Assembly (NCBI GenBank): GCA_964589355.1
Contig: CAZPTG010000001.1
Span: 31 to 64,030 of the forward strand
Reading direction: 5' to 3'
Source: an uncultured Spirochaetaceae bacterium
Lineage (GTDB): Bacteria > Spirochaetota > Spirochaetia > Sphaerochaetales > Sphaerochaetaceae
Length of the DNA: 64,000 nucleotides
Part shown: positions 1 to 64,000 of the stretch, in pieces
Layout: every line of letters starts with the position of its first letter
Numbering within the stretch: position 1 is the first letter of the stretch
The notes under the pieces: model-generated
Told to the model about the DNA's origin: nothing
What the model saw: the letters and a program-made list of their open reading frames with translations, nothing else
Databases searched by the model: none
Made by a program: the position numbers and the translations under genes

Positions 1-944
1 TCTATATGCCATGCAATTTCTGGTAATATTCTCTCTATCTCTGCTAATCCCTCGTTAAGTTTGTGCTCTGGTATCTTGTAAACTCTACACTCTGGTATGT
101 CCCTTTTCTGTAGAGCTATAATATATGTTTCTTTCTTATAATCACGTATGTCAGGTATTGAGCTATCATTCTTAGCCATGTAATAAACTGCTAGCCAGTA
201 AAAAGCTAGCTGTCTATAGTAACTATAGTCATTAAATGAGTCGCTAAATTTACCTATATTACTAGTTGTTTTCAAGTCGATTAACTTTATTGTTTTATTC
301 TCTTTATCTATAACAAGCCTGTCAACCATTGACTTACAGTCTACATCAATATCAGTTGGGTACTTCCAAAATATAGGAAGCTCACTATAGGCCGAAATTT
401 GGCTTTTAAAGAGCTCATTACTCCCACCCATACCCAACACCTCTGTAGCTATTTTATGCTCAAATACGGCTTCTTTCAAACGGTTAATTAGATTCCATTC
501 AGCTTTAGTCAATATATCTTTGTATTCCTTAGATTTCTCTAAGTAGTTTATATAATCCTTAAGCTTTCTTTGTAGACTTTCAGCCTTTTTCTTCACATCT
601 TCTTCCTTGATAGCTTTAGTATTGTAAGCTTTTCCATAAGCTTTAATCTTACTAGATATTTTAGTAGCTTTAGGTCTATTGCGCCTATCTTTAACATACT
701 CTTCGCAGAATTGTTTTTGTTGTGGGCTTTTAGGCTGTTGATATTCTAAATATATATAGTTTTTTTCAAATTCTTCTGGTTCTAGTATAGCCATATGCAC
801 CTTACGACCGATAGATTGCCATGATTTCTGCTCTTCAGCTATCTCTTCATCTAATCTTTTCCTAAAATAAGCGGGGGAATATAAAAACCAATTTAACGAG
901 GAGTTAGATACCCCCTTTTCTTTATAATATTGCTTCTCGTTCAT
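1..944 (-). CDS. PD-(D/E)XK family exonuclease (RecB/Cas4-like phage exonuclease), C-terminus cut by window edge
   Basis: Own translation of the minus strand from ATG at 944 (MNEKQYYKEKGVSNSSLNWF...) stays open to position 1, so it is absent from the ORF track. It contains VDRLVIDKENKTIKLIDLKTT, a D-x(n)-(D/E)-x-K nuclease core. Confidence 0.55.
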   Translation of the reverse strand, partial: MNEKQYYKEKGVSNSSLNWFLYSPAYFRKRLDEEIAEEQKSWQSIGRKVHMAILEPEEFEKNYIYLEYQQPKSPQQKQFCEEYVKDRRNRPKATKISSKIKAYGKAYNTKAIKEEDVKKKAESLQRKLKDYINYLEKSKEYKDILTKAEWNLINRLKEAVFEHKIATEVLGMGGSNELFKSQISAYSELPIFWKYPTDIDVDCKSMVDRLVIDKENKTIKLIDLKTTSNIGKFSDSFNDYSYYRQLAFYWLAVYYMAKNDSSIPDIRDYKKETYIIALQKRDIPECRVYKIPEHKLNEGLAEIERILPEIAWHI

Positions 945-958
945 ACCAAGGTAACCCC

Positions 959-1480
959 CTATTTCTCCATTTTCTTATCATTCTTAGCCTTTTTCTCAGT
1001 CTTTTTATTTCCTTTTTGTGAGCCTTTATTTTCTCCTTTATCCCTGCTTCTCCTGGCTCCATCATTTTTGCTGTTATGTAAATTAGTTCCATTGTTTTTT
1101 ATTTTTTCAACTGTCTCATCTACCTGTTTCATACTCCTAGGTAAATACAAATCATACTTAGACCTAGTATTATATAGATAATACTTAAATATCTTCCACC
1201 TTAATGGGAAAGCATCATTAGGATTCCCTTTACACTCTATTACAAACTTCTTATTTTTATAAGTACCAACAAAATCTGGAGTATAGGTCATTTTCCTTAC
1301 TTTCTCATTATTATATATAAAAGCTGGTATAATTTCAAACTTTTTACCCTCATATTCAGCCTTTATATTATTTTCTTTAAGTCTATTGTAACAATGAGCT
1401 TCCAACTTAGACTTAAACTTTATACCATCTACTGTTTTAATAGTAGCATTCTTTACCTTCCTATTCTTCTTTCGCTTCAT
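959..1480 (-). CDS. DUF1064-like PD-(D/E)XK nuclease (resolvase-like) with Lys-rich tail
   Basis: 173-aa ORF. TPDFV...FVIECKG is a PD-(D/E)XK-type core, and the N-terminal FKSKLEAHCYNRL pattern resembles DUF1064 phage nucleases. Confidence 0.45.
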   Translation of the reverse strand: MKRKKNRKVKNATIKTVDGIKFKSKLEAHCYNRLKENNIKAEYEGKKFEIIPAFIYNNEKVRKMTYTPDFVGTYKNKKFVIECKGNPNDAFPLRWKIFKYYLYNTRSKYDLYLPRSMKQVDETVEKIKNNGTNLHNSKNDGARRSRDKGENKGSQKGNKKTEKKAKNDKKMEK

Positions 1481-1553
1481 AATAATAAAATTAGGGGCTC
1501 AACATGAACCCACGTTGCATTTCGCATTATACGAAAGCCCCTAATTAAAGTTA

Positions 1554-2801
1554 TTATTCTCCATATCTTTTGTGTCTATAGAAATCAAAAGTATTATCCC
1601 AGACAGCATTATCCCTAATCCATCTGTTGTTTATACCATTATGGTAAAATACGTGTTTTGAATCCTTTATAATTAGTTTCTTCCTTAAATTTAAATCATT
1701 GTTTATAAACTTATTACAGCTTATACAGAAGAACCTATTTTCATCAGGGATAAAATACGTAGTTTCTTCTTTACTACATTCACTACAAGTGTGCCCTTTT
1801 ATAGGAACTTCAATATCTTCGTGGTTTTTCAATATGTAGAAATCTACACCTTTAAGCTTAAGGAAAAGTTTATATTCATTTTTCTTAGTCGAATCAATCT
1901 TGTTTAATGTTTCTTTATACTCTGAAGAATGCTGCTTAGCATATACATCATCAATACCAGTATTTGTGTTATAACCACTAAAGTAGTACTGGTTATTATT
2001 AGTATTTTTTGGGGGAGTATAAGTATGTTTATATTTCTTAATCAAGTTATCAAATAAATCTGTAGTTAAGCTGTAAGCACGTTTTACATCACTAATACTT
2101 ACAACTTCAGTATCAGAGTGGGGCCTAAAATAACCACAAGAAAGATTTACAGCACTTATGCCTATACCACCACTTACTAAAGTATCAATATCTGAAGACA
2201 AACCTGTACTTTCTTTATACCCATTTTTGTCAAGATATATCTTAGCATCTTTTTTAAAACTGTTACTGCAAATATCTATACCACTAGATTTAACTATAAA
2301 ATCCGTGTTATTTTTTCTATCGTTTTGTATAACAAATTTACAGTTGCTATAAAATGTCTTATTATTACTTATTGAGAATTTACTACCCAGTTTACCTATC
2401 TCTTCGTTTCTGTAGAATACAGCTTTTATATTATCCCTATCTTTTAGAGCTTGTAAAGCTATATAAACCCCTACAAGATCATCACCCCCTATACCTGCTT
2501 GTTTAACATTTATAGGGTCAAAGGCATATAGGTAATCCCCATTTCTATTCACTTCTACGTTGTTGTTAATGTTGTGTACTGTATCAACATGAGCTACTAT
2601 ACAATCGTACAGTTCTGTTTTGCCTTTTACAGCATATATGTTGCCGTACCCATCTTCAAAATGTTTAATATTATTAGAAGACAGCACAGACTTTATGTAC
2701 CTCCTTATCTGCAAATCATTGTCTTTACTATCTTTGCTGTAAGTAGATTTAGATTGTATAGACAGCACATTCTTTAACATTCTCAAGCTTATATCTGGCA
2801 T
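1554..2801 (-). CDS. clan MH (M20/M28/M42-like) metallopeptidase homolog with C-terminal zinc ribbon
   Basis: 415-aa ORF. IVAHVDTVH and GGDDLVG resemble the metal-ligand motifs of these peptidases. The C-terminus has CSEC...CISC. Confidence 0.45.
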   Translation of the reverse strand: MPDISLRMLKNVLSIQSKSTYSKDSKDNDLQIRRYIKSVLSSNNIKHFEDGYGNIYAVKGKTELYDCIVAHVDTVHNINNNVEVNRNGDYLYAFDPINVKQAGIGGDDLVGVYIALQALKDRDNIKAVFYRNEEIGKLGSKFSISNNKTFYSNCKFVIQNDRKNNTDFIVKSSGIDICSNSFKKDAKIYLDKNGYKESTGLSSDIDTLVSGGIGISAVNLSCGYFRPHSDTEVVSISDVKRAYSLTTDLFDNLIKKYKHTYTPPKNTNNNQYYFSGYNTNTGIDDVYAKQHSSEYKETLNKIDSTKKNEYKLFLKLKGVDFYILKNHEDIEVPIKGHTCSECSKEETTYFIPDENRFFCISCNKFINNDLNLRKKLIIKDSKHVFYHNGINNRWIRDNAVWDNTFDFYRHKRYGE

Positions 2802-2812
2802 ATTTTGAAAAT

Positions 2813-4861
2813 TTAGGCCGTATGTTTGTAATAATTGGTACTTACTTCTTTTATATTGTTCTTACCAAAAACTTTAAAGATATTATTTTTATGTAATATG
2901 ATACAATAGGGACCTGACTGAGTCACATTTAGATAATTAGGATCTGTCACAATATTCTTTTTTGTTACATAAAAATCTATATCAGGATTTAATAGTAAAT
3001 TCTTTACTAAGTGCTTATCCTTATATATAACATCCTTGCTGCCAATTTCTACAGAGCAAATTGTGTTATTGAATGTTTTTGTATTTACTGCTTCGTCTAC
3101 ATTAATACGGTTAAAAAAGTTTCTGTTTGTTACACTGTTTAAAGTCATGTATTGACTAAATATTCTTTTGATACCCATGTTTTTAGACCGTAGTGGACTC
3201 TTTACCCCATACCTTGTTGACAGTATTTTATTAATATCACTGATAACGCCTTCTAAATTAGGATCAGAGCTTACCTTTTTTGCTTTAATATTAGCATCAG
3301 TGTTAAAACTTACCTCATTATCCAGATCTTCTGTTTTAGAAGTATTTATTATTTTTGTAAGAGTTGCTATTTTATCTTTATCTACATTAAGACTATTCTT
3401 ATTTGAAATATCCGACTCATCAATATACTTAACTTCATCATCTTCTACTTTTCTTTTTACCCATTTATCTTTCTCAGGGGTATTAAATGGACCATAAGAT
3501 AATGTAACTTTGACTTTGTTATCCTTGGTGAGTACAAAACCTCTCCTGTTTAGAGAGTCTAAATAAGGGAGTCTATAGTGCTTAATATTAGGTGCGTACA
3601 AGTCTTCTAATACAAATTTGGCATCATACCCAGTATCAGATATCACAGAGCTGTGATGTATACCTATGAACCCTTTATCCTTAGCATATTTCCTAAGTAT
3701 TCTAGCACATGTCTCTGAAATAGAATATATTCTATCCATATATACCTTACCATCATCTGGTAACCATAGAATACTCCTAGCTAAGATTTTATTAGGTACT
3801 TTACTCTTTAAAACTAGCAACTTAATTCTATCAGGATTATAGGCATAAAAATTCAACTTACTATAATTAGAATAGCCGTTCATACAACTACCTGCTAATG
3901 ATCCGCCTTTTTCTTGAGCATTAATATTGGCACTTTCTACAACTCCTTCTGGCAATTTTTCTAAGAATAGATTATTATGCCTATTGTAATAAAATAATAT
4001 ATCATGACCTTCTACTATACTAACAGCTTTTTCTAGGTTAGTATTAGCAGAATCTGCCAAGTCCTTAACTTCTTGCACTATTTTTTCTACTACTGCACTA
4101 GGTACAGCACTGCCCATTATAGCTGTTATAGCTCTACCAAGCTTAATCTCTTTAAAATAGGGTTGATAATCAAGGTCCTCAGAAGACATTTTTATAACTT
4201 TTGCTATGTAGGTCCATATAGATTGTTGTTCTGAACGACAAATTATCCCATAGTATGTGGATATTGAAATTATCCCATAGTGTGTGGATATTGGGGGCAA
4301 TAGATCCTTATAGTTCTTTGGTATTGTAATCAGATCAGAATTATTTAGCAGAACCTCCACTGCACATCTCATATTAACTGGACCAATATGCCCACTCTCT
4401 TCTAATATCTGTATTATTGATTTCCCCAATAAAGCTCTAGTAAATATAAGAGCTTTCCCTTTATTGTCTATATGCAAACTTAAAGGTATTTCACTAAGTT
4501 TAGTTTCATTTACTGTATGGTCAGTTGTTATTTTATAGCCGTTGGAGAACGGCCTGCCTTTAAGGTATTTACTTACATCTATAGCCTCTGAAGTAATCTT
4601 TATTCTTCTTTCTAACCTATTAATACTATCTAAATCTAAATCAGATTTAACTTCTTTAGCTTTAAATTCTGATAAGTCCTGTTTATCTTTTGTAAGCTTA
4701 TTAGCTAATGAAGATATCACCCTGTTAAAAAGATCTACAGCTGAATTAGAAATATATGTATATGTGTGGCCTTGATCTAGTACAGCTGTTCTGGTTGCTG
4801 TTATAGCATTTAAGTGCTCTAGACTAATTGCTATTTCCTCTTTTTTGATACATTTATCCAT
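2813..4861 (-). CDS. hypothetical protein (682 aa)
   Basis: Long ORF on the leftward coding strand that abuts its neighbours. No motif recognised. It carries the in-frame tandem duplication at 4240-4293. Confidence 0.65.
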   Translation of the reverse strand: MDKCIKKEEIAISLEHLNAITATRTAVLDQGHTYTYISNSAVDLFNRVISSLANKLTKDKQDLSEFKAKEVKSDLDLDSINRLERRIKITSEAIDVSKYLKGRPFSNGYKITTDHTVNETKLSEIPLSLHIDNKGKALIFTRALLGKSIIQILEESGHIGPVNMRCAVEVLLNNSDLITIPKNYKDLLPPISTHYGIISISTYYGIICRSEQQSIWTYIAKVIKMSSEDLDYQPYFKEIKLGRAITAIMGSAVPSAVVEKIVQEVKDLADSANTNLEKAVSIVEGHDILFYYNRHNNLFLEKLPEGVVESANINAQEKGGSLAGSCMNGYSNYSKLNFYAYNPDRIKLLVLKSKVPNKILARSILWLPDDGKVYMDRIYSISETCARILRKYAKDKGFIGIHHSSVISDTGYDAKFVLEDLYAPNIKHYRLPYLDSLNRRGFVLTKDNKVKVTLSYGPFNTPEKDKWVKRKVEDDEVKYIDESDISNKNSLNVDKDKIATLTKIINTSKTEDLDNEVSFNTDANIKAKKVSSDPNLEGVISDINKILSTRYGVKSPLRSKNMGIKRIFSQYMTLNSVTNRNFFNRINVDEAVNTKTFNNTICSVEIGSKDVIYKDKHLVKNLLLNPDIDFYVTKKNIVTDPNYLNVTQSGPYCIILHKNNIFKVFGKNNIKEVSTNYYKHTA
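4240..4293. repeat. 27-bp tandem duplication x2 (one mismatch) inside the 682-aa ORF
   Basis: aaattatcccatagtatgtggatattg is followed directly by aaattatcccatagtgtgtggatattg. In-frame, giving ISTHYGIIS / ISTYYGIIC in the protein. Confidence 0.9.
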
Positions 4862-5927
4862 AAAGTAGCTTGTTTAATATTGTATAAGTTTTGTTAAAAC
4901 CTACTTTTTTTATAAGATCACTTATATCTTTAGCTCTATACCCTAAGGGTATAAAGATACATTTTAAGTTGTATGCCTTCTTCATATCAATCATACCCTT
5001 TACACCAGTGCTATCATTATCATATAACACTACCACCCTATTAAACCTCTTCTTTAGATCTAACATTACATCTTTAGGTATTGGAGTAGATTCACTGTTA
5101 GCAGCTATAGAACTAAAATCCAGTTCGTATAGAACCATAACATCCTTTAAGGATTTGGTTACAATAACTAGTTCCCCAGATTTTTTCAACTGCTGGAACC
5201 CTTGTATATCGTGCTTGTTACAGTTATTTAGGAACTTGTTATCTTTAGAACTATGTGGCCTATATATTTTAAACTTATTATATATCCTATAAGCATACAT
5301 AGGCTCTCTTTTACTATAAAAATACTTGGATACCGCATCATTTATCCATAATTTACTTATAGGGAATATATTAAACTTCCTTAGCGTCTCTCTTGTAATA
5401 CAGAACTGAGACCAATAATCCAAATCAAATTTTGTAAAATTCCTTTTCTTTACAGCTATCTTAGTCCTACTAGGCTTGTACTTGTCCCTTACTAGTAAGC
5501 CTTTTTGTGACCTTTCTAACAAGCCTAAACTTAAATCCTTATTTATTTTATTTAAGGCATCTCTATAAGTAGCTAATTGTTTATATAATTGTACAAACTT
5601 AAAACAGTTACCTACTATACCAGTACCCTGATCTTTAAATAATAGACTCCTGGTCTTTTTGGCCATAAATAAACCAAATGAAGGATCATCATCTTTTCTT
5701 AGGGGACTATTAAATTTAGTATTTATTGGTACTTTTCTTCCTATATAGTAAGAGTAAATATCATACTCAGTAGTTCTCTTTAAAATATTTTCCTCTGTAA
5801 CAGGTGTAAGTTTATCAGTGTCGTATAGCATAGTACTAGCTTTCAAAAATAATGAACTCAGTTCTCTCTTCGCCGAATTTAGGTATATTTCTCGTGTAGT
5901 ATGAAACAGTTCTACTATTAGGTTCAT
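4854..5927 (-). CDS. DNA primase (TOPRIM domain)
   Basis: 357-aa ORF. ELVIVTKSLKDVMVL ... VVVLYDNDSTGVKG fits the TOPRIM E...DxD pattern, in a replication-module context. The start may instead be Met33 at 5831, just after the stop of the upstream 83-aa ORF. Confidence 0.6.
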   Translation of the reverse strand: MNLIVELFHTTREIYLNSAKRELSSLFLKASTMLYDTDKLTPVTEENILKRTTEYDIYSYYIGRKVPINTKFNSPLRKDDDPSFGLFMAKKTRSLLFKDQGTGIVGNCFKFVQLYKQLATYRDALNKINKDLSLGLLERSQKGLLVRDKYKPSRTKIAVKKRNFTKFDLDYWSQFCITRETLRKFNIFPISKLWINDAVSKYFYSKREPMYAYRIYNKFKIYRPHSSKDNKFLNNCNKHDIQGFQQLKKSGELVIVTKSLKDVMVLYELDFSSIAANSESTPIPKDVMLDLKKRFNRVVVLYDNDSTGVKGMIDMKKAYNLKCIFIPLGYRAKDISDLIKKVGFNKTYTILNKLLYG

Positions 5928-6087
5928 TCAATTGAGGTATATCCCCATCTTGAGCTCTTTTAGATACGCTTACATATTCTTTTCTACTACCCTTTTTATA
6001 CTTATGCCATATTAATTTGTTATCTTCTGTGATATCTTCGCCCTTGTCGTTAGTTGCGTATGTTACAAATGTATTATATTTTTTCAT
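5836..6087 (-). CDS. hypothetical protein (83 aa)
   Basis: ORF on the coding strand immediately downstream of the tRNA pair. Overlaps the long version of the primase ORF. Confidence 0.4.
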   Translation of the reverse strand: MKKYNTFVTYATNDKGEDITEDNKLIWHKYKKGSRKEYVSVSKRAQDGDIPQLNEPNSRTVSYYTRNIPKFGEERTEFIIFES

Positions 6088-6101
6088 GCTTATTAATTTA
6101 G

Positions 6102-6172
6102 TGCCGGGGCAAGGACTCGAACCTCGCTTCTCTAGGGTAAAATCCTAGGCTCTACCGTTGAGCTACCCGGCT
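6102..6172 (-). tRNA. tRNA, probable anticodon UUU (Lys), slightly non-canonical
   Basis: The minus strand reads (A)GCCGGGTAGCTCAACGGTAGAGCCTAGGATTTTACCCTAGAGAAGCGAGGTTCGAGTCCTTGCCCCGGCA. It has D stem GCTC/GAGC, anticodon stem CTAGG/CCTAG with loop AUUUUAC, and T arm CGAGG-TTCGAGT-CCTTG. I could not place positions 7/8 and 26 cleanly. Confidence 0.6.
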
Positions 6173-6178
6173 AGTAAC

Positions 6179-6570
6179 AAGCTCGAGCAGGGCTTGAACC
6201 TGCAACACTTACTTACTTTACTTGTTAGTAGTATTAAGTCGAACTTCAATTCAACGTGTCTATTACTGGATATTGCACTATAACTTAGTATTTATCGGGT
6301 CAATAGATTCTTTGAATGGATTCTATTACTACCATTTAGTGCGTCCTGACCGGTAATCAACTATACGTATTTAATATTCTTTGCAGGTATATAATACTTA
6401 GTGCACAGTTGTACCTTTGCTCGTTATTCTACGCCCACGAGCGTTGCTATCTTTATATCTTGTCATTGATATAAAAAGATTCAGTTTCTTAGGATAGCAA
6501 GGCCTCCCCCCAATTTCAAGCCTTAGGGGTCAAGGCTAATCAGTGCGTCTTCTGGTTCCGCTATCGAGCT
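6179..6570 (-). tRNA. 392-nt tRNA-like gene, candidate intron-containing tRNA (group I-like insert)
   Basis: The 5' end AGCTCGA-TA-GCGGAACCAGAAGACGC (Leu-like D arm) pairs with the 3' end GCAGG-TTCAAGC-CCTGC-TCGAGCT-T, giving a 7-bp acceptor and a canonical T arm. The interior carries an R-like CAGGACGCACTA and an S-like AAGTTATAGTGC that pair 6/6 (GCACTA/TAGTGC at 6337-6342 and 6275-6280), plus long hairpins. Splice sites and anticodon were not resolved. Confidence 0.5.
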
Positions 6571-6591
6571 TGTTATTATACTTGAGCTAGC

Positions 6592-6624
6592 AAAAAATAG
6601 GGCCTTGTTGTAAAACAAAGCCCT
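6592..6624 (-). terminator. intrinsic terminator after the SSB gene
   Basis: The minus strand reads AGGGCTTTGTT-TTAC-AACAAGGCCCT followed by ATTTTTTG. A second small UUCG-loop hairpin, CCCTCTTCGGAGGG, lies at 6640-6653. Confidence 0.75.
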
Positions 6625-6668
6625 GGGTATATATATGTACCCTCCGAAGAGGGATATTATATGCTAAT

Positions 6669-7277
6669 TTAGAATGGAACATTTTCATCAGTCTTTGAAC
6701 TCTTACCCTGTTCCTGGGTATTACTATCAAATGGGTTAGATGAAGTCTGAGTAGAATCAGGTTTATCTCTCTCCATTTTATCTATAGGCAAGATCTTAAT
6801 CTTTGATTGATCCGCAGGTATATTCATATTTTCTAGCCAATCAAATTTAGCGTAGCTAGGCAAAGTTGTATAGTTGTTAAAATCATATACTACTTTTACC
6901 CTAAGCTTATGATCTTTCCATTGATCTTGTTTAGATTTTAGTTTCTCAACTACTTGTTTAGCGAAACTCTCAAAATCTTCTGCTTTGAAGACGAACTCAT
7001 CTTCGCTCAAAATACCTGAGTTTACGGCAATATGCTTTATTCTAGCTAGTTGTTTATTAACTTTGCTTTCTTGATTCTCTCCATTGGGTTCCCATTCTGT
7101 TTTAGGTACTTGATTCCCATTCTCATCGGAGAAATAGAAAGCTAGAAATTTGTTACCATTCCTAGATTCGTTATATGATACATCACTTAGCACGATGTTT
7201 TCATGAATACCAGCTTCCAAATAAGCACTACCGTTACCCTCTTTTTGAACATCTTTGGTCATGTCGTATAATGGCAT
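6669..7277 (-). CDS. single-stranded DNA-binding protein (phage SSB-like)
   Basis: 202 aa. Has an acidic, disordered C-terminal tail ending DENVPF, like the bacterial SSB tip DDDIPF. Sits adjacent to the Sak4-like ATPase. Confidence 0.55.
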   Translation of the reverse strand: MPLYDMTKDVQKEGNGSAYLEAGIHENIVLSDVSYNESRNGNKFLAFYFSDENGNQVPKTEWEPNGENQESKVNKQLARIKHIAVNSGILSEDEFVFKAEDFESFAKQVVEKLKSKQDQWKDHKLRVKVVYDFNNYTTLPSYAKFDWLENMNIPADQSKIKILPIDKMERDKPDSTQTSSNPFDSNTQEQGKSSKTDENVPF

Positions 7278-7296
7278 AATATATATCTGTGTTTAA

Positions 7297-7944
7297 TTAA
7301 TTAAATACTCTGTCTAATTCGTCTAATACTTCTTTGACGTCATTGGGGATTGTTTCCTGATCCTCAAACAACATAGGCGGAGTCTTTGCATTAATTATAC
7401 CATCCGTATTTAATCTGAAGAAGTAGTCACGTTTGGAAGAATCTGATATTTTGGCATCGGCGTATAGTACAATTGTATAGTCTTTTTCTATATCGCTTTT
7501 CCATTCCTTTCCTTTTACGAATATGCGTTCTTCTACCACTCCATTGTCAGTTTCAACTTTCTCAGTATGTGCAGTAACTATAATATCTTTAGGATACCTT
7601 TTTATTATATAGTTTAATTCACCTATTTTTTGATTGTAGAAGTTCCATATATCGAAACCTTTCTTAATCTCCCTAGATGCTTTTAGTACACTGTCCATAT
7701 ACTGAGTGAAACTTTCAAGTACAACTGTTTTTACACTGTCATTTTTGGCATATTCTATTAATTTATTATAAGCGTCGTTCCAATCTTTTGGGACGTAATA
7801 AAATTTGAAGTTGTTCTTAAATGGTAGAGGCTTTGCTTCCATATTTATAAAACCAGTTGTTTCAGGATCTAAATTTCGCAGAGAATAACTTTTACCTCTC
7901 CCACTATTACCTGTAACTGCAATATTATAAGCTTCTCTAGCCAT
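7297..7944 (-). CDS. Sak4-like / AAA_24 P-loop ATPase (recombination)
   Basis: 215 aa. Walker A is AVTGNSGRGKSYS. Size and position next to the SSB are typical of Sak4-type annealing ATPases. Confidence 0.55.
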   Translation of the reverse strand: MAREAYNIAVTGNSGRGKSYSLRNLDPETTGFINMEAKPLPFKNNFKFYYVPKDWNDAYNKLIEYAKNDSVKTVVLESFTQYMDSVLKASREIKKGFDIWNFYNQKIGELNYIIKRYPKDIIVTAHTEKVETDNGVVEERIFVKGKEWKSDIEKDYTIVLYADAKISDSSKRDYFFRLNTDGIINAKTPPMLFEDQETIPNDVKEVLDELDRVFN

Positions 7945-7945
7945 A

Positions 7946-8380
7946 TTATTTTATTATTTTAGCTACGGATTTAGCTAATTCCATATCTGTTTTATAGGTC
8001 TTTAACTCTTGTAGAACTTTAAATACTTTATACTCTTCTTCATTGAATTTAGATAATCCTTGTACTTTCATAAACTCAATTTTTTCGTCTATGTTACATA
8101 TTTTATCTTCAATATCTATTTTATCTTCAATAAGTTTATCTTTATCTTTTTTTAGGCCACTTATAGATTCGTCTACTATTGATACTTCACTGAAAAGAAT
8201 AGAGTTTCCCTTCGTTCCGTCTTCTTTTATAGCTCCTGTTATAGTGTTGTTATTAACAGCGGTACTCTTGTTTACATATAAGATAGCTCCTTTTGGGCCA
8301 TAGTTATGCATACCAGTGTTTTTCTCTACTCTGAGCTTTTTACCTATAAGATCTTCTTTAGTAGTTCCTTGTTCAATCAT
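7946..8380 (-). CDS. hypothetical protein (144 aa)
   Basis: ORF on the coding strand, starting 2 nt after the next gene. Coiled-coil-like C-terminus. Confidence 0.6.
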   Translation of the reverse strand: MIEQGTTKEDLIGKKLRVEKNTGMHNYGPKGAILYVNKSTAVNNNTITGAIKEDGTKGNSILFSEVSIVDESISGLKKDKDKLIEDKIDIEDKICNIDEKIEFMKVQGLSKFNEEEYKVFKVLQELKTYKTDMELAKSVAKIIK

Positions 8381-8405
8381 ATTAATATGTTTTATAGTTA
8401 AATAA

Positions 8406-8434
8406 GCTTAGGGGAAGATATACAACCCCTAAGC
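8406..8434 (-). terminator. hairpin terminator after the GC-rich ORF 8457-8942
   Basis: GCTTAGGGG-11 nt-CCCCTAAGC, a 9-bp stem, followed on the minus strand by TTATTTAA. Confidence 0.55.
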
Positions 8435-8456
8435 ATATTATATCTTTAATCACTTA

Positions 8457-8942
8457 CTATCTGTAGAGATATCCCCTACGTACCATATCATCAAGCTTGT
8501 CAATGATCTTATCAAGCTCACGATTGGTTACCAGTTCAGTCCCAATCTTGACAAAACCGTCGTGGAATGAGACGGTAGAACCATATTTGAGATCCATCTG
8601 GTATTTGTCTTTGTAATACTCTACCAGCTTCCTGCTGATTAAGTCCCAGTCCTTAATCAGATTCAATACGGGAGTATATCCTTTTTCGCACACGTAATCC
8701 ATGCGTTCGATCCATTCCATATCGTGGGTGCGGGAGGTACCAACGGTAAGTACATTACCGAATCCTGCCTGGTCAACACCCCGACGTATTTCTGGGCGAT
8801 CTTCACCAGAAATAGTAAGTCCGAGTTTCTTTACGTTACGTACTAAAGCTCGCTTATAATAGTCGAAAGTGCCTTCGTTTTCAGCAAAGTTGTTACTAAC
8901 GGGCTTAGTCATATCGACTACAAATGACAATTTTTTGTTCAT
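8457..8942 (-). CDS. hypothetical protein (161 aa), compositionally atypical (GC-rich)
   Basis: ORF on the coding strand. Stretches such as ggtgcgggaggtaccaacggtaag...cctgcctggtcaacaccccgacg are far more GC-rich than the flanking genes. Confidence 0.65.
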   Translation of the reverse strand: MNKKLSFVVDMTKPVSNNFAENEGTFDYYKRALVRNVKKLGLTISGEDRPEIRRGVDQAGFGNVLTVGTSRTHDMEWIERMDYVCEKGYTPVLNLIKDWDLISRKLVEYYKDKYQMDLKYGSTVSFHDGFVKIGTELVTNRELDKIIDKLDDMVRRGYLYR

Positions 8943-8998
8943 TGTCTCAAATTTAGAAATTCGACTAGTAATACTTCTGTTTTTTGATACAGTCAGTA

Positions 8999-9985
8999 TT
9001 ACGAATCTTTAAGGTTATAATCTTCAATCTTATTGTACTTTAAGTTATTCTTAAAAACTAAAATACTTGGGTTTCCTTCTCGCACTTTTAAAAAGTGCAT
9101 GTAAATGAGATCTTTGGTAGGCCAACCTTCAGGCCCATACGAGGAGATATTAAGCATTTCTGGCCTATGCAGCACTAAAAGATAATCTGATGCTTGAAAT
9201 ACAGAATCACCACCAAATATATCCCTACGCACCGGAAAATGCATAGTATTAACCATAATCCTTTCTTTAGCTTCTATCTCTCTGTTCATTTGAGACAACT
9301 GAATTATAGTATTTTGGTCATACTTCTTAATTTCCATGAACATATACTGTAATTCAGCTAATGTCTCCCTTTCTTTTTCACCTTGTTTACCTCTTGTTAA
9401 CAAGGTGTGATCGAGTAATATTATGAGCCACCTATCTTTAGCGACTCTATTGGAAAAATCAGTGATAGTCTCTCTAATCTGAGAGACCGTTCCAGGGGTA
9501 TCTACATAATATATAGGTAGATCTTTAATTTTTTTAGCTTCTTCAATAGCTTTGTGGTAGTCAAATTCTGATAGTTTGTGGTTGGACAAGCCGCTATAAA
9601 GCTCTTGTGTTGTTTTATCTAATTTGTATGACAGCTTCCTCCCCACTTGCTTTGAAGCTAACATCTCGAAATTGAAGGAAAGTACAACAAAGTTTTCATT
9701 GGGATTCTGGTCGAATAGGTCAGTTTCTAGACTGTTGGCAAATGCTGATTTACCACTTCCTGATATGCCTGCTATAGTGTAGATACTATTTGGCTCAATA
9801 CCTCCCATACACTGATCATTAAACTTTTTCCACTTAGTCTTTAACGAAGTAATATCCCCTTTCCGTCTTTTATCCATATACTGAATAATTTCCCTGGCGG
9901 GTAGGGCAATTTGTTTATAATGCAACACTCTATTTGAGTTGTTGGCCATACTCAGGTTTTTTATTACTTTTTTCCTGCTGTTCAT
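8999..9985 (-). CDS. DnaB-like replicative helicase (RecA-fold domain)
   Basis: 328 aa. Walker A is IAGISGSGKSAFANS and Walker B-like is WLIILLDHTLL, in a replication context. The start may be Met13 at 9949. Confidence 0.7.
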   Translation of the reverse strand: MNSRKKVIKNLSMANNSNRVLHYKQIALPAREIIQYMDKRRKGDITSLKTKWKKFNDQCMGGIEPNSIYTIAGISGSGKSAFANSLETDLFDQNPNENFVVLSFNFEMLASKQVGRKLSYKLDKTTQELYSGLSNHKLSEFDYHKAIEEAKKIKDLPIYYVDTPGTVSQIRETITDFSNRVAKDRWLIILLDHTLLTRGKQGEKERETLAELQYMFMEIKKYDQNTIIQLSQMNREIEAKERIMVNTMHFPVRRDIFGGDSVFQASDYLLVLHRPEMLNISSYGPEGWPTKDLIYMHFLKVREGNPSILVFKNNLKYNKIEDYNLKDS

Positions 9986-10493
9986 CTCTCATCCTCTCTT
10001 CAAATACTTTCCATTCTTCAGATGAGAGCCATTTAGGCAATTTTTTCATGTATTTCCACGAGTTTTCTTTTTCCCTAATTTCTTTTTCAAATCTTAGGGC
10101 TTTCAATATTTTCTCATGTCTTTTTCTAGAGCTATTTACCTTATTATAGTATATCTTTCTACTCCTTTTTACATCTGCTCTAAGATAATCTTTTACACCA
10201 TCAGGTCTTATAACCTTGACAGGGTATTCTTCATATATATCATCAAAATAGTCTCTTTCGTCAAATACAAATAGTAACTTATTTCTCACTGTGATATCAT
10301 CTAAGCTTATGCCTTCTTCTTCAGGAACTTTAATAAATCCCTTTTTCTCTAAGCTACGAAGAATATCATCCATTTGTATTAATTTACTTAATGCCCTAAA
10401 GTCCTTGTAGTTTTTATTCTGCACTGTGTGTGCTACTACGTATTCATTAGGGGTAAGTTTGTAATCTTTAAGTACTTCAATATCAATATTCAT
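9930..10493 (-). CDS. hypothetical protein (187 aa), possible helicase-associated DNA-binding protein
   Basis: ORF on the coding strand directly upstream of the helicase. Basic C-terminal half. No motif recognised. Confidence 0.5.
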   Translation of the reverse strand: MNIDIEVLKDYKLTPNEYVVAHTVQNKNYKDFRALSKLIQMDDILRSLEKKGFIKVPEEEGISLDDITVRNKLLFVFDERDYFDDIYEEYPVKVIRPDGVKDYLRADVKRSRKIYYNKVNSSRKRHEKILKALRFEKEIREKENSWKYMKKLPKWLSSEEWKVFEERMRDEQQEKSNKKPEYGQQLK

Positions 10494-10495
10494 AT

Positions 10496-10882
10496 CTACT
10501 TGTAGTGTTTAACACAAAAGACCTTACCTTCTCTTTCAAAATGTGAAAGCCTTTTATGCTTAGTACCTCTCTTTCTCACATATTCCTCTATAAATCGAGG
10601 AAGTGCATTTCTTTTAACTTTCTCTTGTTTAAGCAAGAGATTGTCATAGGAGCTGTTATAAGGTGTATGAATAGTAAGTAAGATTCTTCGTCTAAACAGT
10701 TCATCACAAGTCTTTAAATGTCTTGTAGAAGATAGTCTTTCAGGTGTTATCTTATCTACAGCATTGTTCAATGACTCATAGTCTTTATTATATTCCTTAG
10801 GTAGATTATCCCTTACTATATCCAATAACAATCTAGTTGCCCCTATTTCTGATACTGGTTCTGTTAGAGTCTGATTGTTCAT
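10496..10882 (-). CDS. hypothetical protein (128 aa)
   Basis: ORF on the coding strand, tightly packed. Confidence 0.55.
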   Translation of the reverse strand: MNNQTLTEPVSEIGATRLLLDIVRDNLPKEYNKDYESLNNAVDKITPERLSSTRHLKTCDELFRRRILLTIHTPYNSSYDNLLLKQEKVKRNALPRFIEEYVRKRGTKHKRLSHFEREGKVFCVKHYK

Positions 10883-11147
10883 TTCCTGCTAATTTTAATA
10901 CTAATTTGATACGTTTTGAATTTATCTTCTTTTTATCTACAAGCCACCTTACTGTAGACAAGCTTAAATCATATACAGGTCCATTGTGGGCATGCCACTC
11001 AAGAAATTCAAATTCACCTCCTTTTTTCTCTATAAGCAATACCTTATTTTTGTAGAACCATGTATACTTTTTATCATATATATCTACATAAGCATCAAAG
11101 TCCTCTTCCTTTATCTGCTTAGGTTTTAGATCGTCCAATTTTTCCAT
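10833..11147 (-). CDS. hypothetical protein (104 aa)
   Basis: ORF on the coding strand. Overlaps its neighbours at both ends. Confidence 0.5.
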   Translation of the reverse strand: MEKLDDLKPKQIKEEDFDAYVDIYDKKYTWFYKNKVLLIEKKGGEFEFLEWHAHNGPVYDLSLSTVRWLVDKKKINSKRIKLVLKLAGNEQSDSNRTSIRNRGN

Positions 11148-11544
11148 GCAATCTGAATTTATAATCTTTATTCTTCCTGAATATCCAGCCTTTGTCTACG
11201 TAGCTATTACACCTACAGATACTACCATCTTCATCAGCCCATTTTTCACCATTAAAGCCGTTATGCTCACATTCTTGACCTATAACCCCATTTACTTGTA
11301 ATGGGTAGTATAACGAATCTACATTCATAATAACACCATGGTGATGTTCACTGAAATTATGGCCACATTCACATATACCTGTATAATGCTTTTTATTAAA
11401 CCAATATAAAATGGGATATTTTATTCCATATTTAAATAGCTTAATTAAATTATTAGGTAAGAATATATACCATTCTTTTGATAAACTATGATAACTGATA
11501 GGCTTTGTAAATGTATTTTTATATCTAATTTTAATTTTATTCAT
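11119..11544 (-). CDS. Cys/His-rich hypothetical protein (141 aa)
   Basis: CECGHNFSEHHHG ... GQECEHNG ... CRCNSY suggests metal binding. Confidence 0.5.
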   Translation of the reverse strand: MNKIKIRYKNTFTKPISYHSLSKEWYIFLPNNLIKLFKYGIKYPILYWFNKKHYTGICECGHNFSEHHHGVIMNVDSLYYPLQVNGVIGQECEHNGFNGEKWADEDGSICRCNSYVDKGWIFRKNKDYKFRLHGKIGRSKT

Positions 11545-11556
11545 AATAAGTTTAAA

Positions 11557-13530
11557 TTAATGAGACCAATGATCTCCTATCTCTTGATCTACAGGAATAT
11601 CTAGATCTTCAGTGAGTAGATTAGCAGCTTTCTCCATAGCTTCCCTTTGTATCTTAGCGTAGAATTCAGCTTTACCTTCTACTACCTCTAAGCTACATTC
11701 ATCGTGTACCACACTAACCAACTTAGCTTCAGCACTAGACAGTGGTTTTACACCGTTCTCTAATAGTTTATCCCTAATATACACTAAAGCTTGTTTAGTC
11801 ATATCCCCTGCAGTACCCTGAACAGGTGTATTTTGTGACTTCCTACCAATAGATCCCTCTAGAGTCTTATACCTCTTATAATAATCTAAAGATCTATCAG
11901 ACTGATTAGCTCTTTCCTTATACACTAAATAATCTTCATATTCTTGAAACCACCTCCTACGCTTAGTGATCGTATTAGTGCGAATATAGCCGTTGTTTAG
12001 GCCGAAACGGGAGTTAGTATCAAAATACTCTTTGAGTTGCTTAAATCCTCTAAAAAAGGCGTTTATGAGCTCCTGAGCTTCCTCCACCGATATCTTCAAA
12101 CTCTTTGATAAAGAAAAGGCAGTACCACCATAAGATATAGAGAAGTTTAATTTCTTACCTTGTTGTCTATACTCCTTATTCTCATTGTACTTAGTTACTA
12201 TGAATTCTTTACCAAATTTAGCTGAAAACATCTTAGTTGCTACAAAACTGTGGGCGTCACCGCCCCCATTCTTAAAGAAATCTACATAAGCTTCATCTTT
12301 GGACTGATCAGCCATAATACGGCCCTCTTGAGTACTATAGTCTGCAGTAATTATCTTCCTACCTTTAGGGGCTTCAAAGCATTCCCTAAATAATTTAGAG
12401 CTAGGAATCTGTTGTAAATTAGGTTTGCTAGAACTAACTCTACCAGTCTCCACAATTTGAGTAAATTTAGTGTGTATCCTACCTTCCTTATCTGTAGAAT
12501 CTCTAGCAAAGTTTTCCCCAAAAGCATTTAAAGCCTTACTTTCTTGCCTATATTGTAATAGTTTATCAGTAATTTCATGGGTACTTGTTAAATATTCTAT
12601 AGCTTTAGTACTAGTAGAAGGTTTACCATGCTTATCTACAAGATATATGTCAAATACATTTGTTAATATTTCATATACCTGTTGGGGACTATCCCAATTA
12701 ACTACTGTGAACCTCTTATCTTCATACTGTTCATCGAATAAATCTTTTTGGTAATACTTTTTCTTATATGATTTATCCTTACTTATCAGTATTCTATCTA
12801 ATTTGTCAGTAGTTTCCTTAACTTTTCTACTATACTCCTTAGCTACTTTTCCCCACTTGTCCCTATTGAGATAAAAACCATTATACTCTATATCAGCTAA
12901 AGCCAAAGTAACTTTATTCTCTAACTTAGCACATTCTACCAAATCAAATTCATTTAGTAAATTTCTTTGAACCTTCATTATCTCTAATGGGTACTTAACA
13001 TCATTAGCTCCGTAGAGTACTTGAGAGTAGCTAAATGGTGTGCTGCCTATTGTTTTAAAAGTATCCCTAGTTTCTTTCTCAATGGCTTTATTAAAGTGAT
13101 GTTTGTACACACCTGCTAATGAGAATCTCTTGTTTTTCTTAATATAATCTTTAGAGTAATAGCCGTTATATATTACAATATCTGACAGCATAGTATCATA
13201 TACCCTACTTAATACTATATTGTGCTTCTTTAAGGAATTATAATCAAACTTTATATTATGGCCTACAAATACTTTACTACTATCCTCTAATATTTCCTTG
13301 AATTTACTTATATCATAATCCCTAGAATCTATAACATATTGGTTACCTTCTCTAGTACCTAACTGGAGCATTAATACTTTGTTAGTCAAGGTATCAAATC
13401 CATTAGTTTCTATATCTAGGGCAATTACTTTCTGTTCCTTTAAATCAGATATAACCTCTGATATTTTAGTACTGTAGTTAATATCACCATCTTTAAACAG
13501 TACTTTCTTCTTTGTTAGCAGATATATCAT
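11557..13530 (-). CDS. family A DNA polymerase with 3'-5' exonuclease domain
   Basis: 657 aa. Exo motifs are ALDIETNG and VGHNIKFD. Pol motif A is ITADYSTQEGRIMA, motif B is RQQGKKLNFSISYG and motif C is VSVVHDE. Confidence 0.95.
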   Translation of the reverse strand: MIYLLTKKKVLFKDGDINYSTKISEVISDLKEQKVIALDIETNGFDTLTNKVLMLQLGTREGNQYVIDSRDYDISKFKEILEDSSKVFVGHNIKFDYNSLKKHNIVLSRVYDTMLSDIVIYNGYYSKDYIKKNKRFSLAGVYKHHFNKAIEKETRDTFKTIGSTPFSYSQVLYGANDVKYPLEIMKVQRNLLNEFDLVECAKLENKVTLALADIEYNGFYLNRDKWGKVAKEYSRKVKETTDKLDRILISKDKSYKKKYYQKDLFDEQYEDKRFTVVNWDSPQQVYEILTNVFDIYLVDKHGKPSTSTKAIEYLTSTHEITDKLLQYRQESKALNAFGENFARDSTDKEGRIHTKFTQIVETGRVSSSKPNLQQIPSSKLFRECFEAPKGRKIITADYSTQEGRIMADQSKDEAYVDFFKNGGGDAHSFVATKMFSAKFGKEFIVTKYNENKEYRQQGKKLNFSISYGGTAFSLSKSLKISVEEAQELINAFFRGFKQLKEYFDTNSRFGLNNGYIRTNTITKRRRWFQEYEDYLVYKERANQSDRSLDYYKRYKTLEGSIGRKSQNTPVQGTAGDMTKQALVYIRDKLLENGVKPLSSAEAKLVSVVHDECSLEVVEGKAEFYAKIQREAMEKAANLLTEDLDIPVDQEIGDHWSH

Positions 13531-13945
13531 CGTACTTACTAGTTTGTAAAGTCATATTCATCCTTATGTTTAGTACAGTGTCATGTATGTAGCTCTTAGG
13601 AGCTCCTTCCAAGAATATAGAATGCACATCAAATGAGCATCTTTCAACAAACAGAGCTCTATCCTTTTCACTTGTTACATTGACTAGTACTATATCTTCT
13701 TCGTTCTTAAAATGTTTAATATAGTCTATGATATTATCTGCTATAGCTTCGTTATAACTTTGCCAAATTTTTTCTACTTCTTTAGCTAAGCCAAAGTTCT
13801 TTGACATCTTTAGCATCGTAGCGACTTCTTCTACCTTATCGATAGAAGCTAAATAGAGTACCCTACCTTCAGTATACTCCTCTTTCAATCTTTCATATAA
13901 ATCTTTACTTCTACTGTGAGTTTTATCAATTACACAAATTACCAT
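13493..13945 (-). CDS. hypothetical protein (150 aa)
   Basis: ORF on the coding strand upstream of the polymerase. Confidence 0.55.
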   Translation of the reverse strand: MVICVIDKTHSRSKDLYERLKEEYTEGRVLYLASIDKVEEVATMLKMSKNFGLAKEVEKIWQSYNEAIADNIIDYIKHFKNEEDIVLVNVTSEKDRALFVERCSFDVHSIFLEGAPKSYIHDTVLNIRMNMTLQTSKYDDISANKEESTV

Positions 13946-14128
13946 TTAGGTATAATCATTAAGATGACTAAGAGGAATCTTTACTTCCTCTTCTCTAGTC
14001 GTTATTCCTTCACCTCTACATGTAGGACAAGTATTTTTATGCCAACTATACCTTTTGTTGGTAATTTTTCCTTCACCCCCACATGTCTTACATTTGTTTG
14101 AAACTTTCCTATATGCTTTTATATACAT
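13946..14128 (-). CDS. DnaJ-type zinc-finger mini-protein (60 aa)
   Basis: Two CxxCxGxG repeats, CKTCGGEG and CPTCRGEG, as in the DnaJ cysteine-rich domain. Confidence 0.6.
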   Translation of the reverse strand: MYIKAYRKVSNKCKTCGGEGKITNKRYSWHKNTCPTCRGEGITTREEEVKIPLSHLNDYT

Positions 14129-15333
14129 TACGTATTTTGTTTCAATAAGTTTTTAGAGAATTGTAAAATACTTTTTGGGATTTTGTTAGATACTTCATTT
14201 AAATAGGACTTTGTATCTAAATAATCCCTAGTTACAGAAGTTAACATTTCATATAAGTCTGAATATGTAGTAATACTCTTACCTGTATCTAACTTAGAAA
14301 ATAACGTTGTTGTATCAGTATAATCTCCCATCAAGGAATTAATTCTCAAATAATTAATAATAAAAAGACTTAAATCAAATGCCTGTTCTTTATCTTCAAT
14401 ACTTTCATATATTGTCCTTAAGTCTTCTTTAAAAGTATCTGTTAAATTAATTGTAAGGTTGTAGTCATCTTTATTATCCTCTGACCCTTCTTCAGATGTT
14501 AATAGTACCTTTGATATGTTCTCTTGTTTATCAATCTTATTTATAGATTTATCAATTTCTTCTATATTTACTTTGTTTGCTTCTATACATTGTTCCCTAA
14601 GGAATTCCTCAGATAATGAGTACAAATCTAATATATGTTTAATATTTTTAGGGTCGTACATATCAGCTCTCTTAGGTACTTTATCACGTGCAATGTTCTT
14701 TAATATATCCTTGAACTTAGATCTGTACTTTTCTCCAACTTTCCCAACTGTTCTTTTTTCTTCAATTTTATTAGTATTATGTAGACAAGCTAAATATACT
14801 TCTATTTTCTTAAAAGTATTTATAATCTTATCAATACTGGATGTATCTAGTGAATCTTCTTTACCTACTAAGTTATGGATAACAACTGCAGGGCTTCTAT
14901 GATCATAGCAAGGAATAAGGATATTGTTGTTTAGCATATAGGGTGTTAATTCTCCTAAAAAATAGCTAAAAAAGGAAGAAGTTAAACTAGTGTCTTTATC
15001 ACCTTTGTCCATAATTATATTAGCTATTTGAGAAGCTTTATTCTCAGCTTCCTTAATTACTGTACCATCTGTACCTTCAAGCATCTTAACTAGTTTGATA
15101 GGATTTCTACTTAAAGTAGAGCCTATATCTACTCCTTCTAATAGAGGTTTTCCTGCAGCTAAATTCAATAATCCATAGTATTCTTTGCCTGCATCTATGA
15201 CACTTAGAGGTCTATTTACAACACTGTTAATCATGGAGATTATAGTATATTCTATCATTCTCCTATCATTAAACTGTATTTCTTTCCCAGTTCTATCGTG
15301 TAGTATTACCAACTTACTATTTTGTATGTTCAT
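14128..15333 (-). CDS. hypothetical protein (401 aa)
   Basis: Long ORF on the coding strand, start/stop-coupled to its neighbours. Confidence 0.65.
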   Translation of the reverse strand: MNIQNSKLVILHDRTGKEIQFNDRRMIEYTIISMINSVVNRPLSVIDAGKEYYGLLNLAAGKPLLEGVDIGSTLSRNPIKLVKMLEGTDGTVIKEAENKASQIANIIMDKGDKDTSLTSSFFSYFLGELTPYMLNNNILIPCYDHRSPAVVIHNLVGKEDSLDTSSIDKIINTFKKIEVYLACLHNTNKIEEKRTVGKVGEKYRSKFKDILKNIARDKVPKRADMYDPKNIKHILDLYSLSEEFLREQCIEANKVNIEEIDKSINKIDKQENISKVLLTSEEGSEDNKDDYNLTINLTDTFKEDLRTIYESIEDKEQAFDLSLFIINYLRINSLMGDYTDTTTLFSKLDTGKSITTYSDLYEMLTSVTRDYLDTKSYLNEVSNKIPKSILQFSKNLLKQNT

Positions 15334-15731
15334 TTTGTATTATTTAAAATATTTACAAGTTTTTTCATTTCTTTATCAATAGCAATGGTAGTAAATGAGT
15401 TAGATACCCTTAATAATCTTTCCAACCTTATAATTTCTTTTTCAATTTCTCTAATTCTATTTACTTTTCTCGTTTTTACTAAAATCTCTTTTAGGGATTT
15501 CAGTTCAGATAACTTATAGATATTCTCTGATATATTTTCTTGAATATTCTTCTCCCTTATTTTAACTTTTATCTTTACAAGAGAGTTAGAAATATATTCA
15601 TATTCATCTAACAGTTTATCTCTTTCCTCTTCATCCTTGGAACAAAGTAATTTTTTCCTTAATTTACCTAGTTCGCTGTTTAATTTTTTTTGAAAGTTGA
15701 TAGCTTCATTTAGATCTAGGGTAATCTCCAT
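15330..15731 (-). CDS. coiled-coil hypothetical protein (133 aa)
   Basis: ORF on the coding strand. K/E/L-rich heptad-like sequence. Confidence 0.55.
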   Translation of the reverse strand: MEITLDLNEAINFQKKLNSELGKLRKKLLCSKDEEERDKLLDEYEYISNSLVKIKVKIREKNIQENISENIYKLSELKSLKEILVKTRKVNRIREIEKEIIRLERLLRVSNSFTTIAIDKEMKKLVNILNNTK

Positions 15732-15749
15732 AATAAAAAGTTTTTAAGT

Positions 15750-15786
15750 AAAATACCCGTCCAACTTTTAAATTGAGCGGGTATTT
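15750..15786 (-). terminator. hairpin terminator after the transglycosylase gene
   Basis: The minus strand reads ATACCCG-18 nt-CGGGTAT followed by TTTTACTT. Confidence 0.55.
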
Positions 15787-15808
15787 TCTTATTAATAAAC
15801 AATATTTG

Positions 15809-16471
15809 TTACAATTTTAGTGCATACTTCTTAAAACTCTTTACTGTAATAGAACCATCCCTTCTTTCGCCAGAGATAGTTGGATTTTGTTTACTTACAA
15901 GACTTTTCTTAGAACTTATCACATAATCAGGGCTCTTGCCCAAAGCTCTGGGCCAGAATATAGCTAAGTATAAGTCTTCATAGGATCTTATAAGATGAGA
16001 CTTTCCTATAGCACTGAGGTATTTATCTACGTAATGAAGCTGCTCATAAATATTCATAGAGAGTAGTTCTTTAGTAGATGTGCCTAGTGCCCTAGCTGTA
16101 CTAGGCATAAATTGAATAATGCCAGTAGCATTTGATATTTCATTCTGCTTAGTAGGATCGGCACCACTTTCTTTAACCATGACATAAACAATCCAAGAAG
16201 GTTTAATACCATGTGTGGATGCTATCCTATTTAACCTGTTTGTAACAGAATCATTGAATAAATGAGTTTTGCCTTTTAACGCTATTTTAAGCGCTTTGAC
16301 CATTTCTGTATCCTTGTTACTTAGGTTTAGTTGCTCTTTAGCTACTAATCTTTCATAAGTAGCCATAGATTTTTCTTTGTCTATCGGTATAGAAGAGCCC
16401 TTGTTTAGCTTTGGACTACATAGCAAAAACATAGTAATCACAGAAGCTATGATTATAAAAAACTTATTCAT
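15809..16471 (-). CDS. lytic transglycosylase (SLT domain) with N-terminal membrane anchor
   Basis: 220 aa. Has an N-terminal hydrophobic segment, and VMVKESGADP...ATGIIQFMPSTA matches the SLT catalytic Glu-Ser and GLMQ-like motifs. Confidence 0.75.
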   Translation of the reverse strand: MNKFFIIIASVITMFLLCSPKLNKGSSIPIDKEKSMATYERLVAKEQLNLSNKDTEMVKALKIALKGKTHLFNDSVTNRLNRIASTHGIKPSWIVYVMVKESGADPTKQNEISNATGIIQFMPSTARALGTSTKELLSMNIYEQLHYVDKYLSAIGKSHLIRSYEDLYLAIFWPRALGKSPDYVISSKKSLVSKQNPTISGERRDGSITVKSFKKYALKL

Positions 16472-16585
16472 AAATAGTAGTTTAGTTAAACATAGGGCAA
16501 GTTAACTTAACTCGCCCTTTACTTATAACTTATGAGGCCTTTTACGTTATAAACTATAAAAGGTTTAGGTAAGGGCTTTAGTATA

Positions 16586-17614
16586 CTATGGCATCATGTT
16601 AAGTATACTTTCAACTTCAAGTTTACTGCTTTCACCCATGTTAACAGCATCTCTAGCCCTTTTACTCATAAGTATCGAACTATTGTTCACTTTTTCTTCT
16701 TCATCAATGATATTTTTTATAGCTGATCTTGCCGTAGCTTGGGGATTGTAATTATTACTAATCCTTATAAACTTATGATATACATAATCAGCTATAGCTG
16801 GCGGGTGCATATTTAAGAGGTACACAATACCAGCCATATAAAGAGGAGCAAAGGATTGGTTCCCATAAGCAAAAGTACTTAGCTTTTTAGGGATTTCGTT
16901 TACTATCAACTCAAATATAGGTACTTTGGTAGCTTCGTTGGGAGCTAATAAGCTAACTAACGAGCTCTTTCTAAATTGAGAGAAAACAAGATTATTACCC
17001 TCAATGTATATGTACTTATAGTCGAATAATACCTTTGCTACCCTTTCAACTTTCTTTTTCTGTTCCTTTGAAAATTCACATTTCTTCATAGTATTTAGTT
17101 GATTGTCAGGTTTATTAGCAGTTTTATTTATAGCTGCTCTGGTAGGTCCTCTTATAGAGTAACCTAAATATTCCGGTACTTGGATTAGTGGTTTGTAGAC
17201 GTTTATAGCGCCTTTGTAACTTTCTGTAAGAGTCTTATAGAAAAATTGAGTCTTGCTATTCCCTGCATATATAACCAGGGTTTCCTTCCTGTAAATGAGC
17301 AGGTTAGAAACGGTTATACTATTATTAGAAGGAATAGATTTTCCTATAAAGCTCTCGACTGATTCCCGTCTGTAGTTAGTATTATCTACCTCTACTTCTT
17401 CTATACACTCTGTACTTTTAGCTAATTCTAAAGCTCTATTGAAATAGATTATTTTTAGAATTTTAGCATCTAATGACTCTTGTCCCTGAATATTTTCAGC
17501 GGATTCAAGTTTATCATTATTATTTTTATAAAAGCTGTATAGAGTGTAAAAAGAGGCACAAGACATAACAATCATTACAAATAGGATAGTCTTAATTACC
17601 TTTGAAATCTTCAT
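16586..17614 (-). CDS. membrane-anchored hypothetical protein (342 aa)
   Basis: The N-terminal TM segment is VIKTILFVMIVMSCASFYTLY. No catalytic motif recognised. Confidence 0.6.
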   Translation of the reverse strand: MKISKVIKTILFVMIVMSCASFYTLYSFYKNNNDKLESAENIQGQESLDAKILKIIYFNRALELAKSTECIEEVEVDNTNYRRESVESFIGKSIPSNNSITVSNLLIYRKETLVIYAGNSKTQFFYKTLTESYKGAINVYKPLIQVPEYLGYSIRGPTRAAINKTANKPDNQLNTMKKCEFSKEQKKKVERVAKVLFDYKYIYIEGNNLVFSQFRKSSLVSLLAPNEATKVPIFELIVNEIPKKLSTFAYGNQSFAPLYMAGIVYLLNMHPPAIADYVYHKFIRISNNYNPQATARSAIKNIIDEEEKVNNSSILMSKRARDAVNMGESSKLEVESILNMMP

Positions 17615-17622
17615 AGTGGTTG

Positions 17623-18009
17623 CTAGAGTTTTAGTTCTTGTTTAACTTTATCTTTAATAGATTTCTCATACTGAACTTTAATTTTAATCTCATCAAGGGT
17701 TTTTAATAAATCATCCAGTTCACTTACTTCTATGCCGTACATATCACACTTATCTATAAACTTCTTCAATCTGTGATGTTCCAACTTCTTTTGGACATAG
17801 AGTTTAAGGTGTTTACAGTATGAACATTGGCACCCTCCTCTTATTAATTGATTGTTGCTCTTACCATCATGAACTACAGGATCAAACTTATACTTTATTT
17901 GCCTGTTGCGCCAGATGTGTACTAGAGACATTACCTCATCATTTCTTGATGAAGCTATCTCATCTATTTCTCTTTGTATGCTGGTTGGAAGCTTTAATTT
18001 GTCTTCCAT
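17623..18009 (-). CDS. hypothetical protein (128 aa)
   Basis: ORF on the coding strand. Contains CQCSYC. Confidence 0.55.
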   Translation of the reverse strand: MEDKLKLPTSIQREIDEIASSRNDEVMSLVHIWRNRQIKYKFDPVVHDGKSNNQLIRGGCQCSYCKHLKLYVQKKLEHHRLKKFIDKCDMYGIEVSELDDLLKTLDEIKIKVQYEKSIKDKVKQELKL

Positions 18010-18017
18010 ACGCCTTA

Positions 18018-18473
18018 TTATTTGTACTGATTAAAATACTTGTCCAGCAATTCATAGTTGCCATCTTTTCTGACAGTCTCAATAGCCTTTTTAAGAGATT
18101 CAAATCTCTCTAGAGTCTTGGTCTTCTTTTTCCAGGCTTCAGCAGAATAACGTTTAGGTTTTACTTCCTTGTCATCCTCGTTGTATTCTGGATCAAGATC
18201 CGGCCCTATTTCTTTGACCATATTAACCACCTTTGGGTACTCCGTATAAAGGGCATTCATTAAAACATCTGCCCTTCTTTGTAACTCTTTTTCAGCCAAT
18301 TTACCTTTGACTGTTTCATAAGGTTCAGTCTTTCTATTACTGATGATACTGCTTACTTCTTTGTTAACATCAGTTTCTAAACCCTTGATTTCCTTACCGC
18401 TCTTAGTTTTGATAGGATCAGTAAGAGAATTACCTTTATTCTGTTGCTGTTTTTCCTGATTATTTTTACCCAT
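18018..18473 (-). CDS. hypothetical protein (151 aa)
   Basis: ORF on the coding strand. Lys/Glu-rich. Confidence 0.55.
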   Translation of the reverse strand: MGKNNQEKQQQNKGNSLTDPIKTKSGKEIKGLETDVNKEVSSIISNRKTEPYETVKGKLAEKELQRRADVLMNALYTEYPKVVNMVKEIGPDLDPEYNEDDKEVKPKRYSAEAWKKKTKTLERFESLKKAIETVRKDGNYELLDKYFNQYK

Positions 18474-18504
18474 TGGTTAGCTTTTTAGTTTTTAGAGTTT
18501 AACA

Positions 18505-18927
18505 CTACTTATTTTCAGATTTGCTTTCCTCTTTGGGTTTATCCTCTTTGGGAGCTTTTTCCTCGAGAACTACTTCAGAAGCAATAGGTTTTTGTTTGCT
18601 ATTGCTCTCCGGGGGATCTACAAGTATAAAGGATACCCTATCACCAGCTTCAAGATTTGGTACCTTACCATCTTTGTAAGCCATAATTTGGGAATGGTGC
18701 ATAAAGATATCATTACCTTCTTCTTGCTTTTCACCATCCATCTGGATAAAACCAAATCCTTTCTTCTTTTTGTCGTTCCATACTACCGTACCAAAGACCG
18801 TATCATCCTCAGCGTTAGCAGTTTGGGTGTTGTCTGAACCAGAAGCTTCTGTAGCTTCATTTTCCACTGTAGTTGCAGTTTCTTGTTCCTGTACTTCATC
18901 TTGTACTTTCTTTTTGCTTTTAGCCAT
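18505..18927 (-). CDS. cold-shock domain protein with acidic N- and C-terminal extensions
   Basis: FGTVVWNDKKKKGFGFIQMDG...DIFMHHSQI...GDRVSF matches the CspA-type RNP1/RNP2 pattern. Confidence 0.8.
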   Translation of the reverse strand: MAKSKKKVQDEVQEQETATTVENEATEASGSDNTQTANAEDDTVFGTVVWNDKKKKGFGFIQMDGEKQEEGNDIFMHHSQIMAYKDGKVPNLEAGDRVSFILVDPPESNSKQKPIASEVVLEEKAPKEDKPKEESKSENK

Positions 18928-18964
18928 TTTTTTAAATTGTTTAGTTGGTTAATAATTCTTAAGG

Positions 18965-19465
18965 TTAAACAGCTTGATCATCAGTGTAGGTTTCCCCATC
19001 ACCTAATTTTTCAAGCCAATCTTCGAGAAATTGAGATACTTTATTTCCAGCATCTATCTGAACTTTGACCATTTTAACTTTTTCTTCAAGGTCAGATAAC
19101 TCCTTTTTCTTTTCAGATACTGCATACCTGTTTTGTTCCAGGGACTTCTCATTGAGATCCCACGCATCTTCTATTGCGGAATCTTTGTCTGTGTAAATCG
19201 ATTCTTTGTTGATATCGAAAGACATTTCAAATATCTTATGGTCTCCTTCTATCTCTCCTTTAGACATAATAGACTCGACGATATCTTTTCGATTTACTAC
19301 AACTTTGTTGCCGTCTAAGACAACAGATACTACTCTTATACCCTTTGGATCATACCAGGTAGTCCTTATCAACTTGTTGTCATTGTCTACAACCTCTTCT
19401 TGTAGAAAATATACTATTTCTCCAAGCGATAAAACACTACTGGGTTTGCTAGCTCCTCTTTTCAT
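18965..19465 (-). CDS. hypothetical protein (166 aa)
   Basis: ORF on the coding strand. Confidence 0.55.
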   Translation of the reverse strand: MKRGASKPSSVLSLGEIVYFLQEEVVDNDNKLIRTTWYDPKGIRVVSVVLDGNKVVVNRKDIVESIMSKGEIEGDHKIFEMSFDINKESIYTDKDSAIEDAWDLNEKSLEQNRYAVSEKKKELSDLEEKVKMVKVQIDAGNKVSQFLEDWLEKLGDGETYTDDQAV

Positions 19466-19776
19466 TTTGCATAATTTTGGTTAGTAATCTTGTTTAAAAA
19501 CTTTAAAAGTTTCTTGTCTTGAATAACGGGCCCTAATCTGATGTTATTATCTTCATCTTTTATGTAGACTATTCTCCATTTAGTCTGCTTATGACCCGCT
19601 GTCTCTTTCCAAGCTGAGATCCCCCTGTCTTTTTGAAAGATCTTTTCTATTGGTATTTTGATCCCTAGTACTTTTTTAGCTTTGTACAGAATATTGCGCT
19701 GTATCAAATGTACTAAGGTACCTTCAGCTTTTATGCTTATTATAGGTATTAGATATTTATACTTTTTTACCTTCAT
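19462..19776 (-). CDS. hypothetical protein (104 aa)
   Basis: ORF on the coding strand, first gene after the terminator at 19790-19830. Confidence 0.55.
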   Translation of the reverse strand: MKVKKYKYLIPIISIKAEGTLVHLIQRNILYKAKKVLGIKIPIEKIFQKDRGISAWKETAGHKQTKWRIVYIKDEDNNIRLGPVIQDKKLLKFLNKITNQNYAK

Positions 19777-19789
19777 TTTTTAATAGTTT

Positions 19790-19830
19790 AAAAGGACTGG
19801 GGAGCTGGGACTTTCTTAAGCCCCAGTCCT
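19790..19830 (-). terminator. intrinsic terminator closing the 1.3-kb ORF-free island
   Basis: AGGACTGGGG-18 nt-CCCCAGTCCT, a 10-bp stem, followed on the minus strand by TTTTAAAC. Confidence 0.6.
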
Positions 19831-21088
19831 ATTTCCTTACTTAATATTAAGCTATGATTCAATGAAGTCATCCACCCAAGCTTTTAAAATGCACTTGGTA
19901 CCTCATGAACCACATCCACTCACAACCTCCTTAGCTTAATACTCTTATAGTCACTATTAGTCAGTCTCTTGCTGTGGTTAGGCAAGAAATACACTGACAT
20001 TTATTTGGGTATATATTATACAACAGCCTAACGGCTCCGTTGTAAACCCTTGTTTACTATTTGAATTTTGTAGAACTGTTAGAGGTCTGTTCTACTCTAG
20101 GGACTTAACTTTGTTCTCCACACTTACGGTTACCTGCTAAGTTTAAAGACCCTCTGTCCTACAGAGTATCGCATCATAAGTAGCTCCAAGCAAATATAAC
20201 TGGAAATGGCTGCATCAGTTATAAAGCGCACTACCATGATACTGGGCGGCATTACCGCCTCATTGATGTATGTATCCTCCACATTACTCGATGGTTGAAA
20301 CTGATAGGGATTGCGACCTATCGCAGGCTATTTATCAAACTTATTCCTAAGCCCCAACTTGACGATTCATGCTTCAGATCTTGGCTAGGGCGTATAACAT
20401 GTAGCTTCTTACCATACAAACGGTGAAGCACACGTATCCATCCCTCCTCCTCTTACCCCAGCCGAAATCACAGACGACAGTTCATATTTCGCTACTGCGG
20501 CTTGAACTACACCACTTTACTGGGGGATAAATTATCTACTCTGTACTCGGTACTCAAGGTCTATACAACGACTCTAAGGAATTTGGACCCCCCGTTACTA
20601 ACTTAATTCAAAGTTAAGTGTTCACTTGGCCTATTTACTAGGTAGCATCATCGTAGTCTTCTGGTGTTTCCAGCCCCACTGTATACAGTATATACAGCCC
20701 CGTATTCAGTTACTTCTTAGTTCAACCTTTTCGTAAAGGGAAGTGCGAGCATGCATAAGCTCTTAAGGGTAATACCCACACACTTAAGAGTACGGATTTG
20801 ACCATGGGTTGCGTTAGACCTATTTACCTTAATGTATCCATCGGGTCTGCCAGTTCCTCAGAGTGCGCTTAAATCAATAATTGGAACCCATCTTCCTAGG
20901 ATACTTCATAAGGAGAGTAGTTTTGTAGATATTGAGTAGCTAATAGGTAGTAGGCATTGTCCTTGGTATTCCCAACATTGCCGAATCCAAAGGCGGTAGG
21001 GTGAAGGTTCTCTCAAGAACTGCTACAAAAATTGAAGCCGAAATAGGCTCGCACCTAAATCGACTCAAACCACAAAAAATATTATGTG
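19831..21088 (-). ncRNA. large ORF-free, GC-enriched segment; candidate structured RNA of unknown class (strand inferred)
   Basis: No ORF of 60 aa or more on either strand across 1.26 kb. One sampled 60-mer is about 43% GC, against roughly one-third in the coding flanks. Many local hairpins, and a terminator on the minus strand at its end. Confidence 0.45.
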
Positions 21089-21613
21089 CTACCTTGGCCA
21101 GGTTTCAGACATTATAGCCAAGGCTTTTATTTTATCGAAGGTGAACCCGGTATAGCTGGGACCTCTTGCCATGATCTGTTTAGCTCTTACATTGTTAGCT
21201 GGTTCTATTTTACCACTATCAAGTAGTAGTAAATGGGGTATAAGTTCACCTTGTTCAGTTACTTCCGTCAGTTCTACATACCCAGTTTCAATATCTTTAT
21301 TGTGTAAGGGCACTAGCTCTGATGGTTTTTCTTGAAATGTTTTATTGGTTAGCTTAATCATTCTTACCATCAAGGATCTACTTCTCCTTGTTAAGCTTTT
21401 TCTTCTAGCATCTATCTCGCTTATGAGTAAACTCATATTGTTGATAGTACTAGAAGCTCTTGTAAACTTGGAGTTTTGACAGGTTGAACGTATTAAATAA
21501 ATGTCGTTAAATAACCGTAACCTTAAGCTCCTGAGCTCGTTGATACGCACGCTTACGAGTATTAACTCTATTGCGTCGTGTGAAGTGTTTCTTTCTTTTT
21601 TACTTTTTGACAT
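21089..21613 (-). CDS. hypothetical protein (174 aa)
   Basis: ORF on the coding strand. Confidence 0.55.
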   Translation of the reverse strand: MSKSKKERNTSHDAIELILVSVRINELRSLRLRLFNDIYLIRSTCQNSKFTRASSTINNMSLLISEIDARRKSLTRRSRSLMVRMIKLTNKTFQEKPSELVPLHNKDIETGYVELTEVTEQGELIPHLLLLDSGKIEPANNVRAKQIMARGPSYTGFTFDKIKALAIMSETWPR

Positions 21614-21628
21614 AATATGTTACTTAGG

Positions 21629-22687
21629 TTAAACTTTATTTCTTTGATATTTGCCTGATACAGGGTTGTTATTGAAATACCACTTCATCTCCCTTTCTTT
21701 GTTGTGAATGATATCGTAGATAGGTCTCCACTTCTCTACATCACTTAAGAAGCATACAAACCTATTGCTATGCCATAGCTCATTAGGCTTATTCTTATGT
21801 CTTTTGGCATAGCCCTCTTCTACATCTACACCATTACAATTATGTACCGTGTATCTAGCATAAACATAGGTATTTACAGGTATCTTTTCTGTGCCCCATT
21901 TATTAGCTTTTTCAACTAAAGGAGCTATTTCCTGATCGCTTAGTTGTATAGCATTGAGTAATTCGGGCTTAGGCAATTTACCATGCTTTTTAGTGTACTT
22001 TTTCCTGAATTCTCTTCTCTTTTTATTAAGCAGCTGAGTTTTTAGTTCAGCTACCCTTCTGGCTGTTTTAGCTTCTTTTAAAGAACTTGAGGGTTCTAAT
22101 ATATTGAATTGCTCTTTAACTAAGTTGATAAACCTGTAAGCTCTTTCTGCAGGATATTCAACATCCCTAAAATGGAACTTAGTTAATAATGTAACCAATT
22201 CGCCCCTTAGACCTTTTTCAAGTAGTTCTATAATTTCAGAACGTAAGCTAGTTACAAATGGAGGTTCACTTTCACGTATTTGCCTTTTTTTGCTAAGTAC
22301 AGCTGCTTCTTCTTCCCGTAATTTCATACCTACTTTTTTGCTAATGAATTCAGCTTCATCATTAACTATTTCAGCATTAGGGATTTCACTTTTACCAGCT
22401 TCTTTAGCTTTACTTACCTCACTTTTAATATTAGCTGGATTAAGAGCTACAAAATTCTTTTTAATCCATTCAGGACCAAATCCTAGGGTATTGCTTAACC
22501 CCTCTTGAATAAGCAATTCAGCGTAGCTTTCAGCTTCAGCAGCTTTCAGTTTGTACATATGCATGGCACTCATATCACTTTGGTTGTTGCCATGATTCCA
22601 ATACCTGTCTTCAAAACGGACAGCCATTTTGTAAAAGTATTCGGCTGCATCAAATAATTCCGATGCAGAAGCATTGTATTTGTTCAT
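21629..22687 (-). CDS. hypothetical protein (352 aa)
   Basis: Long ORF on the coding strand. Confidence 0.65.
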   Translation of the reverse strand: MNKYNASASELFDAAEYFYKMAVRFEDRYWNHGNNQSDMSAMHMYKLKAAEAESYAELLIQEGLSNTLGFGPEWIKKNFVALNPANIKSEVSKAKEAGKSEIPNAEIVNDEAEFISKKVGMKLREEEAAVLSKKRQIRESEPPFVTSLRSEIIELLEKGLRGELVTLLTKFHFRDVEYPAERAYRFINLVKEQFNILEPSSSLKEAKTARRVAELKTQLLNKKRREFRKKYTKKHGKLPKPELLNAIQLSDQEIAPLVEKANKWGTEKIPVNTYVYARYTVHNCNGVDVEEGYAKRHKNKPNELWHSNRFVCFLSDVEKWRPIYDIIHNKEREMKWYFNNNPVSGKYQRNKV

Positions 22688-22708
22688 TTTAATCGGTTTT
22701 TTCAGGGT

Positions 22709-23257
22709 TTATAGAACTTTCTTAATCACCATATCGATTTTATTTCGATCTTCAGGTGAATTTGAAAAGACAAACTTGACAATTCTGTCTCTACCCCTGT
22801 CGTCTTTTCTTGCTTCACTGATTCTTTCCCTGAATTCCTTCATACCAAACTTACTAAGCGTATTAATGATATTATACGCCTCTTCTGGACTTAACTTATC
22901 ATCTTCTTCAAACAAGTGCTTATGAGAAGCTTTCGTTATAGTTGCAACTTCGTTGATACACTTATCTCTGAAAAGTCTACCTTTACGACTATCTTTGGAT
23001 TCAGTCAAAGAAGCAGTTAGTGTATCAAATAAGTATTTCCTTAAGTACTTTTTGTCTCCTTCAAAGCTGGATGATGCTTTCTTCTTTTCCATATTCTCAA
23101 TTTCTCCGATTAAGGCGGAAAGTGTTGAAAGCTGTTCTCGCAGGGAATTTGCTTCCCTTTTGTTGCCTCTTTTTTTAGCCCTAAAGAAGTCTTTCCGTAA
23201 CTCCAAATATTGATCTTTAAGATCTTGGAGTAGTGTCTTCCTAAATAAGTTATCCAT
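22709..23257 (-). CDS. hypothetical protein (182 aa)
   Basis: ORF on the coding strand. Basic and helical. Confidence 0.6.
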   Translation of the reverse strand: MDNLFRKTLLQDLKDQYLELRKDFFRAKKRGNKREANSLREQLSTLSALIGEIENMEKKKASSSFEGDKKYLRKYLFDTLTASLTESKDSRKGRLFRDKCINEVATITKASHKHLFEEDDKLSPEEAYNIINTLSKFGMKEFRERISEARKDDRGRDRIVKFVFSNSPEDRNKIDMVIKKVL

Positions 23258-23282
23258 GTTTGGTTAGTTTTAATGGTTAAAG

Positions 23283-23308
23283 AAAAAGGGGGACTATTAA
23301 TGTCCCCC
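23283..23308 (-). terminator. intrinsic terminator closing the intron-containing ORF-free region
   Basis: The minus strand reads GGGGGAC-ATTAATA-GTCCCCC followed by TTTTTCT. Confidence 0.75.
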
Positions 23309-23782
23309 AAGACTCACCGATTAAGCAGCTGCTCTAAGCAATTGCATCATTTCAGATTCGCCATTTAAAAATTACTTACACCTTTCGTGCTAACTGGGTA
23401 CCATAACGTCAAAACCAATTAGGCCCCATATTTTTAACGTTGAAAACAAAGGGCAGGTTACACCCCAGGGGCTACCTGAGTTACCAACCTCCGTGAAATT
23501 ATAATATTTTCTCCTCACCTGCCCTACTGCTATCATTGGCAACGGGCTATTTTACTAGCCTGTATCCTATTTCCGATAATCGGATGTTTTTAGTATTAGC
23601 TTCTACCTTAAGAACATTTCTTAGATACTTTTGTATCTCCTTCTTACGTCTCTTTTTCTCCTTCCGTGGTAGTTTTAATGCTTTCATAATACAGTGTTTA
23701 GATAAGTGGAGCCTTCGGGACAATAGTTAAAACATCTGGAACAGTAACATTTCAAACCTGCGTCCGTATATTCAATAAAAAT
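23309..23782 (-). ncRNA. ORF-free, GC-enriched structured segment between the LAGLIDADG gene and the terminator
   Basis: No credible ORF. Has a long-range 8-bp pairing, GGGCAGGT...ACCTGCCC, and several hairpins. Could be the distal part of the group I intron, or a 3' exon RNA. Confidence 0.35.
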
Positions 23783-24178
23783 ATGGGTTGGGAATATATT
23801 ACAGGTTTCTTTGATGCTGACGGCACGATAACATTTTTACGTTTACATAAGAATTGCGAAAGATCACCTGTTATTTCTTTTAGTAATAACGAATATGACC
23901 TACTTGTGGAAATAGAAAAATTTATTAAACTTGAAACAGGTCATAATGGATTCATTTGTACTAAAAAATCAGGTGATTTTACTAATTATGAGCTGAGGTA
24001 TACTTATTTACCTAAATGTATAAACGTACTATCTTACATAAATTCCAGACATCCCAAGAAGCGTAGACGTATAGATATGATACTTAACGAATTGAAGAGT
24101 ATAACACCTCGTAATGGTAAATATACAAAAGAAACCTTATCAAAACGTCAAGAATTTACATCTCGCTTCTTCTCCTAA
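23783..24178 (+). CDS. LAGLIDADG homing endonuclease (single-motif type)
   Basis: 131 aa. The N-terminal ITGFFDADGTITF is a LAGLIDADG motif. It is the only plus-strand gene in the leftward module, and its stop lies inside the P9 hairpin of the antisense group I core. Confidence 0.8.
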   Translation: MGWEYITGFFDADGTITFLRLHKNCERSPVISFSNNEYDLLVEIEKFIKLETGHNGFICTKKSGDFTNYELRYTYLPKCINVLSYINSRHPKKRRRIDMILNELKSITPRNGKYTKETLSKRQEFTSRFFS

Positions 24179-24395
24179 TTTCTCAGGAGTATCGGACTAT
24201 CTCTTCACTTTTAAGTGCTGGGCGCTCTAGCCTGTATTCAGGTAGTCTCTGCACCTTCCCTCTTAAGGGCTTGGCTCAGGGTTGCCTTATCATTGTGACT
24301 TAGGTTTCCCTGAATTCACCCAGTTTAACTTCGACCTTTTGATCGAACCCGAGTCCGCTAAAGCCCTAGCTAGCAGCGTAAGTAAATCGTTTGTT
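24172..24395 (-). ncRNA. group I intron catalytic core (IC3-like)
   Basis: The minus strand carries P = AATTCAGGGAAAC, Q = AACCCTGAGC (P4 CAGGG/CCCTG), R = GGTGCAGAGACTAC and S = AAGAGATAGTCC (P7 GACTA/TAGTC). It also has P3 CTGGGTG/CGCCCAG, P8 CACTT-AA-AAGTG, P2 TTCGATC-AAAA-GGTCGAA and P9 CTCCT-GAGAAATT-AGGAG, all in canonical order. Confidence 0.8.
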
Positions 24396-24402
24396 AGTTA
24401 AG

Positions 24403-24846
24403 TTAGGTTATAAGGTTACTATATCCCTTAGTCTTTAACATTTCCCATTCTCTATAACATAGTCCTCTTTTGTGTGGATCCTTTATTTTACTTACCGGCA
24501 TTAAGTATCCCTCATGGACTGGTAGTACTATTTTACGACCGTAAAAGAATAAAGAATCTAAGCTATCTTCTTTATATGCTTCAGATAGCTCTAATACACT
24601 CTTAAGAAAATGTGTCTTGTTATAGAGTATGACTGCTCTTGGTACTTCTATTAAATGGTGTTCTTCACCAAATAAGCTACCAAAAGCATTGCTAACATTA
24701 GAGAAATGTAGCATCTTTTCTTTGTAGCTACACGCTACCTTACTTATTGAAGGTACATATTCTCCAATAAAGTCGGGCATGTCAATAATTACTAAACTGC
24801 CCTTACTTATTTTGTCTTTGCTTTGCTTTGAGTTAGATTTCCACAT
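24403..24846 (-). CDS. hypothetical protein (147 aa); possible 5' exon of the intron-bearing gene
   Basis: ORF on the coding strand whose stop lies a few nt upstream of the intron core. Confidence 0.5.
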   Translation of the reverse strand: MWKSNSKQSKDKISKGSLVIIDMPDFIGEYVPSISKVACSYKEKMLHFSNVSNAFGSLFGEEHHLIEVPRAVILYNKTHFLKSVLELSEAYKEDSLDSLFFYGRKIVLPVHEGYLMPVSKIKDPHKRGLCYREWEMLKTKGYSNLIT

Positions 24847-24849
24847 GTC

Positions 24850-25107
24850 TTAGCTCCTTTTAACGCTTAATAATCTTACTGAGTTAGATTTCCATCGGAT
24901 TTTCTTAAAAAATACTTCAGGCAGTTTCTTTTCGATCTCTTTGAATAGCTCGCTACTTATATTGAGATCCAAAGGCTCTTTCTTATTACTACTGTCGGCG
25001 TCTTTTCCCATGCTATCTTTTGAGGATAAGACCCTAAATGTCTTTTTCTTCCCATTTAACAGTAAGACTAAGATGTCTCCCCTGTTAAGGGCATAACGTT
25101 TTTCCAT
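24850..25107 (-). CDS. hypothetical protein (85 aa)
   Basis: ORF on the coding strand. Confidence 0.5.
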   Translation of the reverse strand: MEKRYALNRGDILVLLLNGKKKTFRVLSSKDSMGKDADSSNKKEPLDLNISSELFKEIEKKLPEVFFKKIRWKSNSVRLLSVKRS

Positions 25108-25110
25108 ACT

Positions 25111-25278
25111 TTAGGATATTATTAAAGTTAATATTAGTATTACTACTGTAGCTAAAATTGCTACAATACCTACTACTTTTCTCGTTGAGGCTTCCTCCTT
25201 AGTCCCGTAAGGTAATAAGGCATAGCCCATTAAACTTAGGAATGCCATTGTTACAAGGAATGCAATTAATGCTGACAT
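25111..25278 (-). CDS. small membrane protein (55 aa)
   Basis: The start was moved to Met15 (25278) because the longer ORF would overlap the tRNA-like gene and the AAACCACAAAA box lies 9 nt upstream. Two hydrophobic segments. Confidence 0.5.
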   Translation of the reverse strand: MSALIAFLVTMAFLSLMGYALLPYGTKEEASTRKVVGIVAILATVVILILTLIIS

Positions 25279-25313
25279 AATATTTAATTTTTGTGGTTTG
25301 TAAATAAAAATAG

Positions 25314-25506
25314 TAGCCATACTGGGACTCGAACCCAGATCTCCCTATAATTTATTAGGGGCTCTTCCGCTACTCGGACTCTGCGTGAGGTGGCCTAGAA
25401 TGGATTGGATTTTAAGTCCAAATAAGTTCCATTCTCCTCTGCATATCCTTGGGGGTTACAGCCGATTCCTAGGAACTTGAGTGTAACACTTTTGAGCTAT
25501 ATGGCT
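25314..25506 (-). tRNA. 193-nt tRNA-like gene with a ~115-nt insertion in the D-loop region
   Basis: The 5' part is AGCCATA-TA-GCTC-A. The 3' part is GTAGCGGAA-GAGC-CCCTA-ATAAATTA-TAGGG-AGAT-CTGGG-TTCGAGT-CCCAG-TATGGCT-A. The acceptor is 7/7 and the T arm is canonical, with an 8-nt anticodon-type loop. The insert contains AGAATGGA...TTGGA-CTTAAAA-TCCAA...TCCATTCT. Confidence 0.45.
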
Positions 25507-25511
25507 AACAG

Positions 25512-25631
25512 CAGTCCGTGGAGGAGTCGAACCTCCGTTTCCGTGGGGCAAACCATGGTTGATACTCTAACATAGCTAGTGCATGTATAAAGTATTAACA
25601 GCTCGGCGTCCTACCACTAGACGAACGGACC
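25512..25631 (-). tRNA. 120-nt tRNA-like gene (Asn-type anticodon loop CUGUUAA) with a ~46-nt insertion after the loop
   Basis: The 5' part is GGTCCGT-TC-GTCT-AGTGGTA-GGAC-G-CCGAG-CTGTTAA. After the insert it continues (C)CACGG-AAAC-GGAGG-TTCGACT-CCTCC-ACGGACT-G. The anticodon stem pairs only 4/5. Confidence 0.45.
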
Positions 25632-25751
25632 ATAAGTTAGGGAGACCTGAAGTACGACTGCTGTATGGGCTGGTTACCACCGTGTCGTCGCCGATAGCCC
25701 TGATTGGGCTCCAAGATCTCTCTATATTTTTAACAATTTCATTTTTGTGGT

Positions 25752-25880
25752 TTATCTACAGAAAATCGCTAGTGCTATTAGTGCTATCCACATAATTGCT
25801 CCTAGTATGCATCCGTAGATATCTTGTCCATCATTAGGATCAAATTCTCTATCTTCGTCTCTTGATTGTTCCCAATCCAT
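25752..25880 (-). CDS. small membrane protein (42 aa)
   Basis: Own translation gives MDWEQSRDEDREFDPNDGQDIYGCILGAIMWIALIALAIFCR. Preceded by the AAACCACAAAA box at 8 nt. Below the ORF-track size cut-off. Confidence 0.45.
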   Translation of the reverse strand: MDWEQSRDEDREFDPNDGQDIYGCILGAIMWIALIALAIFCR

Positions 25881-25898
25881 ATTTTTAATTTTGTGGTT

Positions 25899-26519
25899 TT
25901 ATTTAATAGCTATCAGTACTCTGGCTGATTGCCTATCTTCCTCTTTGTTAGATGTATTAAACTTGTGTTCATCTATTAACTCTTCTATCTCTGTTGAGCC
26001 CCCTAGATGTACAAATACTTGTCCCTTGCGCATCTTCCTGAATAACTCATCAAATGTTTCTCTTGGTTCACCTGTGATATTAAAAGCATAAATAATGTCA
26101 GGATCTAACCTGAGTATTAAGTCTACTCTTTCCTGTACATATCCATTGTATATTTCTAGATGAGGCCTCATTATTGTAGCTATCTTACAAAGATTCCAAT
26201 CAGCTTCTATTCCATAAGTTTTCTTAAATATTATGCTGAATAAGTCTACAAGTAATCCTGTTCCACATCCTAAGTCAATTATGCTTTTACTTAATAAATC
26301 ACTTAAATTCCAACCAACTGTTAGTTGTAACTCTTTGTATATGTCAAATAGATCAAACCACCTTGTAGACATATACCCTGTAACATACCTGGCTCTACTT
26401 ACAAGCGCCATAGGTCCGTCACCTATCGGCTGTCTTAAGCTCATTTCGTACTGACAGTTTTCCTTATATATGAGAAGCTGTCTAAGTATGTCTATTTCTT
26501 TGTTAAAGTTTTTTTTCAT
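25899..26519 (-). CDS. class I SAM-dependent methyltransferase
   Basis: 206 aa. Motif I is IIDLGCGTGLLVDL. Confidence 0.75.
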   Translation of the reverse strand: MKKNFNKEIDILRQLLIYKENCQYEMSLRQPIGDGPMALVSRARYVTGYMSTRWFDLFDIYKELQLTVGWNLSDLLSKSIIDLGCGTGLLVDLFSIIFKKTYGIEADWNLCKIATIMRPHLEIYNGYVQERVDLILRLDPDIIYAFNITGEPRETFDELFRKMRKGQVFVHLGGSTEIEELIDEHKFNTSNKEEDRQSARVLIAIK

Positions 26520-26552
26520 CTTACTTAATTTTTGTGGTTTATTGTATAAGAT

Positions 26553-26610
26553 AAACAGGTAGATCCCACCCTCAATGAGCGCGTATCTGTCAGAATAGAT
26601 CTACCTGTTT
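26553..26610. repeat. 13-bp inverted repeat (aaacaggtagatc / gatctacctgttt) with 32-nt spacer
   Basis: Read directly at 26553-26565 and 26598-26610. Confidence 0.9.
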
Positions 26611-26648
26611 AGTTTTAATAATTTAACTGTTTAGTTTTAATAATTTAA
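26605..26648. repeat. perfect 22-bp tandem direct repeat x2
   Basis: ctgtttagttttaataatttaa occurs twice in tandem, followed by an A/T-only stretch. Confidence 0.9.
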
Positions 26649-26724
26649 TCTCTAAAATAATAATAAATAAATTTTAGTTGTTGTTAATTAAGGTGGCTTA
26701 AGTACTCTCATAATTACGGTATTT

Positions 26725-26741
26725 AAACTATTTGTTATAAT
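26725..26741 (+). promoter_or_regulatory. 17-nt box AAACTATTTGTTATAAT (TGnTATAAT-like), identical to the box before the late operon
   Basis: Exact 17/17 identity with 31156-31172. Contains an extended -10-like TGTTATAAT. Confidence 0.45.
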
Positions 26742-26952
26742 CTGGTGGACAAAAGTCCTCAAAAAAATACCTGTTATTGGAAAACAGTAGGGAAAGAGCT
26801 GTATCAGCTGTACTTCAGCATTCATACCCTTTCTTTGGGGTGACAACTATTTATGGTGTTGTCTGTATAGTTTTATTTAAAGACCTACTGTTTGTGCAGC
26901 AACCATCTGGCTTAATCCTACATGGGTTACTACAGTTCTGTTGTTTGTGGTT

Positions 26953-27135
26953 CTACTGCGTATGTTGCTCTCGTTTTAGCCTGCTAATCCGTTGTTGCAG
27001 TTCAACTATACGCTCTTCATCCCTTGGTACTCGCTTATCAATTACTTTCTTTCCACGAGTTCGCATATTTTTGGACTTAGGCCTATTCAGCTGACCTGAA
27101 AGCCTAGTTTTAGCTCTATCTAACCTGGTTTTCAT
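26953..27135 (-). CDS. basic hypothetical protein (60 aa)
   Basis: ORF on the coding strand. Arg/Lys-rich. Confidence 0.45.
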   Translation of the reverse strand: MKTRLDRAKTRLSGQLNRPKSKNMRTRGKKVIDKRVPRDEERIVELQQRISRLKREQHTQ

Positions 27136-27445
27136 ATTTAGCCTCCCTTTTTTTAGTTTTTACATACTTTCTGTACTTTTTGTCAATAGAACACCAGAAT
27201 AGTTCCCTTTCGATTGATGCTGCCCATGGAAATGCTTGTGATATAGCATTTAGATCCCCGTTTATATTTAATGGGCTGTTAGTACTCGTAAATGGGTCAC
27301 TCTTTGATGCTTTTAACTTAGATGTTTTAGAAGCAAAGAAGTATGTTAGATCAATAAACCTATTTAATAAACTCTCTTTCTTTAAAAACGAGACTAGTAG
27401 CTTATTATCCAAGGTCTTGCCGGATATTTGCCACCTACTTATCAT
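27116..27445 (-). CDS. hypothetical protein (109 aa from Met38)
   Basis: The start was placed at 27445 because it forms an ATGA overlap with the stop of the upstream ORF (27442). Confidence 0.5.
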   Translation of the reverse strand: MISRWQISGKTLDNKLLVSFLKKESLLNRFIDLTYFFASKTSKLKASKSDPFTSTNSPLNINGDLNAISQAFPWAASIERELFWCSIDKKYRKYVKTKKREAKYENQVR

Positions 27446-27846
27446 AATCTCCACCACTTCCTGGTTTGCAATGGGATCATATAACCATCTTCCTTGATAG
27501 CAAATTGGTATTCCCAACCTTTTAGCATCACAAAGAAATCTGTGATCTTGTGCCAATTAGTTGACTTAGGCCATTTTGTACCTGTTTGCTTAACCTTGTA
27601 ATGAGTAGCTTTAAGCAGCCTATAATAATTAGGTTGGCAATAGCCTATTACACCAATAGGAAGACGTTTACCTACTTCTACATAGGCTGTCTTATAATCC
27701 TTTGTAGGTATTAACCCAGTAATTACTACAGCATGTCCTGCTAATTCTTCTGTAGGGTTGTCCTTGAGTACGTCAGGTAGTAATAATACTCGATCCCCAA
27801 TCTGTACTTTGTTGGAATTTAACCATACTAATGCTTTTGATGTCAT
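27442..27846 (-). CDS. hypothetical protein (134 aa)
   Basis: ORF on the coding strand, with the box 9 nt upstream. Confidence 0.6.
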   Translation of the reverse strand: MTSKALVWLNSNKVQIGDRVLLLPDVLKDNPTEELAGHAVVITGLIPTKDYKTAYVEVGKRLPIGVIGYCQPNYYRLLKATHYKVKQTGTKWPKSTNWHKITDFFVMLKGWEYQFAIKEDGYMIPLQTRKWWRL

Positions 27847-27870
27847 ACATCTATATTTTGTGGTTAATAA

Positions 27871-28113
27871 TCAGCTCCCCATACCTAACTGGGGAGCTTC
27901 ACTTTTTGCAATCTCTTCATCAATTTCCACTACTTTCTTGTCAATGTAGCTGATGAGGGAGAATCTGTATTCTTCTGCAAACAATGGGTTGTAGTTTTTG
28001 TTGTTTAACAACCTATTATTCCTAAATACTATTCTACCTGTACTGATTGCTTCCCTATCCCTGAGAAGCTTGGCTTTACGATTATTAAGTCTTTCTAATC
28101 CTTTTTCAATCAC
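27871..28113 (-). CDS. hypothetical protein (80 aa), GTG start
   Basis: ORF on the coding strand with no ATG available. Two boxes lie upstream. Confidence 0.45.
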   Translation of the reverse strand: MIEKGLERLNNRKAKLLRDREAISTGRIVFRNNRLLNNKNYNPLFAEEYRFSLISYIDKKVVEIDEEIAKSEAPQLGMGS

Positions 28114-28168
28114 TTTATTTTGTGGTTTAATTTAACTTATTTATAACTTTGTAGCTTTGTGGTTTAGT

Positions 28169-28690
28169 TTAACAGATGTGTGGTTTTCCACTACTTTGCC
28201 CTACTATGGCAACTCGCCCCTTTTTCTTAGCAAGTCTGTAGAATTCTTTCTCTTCTTCAGTAGCAGGTCTATACTCTGCTTCAAACCAAGCAGGCTTGTT
28301 TAGGTGTCTTAAATTTCTAATTGGATCACCAGTAAAGGCTTCACATAATATTAAATCACTGTACCATTTTGCTTCCAATATTTTAGTAACTGTACCTTCA
28401 ATATTACCACTGTGGTAATGTGTAATTACAACTATTTCCCCCCTTTTAGGTTTATAGTTCCAGGTTAACATTTTATTGTTGACAGACCACAAGGTGGGAT
28501 AAGCATGTGGATTTACATTGTCTATCATAGCAATACCTTGGTTTGCAACTTCTTCATAGAAGTCTTTTGTCACTGGTGTACCGAATAGGTAATCCATCTC
28601 ACCTTCACTGTTAAAACGTGCTTTAGTTCTAAAATTAGAACCAAACTCTTTCATGAGTTCTTCCTTAGTTTTAAATCTGTAAATCTTCAT
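28169..28690 (-). CDS. hypothetical protein (173 aa)
   Basis: ORF on the coding strand, with a variant box upstream. Confidence 0.6.
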   Translation of the reverse strand: MKIYRFKTKEELMKEFGSNFRTKARFNSEGEMDYLFGTPVTKDFYEEVANQGIAMIDNVNPHAYPTLWSVNNKMLTWNYKPKRGEIVVITHYHSGNIEGTVTKILEAKWYSDLILCEAFTGDPIRNLRHLNKPAWFEAEYRPATEEEKEFYRLAKKKGRVAIVGQSSGKPHIC

Positions 28691-28718
28691 AATCTTATAG
28701 TTTTGTAGTTAATAGTAT

Positions 28719-28925
28719 TTAATGATTTAAAAGATAGTTAATACACTTGGGAATCTTCTTATCTTCATAGAATGGGTCAAATTTTGTAGCTGTAATTTCC
28801 ATTGCTTTGTGATAGAAGTATGTACTTAACATTAGGTAGAATGCTTGACCCTTCCTTAAATTAGGATTTTGTTCTAATAAATCCTCACGTTTCTTTATTA
28901 CTAATGTTATTTGCTCTCTAGTCAT
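28719..28925 (-). CDS. hypothetical protein (68 aa)
   Basis: ORF on the coding strand. Confidence 0.5.
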   Translation of the reverse strand: MTREQITLVIKKREDLLEQNPNLRKGQAFYLMLSTYFYHKAMEITATKFDPFYEDKKIPKCINYLLNH

Positions 28926-28938
28926 ACTATTGATTTGA

Positions 28939-29199
28939 TTATATAATAAATTCTTTAATTAATAAGTATATTATATATAATAGTAAACATACTGTTACAA
29001 ATGCTACTATAATGATTACCCCTAAGTACATAGTTTCAAGGACTGAACTGTCGCATGCTAACAAATCTATTTCATCTACATGTGTAAAGTATAGGATTAG
29101 TTTCCCTATACCCCACCCACATACAGCTGTGATTGCTAATTCAGCTGCTATTATTATAGGTACTAACAATACCCTAAATACTATTTTTATTATTTTCAT
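28939..29199 (-). CDS. small membrane protein (86 aa, 3 predicted TM segments)
   Basis: The hydrophobic segments are VLLVPIIIAAELAITAVCGW and LGVIIIVAFVTVCLLLYIIYLLI. The box lies 2 nt upstream. Confidence 0.55.
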   Translation of the reverse strand: MKIIKIVFRVLLVPIIIAAELAITAVCGWGIGKLILYFTHVDEIDLLACDSSVLETMYLGVIIIVAFVTVCLLLYIIYLLIKEFII

Positions 29200-29210
29200 A
29201 GTTTTGTGGT

Positions 29211-29594
29211 TTAAAGTTCAGTGTCAACTAATCTTTCAAATACCATTTCCCTGTTCTCTTCATCCAGCCTATCAAATTCATGTAAAGGTGTGTGGAGTCT
29301 TTTTACACTAAACTCTACCGAATTTAAGACATTAATAACAGTAACTTGTTTTATATCACTAGGATGCTCTATAAGTTGTTCCCTTGCTTGTGTATCAAAC
29401 CAGGTTAGTTCGTTGTAGTTAATATATCCTATCCTAAACTTTATCCCATCTTTAATGACAAATACGCAAAGGTACCTACTGGGATAGACTGAGCTTGTTA
29501 ATTCAGGGTCATTATGGCTGTGAGATTCAATACAATAATTAATATCATCAATGTTAATTATTGTACCTCTTCCAATTAATTCAATTTTATTCAT
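29211..29594 (-). CDS. hypothetical protein (127 aa)
   Basis: ORF on the coding strand, with the box 9 nt upstream. Confidence 0.6.
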   Translation of the reverse strand: MNKIELIGRGTIINIDDINYCIESHSHNDPELTSSVYPSRYLCVFVIKDGIKFRIGYINYNELTWFDTQAREQLIEHPSDIKQVTVINVLNSVEFSVKRLHTPLHEFDRLDEENREMVFERLVDTEL

Positions 29595-30038
29595 AGTTGT
29601 ATATTTTTGTGGTTTATAGCTATTAGTATTATATAGGTTGGGTTATTGATTATGTGAAATTAGGGCTGATTGAGGCGTGAGTTTAGACGACCTATAACAC
29701 TCTCCCTCATTTGCCCATAAATGCCCTTTTTAAGCGATTTAAAGCCTTCATAGGGTAGTTTAGGTACTACAGGTCTATTTAGACTATAAACAGCTTATAT
29801 GGCTTTATTTGGGGATATGCCAACATACTTCAGACAGTCCAAATTTGGACTAAACTTTCAGATCTGATAGTACTCAATTTAGTTATCAGTACTTACTATT
29901 TATCCTTATTGCCTTTTATAATTACTATTATAAGCATGGCAAATAATGTCATAATTATAACAGCTGTTTCTAATTCCATGATTAATTAATTTAGTTATTG
30001 GTACTTATTTTGTAGGAATACCATGATTTAGCTTAGTG

Positions 30039-30067
30039 AAAAAAGGGGCTACACACTGTAACCCCTA
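30039..30067 (-). terminator. strong intrinsic terminator after ORF 30073-30687
   Basis: The minus strand reads GGGGTTACA-GTG-TGTAGCCCC followed by TTTTTTCAC. Confidence 0.8.
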
Positions 30068-30072
30068 GTACT

Positions 30073-30687
30073 TTAGATCTTTTGACCTTGCTGTTGCTGA
30101 TCTTCAGTCTCTGACTCACCAATGGACTCGTCATCAACTGGCTTACCTCTTGCTGTTTCTTCAGCCTGAGCCTTACGCAGTACCAGTTTGGCACTAGCAG
30201 ATGCGTATCGGTTAGGGTCAAGTTCAGTTGTTGGCACTAACTCACGATTACCCATGTTCATGGTCTTGATCTCCTCCAGAGATGACTCGTCACCAGCCCA
30301 AACAAACACGCTGATACGAGTAGAGATCATAGGCTTCCCTTTGTCAGGGTGCCCATCGGGGTACTTCATATAGTTACCTTCCCGATCTTTGACGTAGTAC
30401 GGTGACACACTGAGGGTAGCAAAATAACCTTCGACATCACCTAGCGCTTTAAGCTTAGCTGGATCGTACTTATCGTTGTCATCTTTGCAAGCTTTGACAA
30501 GTTCGATCTTGCGTTTGTCGTTGGCATTGCTACCAAAGATGTTGACAAATGGGTCAGTGTTAGAGCTTTTGAATATGTTACGACCTTTTTCTTGCAGGGC
30601 AAGTGAGACATATTCTATCTCTTCACCACGTACTGTGGTCTTGCTGTGCCGGTTGACACCAGCAATTTCATAGACTTTTTTTTCCAT
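30073..30687 (-). CDS. hypothetical protein (204 aa) with acidic C-terminal tail; monocistronic, GC-rich first leftward gene
   Basis: ORF immediately left of the divergent control region. Followed by a terminator. Its composition is clearly more GC-rich than its neighbours. Confidence 0.65.
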   Translation of the reverse strand: MEKKVYEIAGVNRHSKTTVRGEEIEYVSLALQEKGRNIFKSSNTDPFVNIFGSNANDKRKIELVKACKDDNDKYDPAKLKALGDVEGYFATLSVSPYYVKDREGNYMKYPDGHPDKGKPMISTRISVFVWAGDESSLEEIKTMNMGNRELVPTTELDPNRYASASAKLVLRKAQAEETARGKPVDDESIGESETEDQQQQGQKI

Positions 30688-30719
30688 AACTGTTGATTAT
30701 TTTAAAGGTTTATAACTTA

Positions 30720-30895
30720 CTATCAGTCCTATGAGAATATTGGCAAGGGTACCTTATTTTACTTACTGTCATGAAGGGAGTGTAAGAAAAGCTGAAGATA
30801 AGTACCATTTCTCATAGTAACACTATCAGTGCTATGAGATACTTCAGCAAAAGAACCACTCCCAGACTTTTTTAAAGCCTGATAGTGATTTGAGA
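30720..30895. promoter_or_regulatory. three related 17-nt boxes (CTATCAGTSCTATGAGA) in the divergent control region
   Basis: ctatcagtcctatgaga is at 30720-30736, ctatcagtgctatgaga at 30823-30839 and ctgatagtgatttgaga at 30879-30895. An inverted half-site, tctcatag, is at 30810-30817. Confidence 0.5.
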
Positions 30896-31155
30896 ATCAT
30901 AAAATAAACACGGCGGGTTAAGGAGTTATTCTTTGTTGCCGTTTTACAAAGCCTCCTAAGGTAATATTTAGACTTATTAACTTACCTTGGCTTTGGGGAA
31001 TAAAAGTTAAAGGTGCCCCCCTTTTCCCCTCAAAACTGCATAGGGGAGGTTGATACAAGGTGGAACCCGTACTCAGCTATATATTATGCGGGAGGGGTGT
31101 ATACACAGAGTAGTGATACCTTCACTTGACTATATATAATATAAAAAATTTTTTG

Positions 31156-31172
31156 AAACTATTTGTTATAAT
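31156..31172 (+). promoter_or_regulatory. promoter-like box AAACTATTTGTTATAAT before the first rightward ORFs
   Basis: Extended -10-like TGTTATAAT, 17 nt upstream of the ATG at 31189. Identical to 26725-26741. Confidence 0.5.
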
Positions 31173-31288
31173 TTGAGTATAATAGGGTATGAAAAATAAG
31201 GCAGAAGATACAATATTTGAAGCTTTATTAAAGTTCACAATGATATTAATAACAGTGGTAGTAATCACTAAACTTATAAATAATTATT

Positions 31289-31780
31289 ATGGCGGAAGCA
31301 GTGAAAACATCAACAGAATTGAAAGAACAAGACAAACAAGCGATACAACGTCTAGAGATACCATTTACCCCTTTAGACGACAAGGTGTTAGTAAAGCCGA
31401 TGGAACCTATACATTTGAAACGAGAAGAGATAGTATTTAAGGAGGATGATAGGGTTAGTAAGAAGAAGTCTCTAAAGGAAATTGAGAAGGGCCCTAAGAC
31501 TGAAACTGAAACTATTACGAAAGAAGTTAAAGCTAATGTTAGGCGTGGTGTAGTTCTATCCATATCTAATAGTAATAAGGATAAATTTGACCTTGAAGAA
31601 GGGGATGTAATAGTTTATCATGAGAGGCCTAGTGTATTTCAATTTGACTTATATAGGGACTCAGTTTTGTTAAATATATATGATATATTAGGTATGTGGA
31701 ATATAACTAAAGAGAATGATAATGACATCTACGGGAGAATATATAAGGAGAGCGATAGCAAGGAACAAGCAAGTAAGTAG
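31289..31780 (+). CDS. GroES-like co-chaperonin (Cpn10/gp31-like) with enlarged mobile loop
   Basis: IPFTPLDDKVLVKP, RRGVVLSISNS, EEGDVIVY and LLNIYDILGMW align by eye to GroES IRPLHDRVIVK, RGEVLAVGNG, VGDIVIF and LIMSESDILAIV. Confidence 0.65.
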   Translation: MAEAVKTSTELKEQDKQAIQRLEIPFTPLDDKVLVKPMEPIHLKREEIVFKEDDRVSKKKSLKEIEKGPKTETETITKEVKANVRRGVVLSISNSNKDKFDLEEGDVIVYHERPSVFQFDLYRDSVLLNIYDILGMWNITKENDNDIYGRIYKESDSKEQASK

Positions 31781-31967
31781 TGCTGTTAGGAATATGCCTA
31801 ATGATCAGGAATTAGGCGAACATGTGAGGTCTTTGTATAAATATGATGAAAGTGTACATAACCTTAACCAAGAACAATCTGGGCAAACCAGGTTAAATTT
31901 TGAGGGTGAAAATGAAACCTTTTCAACCCAATATAAGTATAAGTACCGTAATTGGTTAGGCAGGTAG
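31716..31967 (+). CDS. hypothetical protein (83 aa)
   Basis: ORF on the rightward strand. Overlaps the GroES-like 3' end, so the start is uncertain. Confidence 0.4.
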   Translation: MIMTSTGEYIRRAIARNKQVSSAVRNMPNDQELGEHVRSLYKYDESVHNLNQEQSGQTRLNFEGENETFSTQYKYKYRNWLGR

Positions 31968-32252
31968 TCTAACTAATAGGCACCTACCGAGAGGTAGATC
32001 GCCCCCGAGGGCCGAGAGGTAGTTAGGGGGTCAGAAGTTGGGTTAGTAAGTATATTGTCCCCGATAGTGCCAAAAACACCCTAAGTATAAGCTAAGCACC
32101 CTATGACCCAACAGGTCTATATAGAATGGAAAAAATAGGGGTGGGTGTAGCCAACAAGAGGTGACGAACTGGTTTAGCGAAAACTTAGGGCAAATTTTAC
32201 GATTATAGGGGATAGGTATATCTAAAAATTAATAAAATAGCTTATTTAGCTT

Positions 32253-32495
32253 ATGAGTTTAAAAGATGAATTTAGGGATATTCTCCATAATAGGACTGAT
32301 GTAGCTAGGTTTAACTTAGGTACAGAAAATAAGTCAGGAGTTGATGTTATGTTTAGGCGTAACATAAAAGCAGCTGAAATAGTTGATGAAGAGACTGGTA
32401 CTGAAGATGATGAAGTATTTTATAAGTTTAAAGGCAGTATATCAAGCCCTGAAGAATTAATTTATAGGTTAGATAATAAAAGGCCCCCAGAGTAA
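32253..32495 (+). CDS. hypothetical protein (80 aa)
   Basis: ORF on the rightward strand. Confidence 0.5.
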   Translation: MSLKDEFRDILHNRTDVARFNLGTENKSGVDVMFRRNIKAAEIVDEETGTEDDEVFYKFKGSISSPEELIYRLDNKRPPE

Positions 32496-32564
32496 TGCCT
32501 ATGGGCAATCATATAAAACTGGGCGTAAATCAAAGAGTAAAACTAAAAAGGGGAGATAGTAAAT

Positions 32565-32864
32565 ATGTTGATAGAAAAGATTTATAAGCGTGAAGATGAT
32601 AAAGGTAATTTTGTAGTTGATGTTGTACTCCCTGGCGTTGACAAATCAGATATTAAAGTTATTACCGAGTTAGGTTAGTTGCATGTTAAGGCTAGTCATG
32701 AAAGTGAAGCTATGGCACGTAAGGTATTATTTAATGAATGGTATGCTTTACCTAGGAATCTAGACCTTGACAATGTAAGAGCTAAATATGAAAATGGTAT
32801 CCTAAGTATAAGTATATCAAAGATTGAATTGGAAGACCTAGGTAAGCAAGTTAAAGTTGAGTAG
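32565..32864 (+). CDS. small heat-shock protein (Hsp20/alpha-crystallin domain) interrupted by an in-frame TAG at 32676-32678 (readthrough or pseudogene)
   Basis: ATG at 32565 gives MLIEKIYKREDDKGNFVVDVVLPGVDKSDIKVITELG, then TAG. The same frame continues LHVKASHE...AKYENGILSISISK. Together these form a typical ACD, with the PGV..dI.v motif and Y.NGiL.I.i.K. Confidence 0.65.
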
Positions 32865-32918
32865 TTACTAACTTAATCAGTTTGCTTATGTATGGACTAT
32901 GGTTATTAACTCCAGTCT

Positions 32919-32948
32919 AACCCCAGTAAGGCTGGGGTTTTTTTATTA
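32919..32948 (+). terminator. intrinsic terminator after the Hsp20 gene
   Basis: AACCCCAG-TAAGG-CTGGGGTT followed by TTTTTTATT. Confidence 0.8.
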
Positions 32949-33003
32949 TCAGTATTATATAACCTTTTAACTAAATATACGTATCAGTACTAAATTATTA
33001 ATT

Positions 33004-33147
33004 ATGGATGAACAACAGAAAGCAGTTGAACAGTTTAGGCTAGAATGCCTTAGGGAGGCTTTATTCTTTCTTAAAGGCGATAAAGAAGTAACTGACACAG
33101 AGATAGTCAGGACAGCAAAGAAATTTGCTAAATTTGTAACAGAATAA
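33004..33147 (+). CDS. hypothetical protein (47 aa)
   Basis: Own translation gives MDEQQKAVEQFRLECLREALFFLKGDKEVTDTEIVRTAKKFAKFVTE. It fills an otherwise empty gap and is below the track cut-off. Confidence 0.4.
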   Translation: MDEQQKAVEQFRLECLREALFFLKGDKEVTDTEIVRTAKKFAKFVTE

Positions 33148-33161
33148 ATAAAAAGGTAATT

Positions 33162-33521
33162 ATGTTAAATAGGCAAATAAACGTATTAAGGACAGATGGT
33201 ACATGGGGTACTGCAGGTGTGAATGTTGATAATGTAGATTCTAAAGACTACTATACACGTACTCCAGAGTCTAAAGAGGAGAGGGACTATGTTAGAGCTC
33301 TTATAGCTGAAGACTTTAAAGCTAATAAACCCACTAAATCAGTAGGGGATAAACGTAAGCGTAGGTTTAATATTAGCTTCTCAGTTATTAAACCTTTTGA
33401 GCAAAAGGAGCTTATATACAGACATAGGAAGTCTTCAGATCTTAAAGTATACAATGATGGTACTTGGGACTATGATGCTGTAGAATCTGAAGATAAGAAT
33501 GACAAATACTTAGTTGAATAG
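33162..33521 (+). CDS. hypothetical protein (119 aa)
   Basis: ORF on the rightward strand. Confidence 0.55.
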   Translation: MLNRQINVLRTDGTWGTAGVNVDNVDSKDYYTRTPESKEERDYVRALIAEDFKANKPTKSVGDKRKRRFNISFSVIKPFEQKELIYRHRKSSDLKVYNDGTWDYDAVESEDKNDKYLVE

Positions 33522-33536
33522 TTAATAAATATTTAA

Positions 33537-33704
33537 ATGGGTTCAAATGAAGAGAGGGTCAAGGAGAGACTCAGGGAACTCAGCGATCTAAGGAAGAATA
33601 TAAGGAAAGCTGAAAAGGAAGATGCACATCATATAGCAGATGAATTCAAGAATATAAGGCGTAAAAAGATTGAAGAGATAAGGAGATTAATTACTAATAA
33701 ATAG
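33537..33704 (+). CDS. hypothetical coiled-coil protein (55 aa)
   Basis: Own translation gives MGSNEERVKERLRELSDLRKNIRKAEKEDAHHIADEFKNIRRKKIEEIRRLITNK. It fills the gap between neighbouring ORFs. Confidence 0.4.
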   Translation: MGSNEERVKERLRELSDLRKNIRKAEKEDAHHIADEFKNIRRKKIEEIRRLITNK

Positions 33705-33707
33705 GCT

Positions 33708-33941
33708 ATGAAAAGGAGAGGTAAAGAGCCTAAGGCAACAGATAGGCTTAAGATGCATGAAGAACTAGTTAGGGTAATGGAGTCTTTAGATGATCAAATA
33801 GATGAATACTCTAAGAATATAATGGGTTACCCAGAGACTATTTTTATGGATGAATTATATAAAGAATATGTGGCCTTTCTTACAAACCTTAATGAGCGAG
33901 TAAAAACAATACGTGAAATGTTAGTCAATGAAAGCATTTAA
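33708..33941 (+). CDS. hypothetical protein (77 aa)
   Basis: ORF on the rightward strand. Confidence 0.5.
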   Translation: MKRRGKEPKATDRLKMHEELVRVMESLDDQIDEYSKNIMGYPETIFMDELYKEYVAFLTNLNERVKTIREMLVNESI

Positions 33942-34278
33942 AAAGGTTATATCAAAAGACAAGTTGTATAGTGAATACGTTAAGATACTTAACGGCTTGT
34001 TACAGTTAACAGGTAAAGAAGCTGAGGTACTTTCTTTATTACTAGCACTGGAGAACAATCGTAGCAATGATGAAGAGGATATACTCAGTACTGAGAATAG
34101 GCGCTATATAATGAGTGAAATGAACCTTAAGAAATCTAACTTAAGCAAATACCTCTCCAAGCTTAAGTTTAAAGGTGTATTAAGGGAAGATAATAATGGT
34201 TATTATATTAACAGCCTATTTATACCAGATGTATCTGGTAATATAAGCGAGACAGTATTTATTTTAGATATGCAATAA
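33928..34278 (+). CDS. hypothetical protein (116 aa), possible winged-helix DNA-binding protein
   Basis: LTGKEAEVLSLLL...NLSKYLSKLKFKGVLRE resembles an HTH/wHTH segment. Weak evidence. Confidence 0.4.
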   Translation: MKAFKKVISKDKLYSEYVKILNGLLQLTGKEAEVLSLLLALENNRSNDEEDILSTENRRYIMSEMNLKKSNLSKYLSKLKFKGVLREDNNGYYINSLFIPDVSGNISETVFILDMQ

Positions 34279-34307
34279 GGGAATAAAATTAATTAAAATT
34301 TAAGGGA

Positions 34308-34577
34308 ATGTTTAAAAAAATTAAAGCAAGGTTCATATCATGGGTAAGAGATGTATTCGGTATGGACAAATTAGAATTAAAAGATATAGAAGATAGGGGA
34401 TTTGTATTTGTAACAAAGCAAGGTTCCGCTAGGAGGTTCTTAAGGGACGAACACAGCTTAAAGTGGAATACATTTAATGATACTATTACAATTAGGAAAG
34501 GTAAAGCATTAAGGCATTTTAGCGTTATAGAGACCCCCAGAGAATTAGATTGGGCGCTAGGTAAGATATTTACTTAG
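34308..34577 (+). CDS. hypothetical protein (89 aa)
   Basis: ORF on the rightward strand. Confidence 0.5.
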   Translation: MFKKIKARFISWVRDVFGMDKLELKDIEDRGFVFVTKQGSARRFLRDEHSLKWNTFNDTITIRKGKALRHFSVIETPRELDWALGKIFT

Positions 34578-34602
34578 GGGTAGAACTACTAAACTTTTGA
34601 TT

Positions 34603-34875
34603 ATGAAAGCATATATAGGTACAAAAATAGTATTAGCAGAGCCATTGAGTTTCAACCAATTCCAAGAAGCAGAAGGTTTTGAGACAAGGGCTGATACGGA
34701 TATGGAAGGTTATATGGTGGTTTATGGGGATGGATATAGGAGTTGGTCTCCTAAAGAAGTATTTGAACATGCTTATAGGCTTGTAACAGAAAATGAATCT
34801 ACTCATACTGCTGAAAATTTACCAAGTCATTTACATATATTTGACAGTTTGGAACAAAAAGAGTCTTTGGTATGA
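34603..34875 (+). CDS. hypothetical protein (90 aa)
   Basis: ORF on the rightward strand. The ATG at 34603 is preferred over the TTG at 34597. Confidence 0.5.
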   Translation: MKAYIGTKIVLAEPLSFNQFQEAEGFETRADTDMEGYMVVYGDGYRSWSPKEVFEHAYRLVTENESTHTAENLPSHLHIFDSLEQKESLV

Positions 34876-35159
34876 AAAAAGAGTTAATGAATAGTTTTAG
34901 CAAGGCATGGGATAACGATTATAACGGTAAAAAGTGTCCTGTATGTGAATCCCGTAGGGTAGTGCTACTTACTAATAAAGGTTGGTGGAATTATTATTTT
35001 AAATGTAAAGATTGTAACAGTGTAATAGAGTACTCTCATGGAGATAGTATGGGTGGACAGCCAGATGGTATATTTCTTTCAGATGGATATAAGATGAATA
35101 AAGATCTTAATGGTAAATACGGAAAAGAAATGTTATTAGATGAAGGAGAAGAGAGTTAG
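34872..35159 (+). CDS. zinc-ribbon hypothetical protein (95 aa)
   Basis: Has CPVC...CKDC. Forms an ATGA overlap with the upstream ORF. Confidence 0.5.
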   Translation: MKKELMNSFSKAWDNDYNGKKCPVCESRRVVLLTNKGWWNYYFKCKDCNSVIEYSHGDSMGGQPDGIFLSDGYKMNKDLNGKYGKEMLLDEGEES

Positions 35160-35370
35160 GAAGGAATTAGCTAAAAAATACAATAGGGATGTTAGAGTAA
35201 TAGAGGCTGTTACCAAGCATCCCTTTAAGTTTTTGCGTGATGTAATGGAACATCAGACTGACAATTATCCTGTTAGGATCACATACTTAGGGGCTTTTAT
35301 ACAGAAGGAGAAGATGAATAAAAATAAGTATTATTCTAAAACATTAGCTAAAAAAGTATTAAGAAGATAA
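35140..35370 (+). CDS. hypothetical protein (76 aa)
   Basis: ORF on the rightward strand. Confidence 0.5.
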   Translation: MKEKRVRKELAKKYNRDVRVIEAVTKHPFKFLRDVMEHQTDNYPVRITYLGAFIQKEKMNKNKYYSKTLAKKVLRR

Positions 35371-35445
35371 GGGTTATGTAACAAACATAACTGTGTACGT
35401 AACTTGAATGCTTATTAATACGTTTTACAGATAATATAACGTCCT

Positions 35446-36012
35446 ATGGAATTATTTGATATAGAGAATGATAGGTTAGTACTCAATCCCACAAATCTTT
35501 ATATACCACCTTTTAAAAAGATATGGGATAGGGACAAATCTAAAGGTAAGAGTAAAGCATACAATGAGATTGCTTATGTTACATTTCTTTGTAATATGTC
35601 TAGGAAGAATCCATACAATGCTTACTCTGATTTTGATAAAGATAAAAAGATAAGGGAAGATCTATTTGGTAGTCCCGATTGGGAGCCTAATAACTTAGTG
35701 CAAGAGGCTATAGAGAAGTATAATGAGATGCAGAAAACTACTAACTCTAGACTGCTGCAATCTGCTAAAAACGGTGCGCAGAAGCTAGCTAATTATTTTG
35801 ATAGGGTAGATTTTGAAGCTATAGACAATTATGGTAAACCTAAGTATTCAGCTAGGGACTATGCATTTAATCTTAAAGAAGTAGGCAATATAGTTAAGTC
35901 TTTGACACAGTTAGAGAAGCAAGTAGAGAAAGAACAGATGGAATTAAGTGAAGCTAGGGGTGGAAGTGAAATTGGTATATACGAGATACCTGATAAACAA
36001 TCATCAGAATAA
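35446..36012 (+). CDS. possible terminase small subunit (188 aa)
   Basis: Position only: it lies directly upstream of TerL and is stop/start-coupled to it. Confidence 0.35.
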   Translation: MELFDIENDRLVLNPTNLYIPPFKKIWDRDKSKGKSKAYNEIAYVTFLCNMSRKNPYNAYSDFDKDKKIREDLFGSPDWEPNNLVQEAIEKYNEMQKTTNSRLLQSAKNGAQKLANYFDRVDFEAIDNYGKPKYSARDYAFNLKEVGNIVKSLTQLEKQVEKEQMELSEARGGSEIGIYEIPDKQSSE

Positions 36013-39000
36013 TGGAAGATACATACGAAGTAAGGGTTAGAAAATTTAAAAATACTGATAAATTTAGGCCAGCTGCTAAGTATTTTGAAGAAAACAGCAT
36101 GTATACTGCAGCTCCCCCAGGTACTACAGAATATAAGCGTTATTGGGACAGAGAAATGAAACGTAGTACCGATGGCTTTACTGCTGAAGATGGTGATAGT
36201 ATTACAGGCTATCACTATTTTTATTTAAATTATTGCCCCATAATGAAAGTAGTTGAGAAAGAAGTTCCTGATGGTAGTGGTGGTACTAAGGTTATACCTA
36301 CTAGGGACAGGGGATTTCCAAATTTCTGGGACTATGATAAGGAGTATTTTGACGCAGTAGAAGAAGCAGAAAATAGGGGTAGTCATATGGCTGTGCTTAA
36401 AAAGCGTAGGTCAGGTTATTCGTATAAAGTTGCTGCAATGTTGAATAGAAATTTCTTCCTTATACCCGAATCGATATCTTATGCTATAGCCTCAGAAAAG
36501 GAATTTTTAACGAAAGATGGTGTACTGTCCAAGGCTTGGGATATGATGAGTTGGATAGATGATAATACAGCTTGGACTAAGAAGAGACAAGCAATAGACA
36601 CCAATATGCATAGAAGGGCTTCTTTCTATACTACTAAGGGAGGCAGTAAAATAGAGAAGGGATATAAATCTGAAATTATAGGTGTTACTCTAAAGAATGA
36701 TCCTCAAAAAGCTAGAGGTAAAGCAGCTAAACTAATTGTCTGGGAAGAATCAGGTAAATTTCCAAATTTGCTTCAATCGTGGCAGATAGCTCAACCTTCG
36801 GTAGAACAGGATGGTGTGGCTTTTGGTACAATGATTTCTTTTGGTACGGGAGGTTGTTTAACAGCTGGGAACAAAGTATTTAATAATAAAGGTGAATTAA
36901 TAAATATAGAAGATTTAGTTAAAAATGAAGGTATAATTGGTTTTGATGAAATGTCTGGTAATTATAGTAAAGAAGATATAGCTTATCAACAACCATATAC
37001 TGAAAAAGAAACTATTAAATTAACTACTGATTCTGGTAGAACAATAGAGTGCAGTACGGATCATCCTATTTATTCTCCAATATTTAAAGATAAAGGATGG
37101 AATAAATATCACAAAAGGCAGAATAGAAGAATAATAGGACATGACTGGAAAGAAGCTGGTAATATAGCTGAAGGTGATTTAATATCAGTTATAGACAAAT
37201 TACCAATATTTGGCGATAAAGAGGTAGAAGACGCTAGACTATTAGGCATGCTAGTAGGGGATGGTACTTATGGTAATAGTACTCCTAAATTTGCTAATTG
37301 TGACAAAGAGCTTTGGGATTATATAGATGATAATTATTCCAATGCTGTATATTTAGAGAGGGAAAATAAAGATAAGAGAATATATAAAGAAGCTGGTATA
37401 TTAAACTTTAATGATACTCTTAGATATCATGGTATATTTGGACAAACTAAATCTGATAAAAGATTGCCAAAAGATGTACATAAATGGAATAAAAAATCTA
37501 TTTCAGAGTTTGTTGCTGGATTGTATGATGCTGATGGGTATATAAGTTTTAGAGTAAATAATAAAAGAAAAGGTAAATATTTATCTGAAATAAGTTTGAG
37601 CCAAAATAATTTAGAGATATTAAAAGAGTTACAACTAATATTACAAAAATTTGGCATACATGGTAAATTAAGAACCAGGCAACCTAGAGATAATAATCCA
37701 AAAGATGTCAATGCTTGGCATGAATTTAATATCAGTGATTGTAGAAGTTTAACTTTGTTTGTTGAAAATTTTAATTTACTTATAAAAAATAAGCAAGAAA
37801 AATTAAATAATATTTGGGATTATAATAAAGACAAAAAACCCCAAAGAAAATATAATGGACTAAGGCATGAGAAAGTTATATCTATTAAACATACTGGTAT
37901 TAATCCTGTTTATAATTTAACAGCTTCAAATACTAATACTTATTTAGGTAATGGTGTAATTACGCATAATACAGAAGAGGCAGACTATTCTAGCTTAAAA
38001 GAGTTGTTTTATAAACCTAGGGCTTATAATGTTCTACCTATAAGGAATGTATGGGATGATGGTGCTTATGAAACAGCATGTGGCTTTTTTGTACCTAACT
38101 ATATGAATATGCAAGGCTTTATGAATGAGGATGGTAATTCCTCAATAGATGAAGCTATAGAAGAATCTAATAGGCAACGTAAGGAGGTAGAAGAGCATTC
38201 TGGTGATAAGAATTCTGTAGATAGGTATATTGCGGAACACCCAAATACGCCTAGAGAAGCTACCTTACAGTTGACTGGTAATATATTCCCTAAGAAAGAA
38301 CTACAGGCACAGAAAGCTAGGATAATGGGGGATAAGAAGCTGAAAAACTATAAACAGGTGGGTAGTCTTGAGTATGATGGGGCTGGTAGACTAAGGTGGA
38401 ACCAGCTATCTGGAGCTAAAGATATAGAGAAGTTTCCTTTAGATAAAAATGATAGCAAAGAAGGGGCTATAGTTATATGGGAGCATCCTGTTGAAGATCC
38501 TCCGTATGGTCTATATATAGCTGGTATTGACCCTTATGACCATGATGATTCTGGTACTTCTTCTTTAGGGAGCACTATTATATATAAAAGATTTCAGTCA
38601 TTTGAACAGTACTATGATATAATAGTAGCTGAATATACAGGTAGACCAGATACGGCTAATGAGTATTATGAAAATGTCTACAGGCTACTTAAATACTATA
38701 ATGCAAGGGCTTTATACGAGAATGAGCGTAAAGGTATGTACGCTTATTTTGCTAATAAGGGTGTTGATTATATGTTAGCTAATCAGCCTGATATTATACA
38801 TGACATTGTGCAAGTATCTAAGGTACAACGTAAGAAGGGTATTCATATGACTAAAGGTATAAAAGATTGGGCTGAACGAGAAATACGAGATTGGCTTAAT
38901 GAAGAATATTCACCAGGCCATAAGAATTTGGAGAAAATATTCTCATTACCATTGTTAGATGAGTTAATATCTTATAACGATAAGGGCAACTTTGACCGAG

Positions 39001-39152
39001 TAATTTCATTAATGATGGTAATGTTGTATAAAAAAGAATTACATAATGTACATGTTAAGGATAAGAAAAGGAGTGAGAAAACTATTGATAAGTTCTTTCA
39101 AACTAGGTTTTTCACTGAAGATAGAAAATATAATTTTAACCGGTTAAGATAA
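36012..39152 (+). CDS. terL: terminase large subunit, intein-containing precursor (1046 aa; 674-aa extein)
   Basis: P-loop-like KKRRSGYSYK, Walker B-like LIVWEESGKF and nuclease-type IAGIDPYDHDD. Followed by the portal-size gene. Interrupted by a Hint/LAGLIDADG block. Confidence 0.85.
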   Translation: MEDTYEVRVRKFKNTDKFRPAAKYFEENSMYTAAPPGTTEYKRYWDREMKRSTDGFTAEDGDSITGYHYFYLNYCPIMKVVEKEVPDGSGGTKVIPTRDRGFPNFWDYDKEYFDAVEEAENRGSHMAVLKKRRSGYSYKVAAMLNRNFFLIPESISYAIASEKEFLTKDGVLSKAWDMMSWIDDNTAWTKKRQAIDTNMHRRASFYTTKGGSKIEKGYKSEIIGVTLKNDPQKARGKAAKLIVWEESGKFPNLLQSWQIAQPSVEQDGVAFGTMISFGTGGCLTAGNKVFNNKGELINIEDLVKNEGIIGFDEMSGNYSKEDIAYQQPYTEKETIKLTTDSGRTIECSTDHPIYSPIFKDKGWNKYHKRQNRRIIGHDWKEAGNIAEGDLISVIDKLPIFGDKEVEDARLLGMLVGDGTYGNSTPKFANCDKELWDYIDDNYSNAVYLERENKDKRIYKEAGILNFNDTLRYHGIFGQTKSDKRLPKDVHKWNKKSISEFVAGLYDADGYISFRVNNKRKGKYLSEISLSQNNLEILKELQLILQKFGIHGKLRTRQPRDNNPKDVNAWHEFNISDCRSLTLFVENFNLLIKNKQEKLNNIWDYNKDKKPQRKYNGLRHEKVISIKHTGINPVYNLTASNTNTYLGNGVITHNTEEADYSSLKELFYKPRAYNVLPIRNVWDDGAYETACGFFVPNYMNMQGFMNEDGNSSIDEAIEESNRQRKEVEEHSGDKNSVDRYIAEHPNTPREATLQLTGNIFPKKELQAQKARIMGDKKLKNYKQVGSLEYDGAGRLRWNQLSGAKDIEKFPLDKNDSKEGAIVIWEHPVEDPPYGLYIAGIDPYDHDDSGTSSLGSTIIYKRFQSFEQYYDIIVAEYTGRPDTANEYYENVYRLLKYYNARALYENERKGMYAYFANKGVDYMLANQPDIIHDIVQVSKVQRKKGIHMTKGIKDWAEREIRDWLNEEYSPGHKNLEKIFSLPLLDELISYNDKGNFDRVISLMMVMLYKKELHNVHVKDKKRSEKTIDKFFQTRFFTEDRKYNFNRLR
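36855..37970 (+). mobile_element. 372-aa class 1 intein with LAGLIDADG homing endonuclease domain, inserted in TerL
   Basis: The N-extein FGTGG is followed by CLTAGNKVF. The intein ends GNGVITHN and is followed by a +1 Thr (TEEADY). Two dodecapeptide motifs are present, LLGMLVGDGTY and FVAGLYDADGYI. Confidence 0.9.
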
Positions 39153-39156
39153 AAAT

Positions 39157-41505
39157 ATGGCTACACATAACAACAGTGGGTCAGTACTACCTATACAAAA
39201 ATTACCACTTAGTCAAAAGGATAAAGAGTGGAAAGAATCCAATTTAGATTATTGGGTAGGGGTAGCTGCTATAGATGGCTCAGATGATATGGAATTGAAG
39301 ATAAAGTACGATTTGTATAATAGTAAATTCCACGAAAAAGATATAGAATACGTTATCGATCCTTATAAGACTGAGGAAGGATTTCCAGCTTCTCCCCAAA
39401 ATTATAATATAGTTAAGCCTAAAGTTGACTTACTTATAGGTGAAGCTTCTAAGAGACCTGATACATTTAAAGTTATTCAGACTAATAGAGATAGTAGTTC
39501 TGCAGCAGAGGAAGCTGCTAAGGAAATGTTATTTCAATCAGTAATTGGAAAGTTACAGTCTGGTGGAGGGGAAGATTCTGTAGAATCTATAACCCCTGAT
39601 AATATTCAAGATTATATAGAACAAGATTTTAGCGATATAGCTGAAATGACTGCTTATGGTACTCTTCAATATTTAAAGTCCAAATTGAATTTAACTGATG
39701 AAACTTTAAAGGGTCTCAAGGATGGTATTATAGCTGGTATAGAGATTTATTATAACGGTATAATAAACGGGGAGCCTATAGCTGAACGTGTTAATCCTGT
39801 AGGGTTTTATTATGATAAAAGCCCTGATATATATAGAATAGAAGATGGTGATTATGCTATAAGGCATATGTCAATGTCTCCAGCAGCTATATATGATAGG
39901 TTTTATGATTTGCTTAAAGAAAGTGATTATTTAGACAGGCTTATAGAGCTGTCTGGTGGACAACCTGCTACAGGTAAAGCTAGTGATGTTAACTATAATA
40001 AAGTTGTTTATAGAACTAATTTAGCTGATAATCCTAAAGATTTAGGGGACTCTGGTATTAATAATATAGATGTTTATCATGTAGTATGGAAGTCGTTTAA
40101 GAAAATAGGGTTCCTGACTTATATAGATGATGAGACTGGTGAAGAGATTGAAGAGACAGTAGATGAAACCTATAAGGTTAGTGAAGAAGAGAAACAGAAA
40201 GGTGCTGAAATAAAGTGGGAATGGGTTACTGAAGTATGGGAAGGATATAAAATAGGCAATGATATCTATGTTGGTATTGAACCTATACCTAACCAAGAAT
40301 TTTCAATAGATGAACCTAGTTCCAACAAGCTACCTTATATCGGTTCCGTATATAGTGATGATAACTCAGAGTCAACTTCATTAGTTGATATTATGAAGCC
40401 CCTACAGTACATGTATATTATTATTTGGTATAGACTTGAATTAGCTATGGCTCAGAATAAGGGTAGAATACTGAATATGGATATAACTCAAATACCTAAA
40501 AGTCAGGGCTTAGATATACAAAGTTGGCTTCACTACCTTAGTTCTTTTGGTGTAAACTTTATAAATCCCTATGAAGAGGGGTGGGATATACCAGGCAGAG
40601 AAGGCGGCCAAGCTGCTGCTTTTAATCAAATGTCTAGCGTAGATTTAACTATGTCAAAAGTAATAAGCGAGTATATACAGTTACTAGATAAGATTGAACA
40701 GATGGTAAGTGAGTTATCAGGTATATCTAAACAAAGACAGGGTTCTATATCTCAACGAGAGTTAGTAGGCAATGTTGAAAGATCTGTGGTTCAATCTTCA
40801 CATATTACAGAACCTTTGTTCTGGAGACATAACGATATAAAACGAAGGTTATATACTGCTGTACTTAATACTGCTAAGGTAGCTTGGGCTGATAGTGATA
40901 AGAAGAAACTGCAGTTTATTATGGATGATATGAAAAGATCATTTATTAATATTACTGAAGATTTCCAATACGCTGACTTTGATGTATTTGTAAGTAATTC
41001 TACTGAGGAGCATAGGAAAGTACAAGTTATGCACAATCTTGCGGAGTCCGCACTTAGCCAAGGAGCTAGTCTATCTGAAGTTGCAGAGATGCTTAAGTCT
41101 AACAGCATACCAGAGATTAATAATAAATTGAAGGATATAGATTCTGCTAGACAAAAGGCTAGTGAACAAAGTCAGGGGAATGAGCAACAAGCTGAACTTA
41201 GGAAGATTCAGATGGAACTTAAGCAAAAGTATAACGAGGATAGGATTAAAGAAGAAGATTCTATAAGGAAGGCTAGAACCGATATTGAAGTAGCTCTTAT
41301 TGGATCTGAGGATAAACAATCTGATTCTGGTTATAAGTCTGAATTAGATATGCAACAGTCAGAATTGAAAGCTCAAGAAGCTAGGATGAAACAAGAGAAG
41401 CTAGAAGAGGAGAAAAGGCAGAATAGAGTACAAGAAGAACTTAAGGGAAAGGAGCTAGAGCTGAAAGCTAAGCAAATGAAGAATAATCAAAGTAATAATA
41501 GTTAA
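39157..41505 (+). CDS. portal protein (782 aa)
   Basis: Size and position immediately after TerL. Has a C-terminal Glu/Lys-rich coiled coil. Confidence 0.65.
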   Translation: MATHNNSGSVLPIQKLPLSQKDKEWKESNLDYWVGVAAIDGSDDMELKIKYDLYNSKFHEKDIEYVIDPYKTEEGFPASPQNYNIVKPKVDLLIGEASKRPDTFKVIQTNRDSSSAAEEAAKEMLFQSVIGKLQSGGGEDSVESITPDNIQDYIEQDFSDIAEMTAYGTLQYLKSKLNLTDETLKGLKDGIIAGIEIYYNGIINGEPIAERVNPVGFYYDKSPDIYRIEDGDYAIRHMSMSPAAIYDRFYDLLKESDYLDRLIELSGGQPATGKASDVNYNKVVYRTNLADNPKDLGDSGINNIDVYHVVWKSFKKIGFLTYIDDETGEEIEETVDETYKVSEEEKQKGAEIKWEWVTEVWEGYKIGNDIYVGIEPIPNQEFSIDEPSSNKLPYIGSVYSDDNSESTSLVDIMKPLQYMYIIIWYRLELAMAQNKGRILNMDITQIPKSQGLDIQSWLHYLSSFGVNFINPYEEGWDIPGREGGQAAAFNQMSSVDLTMSKVISEYIQLLDKIEQMVSELSGISKQRQGSISQRELVGNVERSVVQSSHITEPLFWRHNDIKRRLYTAVLNTAKVAWADSDKKKLQFIMDDMKRSFINITEDFQYADFDVFVSNSTEEHRKVQVMHNLAESALSQGASLSEVAEMLKSNSIPEINNKLKDIDSARQKASEQSQGNEQQAELRKIQMELKQKYNEDRIKEEDSIRKARTDIEVALIGSEDKQSDSGYKSELDMQQSELKAQEARMKQEKLEEEKRQNRVQEELKGKELELKAKQMKNNQSNNS

Positions 41506-41516
41506 ATATTTTAGAG

Positions 41517-42773
41517 ATGGAAGAGTTACAGGATACAAGTAATTTGAATTATAAGGATTATGGGGATAAAGGCGACTTCCTGGACGGCTTTAAGCAGGTA
41601 TTCGGACTAGGCGATACTGGAAGCTCAATTTCTTCCCCCACTACCACTATAACTGAACCTACAGGCGGGGTGGCTCCGCCTCAACCTGAGGAATATAATG
41701 TAGAAAATGAGGATGAAAATGAAACAGGTGAACCGTCAGAAGAGGAACAGGAAGAAACAACTGAAGAAAGCTCAGAGGCTTCAAGCCAAAAGGGAGAAGA
41801 GGAGGCTGAGGAATCTGAGGAGGAACAGTCCGCAGAAGAAACTTCAGAGGAAGAATCATCTGAAGAATCTGAAGAGGGCGATGGCTCTCCAGAGGATAGT
41901 GAGTCAGATGAAGAAGAAATAGTAGATTCTTTCTTTGACCTATTTGCTCAAGAGCTTGGTTGGGATTATGAAGATAAAGATAAGCCTAAGTCTATATCAG
42001 GTCTTGTAGATTTTATGAATAACCTAGTAGACCAGAGTTCACAGCCTAATTTTGCTAATGAAGATGTACAGAAGATGAATGATTATGTGGCTAACGGTGG
42101 TAAGTTAGAAGACTATTTAGATGCATATAGTAAAGATACTAATCTTAGTGAAGTGGACTTGGAAGGGGATACTGAAACTCAAAAGAAAGTAATACGGGAG
42201 CAATTAAGCAGGTTAGGTTTATCTGAAGATAGTATAAATAATAAGATAGAAAGATACGAAGATACTGGTGTACTTTCTGAGGAGGCTACAGAGTCTCAGG
42301 AGTTATTGAAAAAGTATGACGAGAAGGAAACGGACAAGCTATTAAAAGAGCAGGAAAATCGACGTAAGGAGCAAGAACAGCAGCAACAAAAAGTAATAGA
42401 GGACGTAAAGGGGACTATAGATAGTATGAATACTGTCAAAGGCATTCCTCTAACAAAGAAACAAAAGGAAGATTTGAAATCTTACCTATTTGAGGTGGAC
42501 AAGGAAGGAATGACAGGCTATCAAAGAGATTATTCTAAGTCTTATAACAGTTTGATAGAATCTGCTTTCTTTACAATGCAAGGGGATGATATAGTTAAAT
42601 ATTTGCAAAGAAAAGCAAATACCGATGCTACTAAGAATCTTAAGAATAAGTTAAGCAAAGGTAAGAATAAAAGATCTAAAGGACAATCCTCAGGTAATTC
42701 AGGAGTTTCTGGAGGCAAAAATTCATCCTTAGATACGGTAAGAAGGTTATCTAAAATCTTGTCCGAAGGTTAA
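41517..42773 (+). CDS. scaffolding-like protein (418 aa) with E/S-rich acidic tract
   Basis: Lies between the portal and capsid genes. Has a long acidic low-complexity tract (EESSEASSQKGEEEAEESEEEQSAEETSEEESSEESEEG) and a coiled-coil middle. Confidence 0.5.
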   Translation: MEELQDTSNLNYKDYGDKGDFLDGFKQVFGLGDTGSSISSPTTTITEPTGGVAPPQPEEYNVENEDENETGEPSEEEQEETTEESSEASSQKGEEEAEESEEEQSAEETSEEESSEESEEGDGSPEDSESDEEEIVDSFFDLFAQELGWDYEDKDKPKSISGLVDFMNNLVDQSSQPNFANEDVQKMNDYVANGGKLEDYLDAYSKDTNLSEVDLEGDTETQKKVIREQLSRLGLSEDSINNKIERYEDTGVLSEEATESQELLKKYDEKETDKLLKEQENRRKEQEQQQQKVIEDVKGTIDSMNTVKGIPLTKKQKEDLKSYLFEVDKEGMTGYQRDYSKSYNSLIESAFFTMQGDDIVKYLQRKANTDATKNLKNKLSKGKNKRSKGQSSGNSGVSGGKNSSLDTVRRLSKILSEG

Positions 42774-42805
42774 GAAATAAAGTATAAATTAAATAATAAA
42801 TTGAA

Positions 42806-44266
42806 ATGGACGTTACTGTTTTAAATGATCTACAACTTTACAAGACTAAATTTTTCTCAGGGTTGACAGATGAAAATATGTTGTCAAATGCATTGATGAC
42901 TGAACCTCACCAAGTATCTAACGTCCTGTCTTATATATTTGGAAGGTACGAAACTAATACCATTGACTTTTTAACCAGTGGTATGGGTAAGACTATCACA
43001 ATCCAAAACAGAGAGTACGAATGGCCGGTGGCTATTGAACAAGATAGAGCTATTACTATTAAAGATGCTAAGTATCAAGGTAGTTCTATTAGTTCTTCAG
43101 ATACACCAGGTATTGATGGTACTCCTGTAAAACTCTGGTTAGCCGAGAAGTGGTTTGGACCTGGAGCTATTTTGGCTTTTGATGATAGGCAATTTAAAGC
43201 TCGTGTAATGGGCGAGCCTTACCAAGATGGTACTGACTGGGTATATACTGTACAGGTAGTAGGTCAGTCTAATGACTACATTGACCCAACGATGCTTACT
43301 GCTGGACGTAAAGTTAGTAGAGAAGGATCAGCTTATGAAGAGGGAAGTGACGAGGCTGATATCGTTAATTATCAAACTCCCTTTAAACTGCGCAATCACC
43401 TTAATACTCTTAGGCTCCGTTACGATATTACCGGAAGTGCCTATAGTTCTGTTATGGTAATTGCAATGAAAGATCCACAGTCTAATAAGACTTCTTATCT
43501 GTGGTCAGATTATCAGGAGTGGGTAGCTCTTCGTCAGTGGTATGAAACTATTGACCGTTGGATGGTCTATTCTGAATCTAATCAAGATAAAAATGGTACT
43601 ACTTCGTTGAAAGGTACCAGTGGTCGTCCTGTATTTACAGGCGCAGGGCTATTGCAACAAATTTCTCCCGCAAATAGAAGGTATTATACTACACTTACAG
43701 CAGATTTACTAGAAGATTTCTTGTTTGATCTGTCGTATAATATACTAGGTACAAACGAGCGTAGGTTTGTAGCCTTGACTGGTGAAATGGGTATGAAAGA
43801 GTTTGATAGGGTGCTCAAAGAGAAAGCATCTAGCTATACTCTGGTAGATACCAAATTTGTAACTGGTTCGGGTCAGAATCTTACACTTGGTGGGCAATTT
43901 ACCACTTATAAGATGCTTAATGGTATTGTGCTCACACTTAAGCATATGCCTTTATATGATAATACAACTTATAATCGTAAACTTCATCCTGTCTCAGGTA
44001 AGCCTCTTGAGTCTTATAGGATGACATTCCTCGATATTGGTTCTAGGGATGGCGAACCTAATCTCGTTAAGGTAGTAAGGAAAGATAGAGAGATGGTTAT
44101 GTGGCACGTATCTGGTGCAGTTGCACCTGGTTCTGGCCATGCCAAATCTATTAGTACTTTTAGAGCTAATGGCAAAGATGGTTATACGGTTAACTTTTTA
44201 GCAGAACAAGGTCTTATGTTGAAAGATCCTACAAGCTCTGGTGAGTTAATACTTGATGCAGAATAA
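42806..44266 (+). CDS. major capsid protein (486 aa)
   Basis: Canonical position after the scaffold-like gene. Followed by a hairpin terminator. Confidence 0.6.
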   Translation: MDVTVLNDLQLYKTKFFSGLTDENMLSNALMTEPHQVSNVLSYIFGRYETNTIDFLTSGMGKTITIQNREYEWPVAIEQDRAITIKDAKYQGSSISSSDTPGIDGTPVKLWLAEKWFGPGAILAFDDRQFKARVMGEPYQDGTDWVYTVQVVGQSNDYIDPTMLTAGRKVSREGSAYEEGSDEADIVNYQTPFKLRNHLNTLRLRYDITGSAYSSVMVIAMKDPQSNKTSYLWSDYQEWVALRQWYETIDRWMVYSESNQDKNGTTSLKGTSGRPVFTGAGLLQQISPANRRYYTTLTADLLEDFLFDLSYNILGTNERRFVALTGEMGMKEFDRVLKEKASSYTLVDTKFVTGSGQNLTLGGQFTTYKMLNGIVLTLKHMPLYDNTTYNRKLHPVSGKPLESYRMTFLDIGSRDGEPNLVKVVRKDREMVMWHVSGAVAPGSGHAKSISTFRANGKDGYTVNFLAEQGLMLKDPTSSGELILDAE

Positions 44267-44283
44267 TAAAATCTAATAGGCTT

Positions 44284-44315
44284 AGGGTAGGGTTTAGCTC
44301 TACCCTTTAAGTCTT
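44284..44315 (+). terminator. hairpin terminator after the capsid gene
   Basis: AGGGTAG-GGTTTAGCT-CTACCCT followed by TTAAGTCTTTT. Confidence 0.6.
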
Positions 44316-44338
44316 TTAATACAAAAAAATTAATACAG

Positions 44339-45091
44339 ATGGAAAGAACTATTACACTAGAACCGCTACAAGCAAAGCCTTGGGCTAATATTATAAGGTA
44401 CAAAAACTGCCATGAAGATCTTGCTCCGTACTTGAAAAGGGATGGTTCAAGATATACTGGTCTGAGTAAAGAAGCTGAAAAAAGACTAAGTAAAGAAGTA
44501 AGGAAAGACTTACATCCAGACTCTGAGTTTTGGGATACATTTTTTATAAGGGTAGGGGCTGATCCTATCATATTGAACTTAAATAGTCCTATGGATGAAC
44601 TGAAATATTTATTTCTTAAGAATCATAGGAGAGTTAAAGATGGTCTTTCTCAGAGTAAAGCTACAGCAGATTATGTACTTATAGATAGAGATGAAGAGGC
44701 TAAAAAGGAAAATACTACAGCAAGACTTAAACGTAGAGCTTTTAAAGAATTTGATAAGATGTCTTCTACTGAAATTAGGAAAGCATTAAGGCTTTACGGT
44801 ATAAAAGCTGATAGTACAAGCAGCGAACAAGCTGAAAATAAATTATTTGAATTTGTTGAAAATGATCCACAGAAGTTCTTAGATACTTGGGTCAACAACA
44901 AGAATAAAGAAACTCAATTCCTAATTGAGGAAGCTATAGCTAAGAATGTTATAAGGAAGAATAGAAATAACTACATGTATGGTACTGAAACTATAGGTAG
45001 GGATTTAGAAGATGCAATAGCTTTCTTAGACGACAAGCAAAATCAAGAAATTAAACAAATTATAGTCAACGAAATTGACAGTAAAGAATAA
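44339..45091 (+). CDS. hypothetical structural-module protein (250 aa)
   Basis: ORF on the rightward strand in the head module. Confidence 0.6.
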   Translation: MERTITLEPLQAKPWANIIRYKNCHEDLAPYLKRDGSRYTGLSKEAEKRLSKEVRKDLHPDSEFWDTFFIRVGADPIILNLNSPMDELKYLFLKNHRRVKDGLSQSKATADYVLIDRDEEAKKENTTARLKRRAFKEFDKMSSTEIRKALRLYGIKADSTSSEQAENKLFEFVENDPQKFLDTWVNNKNKETQFLIEEAIAKNVIRKNRNNYMYGTETIGRDLEDAIAFLDDKQNQEIKQIIVNEIDSKE

Positions 45092-46113
45092 TGTTAGGAA
45101 ATAGGAAATATACAGTTTTGGACTTGCACATGGGTGTCAAGTTTGAGATTGATAAAACTGATTCTTTAGATTCTGTTGGGTTTAAACCTGAGGAATATGA
45201 CTATTGGATTAACTCTGCTATAAGAGAAAAGGTAAAAAGAAAGTTTAGTGGTTCGGGTGTTAAGGGGGAAGCTTTTGAGCAGAGCCAAAAACGTATAGAT
45301 GATCTTAGATCTCTAGTAAGGGCTACCCAAATAACTGTAGAAAGAAGTTCGGATAGCTACGATAGAAACTCTGTATATAAAGCTTCTCTTCCATCTTCCT
45401 ACTGGATCGGTATTAGCGAAGAAGTAGATATAGTTTATTTAATAGATTCTCCTACAGATGTAGGTAATACTAGTTTGGTAACTGGTACTTGGTATAAAGT
45501 AGTACAAGTCAGTGGTAGTGGAGATACTGTAACACATGATGGTACCGCTTATTCTAATGGTGATTATTTTGAAGCTGCTTCTACTAGTTACAGTGAAAGT
45601 ACTGCAGCTAATACTGAAGTTTATGAGTGTGTTAGGAAGCGCCAAGGTATAACTGAAGCTACTGCTGCTACATACGCTTTTCAGGCAGAGAATCCCTATA
45701 GTGAACATAATTTCTACAGGAAGCGTGCACACCCCTTGAGATTATTTGAGGAGAGTGATGTAATGCTTACAACAGATGGCAATTATGGGGTGGCCTATTA
45801 CTATATAAAGTATTTAAAAATACCCCAGTATATTTCTATAGATACAGTTGACAGCGGCGATATTGAAGAAGGTATATACTACGATGTAAGTGTTAATGAT
45901 ATAACTTACGATGGTACTACATATAATCCTGGAGATGTATTTCTCGGCACTACTGAGACTACTTTTTCAGGCAGTGGTGAAGTAAGGAAGACAGCTGATT
46001 TAGCTGATGTAGTACTTGATGAAATAATAAAAGAAGCCGCTAATATGATGTTAGAGAATGCTCAAGACCCAAGATATCAAACTCATACTATAGAAACAAG
46101 ACAAAGTGAATAA
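45091..46113 (+). CDS. hypothetical structural-module protein (340 aa)
   Basis: ORF on the rightward strand, with a TAATG overlap with the upstream gene. Confidence 0.6.
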   Translation: MLGNRKYTVLDLHMGVKFEIDKTDSLDSVGFKPEEYDYWINSAIREKVKRKFSGSGVKGEAFEQSQKRIDDLRSLVRATQITVERSSDSYDRNSVYKASLPSSYWIGISEEVDIVYLIDSPTDVGNTSLVTGTWYKVVQVSGSGDTVTHDGTAYSNGDYFEAASTSYSESTAANTEVYECVRKRQGITEATAATYAFQAENPYSEHNFYRKRAHPLRLFEESDVMLTTDGNYGVAYYYIKYLKIPQYISIDTVDSGDIEEGIYYDVSVNDITYDGTTYNPGDVFLGTTETTFSGSGEVRKTADLADVVLDEIIKEAANMMLENAQDPRYQTHTIETRQSE

Positions 46114-46133
46114 CATTAAAATATTAATTTAAT

Positions 46134-47156
46134 ATGAAAAGAGTTAACAACGTACTAGTTGGTACGGATATTGCTCGTACAACCGATCTCGTTATAGATC
46201 CTACTGCTAGTCGGAATCTTGAGGAAGGTGAAGTATTTGTAGCTGATAAGAATAAACAGTTACTTGCTTCAGGTTCTACAATATCTGATTCAGGTGTGAT
46301 TTATATCGGTATGGGATCTAGCGAGACGTATGATTATACAGATCCTAGTGGTAGCGCAGTAACTGGCATACGTAAGATAATTTGGTCTAATCCTATTGAA
46401 GGTAAAGGCGTTAAGAATTACAAAGGATTGGATGCAGATAGTTCTGCTACAGAGAAGCAAGTAACTATAGATATTAATGATGCATCTGGTTTTACTGTTA
46501 CCGATGGTGAAGAGTATGTAATCCGTCTCGTATTTAGTAGTGTATCTGAACATCCTGGACAATTTGTACAGGACTACAGGGTAACTGCTGATGGTACTGG
46601 AACTGGGGATCTTACTGATGCATTTGTAAAAGTAATCAATAATTATAAGCCTTCGTTAGTTACTGCTAGTAATAGTGGTGATGATCTGGTTATTGTAGCT
46701 AAAGATGTATCTGCTGACGGTGCTGATGCTATTGATGAGTATAGGCAGGTGCAGTTCTATGCATTCCTTAGTTCAGATAATTTTGACGATGTAGAGGTTA
46801 CTGTTAATAGCAATCCACATCCAGGAGTAGGTAATCCTAAATTAGTACGAGATAAAGAGAAATACGCTCAAGGTTATGAAGGTATTACTAACCAGTGGAA
46901 ATTCCCTGTTAATAAACCTGATTTGAATGTAAATATGGATAAGTGGTATGACGCTATTGTAATTGAACATGATAATTCTTATGTTTCTACTGCAATGGAC
47001 TTTAAAGAAGAAATGTCACTTACTACTGAGATTTACATTCCTGACGGTGCAGGACAAACTGATACAGCTCCTTCATCTGGGCATGATGCAGTGTTGAATG
47101 TGTTGAATCCTTGGATGGCATCGCTACCTAGGGCTTTTGATAACGTTAGTGTTTAA
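46134..47156 (+). CDS. hypothetical structural protein (340 aa)
   Basis: ORF on the rightward strand. Its composition is typical of virion proteins (G/S/T/D/V-rich). Confidence 0.6.
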   Translation: MKRVNNVLVGTDIARTTDLVIDPTASRNLEEGEVFVADKNKQLLASGSTISDSGVIYIGMGSSETYDYTDPSGSAVTGIRKIIWSNPIEGKGVKNYKGLDADSSATEKQVTIDINDASGFTVTDGEEYVIRLVFSSVSEHPGQFVQDYRVTADGTGTGDLTDAFVKVINNYKPSLVTASNSGDDLVIVAKDVSADGADAIDEYRQVQFYAFLSSDNFDDVEVTVNSNPHPGVGNPKLVRDKEKYAQGYEGITNQWKFPVNKPDLNVNMDKWYDAIVIEHDNSYVSTAMDFKEEMSLTTEIYIPDGAGQTDTAPSSGHDAVLNVLNPWMASLPRAFDNVSV

Positions 47157-47177
47157 TAATAAAAAGAGATAATAATT

Positions 47178-47606
47178 ATGGCTAATCCATTTAATATAAG
47201 ACGAGTAGCCTTTGGAAATTGGGTTTTTCCAGATAATACTAGTGATAATACTGCTTCTACACTTAGTGCAAGTGCAGGTGTAAGTATTCCAAAGGGAGCT
47301 ATTGTATCTGGTATAAGACTCTATCCAGCAGGCGCATTGACTAACATGTCTAATATGAAGAACGGTACTGTCAATGCTAAAGTTGGGGGGCAAGCTTTAG
47401 GCACTAGTAACGTTATAATGTCTAACGTCGTAGCAGAGACAGCCGTAGGCCAAATAGGTCTGGCTGATACAGACGGCGTATTTGTTGTTTCAGGCGGTGA
47501 TCTAGAGATTCATATTGCTTCCAGCGATAGTGCTAGAACAGGCATAGAGGCAGATTCTGATGTATATGTAGATTATATCTACTGTGCTGAAAGAGATACT
47601 GCGTAA
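47178..47606 (+). CDS. hypothetical structural protein (142 aa)
   Basis: ORF on the rightward strand, followed by a terminator. Confidence 0.6.
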   Translation: MANPFNIRRVAFGNWVFPDNTSDNTASTLSASAGVSIPKGAIVSGIRLYPAGALTNMSNMKNGTVNAKVGGQALGTSNVIMSNVVAETAVGQIGLADTDGVFVVSGGDLEIHIASSDSARTGIEADSDVYVDYIYCAERDTA

Positions 47607-47628
47607 TAGTTTTTTAAAATTTTAGGGT

Positions 47629-47660
47629 GGGGTACTGTAAAAGGTGCCCCTACTCTTTAT
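47629..47660 (+). terminator. hairpin terminator preceding the GT/EndoVII/MT block
   Basis: GGGGTAC-TGTAAAAG-GTGCCCC followed by TACTCTTT. A TATAAT hexamer follows at 47658-47663. Confidence 0.6.
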
Positions 47661-47676
47661 AATCAAATATTAATGT

Positions 47677-48399
47677 ATGGAACACGAACCACGTATAGTA
47701 ATAGGCGACAGTGTAGGTAAGAATAATGAAGATTTAGATAAAGCAGTAAAGCGAGTTGAAAAGTCTAAAATGTATAAAGATAATTCAACTATTATAATCT
47801 GTCCTACTAGGGGAACTTTTCCTACTAGGGTAGTCCAATCTTGGATGAAATTAATGAAACCTACCAATCAAACAGTAGCTGGTCCTATTTTTGCAGAGTC
47901 TATGAGAGTGGATGAAGCTTATGAAACTTTAATAGGCTATATATTAGATAATGAGTATCTAAGTAAGTTTAAGTATGTTTTAACTATAGAAGAGGATAAT
48001 TTACCACCTTCTGATGGTTTAATTAAGTTATATGAATCTATGGATGATTATGATGTTGTCAGTGGTTTGTACTGGGCTAAAGGTGACAAGGGATTTCCTA
48101 TGATCTTTGGGGATACTAAAAACCCAAAAGACTTTAAGCCTGCTAAACCAGAGCCAGGAACAGTACAGCAAGTTAACGGTCTTGGTATGGGATTCAACTT
48201 ATTTAAACTAGATATGTTCAGACATATACCTAAACCTTGGTTTAAAACTTTGCAGGGTAAAGATGAAGAAGGTAGAGATATATCTAATACACAAGATCTC
48301 TACTTTTATAAGAAGGCTGCAAAAGAAGGGTATAAGTTTGCCTGTGACACTTCTATATTAGTAGGTCATTATGATCAAAGGAACGATGAGGTTTACTAG
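47677..48399 (+). CDS. glycosyltransferase family 2-like protein (240 aa)
   Basis: The N-terminal STIIICPTRG strand and TIEEDNLPP (DxD-like) fit a GT-A fold by eye. Confidence 0.45.
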   Translation: MEHEPRIVIGDSVGKNNEDLDKAVKRVEKSKMYKDNSTIIICPTRGTFPTRVVQSWMKLMKPTNQTVAGPIFAESMRVDEAYETLIGYILDNEYLSKFKYVLTIEEDNLPPSDGLIKLYESMDDYDVVSGLYWAKGDKGFPMIFGDTKNPKDFKPAKPEPGTVQQVNGLGMGFNLFKLDMFRHIPKPWFKTLQGKDEEGRDISNTQDLYFYKKAAKEGYKFACDTSILVGHYDQRNDEVY

Positions 48400-48868
48400 A
48401 GTGGAAAAAAGGGATGAAAATGGCTTAACAAAATATGATAGATATAGACTTAAAGATGTGGAGGCTTATAGAAAAAGAAAAAGAGAATGGGCTAAAACTG
48501 AAAGTCAAAGAAAGAAGCGTAGAGAATATATGAGGGAATGGGTTAAAAATAATCCTGAAAAAGTTAAGGCAAATGCTAAGAAGTCTTATGAGAATAAAAA
48601 AGATAGCAAAGAATATAAAGAAAAACAGAGAACTTATGCATTAAAAGTAAATTATGGGTTGTCTATAGATGCTTTTGAGGAAATGAAAAATGTTCAAAAT
48701 AATAAATGTTTAATTTGTAATAAAGATTTTAACGAATTGAAAAAACAACCACATGTAGATCATGACCATAACACAGGAGAAGTGCGAGGACTTTTATGTG
48801 GGTCTTGCAATACTAAATTGGGTTGGTATGAAGCATTTATAGAAAGTATAACTGAGTATTTACAATAA
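48371..48868 (+). CDS. endonuclease VII family (T4 gp49-like / HNH-like) nuclease
   Basis: HVDHDHNTGEVRGLLCGSCNTKLG is the endonuclease VII signature. The N-terminal half is basic. The start may be at 48386. Confidence 0.8.
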   Translation: MIKGTMRFTRVEKRDENGLTKYDRYRLKDVEAYRKRKREWAKTESQRKKRREYMREWVKNNPEKVKANAKKSYENKKDSKEYKEKQRTYALKVNYGLSIDAFEEMKNVQNNKCLICNKDFNELKKQPHVDHDHNTGEVRGLLCGSCNTKLGWYEAFIESITEYLQ

Positions 48869-48890
48869 GAGTATATTAAAAAATTATAGG

Positions 48891-49526
48891 ATGGAGAAAT
48901 TAATAAACGAACCAAAATTAGATCTTGCGTGTGGTAATAATAAAAAGGAAGGGTTTGTAGGTATAGATATAAGTAATACAGATTCTGCTGATTATGTAGT
49001 AAATTTGCAAAAGTTTCCTTGGCCGATAGAATCGGATAGTGCTGAAGAGATATATTGTGGACACTACATAGAACATATACCGCATACTAATGTAGCAACA
49101 GATTTGCAAAAGATAGTTAATGAGTCTAATAGTTTTGAAGAATTTAAGGAGAAGGTAAATAAGGAAGAGTTTTTGTATCCAATGGATGGTCTTATAAAAT
49201 TTTTCAATGAAGTATATAGGATATTAAAACCGGATGGAAAAATTAAGATAGTTTCTCCATATTATTCTTCTATAAGAGCATACGGTGATCCAACTCATAC
49301 TAGGAGTATATGTGATTGGACATTTTTATATGTAGATAAAGAGTGGAGGGAGAATAATAATTTAGAGCACATGGGTTTTGAATGTGACTTTGATGCGAAA
49401 ATTTCTTATCTTATCTCAAATGAACTAACTTTAAAATCTGAAGAGGTTAGACAACAAGCATTTAAACACGATATAAACTCTATAGAAGATATTATTATGG
49501 ATTTAACTAAGAAACCTAAAAAATAA
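48891..49526 (+). CDS. class I SAM-dependent methyltransferase (211 aa)
   Basis: Motif I-like LDLACGNNKKEGFVGIDI and the post-motif ILKPDGKIKIVSP. Confidence 0.65.
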   Translation: MEKLINEPKLDLACGNNKKEGFVGIDISNTDSADYVVNLQKFPWPIESDSAEEIYCGHYIEHIPHTNVATDLQKIVNESNSFEEFKEKVNKEEFLYPMDGLIKFFNEVYRILKPDGKIKIVSPYYSSIRAYGDPTHTRSICDWTFLYVDKEWRENNNLEHMGFECDFDAKISYLISNELTLKSEEVRQQAFKHDINSIEDIIMDLTKKPKK

Positions 49527-50062
49527 TGGCGTTAAAATTAACATTTGAACAAATAGATAACGGGGAGACCTTTAGAATTACAGAAGCTTCTGATGCTGAT
49601 ACTAATTTAACTGGGGCTAGTCTGTCAGTAACTTGGGATGATACTGCTTACAGTTTGGATCTTTCAGCAGATAGTACCGACGTAGATAGCAGTGGAGATT
49701 GGAGTATAGGTGATTATATAGATGTTAAACCTAGTGATGTAGGGCAGTCTGGTGATAAATTTATGGACGGTGTATACAAAGTAGAATACAATGCGACTAA
49801 TGAAGATAAAGTAACATATAATACACTGTTAGACTATAATGTGAGGTTGTGTACTTATAATATACTGAGGTTAGTACCTGATGTTCATAACTGTAATGTA
49901 TGCAGTAATAGCTACGTACAACGTGCTATATTTATGTTCACTTACCTTAAGTCTATGGAGTATTCAGCAGCTGCAGGACAAATAACTGAAATCAAACGCA
50001 TATTACTGTCATTACAGAATTTATGCAAAAATCCTTATATAAATGAGTGTTATAGTAGTTAG
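49526..50062 (+). CDS. hypothetical protein (178 aa)
   Basis: ORF on the rightward strand, start-coupled to the methyltransferase stop. Confidence 0.55.
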   Translation: MALKLTFEQIDNGETFRITEASDADTNLTGASLSVTWDDTAYSLDLSADSTDVDSSGDWSIGDYIDVKPSDVGQSGDKFMDGVYKVEYNATNEDKVTYNTLLDYNVRLCTYNILRLVPDVHNCNVCSNSYVQRAIFMFTYLKSMEYSAAAGQITEIKRILLSLQNLCKNPYINECYSS

Positions 50063-51560
50063 TACTACAGAGCCTAATTATAATTATGGCGTTCCTACGA
50101 GTAACATAGATATAGATGATATAAATCAAGCTGTACAGTATGAATCTAATTATGTCTCCTCTTATGAGTGGGACATTGTTTATTATTCCCCTACTGGTAC
50201 TACTTCTGGTCCCATAGGTCCTGAAGGACCACAAGGGCCTGAAGGTGACAGGGGTGACAAAGGCGACACTGGTCTTAAAGGCGACACAGGAGCTCAGGGT
50301 GTAAGTATAACAGATGTTAGCAAGACATCTGGCGATGGTAGTGCAGGTACTACTGATACATATACTATTACTTATTCTGATAGTTCTACAGATACCTTTC
50401 CTGTATACAATGGTGCTGATGGTACTGACGGTACTGATGGTGCTACTATAACCACAGGTTCTGGGGCTCCTACAGGGGGTAATGATGGGGATCTATATAT
50501 AGATACTGATACATACGATTTATATAAAAAATCTTCCGGGTCTTGGTCCACTATAGGTAATATCAAAGGAGCTACAGGTGATACTGGAGATACAGGGCCT
50601 CAAGGTATATCACTTAATTGGCTTGCAGATGCATCTAGTCATCCTTTAAGTCCTTCAGAGAATGATGCTTATTACAACACTACAGATAATAAATCATATG
50701 TATATGATGGGGCTGCTTGGCAGACTGTAGTTGAAGATGGAGCTGCAGGAGCTGATGGTAGTGATGGCATAGACGGGGATCAATGGACTTATGGGTCTGG
50801 GGCTCCTACAAATACTACTAGCCAAACATATGATACTTACTATATAAATACTGATGATAATAGTGTACATTATAAGGCTTCTGGTACTACTACTTGGTCT
50901 CAAATAAGTACACTAACCGGGGCATTATATACTACAACAAGTACAGATACTATAGATCTATCAGCTAAATCAGTTGGTAGTACGTTTACTATGAACATTG
51001 CTGATAGTGGTATGAGTTATACAGTAGGTCAGGTACTAACAGTAGCCAATTCTAATACAGCTAAATTTTATGCTGAAGTAGCAAGTTATGCTGGTAATAC
51101 TACTATAGATCTCACTATAACCCATATAACAGGTTCTACAAGTCATTCTAGTTGGGACTTAAATCTATCAGGTGTACCATATACACAAGATGAGACAGCT
51201 GCTGGTCAAGTATTTGAAATAGAATTAGATGCAGCTACTACTGTCTCTGGTAGGCTTTCTTTAACTCCAGTTAAACCAGATGGTTGGACTTTAACTGATG
51301 GTTCTAGCGGGGGAGTAACACAAAATGATCCAGATGATTTAATTATAAACCATAATGTTACTGACTCTAATGGGAATTATAGGCCTGTATTCGATGCTAG
51401 GATTATGTATAAAGCTGGTAGTAGTCCTGATACATATGTAAGTTTTGTTGGTGACGCAGCATATACTAAACTAGCTAATGACACTACCAATGGTAAAGTA
51501 GAATTAGCATCATTAACTACAGAAAATTACTTAATAAAGATACATTTAACATTCGCTTAA
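50043..51560 (+). CDS. collagen-like repeat tail fibre protein (505 aa)
   Basis: Has G-X-Y runs GPIGPEGPQGPEGDRGDKGDTGLKGDTGAQG and GATGDTGDTGPQG. Confidence 0.8.
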   Translation: MSVIVVSTTEPNYNYGVPTSNIDIDDINQAVQYESNYVSSYEWDIVYYSPTGTTSGPIGPEGPQGPEGDRGDKGDTGLKGDTGAQGVSITDVSKTSGDGSAGTTDTYTITYSDSSTDTFPVYNGADGTDGTDGATITTGSGAPTGGNDGDLYIDTDTYDLYKKSSGSWSTIGNIKGATGDTGDTGPQGISLNWLADASSHPLSPSENDAYYNTTDNKSYVYDGAAWQTVVEDGAAGADGSDGIDGDQWTYGSGAPTNTTSQTYDTYYINTDDNSVHYKASGTTTWSQISTLTGALYTTTSTDTIDLSAKSVGSTFTMNIADSGMSYTVGQVLTVANSNTAKFYAEVASYAGNTTIDLTITHITGSTSHSSWDLNLSGVPYTQDETAAGQVFEIELDAATTVSGRLSLTPVKPDGWTLTDGSSGGVTQNDPDDLIINHNVTDSNGNYRPVFDARIMYKAGSSPDTYVSFVGDAAYTKLANDTTNGKVELASLTTENYLIKIHLTFA

Positions 51561-51561
51561 T

Positions 51562-54500
51562 ATGTCATACGTACCTAACGTAAGTTGGGAAACTAGGGTA
51601 GGACAAGTTAATTTATCATCCACAGGTGATCACTACTACGAGTGTAATCTCCCAGTAAAAAACCTAAATGACAAGGGTGCAGGCACGCTTAATACGGACT
51701 TGTACTTGATTGATTATTTAGGTTATTTTTATGAAATTGTTACAATCATTGATTCAGCTACTAATAGGGTAGAGGTGTACGACATTAATGAAGGGCAACA
51801 ATATCCTCAGGCTTCATTCAAGGCGCCATATCAAGATATGATAGGCTTTGTATGCCAACTTACTGGAGCTGGTATAGGTCTCTCTGTATTTCAACTTCGT
51901 AGGTTACATGGATCAGCTAGGGATGCTATTAATTATCAGGATAATCTGATTATATGGCAACGTATAAATTGGTTAGATAATATTAGCATGGCAGGCAGGC
52001 TATGGGGTGGTGAAATCACTAATAATGGTGATGGAACAGTTACTGTAGCAGAAGGCGGTGGTGTTGTAAAAAATGATGATACTGCCTTAGAATCTGTACC
52101 TACATCTTTGAATGAAGGACAAGGTAGTAAGCTTAGTCATGTTACATGGTCATCGACAACACTAACGCCTACTGATAATGCGTATAATTATATTTTTTAC
52201 GATGGTAGTGCAGGTATAATAACTCACACTACTTCTTTTTATTCAATATCTTTCACTCGTGATTTTACAGTCGGTAGGGTATATAAATATGGTGGTGAGG
52301 TTGCAATACGTCTTTGTGGTACAAACAACTGGAATTTTAACAGGCGTGTTCAACTTTTTGGGGAAGAGCGATTTCCTGTGGAGCGTGCTACAGGGTTAAT
52401 GATAGGCAATCCTTCTGGGCTTTATATATCAACGACAGAGGGTGTGTTATGGGCTGAACTTGTTAATCGTTTCAGTGTAGATTCTTTTGATAGTTCTGGT
52501 ACAGATACTTTTAATTATTGGTATAGGGATGGTGCTGGTGGTCATACAAGAGTGTTAAGTAACTCAGAAATTGATAATACAAATTATGATGATGGGTCAG
52601 GTACTTTAGCTGCATTAACTACAAATAGGTATGGGGTGCATTGGGTTTATGCAGTACATGATTCCTCTATACACACTGTGTATGGTAGGGGTAATTATCA
52701 ACTGAAAGATGCTCAAACCGCAACACCTCCACCTGATATTCCAGGACTTCTTTCTGCTTATAGTACTTTGATAGGGAAAATTATAGTACAGAAAAGCTCT
52801 ACTACATTATATAGTGTAGAAAGTCCCTTTGTAGATAGATTTACTTCATCAGGTGTCACTGATCACGGTAATTTAGCAGGATTAGGGGATGATGATCATT
52901 CTCAGTATCTTCTTTTAGCTGGTAGATCTGGACAATATATAGATGATAGTATTACTATTTCTGGGGATTTGACAGTTAATGGTACTGAATTTATTACCAA
53001 TACGGAGACTGTAGAGATAGAAGATAATCTGGCAATTATTAATTCAGGTGAAACAGGTTCAGGTATTACAGCGGGTTTTGCAGGCTGGGAGGCTGACAGG
53101 GGAACATTGACGAACTATCGCTGGGGTTTTGATGAAACTACCGATCTTTGGAGATTAGGTGAAGTTGGCAGTTTACAAGCTGTAGCTACAAGACCAGACA
53201 GTCCTTCTGATAACTATATAGGTATATGGGACACAACTAACAGTTGGATTGATTTTGTCAATACACTTCCTTATCATTCAACTCTATTAAGTAATTATGA
53301 TACAGGGGATTTGTCAGAAGGGACTAATCTTTATTATACAAACGAAAGGGTGGATGACAGGGTAAACAACTTATTAGCCTCATCTGATGCAATTACTCTT
53401 TCTTATGATGACATAGGCAACACCTTAACAATTGGGGAGAGCCATTCTGCTTTAACGAATAATCCACACTCAGTTACAGCAACCCAGGTAAGTGCCTTGG
53501 TTAGTATTGATGGGGTTTCAAATGCTGGTGGAAATGTAGATTTAGTTAATGGTGGAAATGTTACTATAACTCCTGATAATACCAACAACAAAATAACATT
53601 GTCTGTTCCAAACGATTTGACTGTTATTTCAAATTATAAAGAAACTGTACAGGATTATGCCTGGGATGTGCTAACTGGTACACAAACCTTAATTACTGTT
53701 ACCTATGATGATACAAACAATGAGGTGGATTTTGAGGTTGAACCTAATCTTTCAAACTATACAAATGATGTAGGCTGGACAACCTATGATTCATCAGATT
53801 TTGATACAGATTTTTCTGGTAAAACAACTGACGATTTAAGCGAGGGAGCTAGTAATCAGTACTTCACTGGCGAAAGAGCCCAAGATGCAGTAGGAACTAT
53901 ATTAACTGACACTACTTCAATTGATCTTACATATGATGATGCTGGTAATAGTATAACAGCAAGCGTATTAGAAGCTGGTGTGGACCATAACTCTCTTAGC
54001 AATTATGTTTCAAATGAACATATAGATCATACAAGCGTAACCCTAACAGCAGGCACAGGATTAACTGGGGGAGGCGATATATCTGCCAACAGGACATTCG
54101 ATGTAGATGTGGGTATAGCCGATAATAAGATAGTTCAAATAGATGACGCGGATGCAGCAGATAACGACTATGCTAAGTTTACTGCAAATGGGTTGGAAGG
54201 CAGGAGCTATTCAGAAGTATTATCAGATTTGAGCTTGAGCAGTAACCTTCAAAATCTTACGGATGCAGAGGTTACTCAGTTAGAGAATATTAATACAGAG
54301 ACTATTTCAAATACACAATGGGGCTATCTGGGAGCTATGTCAGGCCAGCCTTTGGAATCTGTTCCTACCCTGCAAAATGTGACTGATCAGGGGAATAGTA
54401 CGGATAAATACATTAGAACTACAGGGACAGATGAATATACAGAATTAAGATCGGCTGGTATTTACATCAACAGGGGTTCAGGATACCTTGCCCCACTTTC

Positions 54501-56394
54501 AAATCAGGACAAAAACCTTAACATAGGGAGTTATGATGATGGGGTTGCTGACTGGAAAACAATTAATTACAGGGCATTGACGCATAATTTTTCACAAGGC
54601 AACGTCAACATCACAGACGGGGTTTTACAAGTTGATGGCACAGGGTATTCCTACTTTTCTGACAGACTTTCAATAGGCAAAACTACAGCGGCGGACGAAT
54701 TTTTAGATATCATGGGATCTATTAAGATGATAGGTTCTCCACGAGGATTGAAGTTTTCAAGAGGGTCTGATAATCCTACATTCTCTGATTTTGATTTCCC
54801 TGATTTATCTGCGTCTTCAGCAACAATGAGATTCTTCAGGTTAACTAATACTACAGGAACCAAAGCAGTAGAATTCTATAAAGGAGATGGAACCAGCACT
54901 AGAGATGTACGAATAGGAGTTGATGGAGAAAATAGTTATTTTGCAGGCAATCTCTCAGTAGGCAAAACCACAGCGGCGGCGGAGGCGTTGGATGTGGATG
55001 GGAGTATTGCATTACAAGGAAGATTATATTTTAATCTTGATGGTGATAATCGCATCCAATTTGATAGAAGTAAAAGCAATCATTCTTTCTATATACAAAG
55101 AGAAGGAACTATAGCTGAAACAGCATTAACAATAGTTAGATCAGGAAGCAATTTTTATACAGGAGTTAATCAAAACATCTACCCCTCAGAAGCCTTAGAT
55201 GTATCAGGAAATATAGCTGCATCAGGTACAGTTATAGGATCTAATCTTAATATATCTAATTGGGATACTGCCTATGGAGATAAGATAAATTTGATGTCTT
55301 TTGATACATCGACAGGTATATTAACTCTGACTAGACAGGATAGTGGTACAATTACTCAGGATTTGGATGGTAGGTATGTAACATCTAGTGGTTTAGATTT
55401 ACAAGATGTTACAGATAATGGCAATATTACAACTAATGCTATATATATAAATAGTACTAATGTTGGTATAAATCAAATGTCTGTACCTTCAAATGTTAGT
55501 TTATCTCCTAATTATAATACTTCGTCAGGTAGTACGTATGATTCTTATTATCGTGTTAAAATAGTTGCCAAATCAAAATTAGGTGAAACAGTAGCTTCAT
55601 CCGCTTCACCTACTCTTGATATACCTTCTTTAGAAGAAACTTTTGGTGAATTAGAATCATCGTGGACAGATGTAACTGGTGCGGTATCTTATAAAGTATA
55701 TTTAGATGAATCTAATGATGGTTCAAGTTGGAAAGGGTACGGATATGTAAAAACTGTCACTACTGCATTTGCTAGTATAACTAAAAGTTATTATAATTTA
55801 GATGCAGATGATTCGCCTTCTACCAATACAGCCTATGTAAACGAATTTACATCTTCAGGTCTTAAACTTGGAAATTTAACGGATCCTTCAGGAGGTAATA
55901 GGTGCTTATATGTAGATGGAGACGGCATAGTTAGAGCTAAATCAGAAGATTGTGGTACTGCTACTGGAGATGGTGATAATCTCGGAAATCATATTGCTAC
56001 GCAGAATATAGACCTTAATGGTAATTATTTATCTGGAGATGGAGATTCTGAAGGCATATCTATAGATACATTGGGTAATGTTTCTATGACAGGTGCTTTG
56101 ACTGTATCTAGTAATATTACAGCAAATAATTTTATACTATCTTCAGATATGAGGTTAAAAGAAAATGTTTGTTATGCTATCCAGGATAGTATTGATGACA
56201 TTAATATATTTTCATTTAATTTTAAAGACAGTGATAATCTAAGATATGGTGTATCAGCTCAACAGGTTGAAAAGATCAATCCTGAGTTTGTTAGTGAGAA
56301 TAAAGAAGGGTATAAACAGGTTGCTTATATAGACTTATTATTAGCTAAAGTAGTTAGATTAGAACAACAAATCAAAGAATTAAAGGAAATTTAA
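51562..56394 (+). CDS. giant tail fibre/spike protein (1610 aa) with C-terminal intramolecular chaperone (peptidase S74-like) domain
   Basis: The C-terminal ILSSDMRLKENV...YGVSAQQVEKINPEFV...LEQQIKELKE matches the auto-cleaving chaperone module of endosialidase-type fibres. Confidence 0.8.
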   Translation: MSYVPNVSWETRVGQVNLSSTGDHYYECNLPVKNLNDKGAGTLNTDLYLIDYLGYFYEIVTIIDSATNRVEVYDINEGQQYPQASFKAPYQDMIGFVCQLTGAGIGLSVFQLRRLHGSARDAINYQDNLIIWQRINWLDNISMAGRLWGGEITNNGDGTVTVAEGGGVVKNDDTALESVPTSLNEGQGSKLSHVTWSSTTLTPTDNAYNYIFYDGSAGIITHTTSFYSISFTRDFTVGRVYKYGGEVAIRLCGTNNWNFNRRVQLFGEERFPVERATGLMIGNPSGLYISTTEGVLWAELVNRFSVDSFDSSGTDTFNYWYRDGAGGHTRVLSNSEIDNTNYDDGSGTLAALTTNRYGVHWVYAVHDSSIHTVYGRGNYQLKDAQTATPPPDIPGLLSAYSTLIGKIIVQKSSTTLYSVESPFVDRFTSSGVTDHGNLAGLGDDDHSQYLLLAGRSGQYIDDSITISGDLTVNGTEFITNTETVEIEDNLAIINSGETGSGITAGFAGWEADRGTLTNYRWGFDETTDLWRLGEVGSLQAVATRPDSPSDNYIGIWDTTNSWIDFVNTLPYHSTLLSNYDTGDLSEGTNLYYTNERVDDRVNNLLASSDAITLSYDDIGNTLTIGESHSALTNNPHSVTATQVSALVSIDGVSNAGGNVDLVNGGNVTITPDNTNNKITLSVPNDLTVISNYKETVQDYAWDVLTGTQTLITVTYDDTNNEVDFEVEPNLSNYTNDVGWTTYDSSDFDTDFSGKTTDDLSEGASNQYFTGERAQDAVGTILTDTTSIDLTYDDAGNSITASVLEAGVDHNSLSNYVSNEHIDHTSVTLTAGTGLTGGGDISANRTFDVDVGIADNKIVQIDDADAADNDYAKFTANGLEGRSYSEVLSDLSLSSNLQNLTDAEVTQLENINTETISNTQWGYLGAMSGQPLESVPTLQNVTDQGNSTDKYIRTTGTDEYTELRSAGIYINRGSGYLAPLSNQDKNLNIGSYDDGVADWKTINYRALTHNFSQGNVNITDGVLQVDGTGYSYFSDRLSIGKTTAADEFLDIMGSIKMIGSPRGLKFSRGSDNPTFSDFDFPDLSASSATMRFFRLTNTTGTKAVEFYKGDGTSTRDVRIGVDGENSYFAGNLSVGKTTAAAEALDVDGSIALQGRLYFNLDGDNRIQFDRSKSNHSFYIQREGTIAETALTIVRSGSNFYTGVNQNIYPSEALDVSGNIAASGTVIGSNLNISNWDTAYGDKINLMSFDTSTGILTLTRQDSGTITQDLDGRYVTSSGLDLQDVTDNGNITTNAIYINSTNVGINQMSVPSNVSLSPNYNTSSGSTYDSYYRVKIVAKSKLGETVASSASPTLDIPSLEETFGELESSWTDVTGAVSYKVYLDESNDGSSWKGYGYVKTVTTAFASITKSYYNLDADDSPSTNTAYVNEFTSSGLKLGNLTDPSGGNRCLYVDGDGIVRAKSEDCGTATGDGDNLGNHIATQNIDLNGNYLSGDGDSEGISIDTLGNVSMTGALTVSSNITANNFILSSDMRLKENVCYAIQDSIDDINIFSFNFKDSDNLRYGVSAQQVEKINPEFVSENKEGYKQVAYIDLLLAKVVRLEQQIKELKEI

Positions 56395-56395
56395 T

Positions 56396-57916
56396 ATGGC
56401 AGTACCAAATACAGATAGTTTTACATTATTAAATATAGTAGATGAAGTAAATCCTAGTACAGATAATCTTTATCAATCTTTTGAGGAGTCTATTGCAGAT
56501 AATTTTGATACTTCATACATTCCTTCCGGTTTTGATCCTCATAAAGATGATAAAAGCGGATATGAACAACTGTATTTTAGAAATTATGGAGATGATCAAG
56601 CTTCATCTATAACAGCTATTTATAGCTATTTTGTATGTATGTATACTGCTGGACCTTATCTGGTAGCTGTGACAGATACAGATTATATTTTTATTTTTAA
56701 AATATGGGATACTGGCGATATTGCATTAATAAGTTCTTTTAATAGTTACTACAATCCCAATACTAGTACCACAGAAACATATAGTAATCTTAGAGACATA
56801 GACTTATACTATAACTCTAACACTTCTAGCGCTTATTTGTTTATACCTTTTATATACACATTAGATGATGTTGAGGGAAAAGTATGGTGGCATGAGCTTA
56901 AAATAGAGGATAGAGATGGTGTTGACGCTAATATTACTTTTTTTGACTACGGTACAGGTGATTATTATTATACCATGAATTCAAAAGTAAAGAGTATAAT
57001 GGTATCAGATTATGATTCTACCGGCTCTCCCAGGACTGTTGTCCTTATGAGTGATTTACAAGAAGGTCCTGGTGATGATATAGAGGTGTGGTCATTTTTC
57101 TATCATTTAGATGGTTCTAAGAATGATGGATCTATAAAAGATGAAGTTCAGTATCATTCTGAAGCATCCAACAAAGATTGGGAAGAAATACATCATAAGT
57201 TGATAGATAGAGAAGGATTTACAAACACTTCTTATTTTGCAGCTATAGTACTTGACGGGAGTGGAGACCCTGTAAAACTTAGGATTAGGGAACTTGATAC
57301 AACTCCTGGAACTAATTGGGGACAGGAATGGGAGACATCTAATTTAGATCCTGGGAATAATTTTAGGGAAGAAATGGCTACACCGTTTTATGCAAGACCT
57401 TATCCTTCTTGGAACGAGATATTTGCTGTACGTAATACAATTAATGCTTATTATTCAGATGGTTATAATGAAAATCAAGAAGTTGTAGGATATAAGTTTG
57501 ATTATAACAATCCTGGTATAAATACGTTTGGATCTGTTAGATATAGCGATGAAATTACAGGCGAAAAAGGTTGGATGGGGCATACTATGTGTGCTAGTGA
57601 AGATAATTTATATGTTATTAGATACGAAGATAATAATGATTTATTTGTAATACATAGATTCTCTTATACCTCTACAAGTCTTACATATAAAAGTAGTCAT
57701 ACTGTAAATACTAAAGCTGGGCTCAATTCAAATTTTATCATAGAAAGCGTAACTTCTAGTGAAACAGATACTGATAGTAGTAAAGATATTATATATTTAA
57801 TGGCTGCTGCTGACGATACTTACAGGTATGGTATATACATAATAAAGGTTGTATGGGATAATGCTACTCCCTCTAATGATAGCTATGAAGATATAAGTTT
57901 ACCTCCGATACCATAA
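56396..57916 (+). CDS. hypothetical tail-associated protein (506 aa)
   Basis: ORF on the rightward strand, start-coupled to the fibre gene. Confidence 0.55.
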   Translation: MAVPNTDSFTLLNIVDEVNPSTDNLYQSFEESIADNFDTSYIPSGFDPHKDDKSGYEQLYFRNYGDDQASSITAIYSYFVCMYTAGPYLVAVTDTDYIFIFKIWDTGDIALISSFNSYYNPNTSTTETYSNLRDIDLYYNSNTSSAYLFIPFIYTLDDVEGKVWWHELKIEDRDGVDANITFFDYGTGDYYYTMNSKVKSIMVSDYDSTGSPRTVVLMSDLQEGPGDDIEVWSFFYHLDGSKNDGSIKDEVQYHSEASNKDWEEIHHKLIDREGFTNTSYFAAIVLDGSGDPVKLRIRELDTTPGTNWGQEWETSNLDPGNNFREEMATPFYARPYPSWNEIFAVRNTINAYYSDGYNENQEVVGYKFDYNNPGINTFGSVRYSDEITGEKGWMGHTMCASEDNLYVIRYEDNNDLFVIHRFSYTSTSLTYKSSHTVNTKAGLNSNFIIESVTSSETDTDSSKDIIYLMAAADDTYRYGIYIIKVVWDNATPSNDSYEDISLPPIP

Positions 57917-57993
57917 TTTTGTTAAATAAATAATAGGGTAACAATTTTTACAGTTATACGTAGACTATAAGAATATACTAAAATCAAATAAAT

Positions 57994-58320
57994 ATGAAAA
58001 TAGATTTAACACAGAACCTCTATAACGCCAATGGTGAAAAGCTAACTATCAGTAATGATGCTGGTAAACAAGAAGCTCCTCAATTAGGCGTACTTCTAAA
58101 GAATATAGCTTTAACAGAGCTAGAGAAGGAAGAGACTAATAAAGCTAAAGACTTTGATATATTCATGAAGTTGAATGAAGCTAAAAAAGAAATAGATCTT
58201 ACAAATGAGGAATTAGTCAGGCTTCAAAATAAACTACCTAAGATATACGGTATACTTATCTATGGTCAGATTAATTCTATCTTAGAGGGAAAGAATAACC
58301 CATTAAAACCTAAAGAGTAA
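57994..58320 (+). CDS. hypothetical protein (108 aa)
   Basis: ORF on the rightward strand. Confidence 0.55.
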   Translation: MKIDLTQNLYNANGEKLTISNDAGKQEAPQLGVLLKNIALTELEKEETNKAKDFDIFMKLNEAKKEIDLTNEELVRLQNKLPKIYGILIYGQINSILEGKNNPLKPKE

Positions 58321-58622
58321 TGACTCAATCAGAATTTAATAACTATAAATTACAAATCTATTGGTACTCATCCCAGCAGGCTGAAAGGTTAGCCAAAGAT
58401 AAAGCGTTAGGTAAAGATTCCACTAAAGATATGGTTAACCTAATGTTACTTAATGCCTATATAGATATAGTTAATGAATATGTACTACAGGACTATGATG
58501 AGGCTGATGAAGAAGATGAGAATATAAACTTTTTTACCAGGGATGAGATGGAAGATATAATTACACATATAAATGATATATGTGGTACTCAATACAATCT
58601 TAATCTAAAGCTAGAAGTTTAA
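58320..58622 (+). CDS. hypothetical protein (100 aa)
   Basis: ORF on the rightward strand, with a TAATG overlap. Confidence 0.55.
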   Translation: MTQSEFNNYKLQIYWYSSQQAERLAKDKALGKDSTKDMVNLMLLNAYIDIVNEYVLQDYDEADEEDENINFFTRDEMEDIITHINDICGTQYNLNLKLEV

Positions 58623-58642
58623 TAAGTCTATAAATATAAACT

Positions 58643-58933
58643 ATGCAAGAAAATACTAAAAGAGTAGAATACAAGATACCAAATGGAGAGTTTAAAGCTT
58701 TGAAAGAAGATGTAAATTGGCTTAAGGAAAGAGTTAATGATATGGCTACAGCTTTGCTTGGCAGTGAGTATCATGAAAAAGGTTGGATAGAAAGAGTAAG
58801 GGACCTTGAAGAGAAAAAGACTAAAGAACTTGAAAAAAGAGTAGAGAAATTAGAAAGATTTAGATGGACTGTATATGGTGCTGCATCAGTAGTATCTATT
58901 GCAGTAGGTGTACTACTGTGGATATCAGCTTAA
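58643..58933 (+). CDS. C-terminally membrane-anchored coiled-coil protein (96 aa), lysis-cassette candidate
   Basis: The C-terminal TM segment is WTVYGAASVVSIAVGVLLWISA. Lies immediately upstream of the endolysin. Confidence 0.45.
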   Translation: MQENTKRVEYKIPNGEFKALKEDVNWLKERVNDMATALLGSEYHEKGWIERVRDLEEKKTKELEKRVEKLERFRWTVYGAASVVSIAVGVLLWISA

Positions 58934-58945
58934 TAAAATTGTACT

Positions 58946-59419
58946 ATGGATAGAATCAGTGAACATATAAGTTATAAAGAAGCTACTAAATCCTACACAG
59001 CTGTTAAATATGGGATAGATAATAACGTGTATTGTTATTGTATAGAGGATAACATGAAGAGAGTGGCTCAGCGTATTTTTGAGCCTCTAAGGAGCTATTA
59101 TGGTAGGCCTATAGGTATAGCTAGTTTCTACAGATCTAAGAAGCTAAATAAGCGTATAGGTGGCTCTAAAAATAGTCAGCACCTATTCGGGGAAGCTGTA
59201 GATCTAGATGCAGATATGTACGGCTTTATAAATAACAGTCAAATATTTAATTATATCTATAGAAACTTAGACTATGACCAGTTAGTTTGGGAGCATGGTA
59301 ATGAGGAAGAACCTGACTGGGTTCATGTAAGTTATGTATCTACTGAAGATAATAGGAATGAAGCTTTAGTTGCATATAAGAAAGGTAACAAGACTAAATA
59401 CAGATACTATGAAGGGTAA
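58946..59419 (+). CDS. peptidase M15 family endolysin (L-Ala-D-Glu / D-Ala-D-Ala peptidase type)
   Basis: SFYRSKKLNKRIGGSKNSQHLFGEAVDLD ... WVHVSY matches the M15 H-x-x-x-x-x-x-D ... H zinc-ligand pattern. Confidence 0.8.
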   Translation: MDRISEHISYKEATKSYTAVKYGIDNNVYCYCIEDNMKRVAQRIFEPLRSYYGRPIGIASFYRSKKLNKRIGGSKNSQHLFGEAVDLDADMYGFINNSQIFNYIYRNLDYDQLVWEHGNEEEPDWVHVSYVSTEDNRNEALVAYKKGNKTKYRYYEG

Positions 59420-59615
59420 ACAATTTTTAACAGCTCCTAGGATAGCTGGATACATTGTCATACTTTTATCAGCAGTTTTAAGTTTTTATACTGAGGATAG
59501 TACTTATTGGTCTGTAGGCATACCTTCTGGTATGAGTGCGATAATAACAGAAGAAGCTGGTAGAAAGTTTGGTAAGAATAATAACAATAAAAACAATAGT
59601 CATGAAAATTCTTAA
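59409..59615 (+). CDS. holin-like small membrane protein (68 aa)
   Basis: The ATG at 59409 overlaps the endolysin stop. Hydrophobic segments are IAGYIVILLSAVLSFY and WSVGIPSGMSAII. The C-terminus is polar. Confidence 0.5.
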   Translation: MKGKQFLTAPRIAGYIVILLSAVLSFYTEDSTYWSVGIPSGMSAIITEEAGRKFGKNNNNKNNSHENS

Positions 59616-60318
59616 TATAGTAGGTGCAGCTGCACTTATATTTGTCGCTATTATGTGGCATGGGGACAGGCAAGATAAACAAGCTCTTCAGGAAAAGAAT
59701 ATAAATTTGAAGGATAGTATAGAATTTCAACAGGATAGTATTAATATGCTTGAGGAAGCTTATACTAAAGAATCTGATAGGAGCGATAGCTTATCCGAAG
59801 AAGTAGAGAGGTACAAAAAATTATGGTGGTTAGAGAAAGAAGCTAAAGAAGAGATAGCAGCTAAATACGATAGTTTAAAAGCTGAAGTAGATAGCATGCC
59901 TATAGATTCTATAGCTCAATACATTGTAGATCATTATGCTGGCGATAATTACGAGCTTTTAGATGTAGGGTTTGTTGGAGGTGATAGCTCTATTTATATA
60001 GCTTTTCAAGATATTACAGCTAAAGATATAGTAGATACTCATATAGATTATAGGGAAAGAGGCGAGATTATAGACAATCAGCAAAATCAGATACAGCATC
60101 TAAAAAGTATAAATAGGCTGAGAGAAGATGAGATAGCTACTTTAACTAGAAGGAATGATAATCTTGAGTTACAAGTTGAGAAAATAAGTGAAGTAAAAAA
60201 TATGTATAGAGATTTAGCCTCAGAGTATGAAGAAGAAATTACTAAACAAAAGAATAGGAAACTTGTAGGTTATGGTGTAGCTATAGCTGAAGGTATAGCA
60301 ATACTTATACTATTATAG
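59602..60318 (+). CDS. coiled-coil protein with N- and C-terminal TM segments (238 aa), spanin-like candidate
   Basis: N-terminal segment ILNIVGAAALIFVAIMW, a long coiled coil, and C-terminal segment LVGYGVAIAEGIAILILL. The start overlaps the holin-like ORF. Confidence 0.4.
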   Translation: MKILNIVGAAALIFVAIMWHGDRQDKQALQEKNINLKDSIEFQQDSINMLEEAYTKESDRSDSLSEEVERYKKLWWLEKEAKEEIAAKYDSLKAEVDSMPIDSIAQYIVDHYAGDNYELLDVGFVGGDSSIYIAFQDITAKDIVDTHIDYRERGEIIDNQQNQIQHLKSINRLREDEIATLTRRNDNLELQVEKISEVKNMYRDLASEYEEEITKQKNRKLVGYGVAIAEGIAILILL

Positions 60319-60334
60319 AGACAACCAGTTAATT

Positions 60335-60544
60335 ATGGCAGAAAGCAACATAGGAACATTTGAGCGGATAGACGATAACACCATCAAACACGAGTATACT
60401 CGGTGGCGTACCGTGAAAGTAGATGAAATGTGGGGCAGGGCAAAGCAGATTATTGACAGTCTTGAAGCTATGCCCGAAACCAAGACCTTAAATGATAAAG
60501 AAGCGGAGGCGGTATATAATGAATGGGTCGAGCAGCAGAGATAG
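60335..60544 (+). CDS. hypothetical protein (69 aa), GC-rich
   Basis: ORF on the rightward strand. Its composition is visibly more GC-rich than its neighbours. Confidence 0.5.
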   Translation: MAESNIGTFERIDDNTIKHEYTRWRTVKVDEMWGRAKQIIDSLEAMPETKTLNDKEAEAVYNEWVEQQR

Positions 60545-60798
60545 TATGTACCGTGTCAGGTCTTTCATCCCTAAGCGGCTATACTCCATCCCTGACTGTA
60601 AAGGATGATTATGGTGGCAGTACAACATTTGAAATAACTGGTAGCGTAGATGGGCTGAATGTTACTTTTAAAGTAGATCCTGATGATAATGATATATCAG
60701 CTGGAACGTATATATACGAAATAAATATTACTGATGGTACTGATATTTATACAATAGTCCAAAGTAAATATATAGTACTGGATTCTGTAAAATATTAA
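60523..60798 (+). CDS. hypothetical protein (91 aa)
   Basis: ORF on the rightward strand. Has a 22-nt overlap with the previous ORF. Confidence 0.5.
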   Translation: MGRAAEIVCTVSGLSSLSGYTPSLTVKDDYGGSTTFEITGSVDGLNVTFKVDPDDNDISAGTYIYEINITDGTDIYTIVQSKYIVLDSVKY

Positions 60799-60808
60799 TT
60801 AATATAAA

Positions 60809-61495
60809 ATGGGTATAGATCTAGAAAAACTTACTAAAGATTTACTTACTATAATCAGGGGATCTATAGTTAATCAAAGTGAGCCAGTTTCTATCAGACA
60901 GATAGAAGATTGGGTACATCAATACAGGGCTTTACTAATTCGTAGGGACTTAACTAAGGGTTATAGTCTTAATCCAGATTACTTACAGGAATTAGATAAT
61001 GAAGAGCTTGAGTTTGTTGATGAAGCTGAAGATAATAGTATAGACTCTGATTATTATATACTTAGGACTAAAAACCAATTGCCTAAAACATTGGATTTAC
61101 CACTAGGTAGTGGTATTAAGTATGTTGGTACTGTTCTTGGTAAACAAATACAAGTAGTACCTTACAGTAGATTACATTGGCAGAAGTATAGGAAATACAC
61201 TGGTAAGGATGAGACAGCTGCACTACGCAATCAGCGTATATACATCAAAGGTTCTGAAGAATTAGAGTATATCAATATACGTGGTATATTTGAGAATCCA
61301 TTAGAAGTTGAAGATAGTAACGATACAAATTGGTACGCTAACTATCCTTTACCGCAAGATAAAGTACCTATATTAAAACAGATGATATTAAGCAAGGAGC
61401 TGGGTATTATCTCTAGAGCACCTAGTGATACCTCTAATGATGCCCAGTTTAATTTAAGTCCTAATGTTGAAAAACAGCCGGTTAGTAATGAGTAA
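60809..61495 (+). CDS. hypothetical structural-module protein (228 aa)
   Basis: ORF on the rightward strand. Confidence 0.55.
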   Translation: MGIDLEKLTKDLLTIIRGSIVNQSEPVSIRQIEDWVHQYRALLIRRDLTKGYSLNPDYLQELDNEELEFVDEAEDNSIDSDYYILRTKNQLPKTLDLPLGSGIKYVGTVLGKQIQVVPYSRLHWQKYRKYTGKDETAALRNQRIYIKGSEELEYINIRGIFENPLEVEDSNDTNWYANYPLPQDKVPILKQMILSKELGIISRAPSDTSNDAQFNLSPNVEKQPVSNE

Positions 61496-61952
61496 AAGAG
61501 GCGAAAATATAGTTAAAGATTCGTACACTTTTATTAACATGTATGAAGATTATATAGCTGATAAGTTTAATAATTCCCCCTATGCTATATCTAAAGAAGA
61601 ATATGCAGATATAAACAAGGACTTTGTACTTAGTATGGTAGACTATATGCTATATGAAGCTGGTACTTTTAAGATGCCTTATAGGTTAGGTAGCCTTAGA
61701 ATAATTAAACTAAAGTCTAGCATGGGTAGGAAGAAAAGGCTATCGGTAGATTTTAATTTAACAAAGAAGTATGGCAAAACTATATACCATTTTAACGAAC
61801 ATAGTGATGGATATAAGTATATGTTCAAATGGGATAAAAGGAAGGCTGTAGTTAAACATAAGAGTTTTTACAGATTTATACCCTCAAGGGGTAATAAGCG
61901 TAGGTTAGCTCACATTATAAAAAATAAACTGGCTGACTACTTTGAAAACTAA
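61464..61952 (+). CDS. hypothetical protein (162 aa)
   Basis: ORF on the rightward strand. Basic. Confidence 0.55.
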   Translation: MLKNSRLVMSKRGENIVKDSYTFINMYEDYIADKFNNSPYAISKEEYADINKDFVLSMVDYMLYEAGTFKMPYRLGSLRIIKLKSSMGRKKRLSVDFNLTKKYGKTIYHFNEHSDGYKYMFKWDKRKAVVKHKSFYRFIPSRGNKRRLAHIIKNKLADYFEN

Positions 61953-61957
61953 TTTAT

Positions 61958-62893
61958 ATGAATAATTTAATATCATTGAAGAGTATCATATCTAAAGTAT
62001 ATGCAGATTTAGGCTTAGGTGAATCTGATGTACCTATAAACGATATGGTTGAATGGGCTGCAGAAGCTTTAGAGAAGATAGAAGCCCCAAATTCTTATGT
62101 ACAAAAGGTTACAGGTAAAGCTGGTGTACCACTAAAGAAAATAACAGATTACCAAGCTCCTTTACCGTATGACTGTAAACAGGTAATTCAAGTTGCATAT
62201 GCTCTAGAAGAGAGTTCTGATAACTTCTATCCAATGAAGTATGCTTCGGGCAGTTTCTCAGGTAATTATGGTCTAACTAAAGATATAGACCATGAGCATT
62301 TAGATGGGGCTGTAGACTTAAGTAATGTAGCCACATCAGACCTTATAGATCTTACTATGAGGTTATTTGATTTAACCTATGAAGAAGCAGTGACAAAGCT
62401 TAATACTGACGAAGAAACTGAATCTATATTAAGGACTTTACTAGATGAGGGGGTAATACAAATGTCTAGTGATGGGGGTACAGTTAATACAGATTTGTTG
62501 GAGTATAAGATAGTACCAGGGTATATTAAAACTAATGTTAAGACTGGGTACTTGATGATTTCATACCTAGCCATCCCCTTAGACTACTATGGTTATCCAA
62601 TGGTATCAGATAATCAAAGCTTTATAGATGCTATCTTTTGGTATATAGCTACTAAGATATTCTATTTGCAATGGATACGAGGTGAGCTAAAGGATAAAGA
62701 AATATATGTACACGCTGCCAGTAAATGGCGCTTCTATGTCAAACAGGCGTATGGTAAATCTGTAGGTCCTAAATCTATAGATGAACTAGAGTCACTTAAG
62801 AACAGTTGGATAAGACTTATCCCTAAGATAAATGAAGGGGAGAAGTTTATGCAGAATCTTAATCAACAACAACAACTGAGGAATTTTAGCTAA
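61958..62893 (+). CDS. hypothetical structural-module protein (311 aa)
   Basis: ORF on the rightward strand. Confidence 0.55.
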   Translation: MNNLISLKSIISKVYADLGLGESDVPINDMVEWAAEALEKIEAPNSYVQKVTGKAGVPLKKITDYQAPLPYDCKQVIQVAYALEESSDNFYPMKYASGSFSGNYGLTKDIDHEHLDGAVDLSNVATSDLIDLTMRLFDLTYEEAVTKLNTDEETESILRTLLDEGVIQMSSDGGTVNTDLLEYKIVPGYIKTNVKTGYLMISYLAIPLDYYGYPMVSDNQSFIDAIFWYIATKIFYLQWIRGELKDKEIYVHAASKWRFYVKQAYGKSVGPKSIDELESLKNSWIRLIPKINEGEKFMQNLNQQQQLRNFS

Positions 62894-62895
62894 TT

Positions 62896-64000
62896 ATGCC
62901 TAAACAACAACAACAACAGCACGCCAGTACTTTTTCAGGCGGCATGAATAAAGATTTGGACTATAGCGTCATGAAGCCTAATATGTATCTCCATGCTGAG
63001 AATCTAAGGCTCATTGCTGATGAATATAACTCTACTGGCGCACTAGAGAATATAAAAGGTAATACGCTGTCTTTAGCTAATACAGATATTAGGCTTAATA
63101 GTGTTGAAAGCTCCTATTACTACGATCTTATAGGCTATACTGTTAATGGTAGCAGAGTAATACTATTTCTAGTTGCAGATGGTTCTGACCACTCTTCAAT
63201 ATATGAAGTAGTATTTGATGGTAGCACTGTAAGTTCTCATAAAGAGCTGTATAGTGATTATGACGCTATATATAGCTATTCTGGTTATGAGGGTTTTGGC
63301 TGGGATACCAGTACTAATATATCTGCTATACTGAGGGCTGAAACTGATAATGTTGAAAACCTATATTGGCTTGACGGTACTTCTGGTATAAGGCGTTTTA
63401 ATGTATTAGATGCTCCTGAAGGTGTTAAAGATGATTCAGGATACTATGTATCACCAAGTAGTCTATCTTCTTCACCTTCATTTCCTTTTACGGACTCTAG
63501 TATAGAATTGTCTTCTATAGGTAATGGGTCTTTATTAGCGGGTACTGTTCAATACGCTTATAGATTTGTATCAAATAGCGGTAGTCAATCTCCTATATCT
63601 AACTTAACTGGACTATATCACATATCTAAATCGAATGAATTTGCATCTAATACTAGGACATATACAGGCTCAGACGTAGATGAAAACTGTGGTAAGGCAT
63701 TCATTATGGAAGTTACAGTTACTGATTCTATAGTTAAATTATATGATAAAATTATACCTTACTCTGTACACTACGATTCTATTACTGGTACTCCCTTAAT
63801 AAACAGGATTAGTCAGGTAAGTATGTCTTCAGGGACTACTAGTTACAAGTTTACAGATACAGGTTCTAGCTACGAAGGTACTATAACTTTAGAGGAATTA
63901 CTAGTAGAATCTAGTACTACTACTAGTGCTTCCAGCATAATAAGCAAAGCTAGGTTATTAGAGAGTAAAGATAATAGGCTATTTTTAGCTGATGTAGAGA
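62896..64000 (+). CDS. large hypothetical virion protein, 3' end beyond window
   Basis: Own translation from the ATG at 62896 (MPKQQQQQHASTFSGGMNKDLDYSVMKPNMYLHAENLRLIADEYN...) stays open to the window end. It is absent from the track because there is no stop. Confidence 0.6.
   Translation, partial: MPKQQQQQHASTFSGGMNKDLDYSVMKPNMYLHAENLRLIADEYNSTGALENIKGNTLSLANTDIRLNSVESSYYYDLIGYTVNGSRVILFLVADGSDHSSIYEVVFDGSTVSSHKELYSDYDAIYSYSGYEGFGWDTSTNISAILRAETDNVENLYWLDGTSGIRRFNVLDAPEGVKDDSGYYVSPSSLSSSPSFPFTDSSIELSSIGNGSLLAGTVQYAYRFVSNSGSQSPISNLTGLYHISKSNEFASNTRTYTGSDVDENCGKAFIMEVTVTDSIVKLYDKIIPYSVHYDSITGTPLINRISQVSMSSGTTSYKFTDTGSSYEGTITLEELLVESSTTTSASSIISKARLLESKDNRLFLADVE

Follow-up and report, generated by a model that had tools for sequence, protein, structure and literature searches.

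A putative gene for a large structured non-coding RNA of an undescribed family in a small clade of uncultured crAss-like phages

Within the window, i.e. the whole stretch of 64,000 nucleotides that was analysed, the minus-strand island 19790-21080 is very probably the gene of a structured non-coding RNA of approximately 1.25 kb, representing an undescribed family from a small uncultured clade of crAss-like phages. A large structured RNA outside the familiar classes had been proposed in the first-pass annotation of this DNA, and the proposal is now supported by ORF-free islands in syntenic position in relatives, an excess of compensatory changes and a lack of codon periodicity. Large structured RNAs without an assigned function are rare, and new classes of them, such as GOLLD, ROOL and OLE, have tended to bring new biology; Crassvirales rank among the most abundant known phages. 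To our knowledge, the sole prior hint of such RNAs in Crassvirales is an RNA-seq observation made in the phage phi14:2. The locus described here supplies a sequence-defined family from about ten genomes, with mapped boundaries, a tRNA-like module at the 5' end and base-pair conservation statistics, which can be expanded, modelled and tested directly. It also shows that ORF-free islands in crAss-like genomes are not to be written off as junk or mis-annotation.

The window is assigned to a crAss-like phage on sequence grounds: the ORF at 42806-44266 matched the Pfam family Crass_capsid with an E-value of 9.4e-190 and showed 61-63% identity to capsid proteins of Crassvirales. The island is preceded by a gene of 174 aa (21089-21613, minus strand), whose homologues stand before the island in all relatives, and followed by a gene of 104 aa (19462-19776, minus strand). 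The gene order 3' of the island, with proteins of about 104 aa and about 130-166 aa and then a cold-shock-domain protein (the domain was found in the ORF at 18505-18927), is kept in relatives, as seen from the gene lists of L014, L015 and L020. According to the ORF listing, the longest ORF touching 19777-21088 on either strand has 50 aa. All six frames contain between 16 and 37 stops each, with TAA, TAG and TGA present in every one of them, so that no single stop codon reassignment rescues a gene. The GC content of the island is 0.416 versus 0.345 in the whole window; in 300-nt segments it amounts to 0.40-0.45, versus 0.32-0.36 in the flanks. The absence of reading frames, the failure of recoding to restore a gene and the GC enrichment, all noted in the first-pass annotation, are thus borne out.

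An exhaustive search of representatives with the 174-aa family yielded ten homologues, and their contigs were retrieved. Nine further relatives possess an ORF-free stretch directly 3' of the 174-aa homologue, L026 likewise having one after its own; a normal protein-coding gene in this place, which would have made the island of the window a decayed copy, is thus the opposite of what was found. The islands measure 1024 nt in L010, 900 nt in L007, 839 nt in L018, 754 nt in L014 and 467 nt in L020, and at least 816 and 813 nt in L009 and L011, respectively, whose contigs end within them. All are GC-enriched in comparison with their own contigs, and boundary elements at the 5' and 3' ends recur at the same position, L020 being without the 5' box and hairpin. 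Across the clade the length ranges from 0.47 to 1.3 kb and most of the sequence is unalignable between distant relatives, the MAFFT alignment of all islands being reliable for a few blocks only; large parts of the island are perhaps dispensable or confined to single lineages. Five contigs with the same proteins were all 100% identical to the window and therefore supply no variation. No DNA homologues of the island were detected by blastn among 50,697 phage records, nor did tblastn with the 174-aa family return anything from the same records. Protein-pattern scanning of IMG/VR with the alignment A2 gave one relative, L007, and no match was obtained there with single flanking proteins or the A1 alignment. 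The scan of the JGI metagenomes with A5 gave no match in a collection evidently without the window's own JGI contigs, and pattern matches in GTDB and metagenomes outside the known clade turned out to be tRNA genes or fortuitous.

The 5' end of the island is formed by a conserved module, of which an inverted box and a tRNA-like hairpin are parts. The box, AAACCACAAAA, occurs 11 times in the window at one mismatch or less, versus 2.45 occurrences expected. Ten forward copies lie on the minus strand between 25289 and 29615 and stand 0-11 nt (mostly 8-11) 5' of the next ATG. The remaining one, at 21067-21079, is the sole plus-strand copy and on the minus strand reads TTTTTTGTGGTTT, the exact complement of AAACCACAAAA; a single inverted copy at the upstream edge of the island had indeed been pointed out earlier. 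ATATTTTTGYGGTT directly follows the stop codon of the 174-aa family in L004, L007, L009, L010, L011, L014, L018 and L026, and the layout in L026 is equal to that of the window, with forward boxes before upstream genes and a single inverted box at the island start. The box core is TAnnTTTG-like, which we take to resemble the -7 promoter element of Bacteroidota. It should also be added that L014 and L018 carry a GCGG variant of the inverted box, for which the corresponding forward box would read AACCGCAAAA; no forward boxes were found in the 3.4 kb upstream in L018 or in the only about 1.4 kb upstream in L014.

The tRNA-like hairpin with its tail, supported by the covariance model R1 and by covariation, lies at 21030-21066 (minus strand). 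Its acceptor-like stem, in which 21065-21060 pairs with 21041-21036, encloses a degenerate T-arm, AGG-TGCGAG-CCT, and is followed by a T-rich tail. The T-loop of the window's own copy is degenerate, with 6 nt; clear T-loops are found in relatives, e.g. GGGGG-TGCGAAT-CCCCC and GGG-TGCAAAT-CCC. R1 matches box and hairpin together at 21030-21080 of the minus strand with 52 bits and an E-value of 9e-09. Covariation of the 5' module is formally supported: in eight sequences 86% of the cells are paired and both sides have changed in 8 of the 11 pairs; the covariation score is 0.506 versus 0.298 for shuffled alignments (reached in 0 of 500 shuffles) and 0.08-0.28 for slid controls. The module is the best conserved part of the locus, with 92-100% identity between L007 and L026. 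The GUGCG motif at 21050-21054, formerly weighed as a group II feature, is present, but it lies in the loop of this T-arm-like hairpin and is not a group II 5' end.

With tRNA-like end-processing modules the hairpin shares an acceptor-like stem of 5-8 bp and a second stem of 3-5 bp capped by a 7-nt T-loop (UGCRAAU or UUCAAAU), with a small variable hairpin often inserted between them; unlike those modules, it has no anticodon arm, D arm, CCA or discriminator pattern. Elements of this type, serving end processing or stability, include the acceptor/T-arm minihelix substrates of RNase P, the tRNA-like domain of tmRNA and the mascRNA of MALAT1. Neither a tRNA nor a tmRNA was called in the island by ARAGORN, and the Rfam models of both had no match in the island of the window or in those of relatives, the tRNA-like feature being the local acceptor/T-arm hairpin only. 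The T-rich tail behind the hairpin, which could halt transcription before the body, is present in four of seven relatives; the T run is absent in L007 and L014.

One could argue that the short 5' module alone is the functional unit, namely an sRNA composed of the UUUUUGUGGUUUG seed, the tRNA-like hairpin and a U tail, which, either derived from the 3' UTR or transcribed on its own, pairs with the AAACCACAAAA leaders of about ten early mRNAs and blocks their translation, the other 1.2 kb being a less important spacer. We consider this explanation rather improbable. Exact complementarity to a box standing so close to the ATG of early genes, the one inverted copy right behind the stop of the 174-aa family in eight relatives and the repetition of the layout in the distant L026 all agree with it, but a DNA motif recognised by a single protein or polymerase would explain both box orientations equally well, and the presence of the box in the RNA depends on the transcription start. 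Likewise, seed, hairpin and T run would make up a classical bacterial sRNA architecture in the most conserved part of the locus, but L007 and L014 are without this T run, and the downstream body is conserved too and holds most of the compensatory changes.

The body of the predicted RNA (19831-21029, minus strand), GC-enriched, ORF-free and with multiple hairpins, could be followed in L009 by collinear blastn matches at 21003-20969 (91%), 20879-20662 (75%), 20598-20554 and 20355-20297, the second of which is the best DNA match across the whole L009 contig; weaker collinear matches to L011 and L010 were obtained with nhmmer. Several of its hairpins, all on the minus strand, recur in relatives. 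CTGTATA-TACTG-TATACAG at 20678-20698, with a conserved UACUG loop, has nine pairs, of which three are compensatory and none is broken among the window, L009 and L011, and two compensatory changes are present in its L007/L026 homologue. The adjacent CTGG-AAACA-CCAG at 20661-20673 corresponds to TTGG-AAATA-CCAA in L009 and CCAAG-AAAAA-CTTGG in L011; as the aligned stems differ, both sides have changed. The T-loop-type hairpin GATAGG-TCGCAAT-CCTATC at 20303-20322 has counterparts in L009 (CATGGG...CCCATG, two compensatory pairs) and L011 (GTAGG-TGTAAGC-CCTAC). In the 3' domain, the hairpin CAACGGAGCC-GTTA-GGCTGTTG at 20021-20042 represents a recurring motif, found as CGGAGC-GTWA-GCTG in the 3' part of the L010, L007 and L026 islands, where the flanking stems covary. 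Helices named in the first-pass annotation, i.e. GGCGG/CCGCC at 20245-20259, GATAGG/CCTATC and CTGG/CCAG, are present, but their frequency is not above chance by thermodynamics alone. The fold-energy z-score of the full-length island is -2.1 on the plus and -1.25 on the minus strand, and neighbouring coding segments range from -3.4 to -6.1; local z-scores were uninformative as well. With fold energies this ordinary, it is the comparative data that argue for structure.

At its 3' end the island closes, on the minus strand, with a terminator-like hairpin, GGACTGGGG...CCCCAGTCC, followed by TTTT (19790-19830); some 20 nt separate it from the next ATG. Complementarity between the arms, 19790-19802 and 19821-19833, amounts to 92% and the T run follows on the minus strand, in agreement with the closing hairpin described previously; a simple terminator scan missed it because of the 18-nt loop. 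All islands covered to the 3' end (L010, L014, L018, L020 and L007) close with a stable hairpin, with a T run immediately after it in L010 and L014 and an interrupted or merely T-rich tail in L018, L020 and L007.

The position of this hairpin bears on another explanation, to which we give little credence, according to which the island is a cis-acting structured 5' UTR of the downstream operon (104 aa, 166 aa and cold-shock-domain protein), the terminal hairpin with its T run being a regulated attenuator, riboswitch-like or T-box-like, or the RNA mediating processive antitermination. In the window, as in every relative with coverage here, only about 20 nt separate the hairpin from the next ATG, with no box or recognisable promoter in between, and the downstream gene order is kept. 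However, a length of 0.5-1.3 kb is well beyond known attenuator leaders, an alternative antiterminator pairing was not identified and no cis-regulatory family of Rfam matched, and the modular body of variable length, with several independent hairpins, is more like a stand-alone RNA.

Constraint on the island was assessed in the closest pair, L007 and L026, which share 83.7% identity over 7.2 kb and 0.818 within the island. Island mismatches are distributed over the three phases as 57/50/57, compared to the third-position excess of coding genes (e.g. 15/7/39), and island divergence is below that of the third codon positions of neighbouring genes. Between the window and L009 the island identity is 0.627, versus 0.53-0.595 in three flanking genes. 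At the level of these nucleotide comparisons, the island DNA is conserved no less well than the flanking genes, and purifying selection that lacks codon periodicity is demonstrated. No small ORF or micropeptide is kept intact between relatives; the absence of a conserved ORF and of codon-periodic substitutions is as expected for a large structured non-coding RNA in general.

Compensatory excess was found for the L007/L026 island and the 5' hairpin, and for the window versus L009 in some settings. The L007/L026 island holds 22-23 double-compensatory changes versus about 5 expected, a number reached in 0 of 1000-2000 permutations, and six coding controls of 900 nt gave 2-7 such changes with p > 0.08. 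Covariation analysis of homologues, which had been proposed as a check, supports the helices. This strongest test concerns the L007/L026 homologue and reaches the window island only transitively, through synteny, the R1 module, the 3' GTTA hairpin and chains of weak nhmmer matches via L010, L011 and L018. For the window versus L009, with the fold taken from L009, 23-24 compensatory changes were counted versus 13 expected (p ~0.002), the test being significant in part of the settings and giving p 0.85-0.92 with the unrestricted window fold. Consensus fold energies were -202.5 in the sense versus -160.4 in the antisense direction for L007/L026, and -103.9 versus -78.4 for window/L009; moreover, the 3' hairpins and T-rich tails are oriented with the genes. 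From consensus fold energies and terminator orientation we infer that the RNA would be encoded on the gene (minus) strand, in line with the strand assumed at the outset.

That the island is non-functional or acts as DNA only, as a decayed pseudogene, a mobile-element remnant, a GC-richer piece gained by horizontal transfer or a site of replication or packaging, is very unlikely: it could be read from a GC content unlike that of the genome, from several metagenome contigs stopping inside or just past the island, which could reflect population variability, and from the crAss-like regions holding only short ORFs of mixed polarity described by Yutin et al. 2021 (PMC7886860), but the six frames have no Pfam or PHROG match at E<=1, nine relatives are ORF-free with neither substitution periodicity nor an ORF conserved between them, divergence is lower than at the third codon positions of neighbouring genes, compensatory changes are about four times the expectation, the sense-strand asymmetry of the consensus fold favours RNA over duplex DNA, and neither iterons, tandem repeats or terminal inverted repeats nor paralogous copies were found within the window.

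Identity with known RNA classes was examined with Rfam. At gathering thresholds, a scan of the entire window with cmscan returned no family within the island; the group I intron that it detected at 24172-24466 of the minus strand (97 bits) served as a positive control. With lax filters and E<=10, only three chance-level matches at the 3' hairpin and flank were returned for 19600-21300, and the islands of relatives gave nothing at E<=1 (L007 and L004) or E<=0.1 (others). The models included GOLLD, ROOL, group I and group II, and none of these families was placed in the island. Membership of GOLLD or ROOL, named in the first-pass annotation as the closest precedent, was not borne out, as neither covariance model matches the island at E<=10 or its relatives at E<=0.1. 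The failure of the first-pass annotation to fit the island to a group I or group II core proved well founded. As to group I, Rfam recognised the intron mentioned above and nothing in the island; furthermore, in the alignment of ten homologues of the 174-aa family the gene of the window has its own stop at the homologues' position, the equivalent one in L004 included, and the next gene has its own ATG. As to group II, no group II or D1-D4 model matched the island at E<=10, and no reverse transcriptase was found among its six frames (Pfam and PHROG).

On the preferred reading as a gene for a structured RNA of about 1.25 kb, transcription would run leftward like that of the genes around it, either reading through from the 174-aa gene or starting at the box. 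The tRNA-like 5' hairpin would both define and protect the 5' end, perhaps by serving as a processing signal of the RNase P type, and the 3' hairpin would terminate transcription and protect the 3' end; with its ends protected by the two hairpins, the RNA would accumulate as a stable species in infection, like the long non-coding RNAs of phi14:2. Tentatively, it may be a trans-acting scaffold or decoy that binds proteins in host takeover, with the box-complementary leader possibly linking it to early genes; the complementarity between leader and early-gene box suggests a testable regulatory link. Appreciably more doubtful is a giant phage RNA with two coupled activities, a leader-box switch and an ornate scaffold or decoy body matured through the tRNA-like element. 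Its leader, UUUUUGUGGUUUG, would pair with AAACCACAAAA in about ten early mRNA leaders and bring about a global shut-off of early translation, its hairpin would recruit tRNA-processing enzymes and so mature and stabilise the large body, and the body would be a scaffold or decoy, which, like ROOL and GOLLD, might form multimers. Cryo-EM structures of the latter two have reportedly been obtained.

GOLLD and ROOL resemble the island in being large (>=0.5 kb), ORF-free, structured RNAs with many hairpins, often phage- or prophage-borne and often near tRNA genes. The island differs from them in its host clade, Crassvirales of Bacteroidota-type hosts, in the 5' tRNA-like module of its predicted RNA and in its more variable length. 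By analogy, the nearest precedent is an abundant early long non-coding RNA of the Cellulophaga phage phi14:2, which, like the window phage, belongs to Crassvirales. Drobysheva et al. described such 'long non-coding RNAs' between g004 and g005 and between g005 and g006, long intergenic early regions whose transcript levels exceed those of most genes and last throughout infection (bioRxiv 10.1101/2020.03.07.982082). Like the island, the phi14:2 locus is a long ORF-free stretch (685 nt, NC_021806 2905-3589) among small early or replication-side genes, co-oriented with flanking genes and GC-enriched (0.35 versus 0.28 in phi14:2). The similarity is one of position and kind only and does not amount to homology: blastn of the islands to L008 2902-3600 gave chance matches only, R1 had no match in L008, and g004 of phi14:2 is unrelated to the 174-aa family. 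Besides, the phi14:2 RNA is known from expression data, whereas that of the island is predicted from structural evidence. The phi14:2 stretch and the island family both have a phage tmRNA gene no more than about 2 kb away. The permuted tmRNA of the present clade lies elsewhere than the island, approximately 2 kb upstream (L018 1478-1768, 51.9 bits versus a gathering score of 47), and one of the two phi14:2 'lncRNAs', at 4031-4502, is itself a tmRNA according to Rfam (46 bits, E 3e-15).

The window belongs to a crAss-like phage; its ORF at 42806-44266 matched the Crass_capsid family (E 9.4e-190) and showed 61-63% identity to Crassvirales capsid proteins. The public contig carrying the window is 97,237 bp long, and genes lie on the minus strand up to approximately 31 kb of the window. 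It should be added that no ORF reaching 90 aa was listed in the ~1.4 kb where the leftward gene block gives way to the rightward one (31781-33161), and that a 1046-aa ORF at 36012-39152 on the plus strand harbours an intein whose endonuclease domain is of the LAGLIDADG type (Pfam Intein_splicing and LAGLIDADG_3).

The island at 19790-21088 is placed between a 174-aa gene directly upstream (21089-21613, minus strand) and a 104-aa gene directly downstream (19462-19776), neither with a family assignment. The first-pass annotation had proposed it to be a large structured RNA of unknown class on the minus strand, and this proposal is upheld by conservation, compensatory changes, a consensus fold on the gene strand and the lack of an Rfam match. 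We regard the island as very likely a real, conserved and structured ncRNA locus on the minus strand, of an undescribed family; the function, transcript ends and abundance of its RNA are what we infer.

As the annotation had noted, neither strand carries a long ORF: the longest one overlapping 19777-21088 was 50 aa, and each of the six frames of the island contained 16-37 stops with TAA, TAG and TGA all present, therefore recoding cannot rescue a gene either. No small ORF survived between relatives in the pairs L007/L026 and window/L009 (L numbers denote loci on other contigs), and no frame of the island matched a Pfam or PHROG family. The GC enrichment was likewise confirmed, with 0.416 in the island vs 0.345 in the window and 0.40-0.45 across the island vs 0.32-0.36 in its flanks. 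The hairpins named earlier are present, as is the closing one, whose arms are 19790-19802 and 19821-19833 and behind which the minus strand reads TTTT. Thermodynamic stability of the island is not unusual: its local and full-length fold-energy z-scores do not surpass those of coding sequence nearby. Neither a paralogue nor a repeat architecture was found in the window.

The suggested check for homologues was made by exhaustive search with the 174-aa protein, which returned 10 homologues; the gene order was preserved on their contigs, and an ORF-free stretch with no coding counterpart came after it. This stretch measured 1024 nt in L010, 900 nt in L007 (to which L026 is a close relative), 839 nt in L018/L019, 754 nt in L014/L015 and 467 nt in L020, and at least 816 and 813 nt in L009 and L011, respectively, where the contigs end. 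The GC content of each relative's island was above that of its own contig, and the downstream order of a ~104-aa gene, a ~130-166-aa gene and a cold-shock-domain protein was kept. Five metagenome contigs were identical to the window. L001 and L005 stop at window position 20535, and L004, L009, L011 and L013 stop inside or just past their islands; these many independent breaks could reflect low coverage or population-level variability of the region.

Between the window and L009, which have 54% protein identity in the 174-aa marker gene, the top DNA match across the entire contig fell inside the island (20879-20662, 75%), with more collinear blocks beyond it, and island identity was 0.627 vs 0.53-0.595 in three flanking genes. 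Islands of L007 and L026 were 0.818 identical, with mismatches even over the three phases (57/50/57), and every flanking gene of this pair had the third-position excess of coding sequence. End-to-end alignment of distant islands was not achievable; weak collinear nhmmer matches linked window/L009 to L011 and L010, and L007/L026 to L010 and L018, and an extra conserved block of ~50 nt was common to L014, L018 and L020. No similar DNA was found among 50,697 phage records.

Compensation was assessed by folding one sequence alone and scoring the substitutions of the other on its pairs. The L007/L026 island had 22-23 double-compensatory changes vs ~5 expected, a value reached by 0 of 1000-2000 permutations, and six coding controls of 900 nt each, taken from that alignment, had 2-7, none of them significant. 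For window/L009, the L009 fold yielded 23-24 such changes vs 13 expected (p ~0.002); with the unrestricted window fold the excess was not significant. Hairpins at 20678-20698 (UACUG loop), 20661-20673 and 20303-20322 had compensatory support in L009 and L011, and the hairpin at 20021-20042 has a CGGAGC-GTWA-GCTG motif common to L010, L007 and L026. Consensus folds favoured the gene strand by 25-42 kcal/mol.

In eight relatives, ATATTTTTGYGGTT directly after the stop codon opens the island. The closing stem of the hairpin that follows covaries between relatives (AGTCGA/TCGGCT, GGCCAGCA/TGCTGGCC, GGTCAAT/ATTGACC, CCGGCC/GGCCGG and AGCCAAT/ATTGGCT) and encloses a T-arm-like stem-loop, e.g. GGGGG-TGCGAAT-CCCCC, GGG-TGCAAAT-CCC or AGG-TTCAAAT-CCT. 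A covariance model of this 5' module found exactly these eight full copies (E 1e-8 to 1e-12) and a 3'-truncated match at the L004 contig end (29 bits, E 0.0006); the module is absent from L020. In the model alignment, itself fitted to the structure, 86% of cells were paired, both sides had changed in 8 of 11 pairs, and the covariation score exceeded 500 of 500 shuffles and all slid controls. Every fully covered island ends in a stable hairpin and a T run or T-rich tail, a few nt before the next ATG.

The box AAACCACAAAA occurs 11 times in the window vs 2.45 expected. Ten of these copies, on the minus strand at 25289-29615, precede small early-region genes at a distance of 0-11 nt (in most cases 8-11) from the following ATG, and some directly follow the hairpin of the preceding gene; the sole plus-strand copy, at 21067, opens the island, in agreement with the annotation. 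L026, a distant relative of the window, has a like layout, with the box before genes (505-2707) and a single inverted copy where its island begins. AAACCACAAAA is probably an early promoter or 5'-leader element. The Bacteroidota -7 promoter element is TAnnTTTG, and the inverted box could belong to such a promoter element driving the island RNA, be a DNA site recognised by a shared factor or act, in RNA form, as a seed complementary to early leaders.

Known RNA families did not account for the island, with no Rfam match at gathering score and only chance-level matches when the island alone was scanned at E<=10. The annotation had failed to fit a group I core, and the Rfam intron model indeed matched 24172-24466 and not the island. 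That intron (minus strand, 97 bits) comes with a plus-strand ORF resembling an endonuclease (23783-24178; PHROG endonuclease, E 1.5e-05). Rfam also detected tRNAs in the window at gathering score; the minus-strand matches at 25512-25631 (120 nt, 44.6 bits) and 25314-25506 (193 nt, 30.4 bits) represent tRNA genes carrying large insertions, which may be introns; they were missed by ARAGORN, which reported tRNA-Lys at 6101-6171 only. GOLLD and ROOL, earlier named as the closest precedent, are similar in kind, but not the same families, membership being excluded by the missing Rfam match.

The nearest precedent for the island RNA is found in the crAss-like Cellulophaga phage phi14:2 (NC_021806), where transcription of two long intergenic stretches in the early region exceeds that of most genes during the whole infection; they were named long non-coding RNAs, with function left unassigned by the authors (bioRxiv 10.1101/2020.03.07.982082). 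One of them, 4031-4502 between g005 and g006, matched Rfam tmRNA with 46 bits (E 3e-15), just below the gathering score of 47, and is by this match a predicted tmRNA. For the other, 2905-3589, no homology to the island family was found.

A second conserved noncoding region was observed ~2 kb upstream of the island (23263-23492, minus strand), with 69-76% DNA identity to the corresponding stretches of relatives. Rfam at E<=0.1 made no call for this region itself; in relatives, the permuted tmRNA model matched L018 at 1478-1768 (51.9 bits, gathering score 47) and, below the gathering score, L009 at 995-1447 (30.7 bits) and L004 at 1283-1608 (34.3 bits). Judged from these matches, the region is probably a phage two-piece tmRNA.

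Follow-up and report, generated by a model that had tools for sequence, protein, structure and literature searches.

Which gene does the group I ribozyme on the minus strand of this DNA interrupt? The first-pass annotation of the window (the whole 64,000-nt stretch analysed here) reported a ribozyme core with no tRNA halves and no host gene beside it. Our analysis of the flanking sequence makes it highly probable that positions 24385-23283 (minus strand) represent a single tmRNA (ssrA) gene belonging to a crAss-like phage, permuted and carrying at T-loop position 7 an intron with an antisense endonuclease gene. An apparent orphan ribozyme thereby gains a host gene, one that is invisible to standard annotation. 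Both ARAGORN and Rfam miss the tmRNA because of its intron, its permutation and its long spacer, each of which trips up such finders.

Five contigs from different samples were 100% identical to the window across the tmRNA/intron region, and the locus is no assembly artefact. The phage of the window looks crAss-like; its major capsid protein shows 63% identity to crAss-like phage capsids, and its terminase and portal match PHROG families. Searches of a phage database (blastn and tblastn) returned no close phage genome. Vibrio phage introns were matched by the intron core only, and the sole match to the endonuclease was from Sphingobium phage Lacusarx. A crude tblastn search with a weak SmpB probe gave no match in the window.

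The ribozyme and its predicted splice sites

The group I ribozyme on the minus strand is real. Rfam model RF00028 matched 24172-24466 with 97.3 bits (cut-off 50, E 7e-24), and the core scores on par with typical introns. Helices P3, P4, P6, P7, P8 and P9, as originally drawn, agree with the covariance-model alignment. The hairpin TTCGATC-AAAA-GGTCGAA (24347-24330) had been taken for P2 but is P1, and the intron lacks P2 altogether, the P1-P3 gap consisting of GUUAAA only (24329-24324). A search by hand for P1 further upstream found nothing, because this hairpin is itself P1. RF00028 had also been proposed as the means of fixing the boundaries; the score is indeed above threshold, but the 5' boundary at 24466 is an artefact, because the model's P1 and P2 were placed on unrelated upstream sequence and the true P1 was treated as an insertion. 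The intron and its parts are as follows.

23721..24341, minus strand: group I intron (621 nt; T-loop internucleotide position 7; placed by RF00028, the U.G rule, the terminal-G rule and the rebuilt T loop)
24330..24347, minus strand: P1, UUCGAU/C-AAAA-G-GUCGAA (slash, 5' splice site; read directly from the sequence)
24172..24323, minus strand: ribozyme core, canonical P3-P9 order (Rfam alignment and coordinate table)
24323-24317/24224-18, minus strand: P3
24312-24258, minus strand: P4-P5-P6
24252-42/24202-24194, minus strand: P7
24242-24231, minus strand: P7.1-like hairpin
24217-24206, minus strand: P8
24189-24172, minus strand: P9
23721..23782, minus strand: intron 3' tail, ending ...AACUAUUG with the terminal G

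Three features agree on the splice sites: the U.G pair in P1, the terminal G and the rebuilt 7-nt T loop. The 5' splice site falls at the U24342.G24335 wobble pair, with U24342 as the last exon base (U-1), and the intron ends at G23721. Splicing out 24341-23721 in silico rebuilds a canonical T arm, UCGGG-UUCGAU/U-CCCGA (slash, splice junction), with a 7-nt loop and a 5-bp stem. The P1 guide GGUCGA also pairs with UCGAU in relatives with an intron at position 7 (L022, L056, L027 and L035; L numbers are our handles for related loci). P10 is weak. Other elements show conservation: P9 reads CUCUU/AAGAG in L018 versus CUCCU/AGGAG in the window, a compensatory change, and the 3'-tail blocks UACG, GGUU, UGUUAC, UUCCA, UUUUAAC and AUUG are kept in L018 and L022.

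The first-pass annotation likened the intron to the cyanobacterial/plastid tRNA-Leu(UAA) IC3 intron. The likeness holds for the core strings (P4-P6, J6/7-P7), and both introns interrupt a tRNA-like fold. It does not extend to the architecture, as the window intron lies in a tmRNA T loop rather than an anticodon loop, has no P2, and carries a P7.1-like hairpin and an endonuclease gene. IC3 kinship, suggested by core similarity, is only a lead. The pattern CAGGGAAACCTA...AAGGCAAYCCTGAGCCAAGCC matches 9 introns in viral contigs, while exact and degenerate DNA patterns from the tmRNA/intron locus gave 0 matches in viral contigs. A P7' motif scan of viral and genome contigs recovered introns in other genes only.

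A probable tmRNA gene in two pieces

Contrary to the initial reading, the intron does lie between tRNA-like halves, those of a tmRNA. The stretch described as 470 nt of ORF-free sequence proved to be a composite of the intron tail (23782-23721), an exon (23720-23707), a spacer (23706-23428) and a coding piece (23427-23283). The parts of the gene, listed in the direction of the minus strand, are given below.

24342..24385, minus strand: 5' exon, the 5' part of the acceptor piece (coordinates from the sequence, RNAcofold and the ARAGORN 3' tRNA domain; 5' limit approximate)
24385-24376, minus strand: helix strand UUACUUACGC
24374-24357, minus strand: tmRNA P2 strand GCUAGCUAGGGCUUUAGC, acceptor piece
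24352-24348, minus strand: T-stem 5' strand UCGGG, with GGAC directly before it
24347-24342, minus strand: T-loop nt 1-6, UUCGAU
23707..23720, minus strand: 3' exon (in the ARAGORN 3' tRNA domain)
U23720, minus strand: T-loop nt 7
23719-23715, minus strand: T-stem 3' strand CCCGA
23714-23708, minus strand: acceptor 3' strand AGGCUCC
23707, minus strand: discriminator A
23428..23706, minus strand: intervening spacer (279 nt, between the 3' and 5' acceptor strands)
23283..23427, minus strand: tmRNA coding piece (ARAGORN, cofold, terminator scan)
23427-23421, minus strand: 5' acceptor strand GGGGCCU, with G3.U70
23420-23408, minus strand: D-loop analogue AAUUGGUUUUGAC
23407-23389, minus strand: tmRNA P2 strand, coding piece
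23381-23372, minus strand: helix strand GUGUAAGUAA, coding piece
23362-23321, minus strand: tag frame GGC...UAA, encoding GESEMMQLLRAAA and a stop
23308-23283, minus strand: terminator, recognized in the first reading and found again by scan

The acceptor stem has 7 bp (GGGGCCU/AGGCUCC), including G3.U70, and is followed by A23707, a combination with alanine identity. CCA is not encoded after the discriminator; CUU comes next. The GGAC before the T stem is also present in E. coli tmRNA. This 5' acceptor strand is the one minus-strand match to GGRGYYT within ~1.9 kb of the acceptor 3' strand, the next nearest being at 21525-21531, and the DNA directly upstream of the 5' exon is protein-coding. 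Starting 279 nt downstream of the 3' acceptor strand, and on the same DNA strand, come the 5' acceptor strand, D-loop analogue, tag frame and terminator. The tmRNA gene is therefore circularly permuted, of the two-piece type.

Pairing between the pieces agrees with this arrangement. RNAcofold of the acceptor piece against the coding piece gave 35 intermolecular bp and an interaction energy of -22 kcal/mol, compared to -8.3+-3.3 for shuffles, with none of 200 shuffles reaching -22. Folding of 23283-23790 was uninformative (z = -1.8).

ARAGORN reported a tmRNA with the tag GESEMMQLLRAAA in all spliced and un-permuted constructs (20/20), and a "Permuted tmRNA" once the intron was taken out and the spacer was <=260 nt (a trim of 19 nt). 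It called no tmRNA in the raw window, nor in the intron-removed window with the full spacer, in the latter case because the spacer is 279 nt long. One caveat here is that ARAGORN accepts T loops off by 2 nt, and hence it does not fix the splice sites. RF04321 gave no match on the raw unspliced region at E up to 5, the intron interrupting the modelled domain, and Rfam over 22500-26000 (E up to 5) returned only the intron, tRNA-like matches and noise. Finders of tmRNA should permit an intron and permutation together, and spacers >260 nt.

The spacer, which maturation is predicted to excise, is not conserved and shows a poor alignment to the 190-nt spacer of L018; no part of it is repeated elsewhere in the window, and its two small ORFs have no significant Pfam match. 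The scan placed a terminator-like hairpin with a T run inside it, at 23466-23450, which could stop a single precursor short of the coding piece.

Could each of the two pieces have a transcript of its own? That of the acceptor piece, intron included, would then end at 23466-23450, and the coding piece would have its own promoter in the spacer. The same final two-piece tmRNA would result, and spacer excision would be unnecessary. The location of the hairpin just before the coding piece is consistent with such a split gene, as is a spacer that is unusually long (279 nt versus 48-100 nt in relatives) and not conserved. However, the ~20 nt from the hairpin to G23427 contain no promoter match, in a scan that does not cover crAss-like or Bacteroidota promoters, and in known permuted tmRNA genes both pieces come from a single precursor (PMC11915505). 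We therefore regard separate transcription as unlikely.

The endonuclease gene and related loci

The single gene within the intron lies 3' of P9 and antisense to the ribozyme.

23783..24178, plus strand: LAGLIDADG homing-endonuclease gene (131 aa; single motif GFFDADGT; Pfam, PHROG and PDB profile)

Its stop codon (24176-24178) sits within P9 (24189-24172), as first noted, and a sigma-70-like promoter match, weak with respect to the consensus, was found by scan just 5' of its ATG (23744-23772, plus strand). The earlier assignment to the LAGLIDADG family probably holds. PF00961 matched the 131-aa protein with 21.6 bits (E 4e-4), just below the 23.1 cut-off; 5/5 aligned homologues matched both PF00961 and PF14528 (E up to 0.01; best 8e-6); and a profile of the homologues matched the LAGLIDADG enzyme I-PanMI in the PDB (E 7.8e-6). 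By these sequence comparisons, the protein is very likely a member of the LAGLIDADG homing endonuclease family.

Endonuclease homologues (32-74% identity) are found beside or within tmRNA introns in dozens of metagenome loci. In four of these (L027, L035, L044 and L045), the gene lies just outside an ORF-less tmRNA intron; in other relatives, it lies within the intron, in either orientation. The antisense orientation, which had been singled out as an oddity, occurs in ~20 of ~40 related tmRNA introns. Among the related introns, insertion is at several T-loop subsites, and the tmRNA genes concerned include standard and permuted ones.

L018 and L022 share the architecture of the window. In L018 the piece order is unchanged and the acceptor stem is compensatory (GGGGCUG/CAGCUCC); L022 shares P1 with the window and has an ORF ending ~40 nt upstream of its T arm. 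The closest relatives, L022 and L046, score 100.0 and 100.9 bits with RF00028. Rfam runs on many loci at once missed the intron in L046, L022 and L023; as runs on the single regions recover it at 100 bits, these misses are a filter effect. For L046, intron removal alone sufficed for an ARAGORN "Permuted" call, and its inter-piece pairing is not significant (27/200 shuffles reach it). L015 has clear tmRNA parts, and ARAGORN made no call on its spliced form in 144 junction variants.

Permuted tmRNAs with Gly resume codons and no intron were found in viral contigs L138, L175, L230 and L194 (RF04321, 51-69 bits). These intron-less phage relatives pass the threshold of RF04321 only, not those of the alpha, beta or cyano models. 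The T arm and acceptor strand of L138 are those of spliced L022; no synteny was detected between L138 and the window.

These loci bear on whether the gene is a decaying or non-functional remnant, scrambled by recombination driven by the intron or the endonuclease. The absence of the PK2-PK4 pseudoknots from the coding piece would fit such decay, as would the atypical tag, the long spacer and the lack of P2 in the intron. Yet the same order is seen in the diverged L018 and L046, with compensatory acceptor-stem changes and with intact tag frames ending in AA. Furthermore, G3.U70 and the 35-bp pairing are preserved, similar intron-less permuted viral tmRNAs pass the curated RF04321 threshold, and the ribozyme core scores like those of typical introns. 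These data make a remnant improbable.

Another reading is that the locus is an attP-type fragment, a phage copy of the 3' end of a host ssrA used for site-specific integration, with the intron as a passenger. Genes for tmRNA often serve as sites of integration, and the elements that integrate carry copies of the 3' ends of these genes. Genomic islands in ssrA have also been mentioned (PMC11915505). But the locus holds a full set of tmRNA parts (5' acceptor strand, D-loop analogue, P2 and tag), and the phage looks crAss-like, so we consider this origin very improbable.

Least credible of all, and next to impossible in our estimation, is an intron in a protein-coding gene, with ORF 24403-24846 as the 5' exon as first suggested, or a free-standing ribozyme without a host gene: this ORF does end shortly before the ribozyme, and neither Rfam nor ARAGORN sees a tmRNA or tRNA in the unprocessed sequence. 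But the stop codon of the ORF comes 61 nt before the 5' splice site, the ORF has no homologues, no minus-strand ORF continues past the intron, and a tmRNA T arm and acceptor stem can be rebuilt from the flanks. Relatives also lie in tmRNA genes confirmed by Rfam, RF00023 matches abutting the intron in L056, L035, L027, L040, L069, L066 and L037. The comparison of ORF 24403-24846 with intron-less homologues, proposed earlier, yielded only the ORF itself among 5.8 billion proteins, and a search of viral contigs for its relatives was empty. All contigs that carry the ORF (5/5) are identical to the window, and hence there is no intron-less allele for comparison.

Predicted maturation and homing, and precedents

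Given the anatomy, tool calls and conservation described above, we infer the following path for a permuted tmRNA with a T-loop intron. A precursor would be transcribed with the acceptor piece first, then the 279-nt spacer, and the coding piece last. The ribozyme would splice between U24342 and C24341 and between G23721 and U23720. P1 occupies T-loop bases, so formation of the T arm would have to wait for splicing. The two pieces would then be joined by the acceptor stem and ~28 bp of P2-type pairing, RNase P would cut 5' of G23427, and 3' trimming after A23707 would precede CCA addition. The two-piece tmRNA should then be charged by the host AlaRS via G3.U70 and A73, and together with host SmpB it would tag stalled peptides with (A)GESEMMQLLRAAA. 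The combination of intron and permutation implies an obligatory order, ribozyme splicing and then tRNA-type processing; for permuted tmRNAs in general, maturation is expected to involve tRNA-processing enzymes (PMC11915505).

The endonuclease would be made from its own antisense transcript. Cleavage of intron-less tmRNA T-loop DNA, in which GGACTCGGGTTCGAT and TCCCGAAGGCTCC are contiguous, would allow the intron to spread.

A broader, tentative reading, which we think doubtful as a whole, is that the locus exemplifies a fourth tmRNA form, permuted and with an intron, in a minimal two-piece Gly-resume lineage of crAss-like and other phages. Splicing would act as a gate on the assembly of the functional RNA, since RNase P and AlaRS need a T arm that would exist only afterwards. 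If so, splicing could be modulated by convergent antisense transcription from the endonuclease gene, and the phage might control when trans-translation tagging takes place in infected cells, or redirect it.

A group I intron in the T-psi-C loop of tmRNA has been described for Clostridium botulinum. A 2025 catalogue of 97,179 tmRNAs distinguishes standard, permuted and intron forms, with no combined form (PMC11915505). Its intron form counts 883 sequences, with T-loop position 7 as the main site and two endonuclease insertion sites, one of them after P9; gene orientation is not discussed (PMC11915505). The window intron resembles this form in its position 7, the U-1.G pair in P1, the terminal G, the P7.1 region and the LAGLIDADG gene after P9. 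It differs in that the interrupted gene is permuted and belongs to a crAss-like phage, not to a bacterium, the endonuclease is antisense, and P2 is absent. Intron and permutation in one gene would indicate that the two tmRNA rearrangements are compatible. Our reading also places a tmRNA in a crAss-like phage, for which no report was found in the literature searched.

Permuted tmRNAs (Rfam RF01849-51, RF04321) occur in Alphaproteobacteria, some Betaproteobacteria, Cyanobacteria and mitochondria. The window gene has their order of acceptor piece, spacer and coding piece, joined by the acceptor stem and P2. Unlike them, it has a 621-nt intron in the acceptor piece and a 279-nt spacer, its coding piece ends at a terminator right after the tag, without PK2-PK4, and the tags begin with Gly. 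A phage precedent is the ssrA of Lacusarx (NC_041927.1), a permuted tmRNA by RF04321 (90.7 bits) and the alpha_tmRNA model (79.5 bits), adjoined by a homologue of the window endonuclease (34% identity). In contrast to the window gene, the Lacusarx ssrA is intron-less and encodes a tmRNA of alphaproteobacterial type, and a free-standing endonuclease gene lies upstream of it in the same orientation.

In collaborative homing, known from cyanophage psbA, free-standing homing endonucleases target intron sites, and antisense endonuclease genes are known from group I introns of nuclear rDNA. The relatives of the window resemble both cases, with the endonuclease outside the tmRNA intron or inside it in either orientation. 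Here, however, one LAGLIDADG family shows all arrangements around a single RNA gene, whereas the precedents involve other genes and families. The related loci form a natural series, from free-standing endonuclease to intron-resident sense and intron-resident antisense genes. Spread across T-loop subsites, this series offers a compact system for the assembly and movement of mobile group I introns.

Host gene and splice sites

The first-pass annotation had described a group I ribozyme on the minus strand with no obvious host gene. tmRNA motifs in fact flank the intron, as they do in a related metagenomic locus, L015, where an endonuclease homologue lies downstream of the group I core on the same strand and a standard tmRNA surrounds the intron. 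The L015 tmRNA begins with GGGGCUG and a D-loop analogue, has the tag frame AFASVELAVAA-stop, and is interrupted in its T arm (AGGGG-UU, intron, CGAAU-CCCCU) ahead of the acceptor 3' strand CAGCUCC and a final A. None of 144 L015 variants spliced in silico was called by ARAGORN, though the motifs are clear, and the same motifs recur in the window. L015 (7007-8150) and its kin (L016, L017, L026, L019/L020) are standard tmRNAs whose T loop holds a group I intron at position 3; a sense-strand endonuclease gene comes after P9, and a tRNA-Thr(UGU) gene immediately next. The features of the window locus are as follows.

24385-24376 with 23381-23372, minus strand: 10-bp helix (RNAcofold)
24374-24357 with 23407-23389, minus strand: long P2 (RNAcofold)
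24242-24231, minus strand: P7.1-like hairpin inside the intron
23783-24178, plus strand: LAGLIDADG ORF, 131 aa, single motif GFFDADGT
Both tmRNA pieces, minus strand: 7-bp acceptor stem (RNAcofold)
Directly after GGGGCCU, minus strand: D-loop analogue, AAUUGGUUUUGAC
23362-23321, minus strand: tag frame, GGC GAA ... GCA GCU GCU UAA, encoding GESEMMQLLRAAA-stop
23308-23283, minus strand: terminator after the tag frame, annotated earlier and recovered by a terminator scan

On the minus strand, 24172-24466 scores 97.3 bits against the Rfam group I model RF00028 (E 7e-24; cut-off 50 bits), and P3, P4, P6, P7, P8 and P9 agree with the Rfam alignment. The search thus bears out the ribozyme. The 5' boundary of the Rfam match (24466) is an artefact, because the model's P1 and P2 fall on unrelated upstream sequence, the true P1 being handled as an insertion in both the window and the relative L022. 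The helix originally labelled P2 is P1 (UUCGAU/C-AAAA-G-GUCGAA, 24347-24330; U24342 pairs with G24335). Rfam runs on several loci together missed the group I intron in L046, L022 and L023; searched singly, L046 scored 100.9 bits and L022 100.0 bits, so strong AT-rich introns can be lost to speed filters.

Excision of 24341-23721 (621 nt), whose 3' end is ...AACUAUUG with terminal G23721, fuses ...GGAC-UCGGG-UUCGAU with U-CCCGA-AGGCUCC-A on the minus strand. In the product, a 5-bp T stem closes a T loop of the canonical 7 nt (UUCGAUU) and is followed by the 7-nt 3' strand of the acceptor and the discriminator A; the intron therefore lies at T-loop internucleotide position 7, the main site among 883 catalogued intron-form tmRNAs (PMC11915505). 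The guide sequence GGUCGA is common to the window and its position-7 relatives (L022, L056, L027, L035). The exact junction is placed by P1, by the terminal G and by the T-loop rule; ARAGORN supports the exons but not the junction, because it tolerates T loops off by 2 nt. The suggested likeness to the IC3 intron of tRNA-Leu does not fit this architecture: unlike that intron, the window's lacks P2 (only GUUAAA separates P1 from P3), carries a P7.1 hairpin and is inserted in a T loop. Many endonuclease-gene insertions have been placed in the P7.1 region (PMC11915505).

Circular permutation of the tmRNA gene

Upstream, only ∼60 nt separate the T arm from ORF 24403-24846, too few to hold a standard 5' half; this ORF has no homologue besides itself among 5.8 billion proteins. 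A 5' acceptor strand able to pair with AGGCUCC must follow the pattern GGRGYYU, and on the minus strand only GGGGCCU (23427-23421), 279 nt downstream of the 3' strand, fits within ∼1.9 kb. G3.U70 and A73 give the resulting stem the alanine identity set, and the coding piece lacks PK2-PK4. When the spliced acceptor piece and the coding piece were folded together with RNAcofold, 35 intermolecular pairs formed; the interaction energy was -22 kcal/mol, compared to -8.3 ± 3.3 for shuffled acceptor pieces, and 0 of 200 shuffles reached the real value. ARAGORN found a tmRNA with tag GESEMMQLLRAAA-stop in all 20 spliced, un-permuted constructs. It called none in the window with the intron alone removed, and gave a native "Permuted" call once the spacer was also cut from 279 to ≤260 nt, so its length limit is the sole obstacle to the call. 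Judged from these sequence features, the tmRNA gene of the window is circularly permuted.

Given a hairpin that resembles a terminator within the spacer (23466-23450), the two pieces could instead be transcribed separately. Two small ORFs predicted by JGI at 23390-23687 on the minus strand (46 aa, lysine/arginine-rich, MKALKLPRKEKKRRKKEIQKYL..., and 48 aa) had no significant family match, are not conserved in the spacer of the relative L018 and are probably not genes.

For the permuted, intron-bearing gene we infer the following maturation. The ribozyme would excise itself from the precursor, the T arm forming only after splicing because P1 occupies T-loop bases, and the acceptor stem and P2 would then assemble the two pieces. 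RNase P would be expected to cleave 5' of G23427, and 3' trimming after A23707 would be followed by addition of CCA, which is not encoded. With this two-piece RNA, AlaRS and SmpB of the host could tag stalled peptides. Expressed from the opposite strand, the endonuclease would spread the intron by cutting T-loop DNA that lacks it.

tmRNA introns and permuted tmRNAs are each well known already. The 2025 catalogue of 97,179 tmRNAs comprises Standard, Permuted, Intron and tag-less versions; by columns, its phylum table divides Permuted into alpha, beta and cyano and Intron into positions 2, 3, 7 and 8, with no combined class (PMC11915505). Our literature search, of incomplete coverage, found no description of the combination, which may nonetheless have been described earlier, and no report of a tmRNA in crAss-like phages.

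Related loci and the endonuclease gene

The annotated LAGLIDADG ORF falls slightly below the Pfam PF00961 cut-off (21.6 versus 23.1 bits; E 4e-4) and matches a PHROG "endonuclease" family (1.5e-5). Its homologues (46-73% identity) make the assignment very likely: all five aligned match PF00961 and PF14528, and their profile matches the LAGLIDADG enzyme I-PanMI in PDB (E 7.8e-6). As annotated, its stop codon lies inside P9. The antisense orientation stands, but is not the oddity it seemed, as the gene is antisense and abuts P9 in ∼20 of ∼40 loci with a detectable ribozyme.

These loci come from a metagenome scan with the endonuclease alignment (57 loci), classified by a home-made HMM and exon finder with Rfam as backing. 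Where a ribozyme could be detected, most loci proved to be tmRNA T-loop introns, mainly in standard tmRNAs; RF00023 (tmRNA) matches abut the intron in seven. L018, whose endonuclease is 55% identical to the window's, has the same element order along one strand: P9, antisense endonuclease gene, ...CAUUG/UCCCCU-CAGCUCC-A (slash, splice site), a 190-nt unconserved spacer, GGGGCUG-ACUGGUUUUGAC, tag GDYFGYAMTSSRRAA-stop and a hairpin. Between window and L018, changes are compensatory in the acceptor stem (C6-G/U7-A to U6-A/G7-C) and in P9 (CUCCU/AGGAG to CUCUU/AAGAG). L022 (74% identical endonuclease) shares P1, intron and 3' exon with the window; an ORF stops ∼40 nt before its T arm, and the contig ends ahead of any coding piece. 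L046 is one further permuted locus, with a position-3 intron and a sense-strand endonuclease gene; with just this intron taken out, ARAGORN reports the gene as "Permuted" (tag GKVITLNSFATSKMAA-stop), and pairing between its pieces showed no significant excess over shuffles.

Intron-less permuted tmRNAs of similar build, with a short coding piece and a Gly resume codon, occur in four viral contigs (L138, L175, L230, L194), scoring 51-69 bits, above threshold, against RF04321 (tmRNA_permuted); tRNA genes lie nearby in L175 and L230. In T arm and acceptor strand L138 matches spliced L022 exactly, which means that an unoccupied homing site occurs naturally. L194 also carries a Hatchet ribozyme (1624-1758, 92.3 bits) and a RAGATH-9 RNA (3162-3337, 147.2 bits) within ∼3 kb upstream of its tmRNA.

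In four loci (L027, L035, L044, L045) the tmRNA intron is short (194-227 nt) and contains no ORF, and an endonuclease homologue stands free just past the tmRNA's 3' end. Sphingobium phage Lacusarx (NC_041927.1, 74324-75212) resembles the window in pairing a permuted tmRNA, here alpha-type, with the same endonuclease family, but is intron-less, the gene standing free beside the tmRNA. Taken together, free-standing and intron-resident copies resemble successive steps by which a mobile intron is put together. By a rough neighbour-joining tree, endonuclease orientation seems to have switched at least 2-3 times. A weak sigma-70-like match to a promoter for the endonuclease gene coincides in part with conserved blocks of the intron 3' tail, an overlap only suggestive of a promoter there.

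Phage identity and neighbouring features

We identify the window, from its gene content, as a crAss-like phage. Its major capsid protein shares 63% identity with those of uncultured crAss-like phages (e.g. cr118_1), PHROG families exist for its terminase, portal and capsid proteins, and the genes form two divergent arms (G+C ∼34%). The intron/tmRNA region recurs at 100% identity in five contigs from different samples and is therefore not an assembly chimera. The large terminase gene (36012-39152, plus strand, 1046 aa) contains an intein (Pfam Intein_splicing, residues 290-653, 42.3 bits) with its own LAGLIDADG domain (LAGLIDADG_3, residues 498-576, 51 bits).

Near the locus, a tRNA-Asn(GUU)-like gene (25511-25631, minus strand) has a 49-51 nt insertion directly 3' of the anticodon (51-nt insert in the Rfam tRNA match of 44.6 bits; 49-nt intron at position 36/37 in ARAGORN intron mode). 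The insertion folds as a hairpin and is much too short for a group I intron. A second tRNA-like element (25314-25506, minus strand; Rfam tRNA, 30.4 bits, E 0.0013) has a 126-nt D-loop insertion, drew no ARAGORN call and overlaps with its 3' end the start codon of ORF 25111-25320. Finally, a 15-nt direct repeat, TGGAAATCTAACTCA (24894-24880 and 24843-24829, minus strand), encodes WKSNS both times, towards the end of ORF 24850-25107 and again where ORF 24403-24846 begins, and may be a recombination scar.

Follow-up and report, generated by a model that had tools for sequence, protein, structure and literature searches.

A rigid leader word in an uncultured crAss-like phage and its possible role as a translation-initiation tag

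A rigid word of 10-11 bases, here called the box, lies about 10 bases 5′ of start codons of the first small genes in an uncultured crAss-like phage and its relatives. We give roughly even chances to the box being an mRNA-level translation-initiation tag in the translation initiation regions (TIRs) of this first, fast-evolving small-gene cluster, and put forward, more tentatively, antisense masking of the box by a conserved complement. The window, meaning the whole 64,000-nucleotide stretch analysed, contains the following features, where exact denotes identity to AAACCACAAAA. Every box copy listed in the first-pass annotation was present to within 1 nt.

29617..29635, minus strand: conserved 19-mer TATATAATACTAATAGCTA, single in the window, with a TATAAT-like core
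29605..29615, minus strand: box 1, exact, adjoining the 19-mer; 10-nt spacer to the ATG of a 127-aa ORF (29211-29594)
29202..29212, minus strand: box 2, exact; 2-nt spacer to the ATG of 28939-29199, overlapping the TAA stop of the upstream gene
28701..28711, minus strand: degenerate box TAACTACAAAA; the ATG of 28169-28690 follows after 10 nt
28155..28165, minus strand: imperfect box AAACCACAAAG, one mismatch; 37 nt 5′ of the box at 28118, without an ORF of its own
28118..28128, minus strand: exact box; 27871-28113 begins at a GTG after a 4-nt spacer
27856..27866, minus strand: box TAACCACAAAA, one mismatch; 9-nt spacer to the ATG of 27442-27846, with a 9-bp GC-rich hairpin (27873-27898) upstream
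26943..26953, minus strand: degenerate box GAACCACAAAC, possibly a relic; directly after a TAG stop, at the head of a non-coding gap of about 400 nt (26520-26952)
26530..26540, minus strand: exact box; 10-nt spacer to the ATG of a methyltransferase-like ORF (25899-26519), with a hairpin (13-bp stem) and T-rich tail upstream
25889..25899, minus strand: exact box immediately past a TAA stop; a 42-aa ORF (25752-25880) starts at an ATG after an 8-nt spacer
25743..25753, minus strand: exact box sharing bases with a TAA stop; a 6-codon ORF begins without a spacer (0 nt), and a tRNA-like cluster comes next
25289..25299, minus strand: exact box 3′ of the tRNA-like cluster; a 55-aa membrane-type ORF starts (ATG, 25277) after a 10-nt spacer
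21067..21078, minus strand: anti-box TTTTTGTGGTTT, 11 nt past the stop of ORF 21089-21613
21033..21066, minus strand: hairpin directly after the anti-box; CAATTTTTGT follows in the window

In the window the 9-mer AACCACAAA was counted 12 times, with 0.60 expected (shuffle maximum 4); ten of these copies lie on the coding (minus) strand between 25.29 and 29.61 kb. With at most one mismatch the 11-mer was found 11 times against 2.45 expected, a number reached in 0 of 100 shuffles. When two mismatches were allowed, the count outside the cluster was not raised (44 against 34), and thus box copies are either near-perfect or absent. Over the whole phage of about 95 kb (contigs C1 and C2), the box word proved to be the commonest non-AT 11-mer and 12-mer, and it was not found on C2, the remainder of the genome. 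An additional copy of the 9-mer inside a gene at 9575 is probably due to chance. Three box copies (28155, 26943 and 25743) have no real ORF behind them, two of which are imperfect. The box is unpaired in local folds.

Gaps of 10, 2, 10, 4, 9, 10, 8, 0 and 10 nt separate nine window copies from their start codons, bearing out the earlier observation of 8-10 nt in six cases. A gap to ATG of exactly 10 nt, seen in 4 of these 9 copies and in 7 of 8 copies in the related phages B and B′, places the AAAA of the box at -14 to -11. The box spacers are TAAGAYT-like, with A at -6 and -3. In Flavobacterium johnsoniae, A is over-represented at -14 to -11, mutation of this A-tract lowers GFP by 30-90%, and A-3 and A-6 are also positive (Baez et al. 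2019, PMC6847099). Among the 64 non-box genes of the window, the fraction of A is 0.52-0.69 at -14 to -10 and 0.59 at -3, and only 9% carry a Shine-Dalgarno (SD)-like word; the initial claim that no gene in the window has an SD was nearly right, failing at GGGAGG before 26953-27135 and AAGGAG before 24403-24846. No AACCAC-like register-specific similarity was found among the non-box genes, and AACCAC, the 5′ half of the box, is a discrete mark confined to the box-bearing gene class. The shortest intergenic gaps are 11-18 nt, with the upstream stop codon inside or against the box, and boxless cluster genes (27116, 26953, 24850 and 24403) overlap or abut the preceding gene. A second leader class, AAAACTAACTAACT, directly abuts the ATG on the next genes of phages B, B′ and C and likewise has AAAA at -14 to -11; the rigid leader words of this clade therefore sit inside TIRs. 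Where the spacer is 0, 2 or 4 nt long the A-tract falls out of register, which counts against the TIR reading.

The SD-less TIRs of Bacteroidota (PMC6847099; for sequestration of the ASD, PMC7797042) resemble those of the phage in having no SD, an A run at -14 to -11, A-3 and A-6, and an unstructured, G-poor leader, a profile that holds phage-wide. The two differ in that the host follows a loose compositional preference, whereas the box is an invariant AACCAC fused to an A-tract, restricted to one gene class and conserved between phages.

Comparison of the box among relatives was made with B and B′, the anti-box carriers C and D being short contigs. The box recurs 5′ of early genes in both, where orthologous proteins share 29-36% identity with those of the window and most box-bearing genes are unrelated. 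The only cluster protein with an ortholog in B is that of 28169-28690 (36% identity, with 29-33% for orthologs flanking the cluster); both genes are preceded by a box, which is perfect in B and at the same 10-nt spacing as the degenerate box of the window. The box has been kept through gene turnover, which we counted for the TIR reading. The 19-mer next to box 1 has the same sequence in phage B (L040/L055) and is a candidate promoter for the whole box-bearing cluster. The order of tRNA-like gene, box and small membrane-type protein at box 25289 is also repeated in phage B (L055 14232).

As a translation-initiation tag, the box would have two parts. The AAAA of its 3′ half would be the A-tract that aids initiation by SD-blind Bacteroidota ribosomes, probably via protein S1, with the spacers contributing A at -6 and -3, while AACCAC (-20 to -15) would be a class-specific tag read by a trans-acting factor. 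The box-bearing genes are presumably early, the host is likely a member of the Bacteroidota without classical ribosome-binding sites, and the cluster would be transcribed as an operon from the 19-mer at 29617-29635. Of the three options raised in the first-pass annotation, a translational element is the best supported, with AAAA on the -14 to -11 A-tract and A-3/A-6, whilst an RNA-processing site gained no specific support.

The most concrete candidate for the factor is itself an RNA. An exact plus-strand copy of the box at 21067-21077 is the single inverted copy, and in gene sense (minus strand) it matches the complement of the box exactly, with one A added. This anti-box is invariant in five phages (window, L055, L062/63, L066 and L067) within differing flanks, 4-11 nt past the stop codon of the 21089-family gene. 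It had been noticed at the edge of a 1.3-kb RNA island, and it is indeed present there, at 21067-21078; its conservation in position and sequence among relatives makes it part of the box system. The stem after it lies at the edge of the island, and in our reading relatives carry a stem at the same place, its sequence differing between phages (GGTCAAT/ATTGACC, GGCCAGCA/TGCTGGCC and GGCTA/TAGCC); a U-tract accompanies the hairpin in 3 of the 5 phages. Predicted duplex energies of the anti-box are -14.3 to -16.8 kcal/mol with five box TIRs and -12.3 with a degenerate copy, compared with a median of -8.2 kcal/mol over 80 TIRs. The perfectly complementary 12-mer, UUUUUGUGGUUU, is conserved; it lies 3′-terminally in the next operon and at the 5′ edge of the large non-coding RNA, where it would be single-stranded beside the hairpin. 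Its pairing (predicted at -14 to -17 kcal/mol) would cover -21 to -10 of each box-bearing message, and accumulation of the downstream operon or RNA may in this way shut off early translation. We infer that box and anti-box pair; both are invariant in every phage examined, which leaves no compensatory change as proof of pairing. Like trans-acting sRNAs with a seed beside a terminator hairpin (3′UTR-derived sRNAs, with phage lambda oop as an antisense example), the anti-box would offer a conserved single-stranded 12-nt seed directly 5′ of a hairpin, with complementarity to the TIRs of several messages. Unlike theirs, its putative targets are all the phage's own early genes and share one identical word. 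To our knowledge the host clade lacks Hfq, and we know of no precedent for a phage RNA masking a leader word common to its own early genes.

A serious rival, which we regard as possible without favouring it, is that the box is a phage-specific early promoter. It might extend from about -6 to +6 relative to the start site, and its reader would be either a host polymerase modified by the phage or the virion RNA polymerase, the DFDID protein on C2. The small genes would then be transcribed one by one, each with an A-rich leader of 6-16 nt in which the A-tract would keep its part in translation. Rigid 11-mers repeated before small early phage genes are classically promoters, promoters of 9-11 nt occur with non-canonical phage and organellar polymerases, and the box word is rigid, strand-specific and confined to one gene class. 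The tandem boxes (28155/28118) and the copies before a non-coding stretch (26943) and the tRNA-like cluster (25743) also speak for it, the last fitting a promoter or processing site better. Moreover, boxes 27856 and 26530 have a hairpin and T-rich tail immediately 5′, a terminator-promoter look also found, by our own inspection of flanks only, 5′ of L055 11684 and 13005. This recalls the PeSL cassettes of T4-type phages, where a short conserved word is likewise found ahead of numerous small early ORFs with a fast turnover, in some cases just 3′ of a stem-loop, and outlasts gene swaps; the box differs in lacking sigma-70-like hexamers and in lying 0-10 nt from the ATG with a fixed 10-nt mode. 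No early promoter has been described for crAss-like phages, and in phi14:2, which has a virion RNAP, transcribes leftward genes early and makes abundant long non-coding RNAs from intergenic regions at that stage, no common motif was detected upstream of early transcripts (Drobysheva et al., bioRxiv 10.1101/2020.03.07.982082), whereas here a rigid motif is present, but in TIR register. Gene-linked copies are all 0-10 nt from the start codon, so that promoter leaders would be at most about 16 nt, and we count against this that 87% of F. johnsoniae leaders exceed 10 nt (mean 33 nt). The strong 10-nt mode follows the TIR rule rather than promoter function, no conserved sequence was found upstream of the box when its flanks were compared, and box 1 already has a conserved promoter-like 19-mer directly 5′. 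In the second leader class hairpin, leader and ATG follow one another in the same order and leave no space for a promoter. The conserved inverted copy, were it a promoter, would drive antisense transcription into a gene and have no conserved ORF downstream.

That the box is an RNA operator for a protein, either a RegA-like repressor site or a RegB-like endoribonuclease site inactivating or separating early cistrons, is very unlikely. Single-stranded, stop-codon-adjacent sites confined to early TIRs are the logic of T4 RegA and RegB, and the box resembles RegA operators and RegB GGAG sites as a class-wide sequence in early TIRs through which a temporal class would be shut off post-transcriptionally. 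However, no homolog was found, the sequence is unrelated, and the candidate effector here is a complementary RNA. Pfam revealed no RegA/RegB-like or other RNA-binding domain in ten cluster proteins and no RNA-binding domain in ten downstream leftward-arm proteins, an NCBIfam scan of operon proteins (no cluster protein included) found nothing, and the structure model of the only cluster protein common with phage B was unusable (pLDDT 43.6). A single-strand RNA-binding protein would also leave the conserved reverse-complement copy without explanation. One factor would cover boxes and inverted copy alike if a phage regulator bound an asymmetric 12-bp site in double-stranded DNA either way round, the uniform cluster orientation being a side effect of the need for a G-poor, A-rich leader. 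We consider such a DNA operator very unlikely, as a roadblock or operator needs neither the one orientation of 10 out of 10 cluster copies nor the 10-nt register to the ATG. No candidate DNA-binding protein for the box was identified, and no sigma-factor homolog of cr118_1 gp43 was found in C1, C2, L055 or L062.

The least probable accounts of all are antisense transcription from opposite-strand promoters of the host's Bacteroidota -7 type (TAnnTTTG), or a direct pairing between box and 16S rRNA. In 3 of 5 phages the anti-box has the form TAttTTTG, and TAnnTTTG occurs on the plus strand at 5 of 11 boxes. In the -7 element T-12/A-11 are nearly invariant and bases past TTTG are free, whereas in the boxes TA drifts and GTGGTT is invariant, and we reject the antisense promoter, as the first-pass annotation had done. 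For the ribosomal alternative, UAAACCACA is complementary to UGUGGUUUA in a segment of 16S rRNA (verified in E. coli 16S). This segment belongs to helix 30 in the head, where its bases are paired and the exit side of the mRNA is far away; by our own estimate a 9-nt match in 1.5 kb has a chance probability of about 2%.

The window covers almost all of C1, a 64,060 bp contig of the MAG, and holds a crAss-like head module (TerL with an insert, portal and MCP) whose proteins match the corresponding PHROG families. Crass-like phages (Crassvirales) rank with the commonest viruses of the gut and the environment; the nearest named relatives here are Suoliviridae such as cr118_1, with an MCP identity of 63%. 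A second phage contig, C2 (30,787 bp, 35% GC), shares a 55-nt overlap with the beginning of C1 and carries, outside the window, a single open frame of 7,432 codons (C2:5446-27741) that includes DFDID, a motif of crAss virion RNA polymerases. Therefore, C1 and C2 represent one phage of ~95 kb, and the presence of DFDID within this frame implies that this polymerase forms part of a giant fusion protein. Genes in the window diverge at ~30.7 kb, leftward below this point and rightward above it. GC content is 35% in the phage contigs, where Shine-Dalgarno (SD)-like words precede 9% of long ORFs, compared with 27% GC and 57% of long ORFs in the remaining MAG. The phage is probably mis-binned and the MAG is probably not its host; no related phage was found in twenty genomes related to the MAG. 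We infer a Bacteroidota host, which the SD-less phage genes would fit. The first-pass annotation had held that no gene in the window has an SD. With SD-like words before only 9% of genes this stands as a generalisation, but not without exception, as GGGAGG precedes ORF 26953-27135 (27136-27160) and AAGGAG precedes ORF 24403-24846 (24847-24865), both on the minus strand.

The box, a repeated leader word before start codons of the small-gene cluster at 25.29-29.61 kb, is strongly non-random. The 9-mer AACCACAAA occurs 12 times in the window against 0.60 expected, and AAACCACAAAA with at most one mismatch occurs 11 times against 2.45 expected. Allowing two mismatches gave no gain above background in the window; the copies are thus near-perfect or absent, which rules out a generic A/C-rich leader. 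The minus (coding) strand holds ten copies, all between 25,289 and 29,615, and the word was not found in C2; in the whole phage (C1 and C2) it is the most frequent non-AT 11- and 12-mer. Hence both the reality of the motif and its confinement to the early cluster, as claimed in the first-pass annotation, are borne out. Flanks are unrelated beyond ~3 nt, so recent duplication of the copies can be discarded. No real ORF lies behind three copies (28155, 26943 and 25743), the first two of which are imperfect, and one copy of 11 precedes RNA genes.

Usable relatives were obtained by exact-protein look-ups. Phage B (L055), a 50.8-kb ENA contig whose early arm is syntenic with the window, has five small genes led by the word, four by TAACCACAAAA and one by AAACCACAAAT, with spacers of 9-10 nt throughout, as well as two weaker variants. 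Phage B' (L062/L063) adds two copies with 10-nt spacers. Orthologous proteins of these relatives are only 29-36% identical to those of the window. The single shared cluster gene, 28169-28690, is preceded by the box in both the window and phage B; the structure model of its product, the sole conserved cluster protein, has a pLDDT of 43.6 and is unusable. By inspection, a further slot is syntenic, running from a tRNA-like gene through the box to a small membrane-type protein, for which BLAST detects no similarity. Conservation of the box amid such gene turnover and between divergent orthologues argues that selection maintains the word while the surrounding genes are replaced.

Most other searches were empty, as public data contain almost nothing like the left arm. 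We found no near-identical phage records, and contigs encoding identical proteins were 100% identical to the window, offering no variation. There is no box in cr118_1, which has an ECF sigma factor not found in the window phage. IMG/VR scans with the methyltransferase-like ORF and with the 204-aa, 352-aa and 342-aa left-arm proteins gave no matches; homolog searches returned only itself for the cluster methyltransferase-like ORF and one 34% match for the 352-aa operon protein. A portal scan recovered only short or distant contigs, none with the box, and a genome-contig scan with the 21089 family found nothing. The RNA island had no BLAST match in four long IMG/VR relatives. L041, a distant relative of 94.7 kb, has loose AAACTAYA leaders only and no rigid word. 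A metagenome scan with the 188-aa protein did recover L040, a contig that stops right at the first box. Contig ends recur within the early cluster (window ~28750-28775 and 29620), and also at 20535, in separate assemblies of this phage and of phage B: L045 and L046 run from 28775 and 28752, respectively, to 20535, L040 terminates at the first box, and a box stands at the beginning of L062. The pattern points to strain-level hypervariability or to breaks induced by repeats.

In the window the box lies 10, 2, 10, 4, 9, 10, 8, 0 and 10 nt from the start codon. The 10-nt spacer is found in 4/9 window copies and in 7/8 copies of B and B', and places AAAA at -14 to -11. A-6 and A-3 are both present in all five spacers ATTAAATATT, ATTAAGTAAG, ATATACAACT, CTATAAGATT and TCTTAAGATT. 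Flavobacterium johnsoniae, like other Bacteroidota, disregards SD sequences; there adenines are over-represented at -14 to -11, where mutation cuts reporter output by 30-90%, A-3 and A-6 are also favourable, and the mean leader is 33 nt (PMC6847099). The box resembles this SD-less translation-initiation region (TIR; Baez 2019) in its A run at -14 to -11, in A-3 and A-6, in the lack of an SD and in weak local structure, local folds leaving the box unpaired. The 64 box-less window genes have an A frequency of 0.52-0.69 at -14 to -10 and of 0.59 at -3. The 5' half of the box, AACCAC, shows no register-specific similarity in non-box genes and is a class mark, not the extreme of a general trend. 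Half of the box is thus explained by a known Bacteroidota translation rule, while the class-specific half, together with a conserved complement, is new and testable. Intergenic gaps can be as small as 11-18 nt, the box then containing the stop codon of the preceding gene, and the box is missing from cluster genes that overlap or abut their predecessor. On sequence grounds, we consider it an even call that the box acts at the mRNA level, as a translation-initiation element. More tentatively, a sequence 'address' fused to an SD-less ribosome-loading A-tract may define an immediate-early translation class.

The main rival reading, which we regard as rather unlikely, is a phage-specific early promoter. 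The word is rigid, class-restricted and conserved in relatives; moreover, two boxes form a tandem pair, one copy stands before tRNA-like genes, and hairpins with T-rich tails lie just upstream of several boxes (those of L055 being read from the flanks). No early motif is on record for crAss-like virion polymerases, and in phi14:2 the early signal was not found (bioRxiv 10.1101/2020.03.07.982082). However, just one window copy in 11 stands before RNA genes and phage B has none ahead of its tRNA-like gene, the start codon is only 0-10 nt away, the TIR rule already explains the preferred spacing, and a promoter-like 19-mer already precedes the first box. The same hairpin-leader-ATG layout recurs in genes with the second rigid leader word (class 2), where no promoter fits, and the inverted copy of the box has nothing to drive. 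No sigma-70 hexamer pair accompanies the boxes, and a promoter scan does not stand out from shuffles (46 against 40.9). Unlike the T4 PeSL cassette, which joins promoter hexamers to a stem-loop, hairpins precede only 2-3 of the 11 window boxes. The promoter and mRNA-level readings are compatible, as transcripts beginning within the box would still contain the A-tract.

A protein operator or cleavage site, a duplex-DNA operator, antisense host promoters and rRNA pairing are, even taken together, improbable. No homolog of the RegA/RegB-type proteins of T4 was detected among the proteins scanned: there was no Pfam family match for the ten cluster proteins and ten downstream leftward-arm proteins, and NCBIfam, applied outside the cluster to six window proteins (18965-24846) and three from L055, likewise showed no RegA/RegB match. 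These negatives denote absence of detectable homology only. The Bacteroidota sigma-A promoter has -33 TTTG and -7 TAHHTTTG, with 4-5 nt to the transcription start; in the -7 element TA hardly varies, and positions following TTTG are unconstrained. TTTG is absent from the sense strand of the box. The antisense strand fits TAHHTTTG in 5/11 copies, and its invariant bases are not those of the element, so that the earlier rejection of an antisense host -7 promoter is upheld. Lastly, UAAACCACA has a 9-nt complement, UGUGGUUUA, within the conserved 16S stretch GCAUGUGGUUUAAUUCG, as confirmed for E. coli rrs. This stretch lies in the paired helix 30, and the complement is therefore probably due to chance.

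Returning to the box as an mRNA-level element, the conserved complement is its single inverted copy at the edge of the 1.3-kb RNA island, the anti-box. This copy, the only one on the plus strand (21067-21077), reads TTTTTGTGGTTT on the gene-sense strand, 11 nt past the stop of ORF 21089-21613. The first-pass annotation had recorded its existence; its position and sequence are also conserved, the same 12-mer lying 4-8 nt past the orthologous stop in B, B', phage C (L066, 52% protein identity) and phage D (L067, 44%), though not in phage E (L068, 35%). It is the only invariant block of at least 6 bases in that post-stop alignment. A stem follows directly, differing in sequence among the phages by inspection, with a U-rich tract after it in three of five phages. 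There is no terminator ahead of the anti-box, so that its minimal transcript would be the 3' end of the 22709-21089 operon. Its conservation is not accounted for by a host -7 promoter, since TA drifts and the bases after TTTG are conserved, the reverse of such elements. The inverted copy thus appears to be part of the box system.

As RNA, the anti-box 12-mer is a perfect complement of the box (11-12 nt continuous). Five box TIRs have predicted duplexes of -14.3 to -16.8 kcal/mol and the degenerate copy has one of -12.3, compared with a median of -8.2 for all 80 TIRs. The window, B and B' all carry both box and anti-box without alteration (C, D and E being without available cluster sequence). 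No compensatory change was found between them where both are seen, because both are invariant there. Among the matches listed, an IMG/VR pattern scan with the anti-box gave chance hits only. From the perfect complement, its conservation and the duplex energies we propose antisense masking, in which anti-box RNA would pair with -21 to -10 of every early message and shut it off. The seed would sit at the 3' end of the next operon, beside a hairpin and at the 5' edge of a large RNA. With at least 10 nt of continuous seed complementarity to several TIRs, the anti-box resembles trans-acting antisense RNAs. We put forward the pairing tentatively, and it is likewise a somewhat doubtful possibility that the phage encodes an antisense master switch, whose complementary 12-nt seed would silence the whole box-bearing class through its shared leader word.

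A second rigid leader word, AAAACTAACTAACT, abuts the ATG of genes after the cluster in B, B' and C, with TAA in all three frames and AAAA at -14 to -11.

Sites of the AAAACTAACTAACT leader
L055 (phage B): 15404, 16462, 19578, 20402
L063 (phage B'): 2282, 3166, 6287, 7115, 7961
L066 (phage C): 1512, 2084

In the window the leader of 22709-23257 has AAAACTAACCAAAC in its place. A GC-rich hairpin with a T-tract (window 23288-23308, minus strand) is kept in four phages, at orthologous places in L055, L066 and L068. It lies 20-30 nt before the 22709-family ATG, with no room for a promoter between. A complement of this class-2 leader was sought and not found. Rigid leader words in this clade are clearly parts of TIRs.

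A 19-mer, TATATAATACTAATAGCTA, immediately precedes the first box.

Sites of the 19-mer
Window: 29617-29635, minus strand
L040: 21-39
L055: ~10858-10876

It is unique in the window and shared unchanged by two phages that have 29% identity in neighbouring proteins, and is a probable promoter or control site of the whole box-bearing cluster.

The box bears on how Crassvirales time gene expression and on the choice of messages for translation by SD-blind Bacteroidota. As an element it is compact, conserved and easily mutated, its register is defined, and a candidate trans-acting partner accompanies it. Should it prove to be a TIR tag, it would be the first class-specific translational addressing in crAss-like phages, and Bacteroidota expression tools would gain a natural leader of high activity. 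Should it prove to be a promoter, it becomes a candidate for the missing early promoter of the crAss-like virion polymerase.

Two minor observations concern other elements of the phage. A tRNA-like gene at 25512-25631 (minus strand) with a ~50-nt insert scores 44.6 bits over 120 nt against the Rfam tRNA model and is missed by ARAGORN; a look-alike at the same place in phage B (L055 ~14060-14225) has no box before it and is undetected by Rfam (gathering threshold) and ARAGORN. Moreover, the near-palindromic ATTAGCTAAA and TTTAGCTAAT occur eight and six times on the plus strand, and ATTAGCTAAAAA four times (C1 and C2), and these may be another regulatory word.
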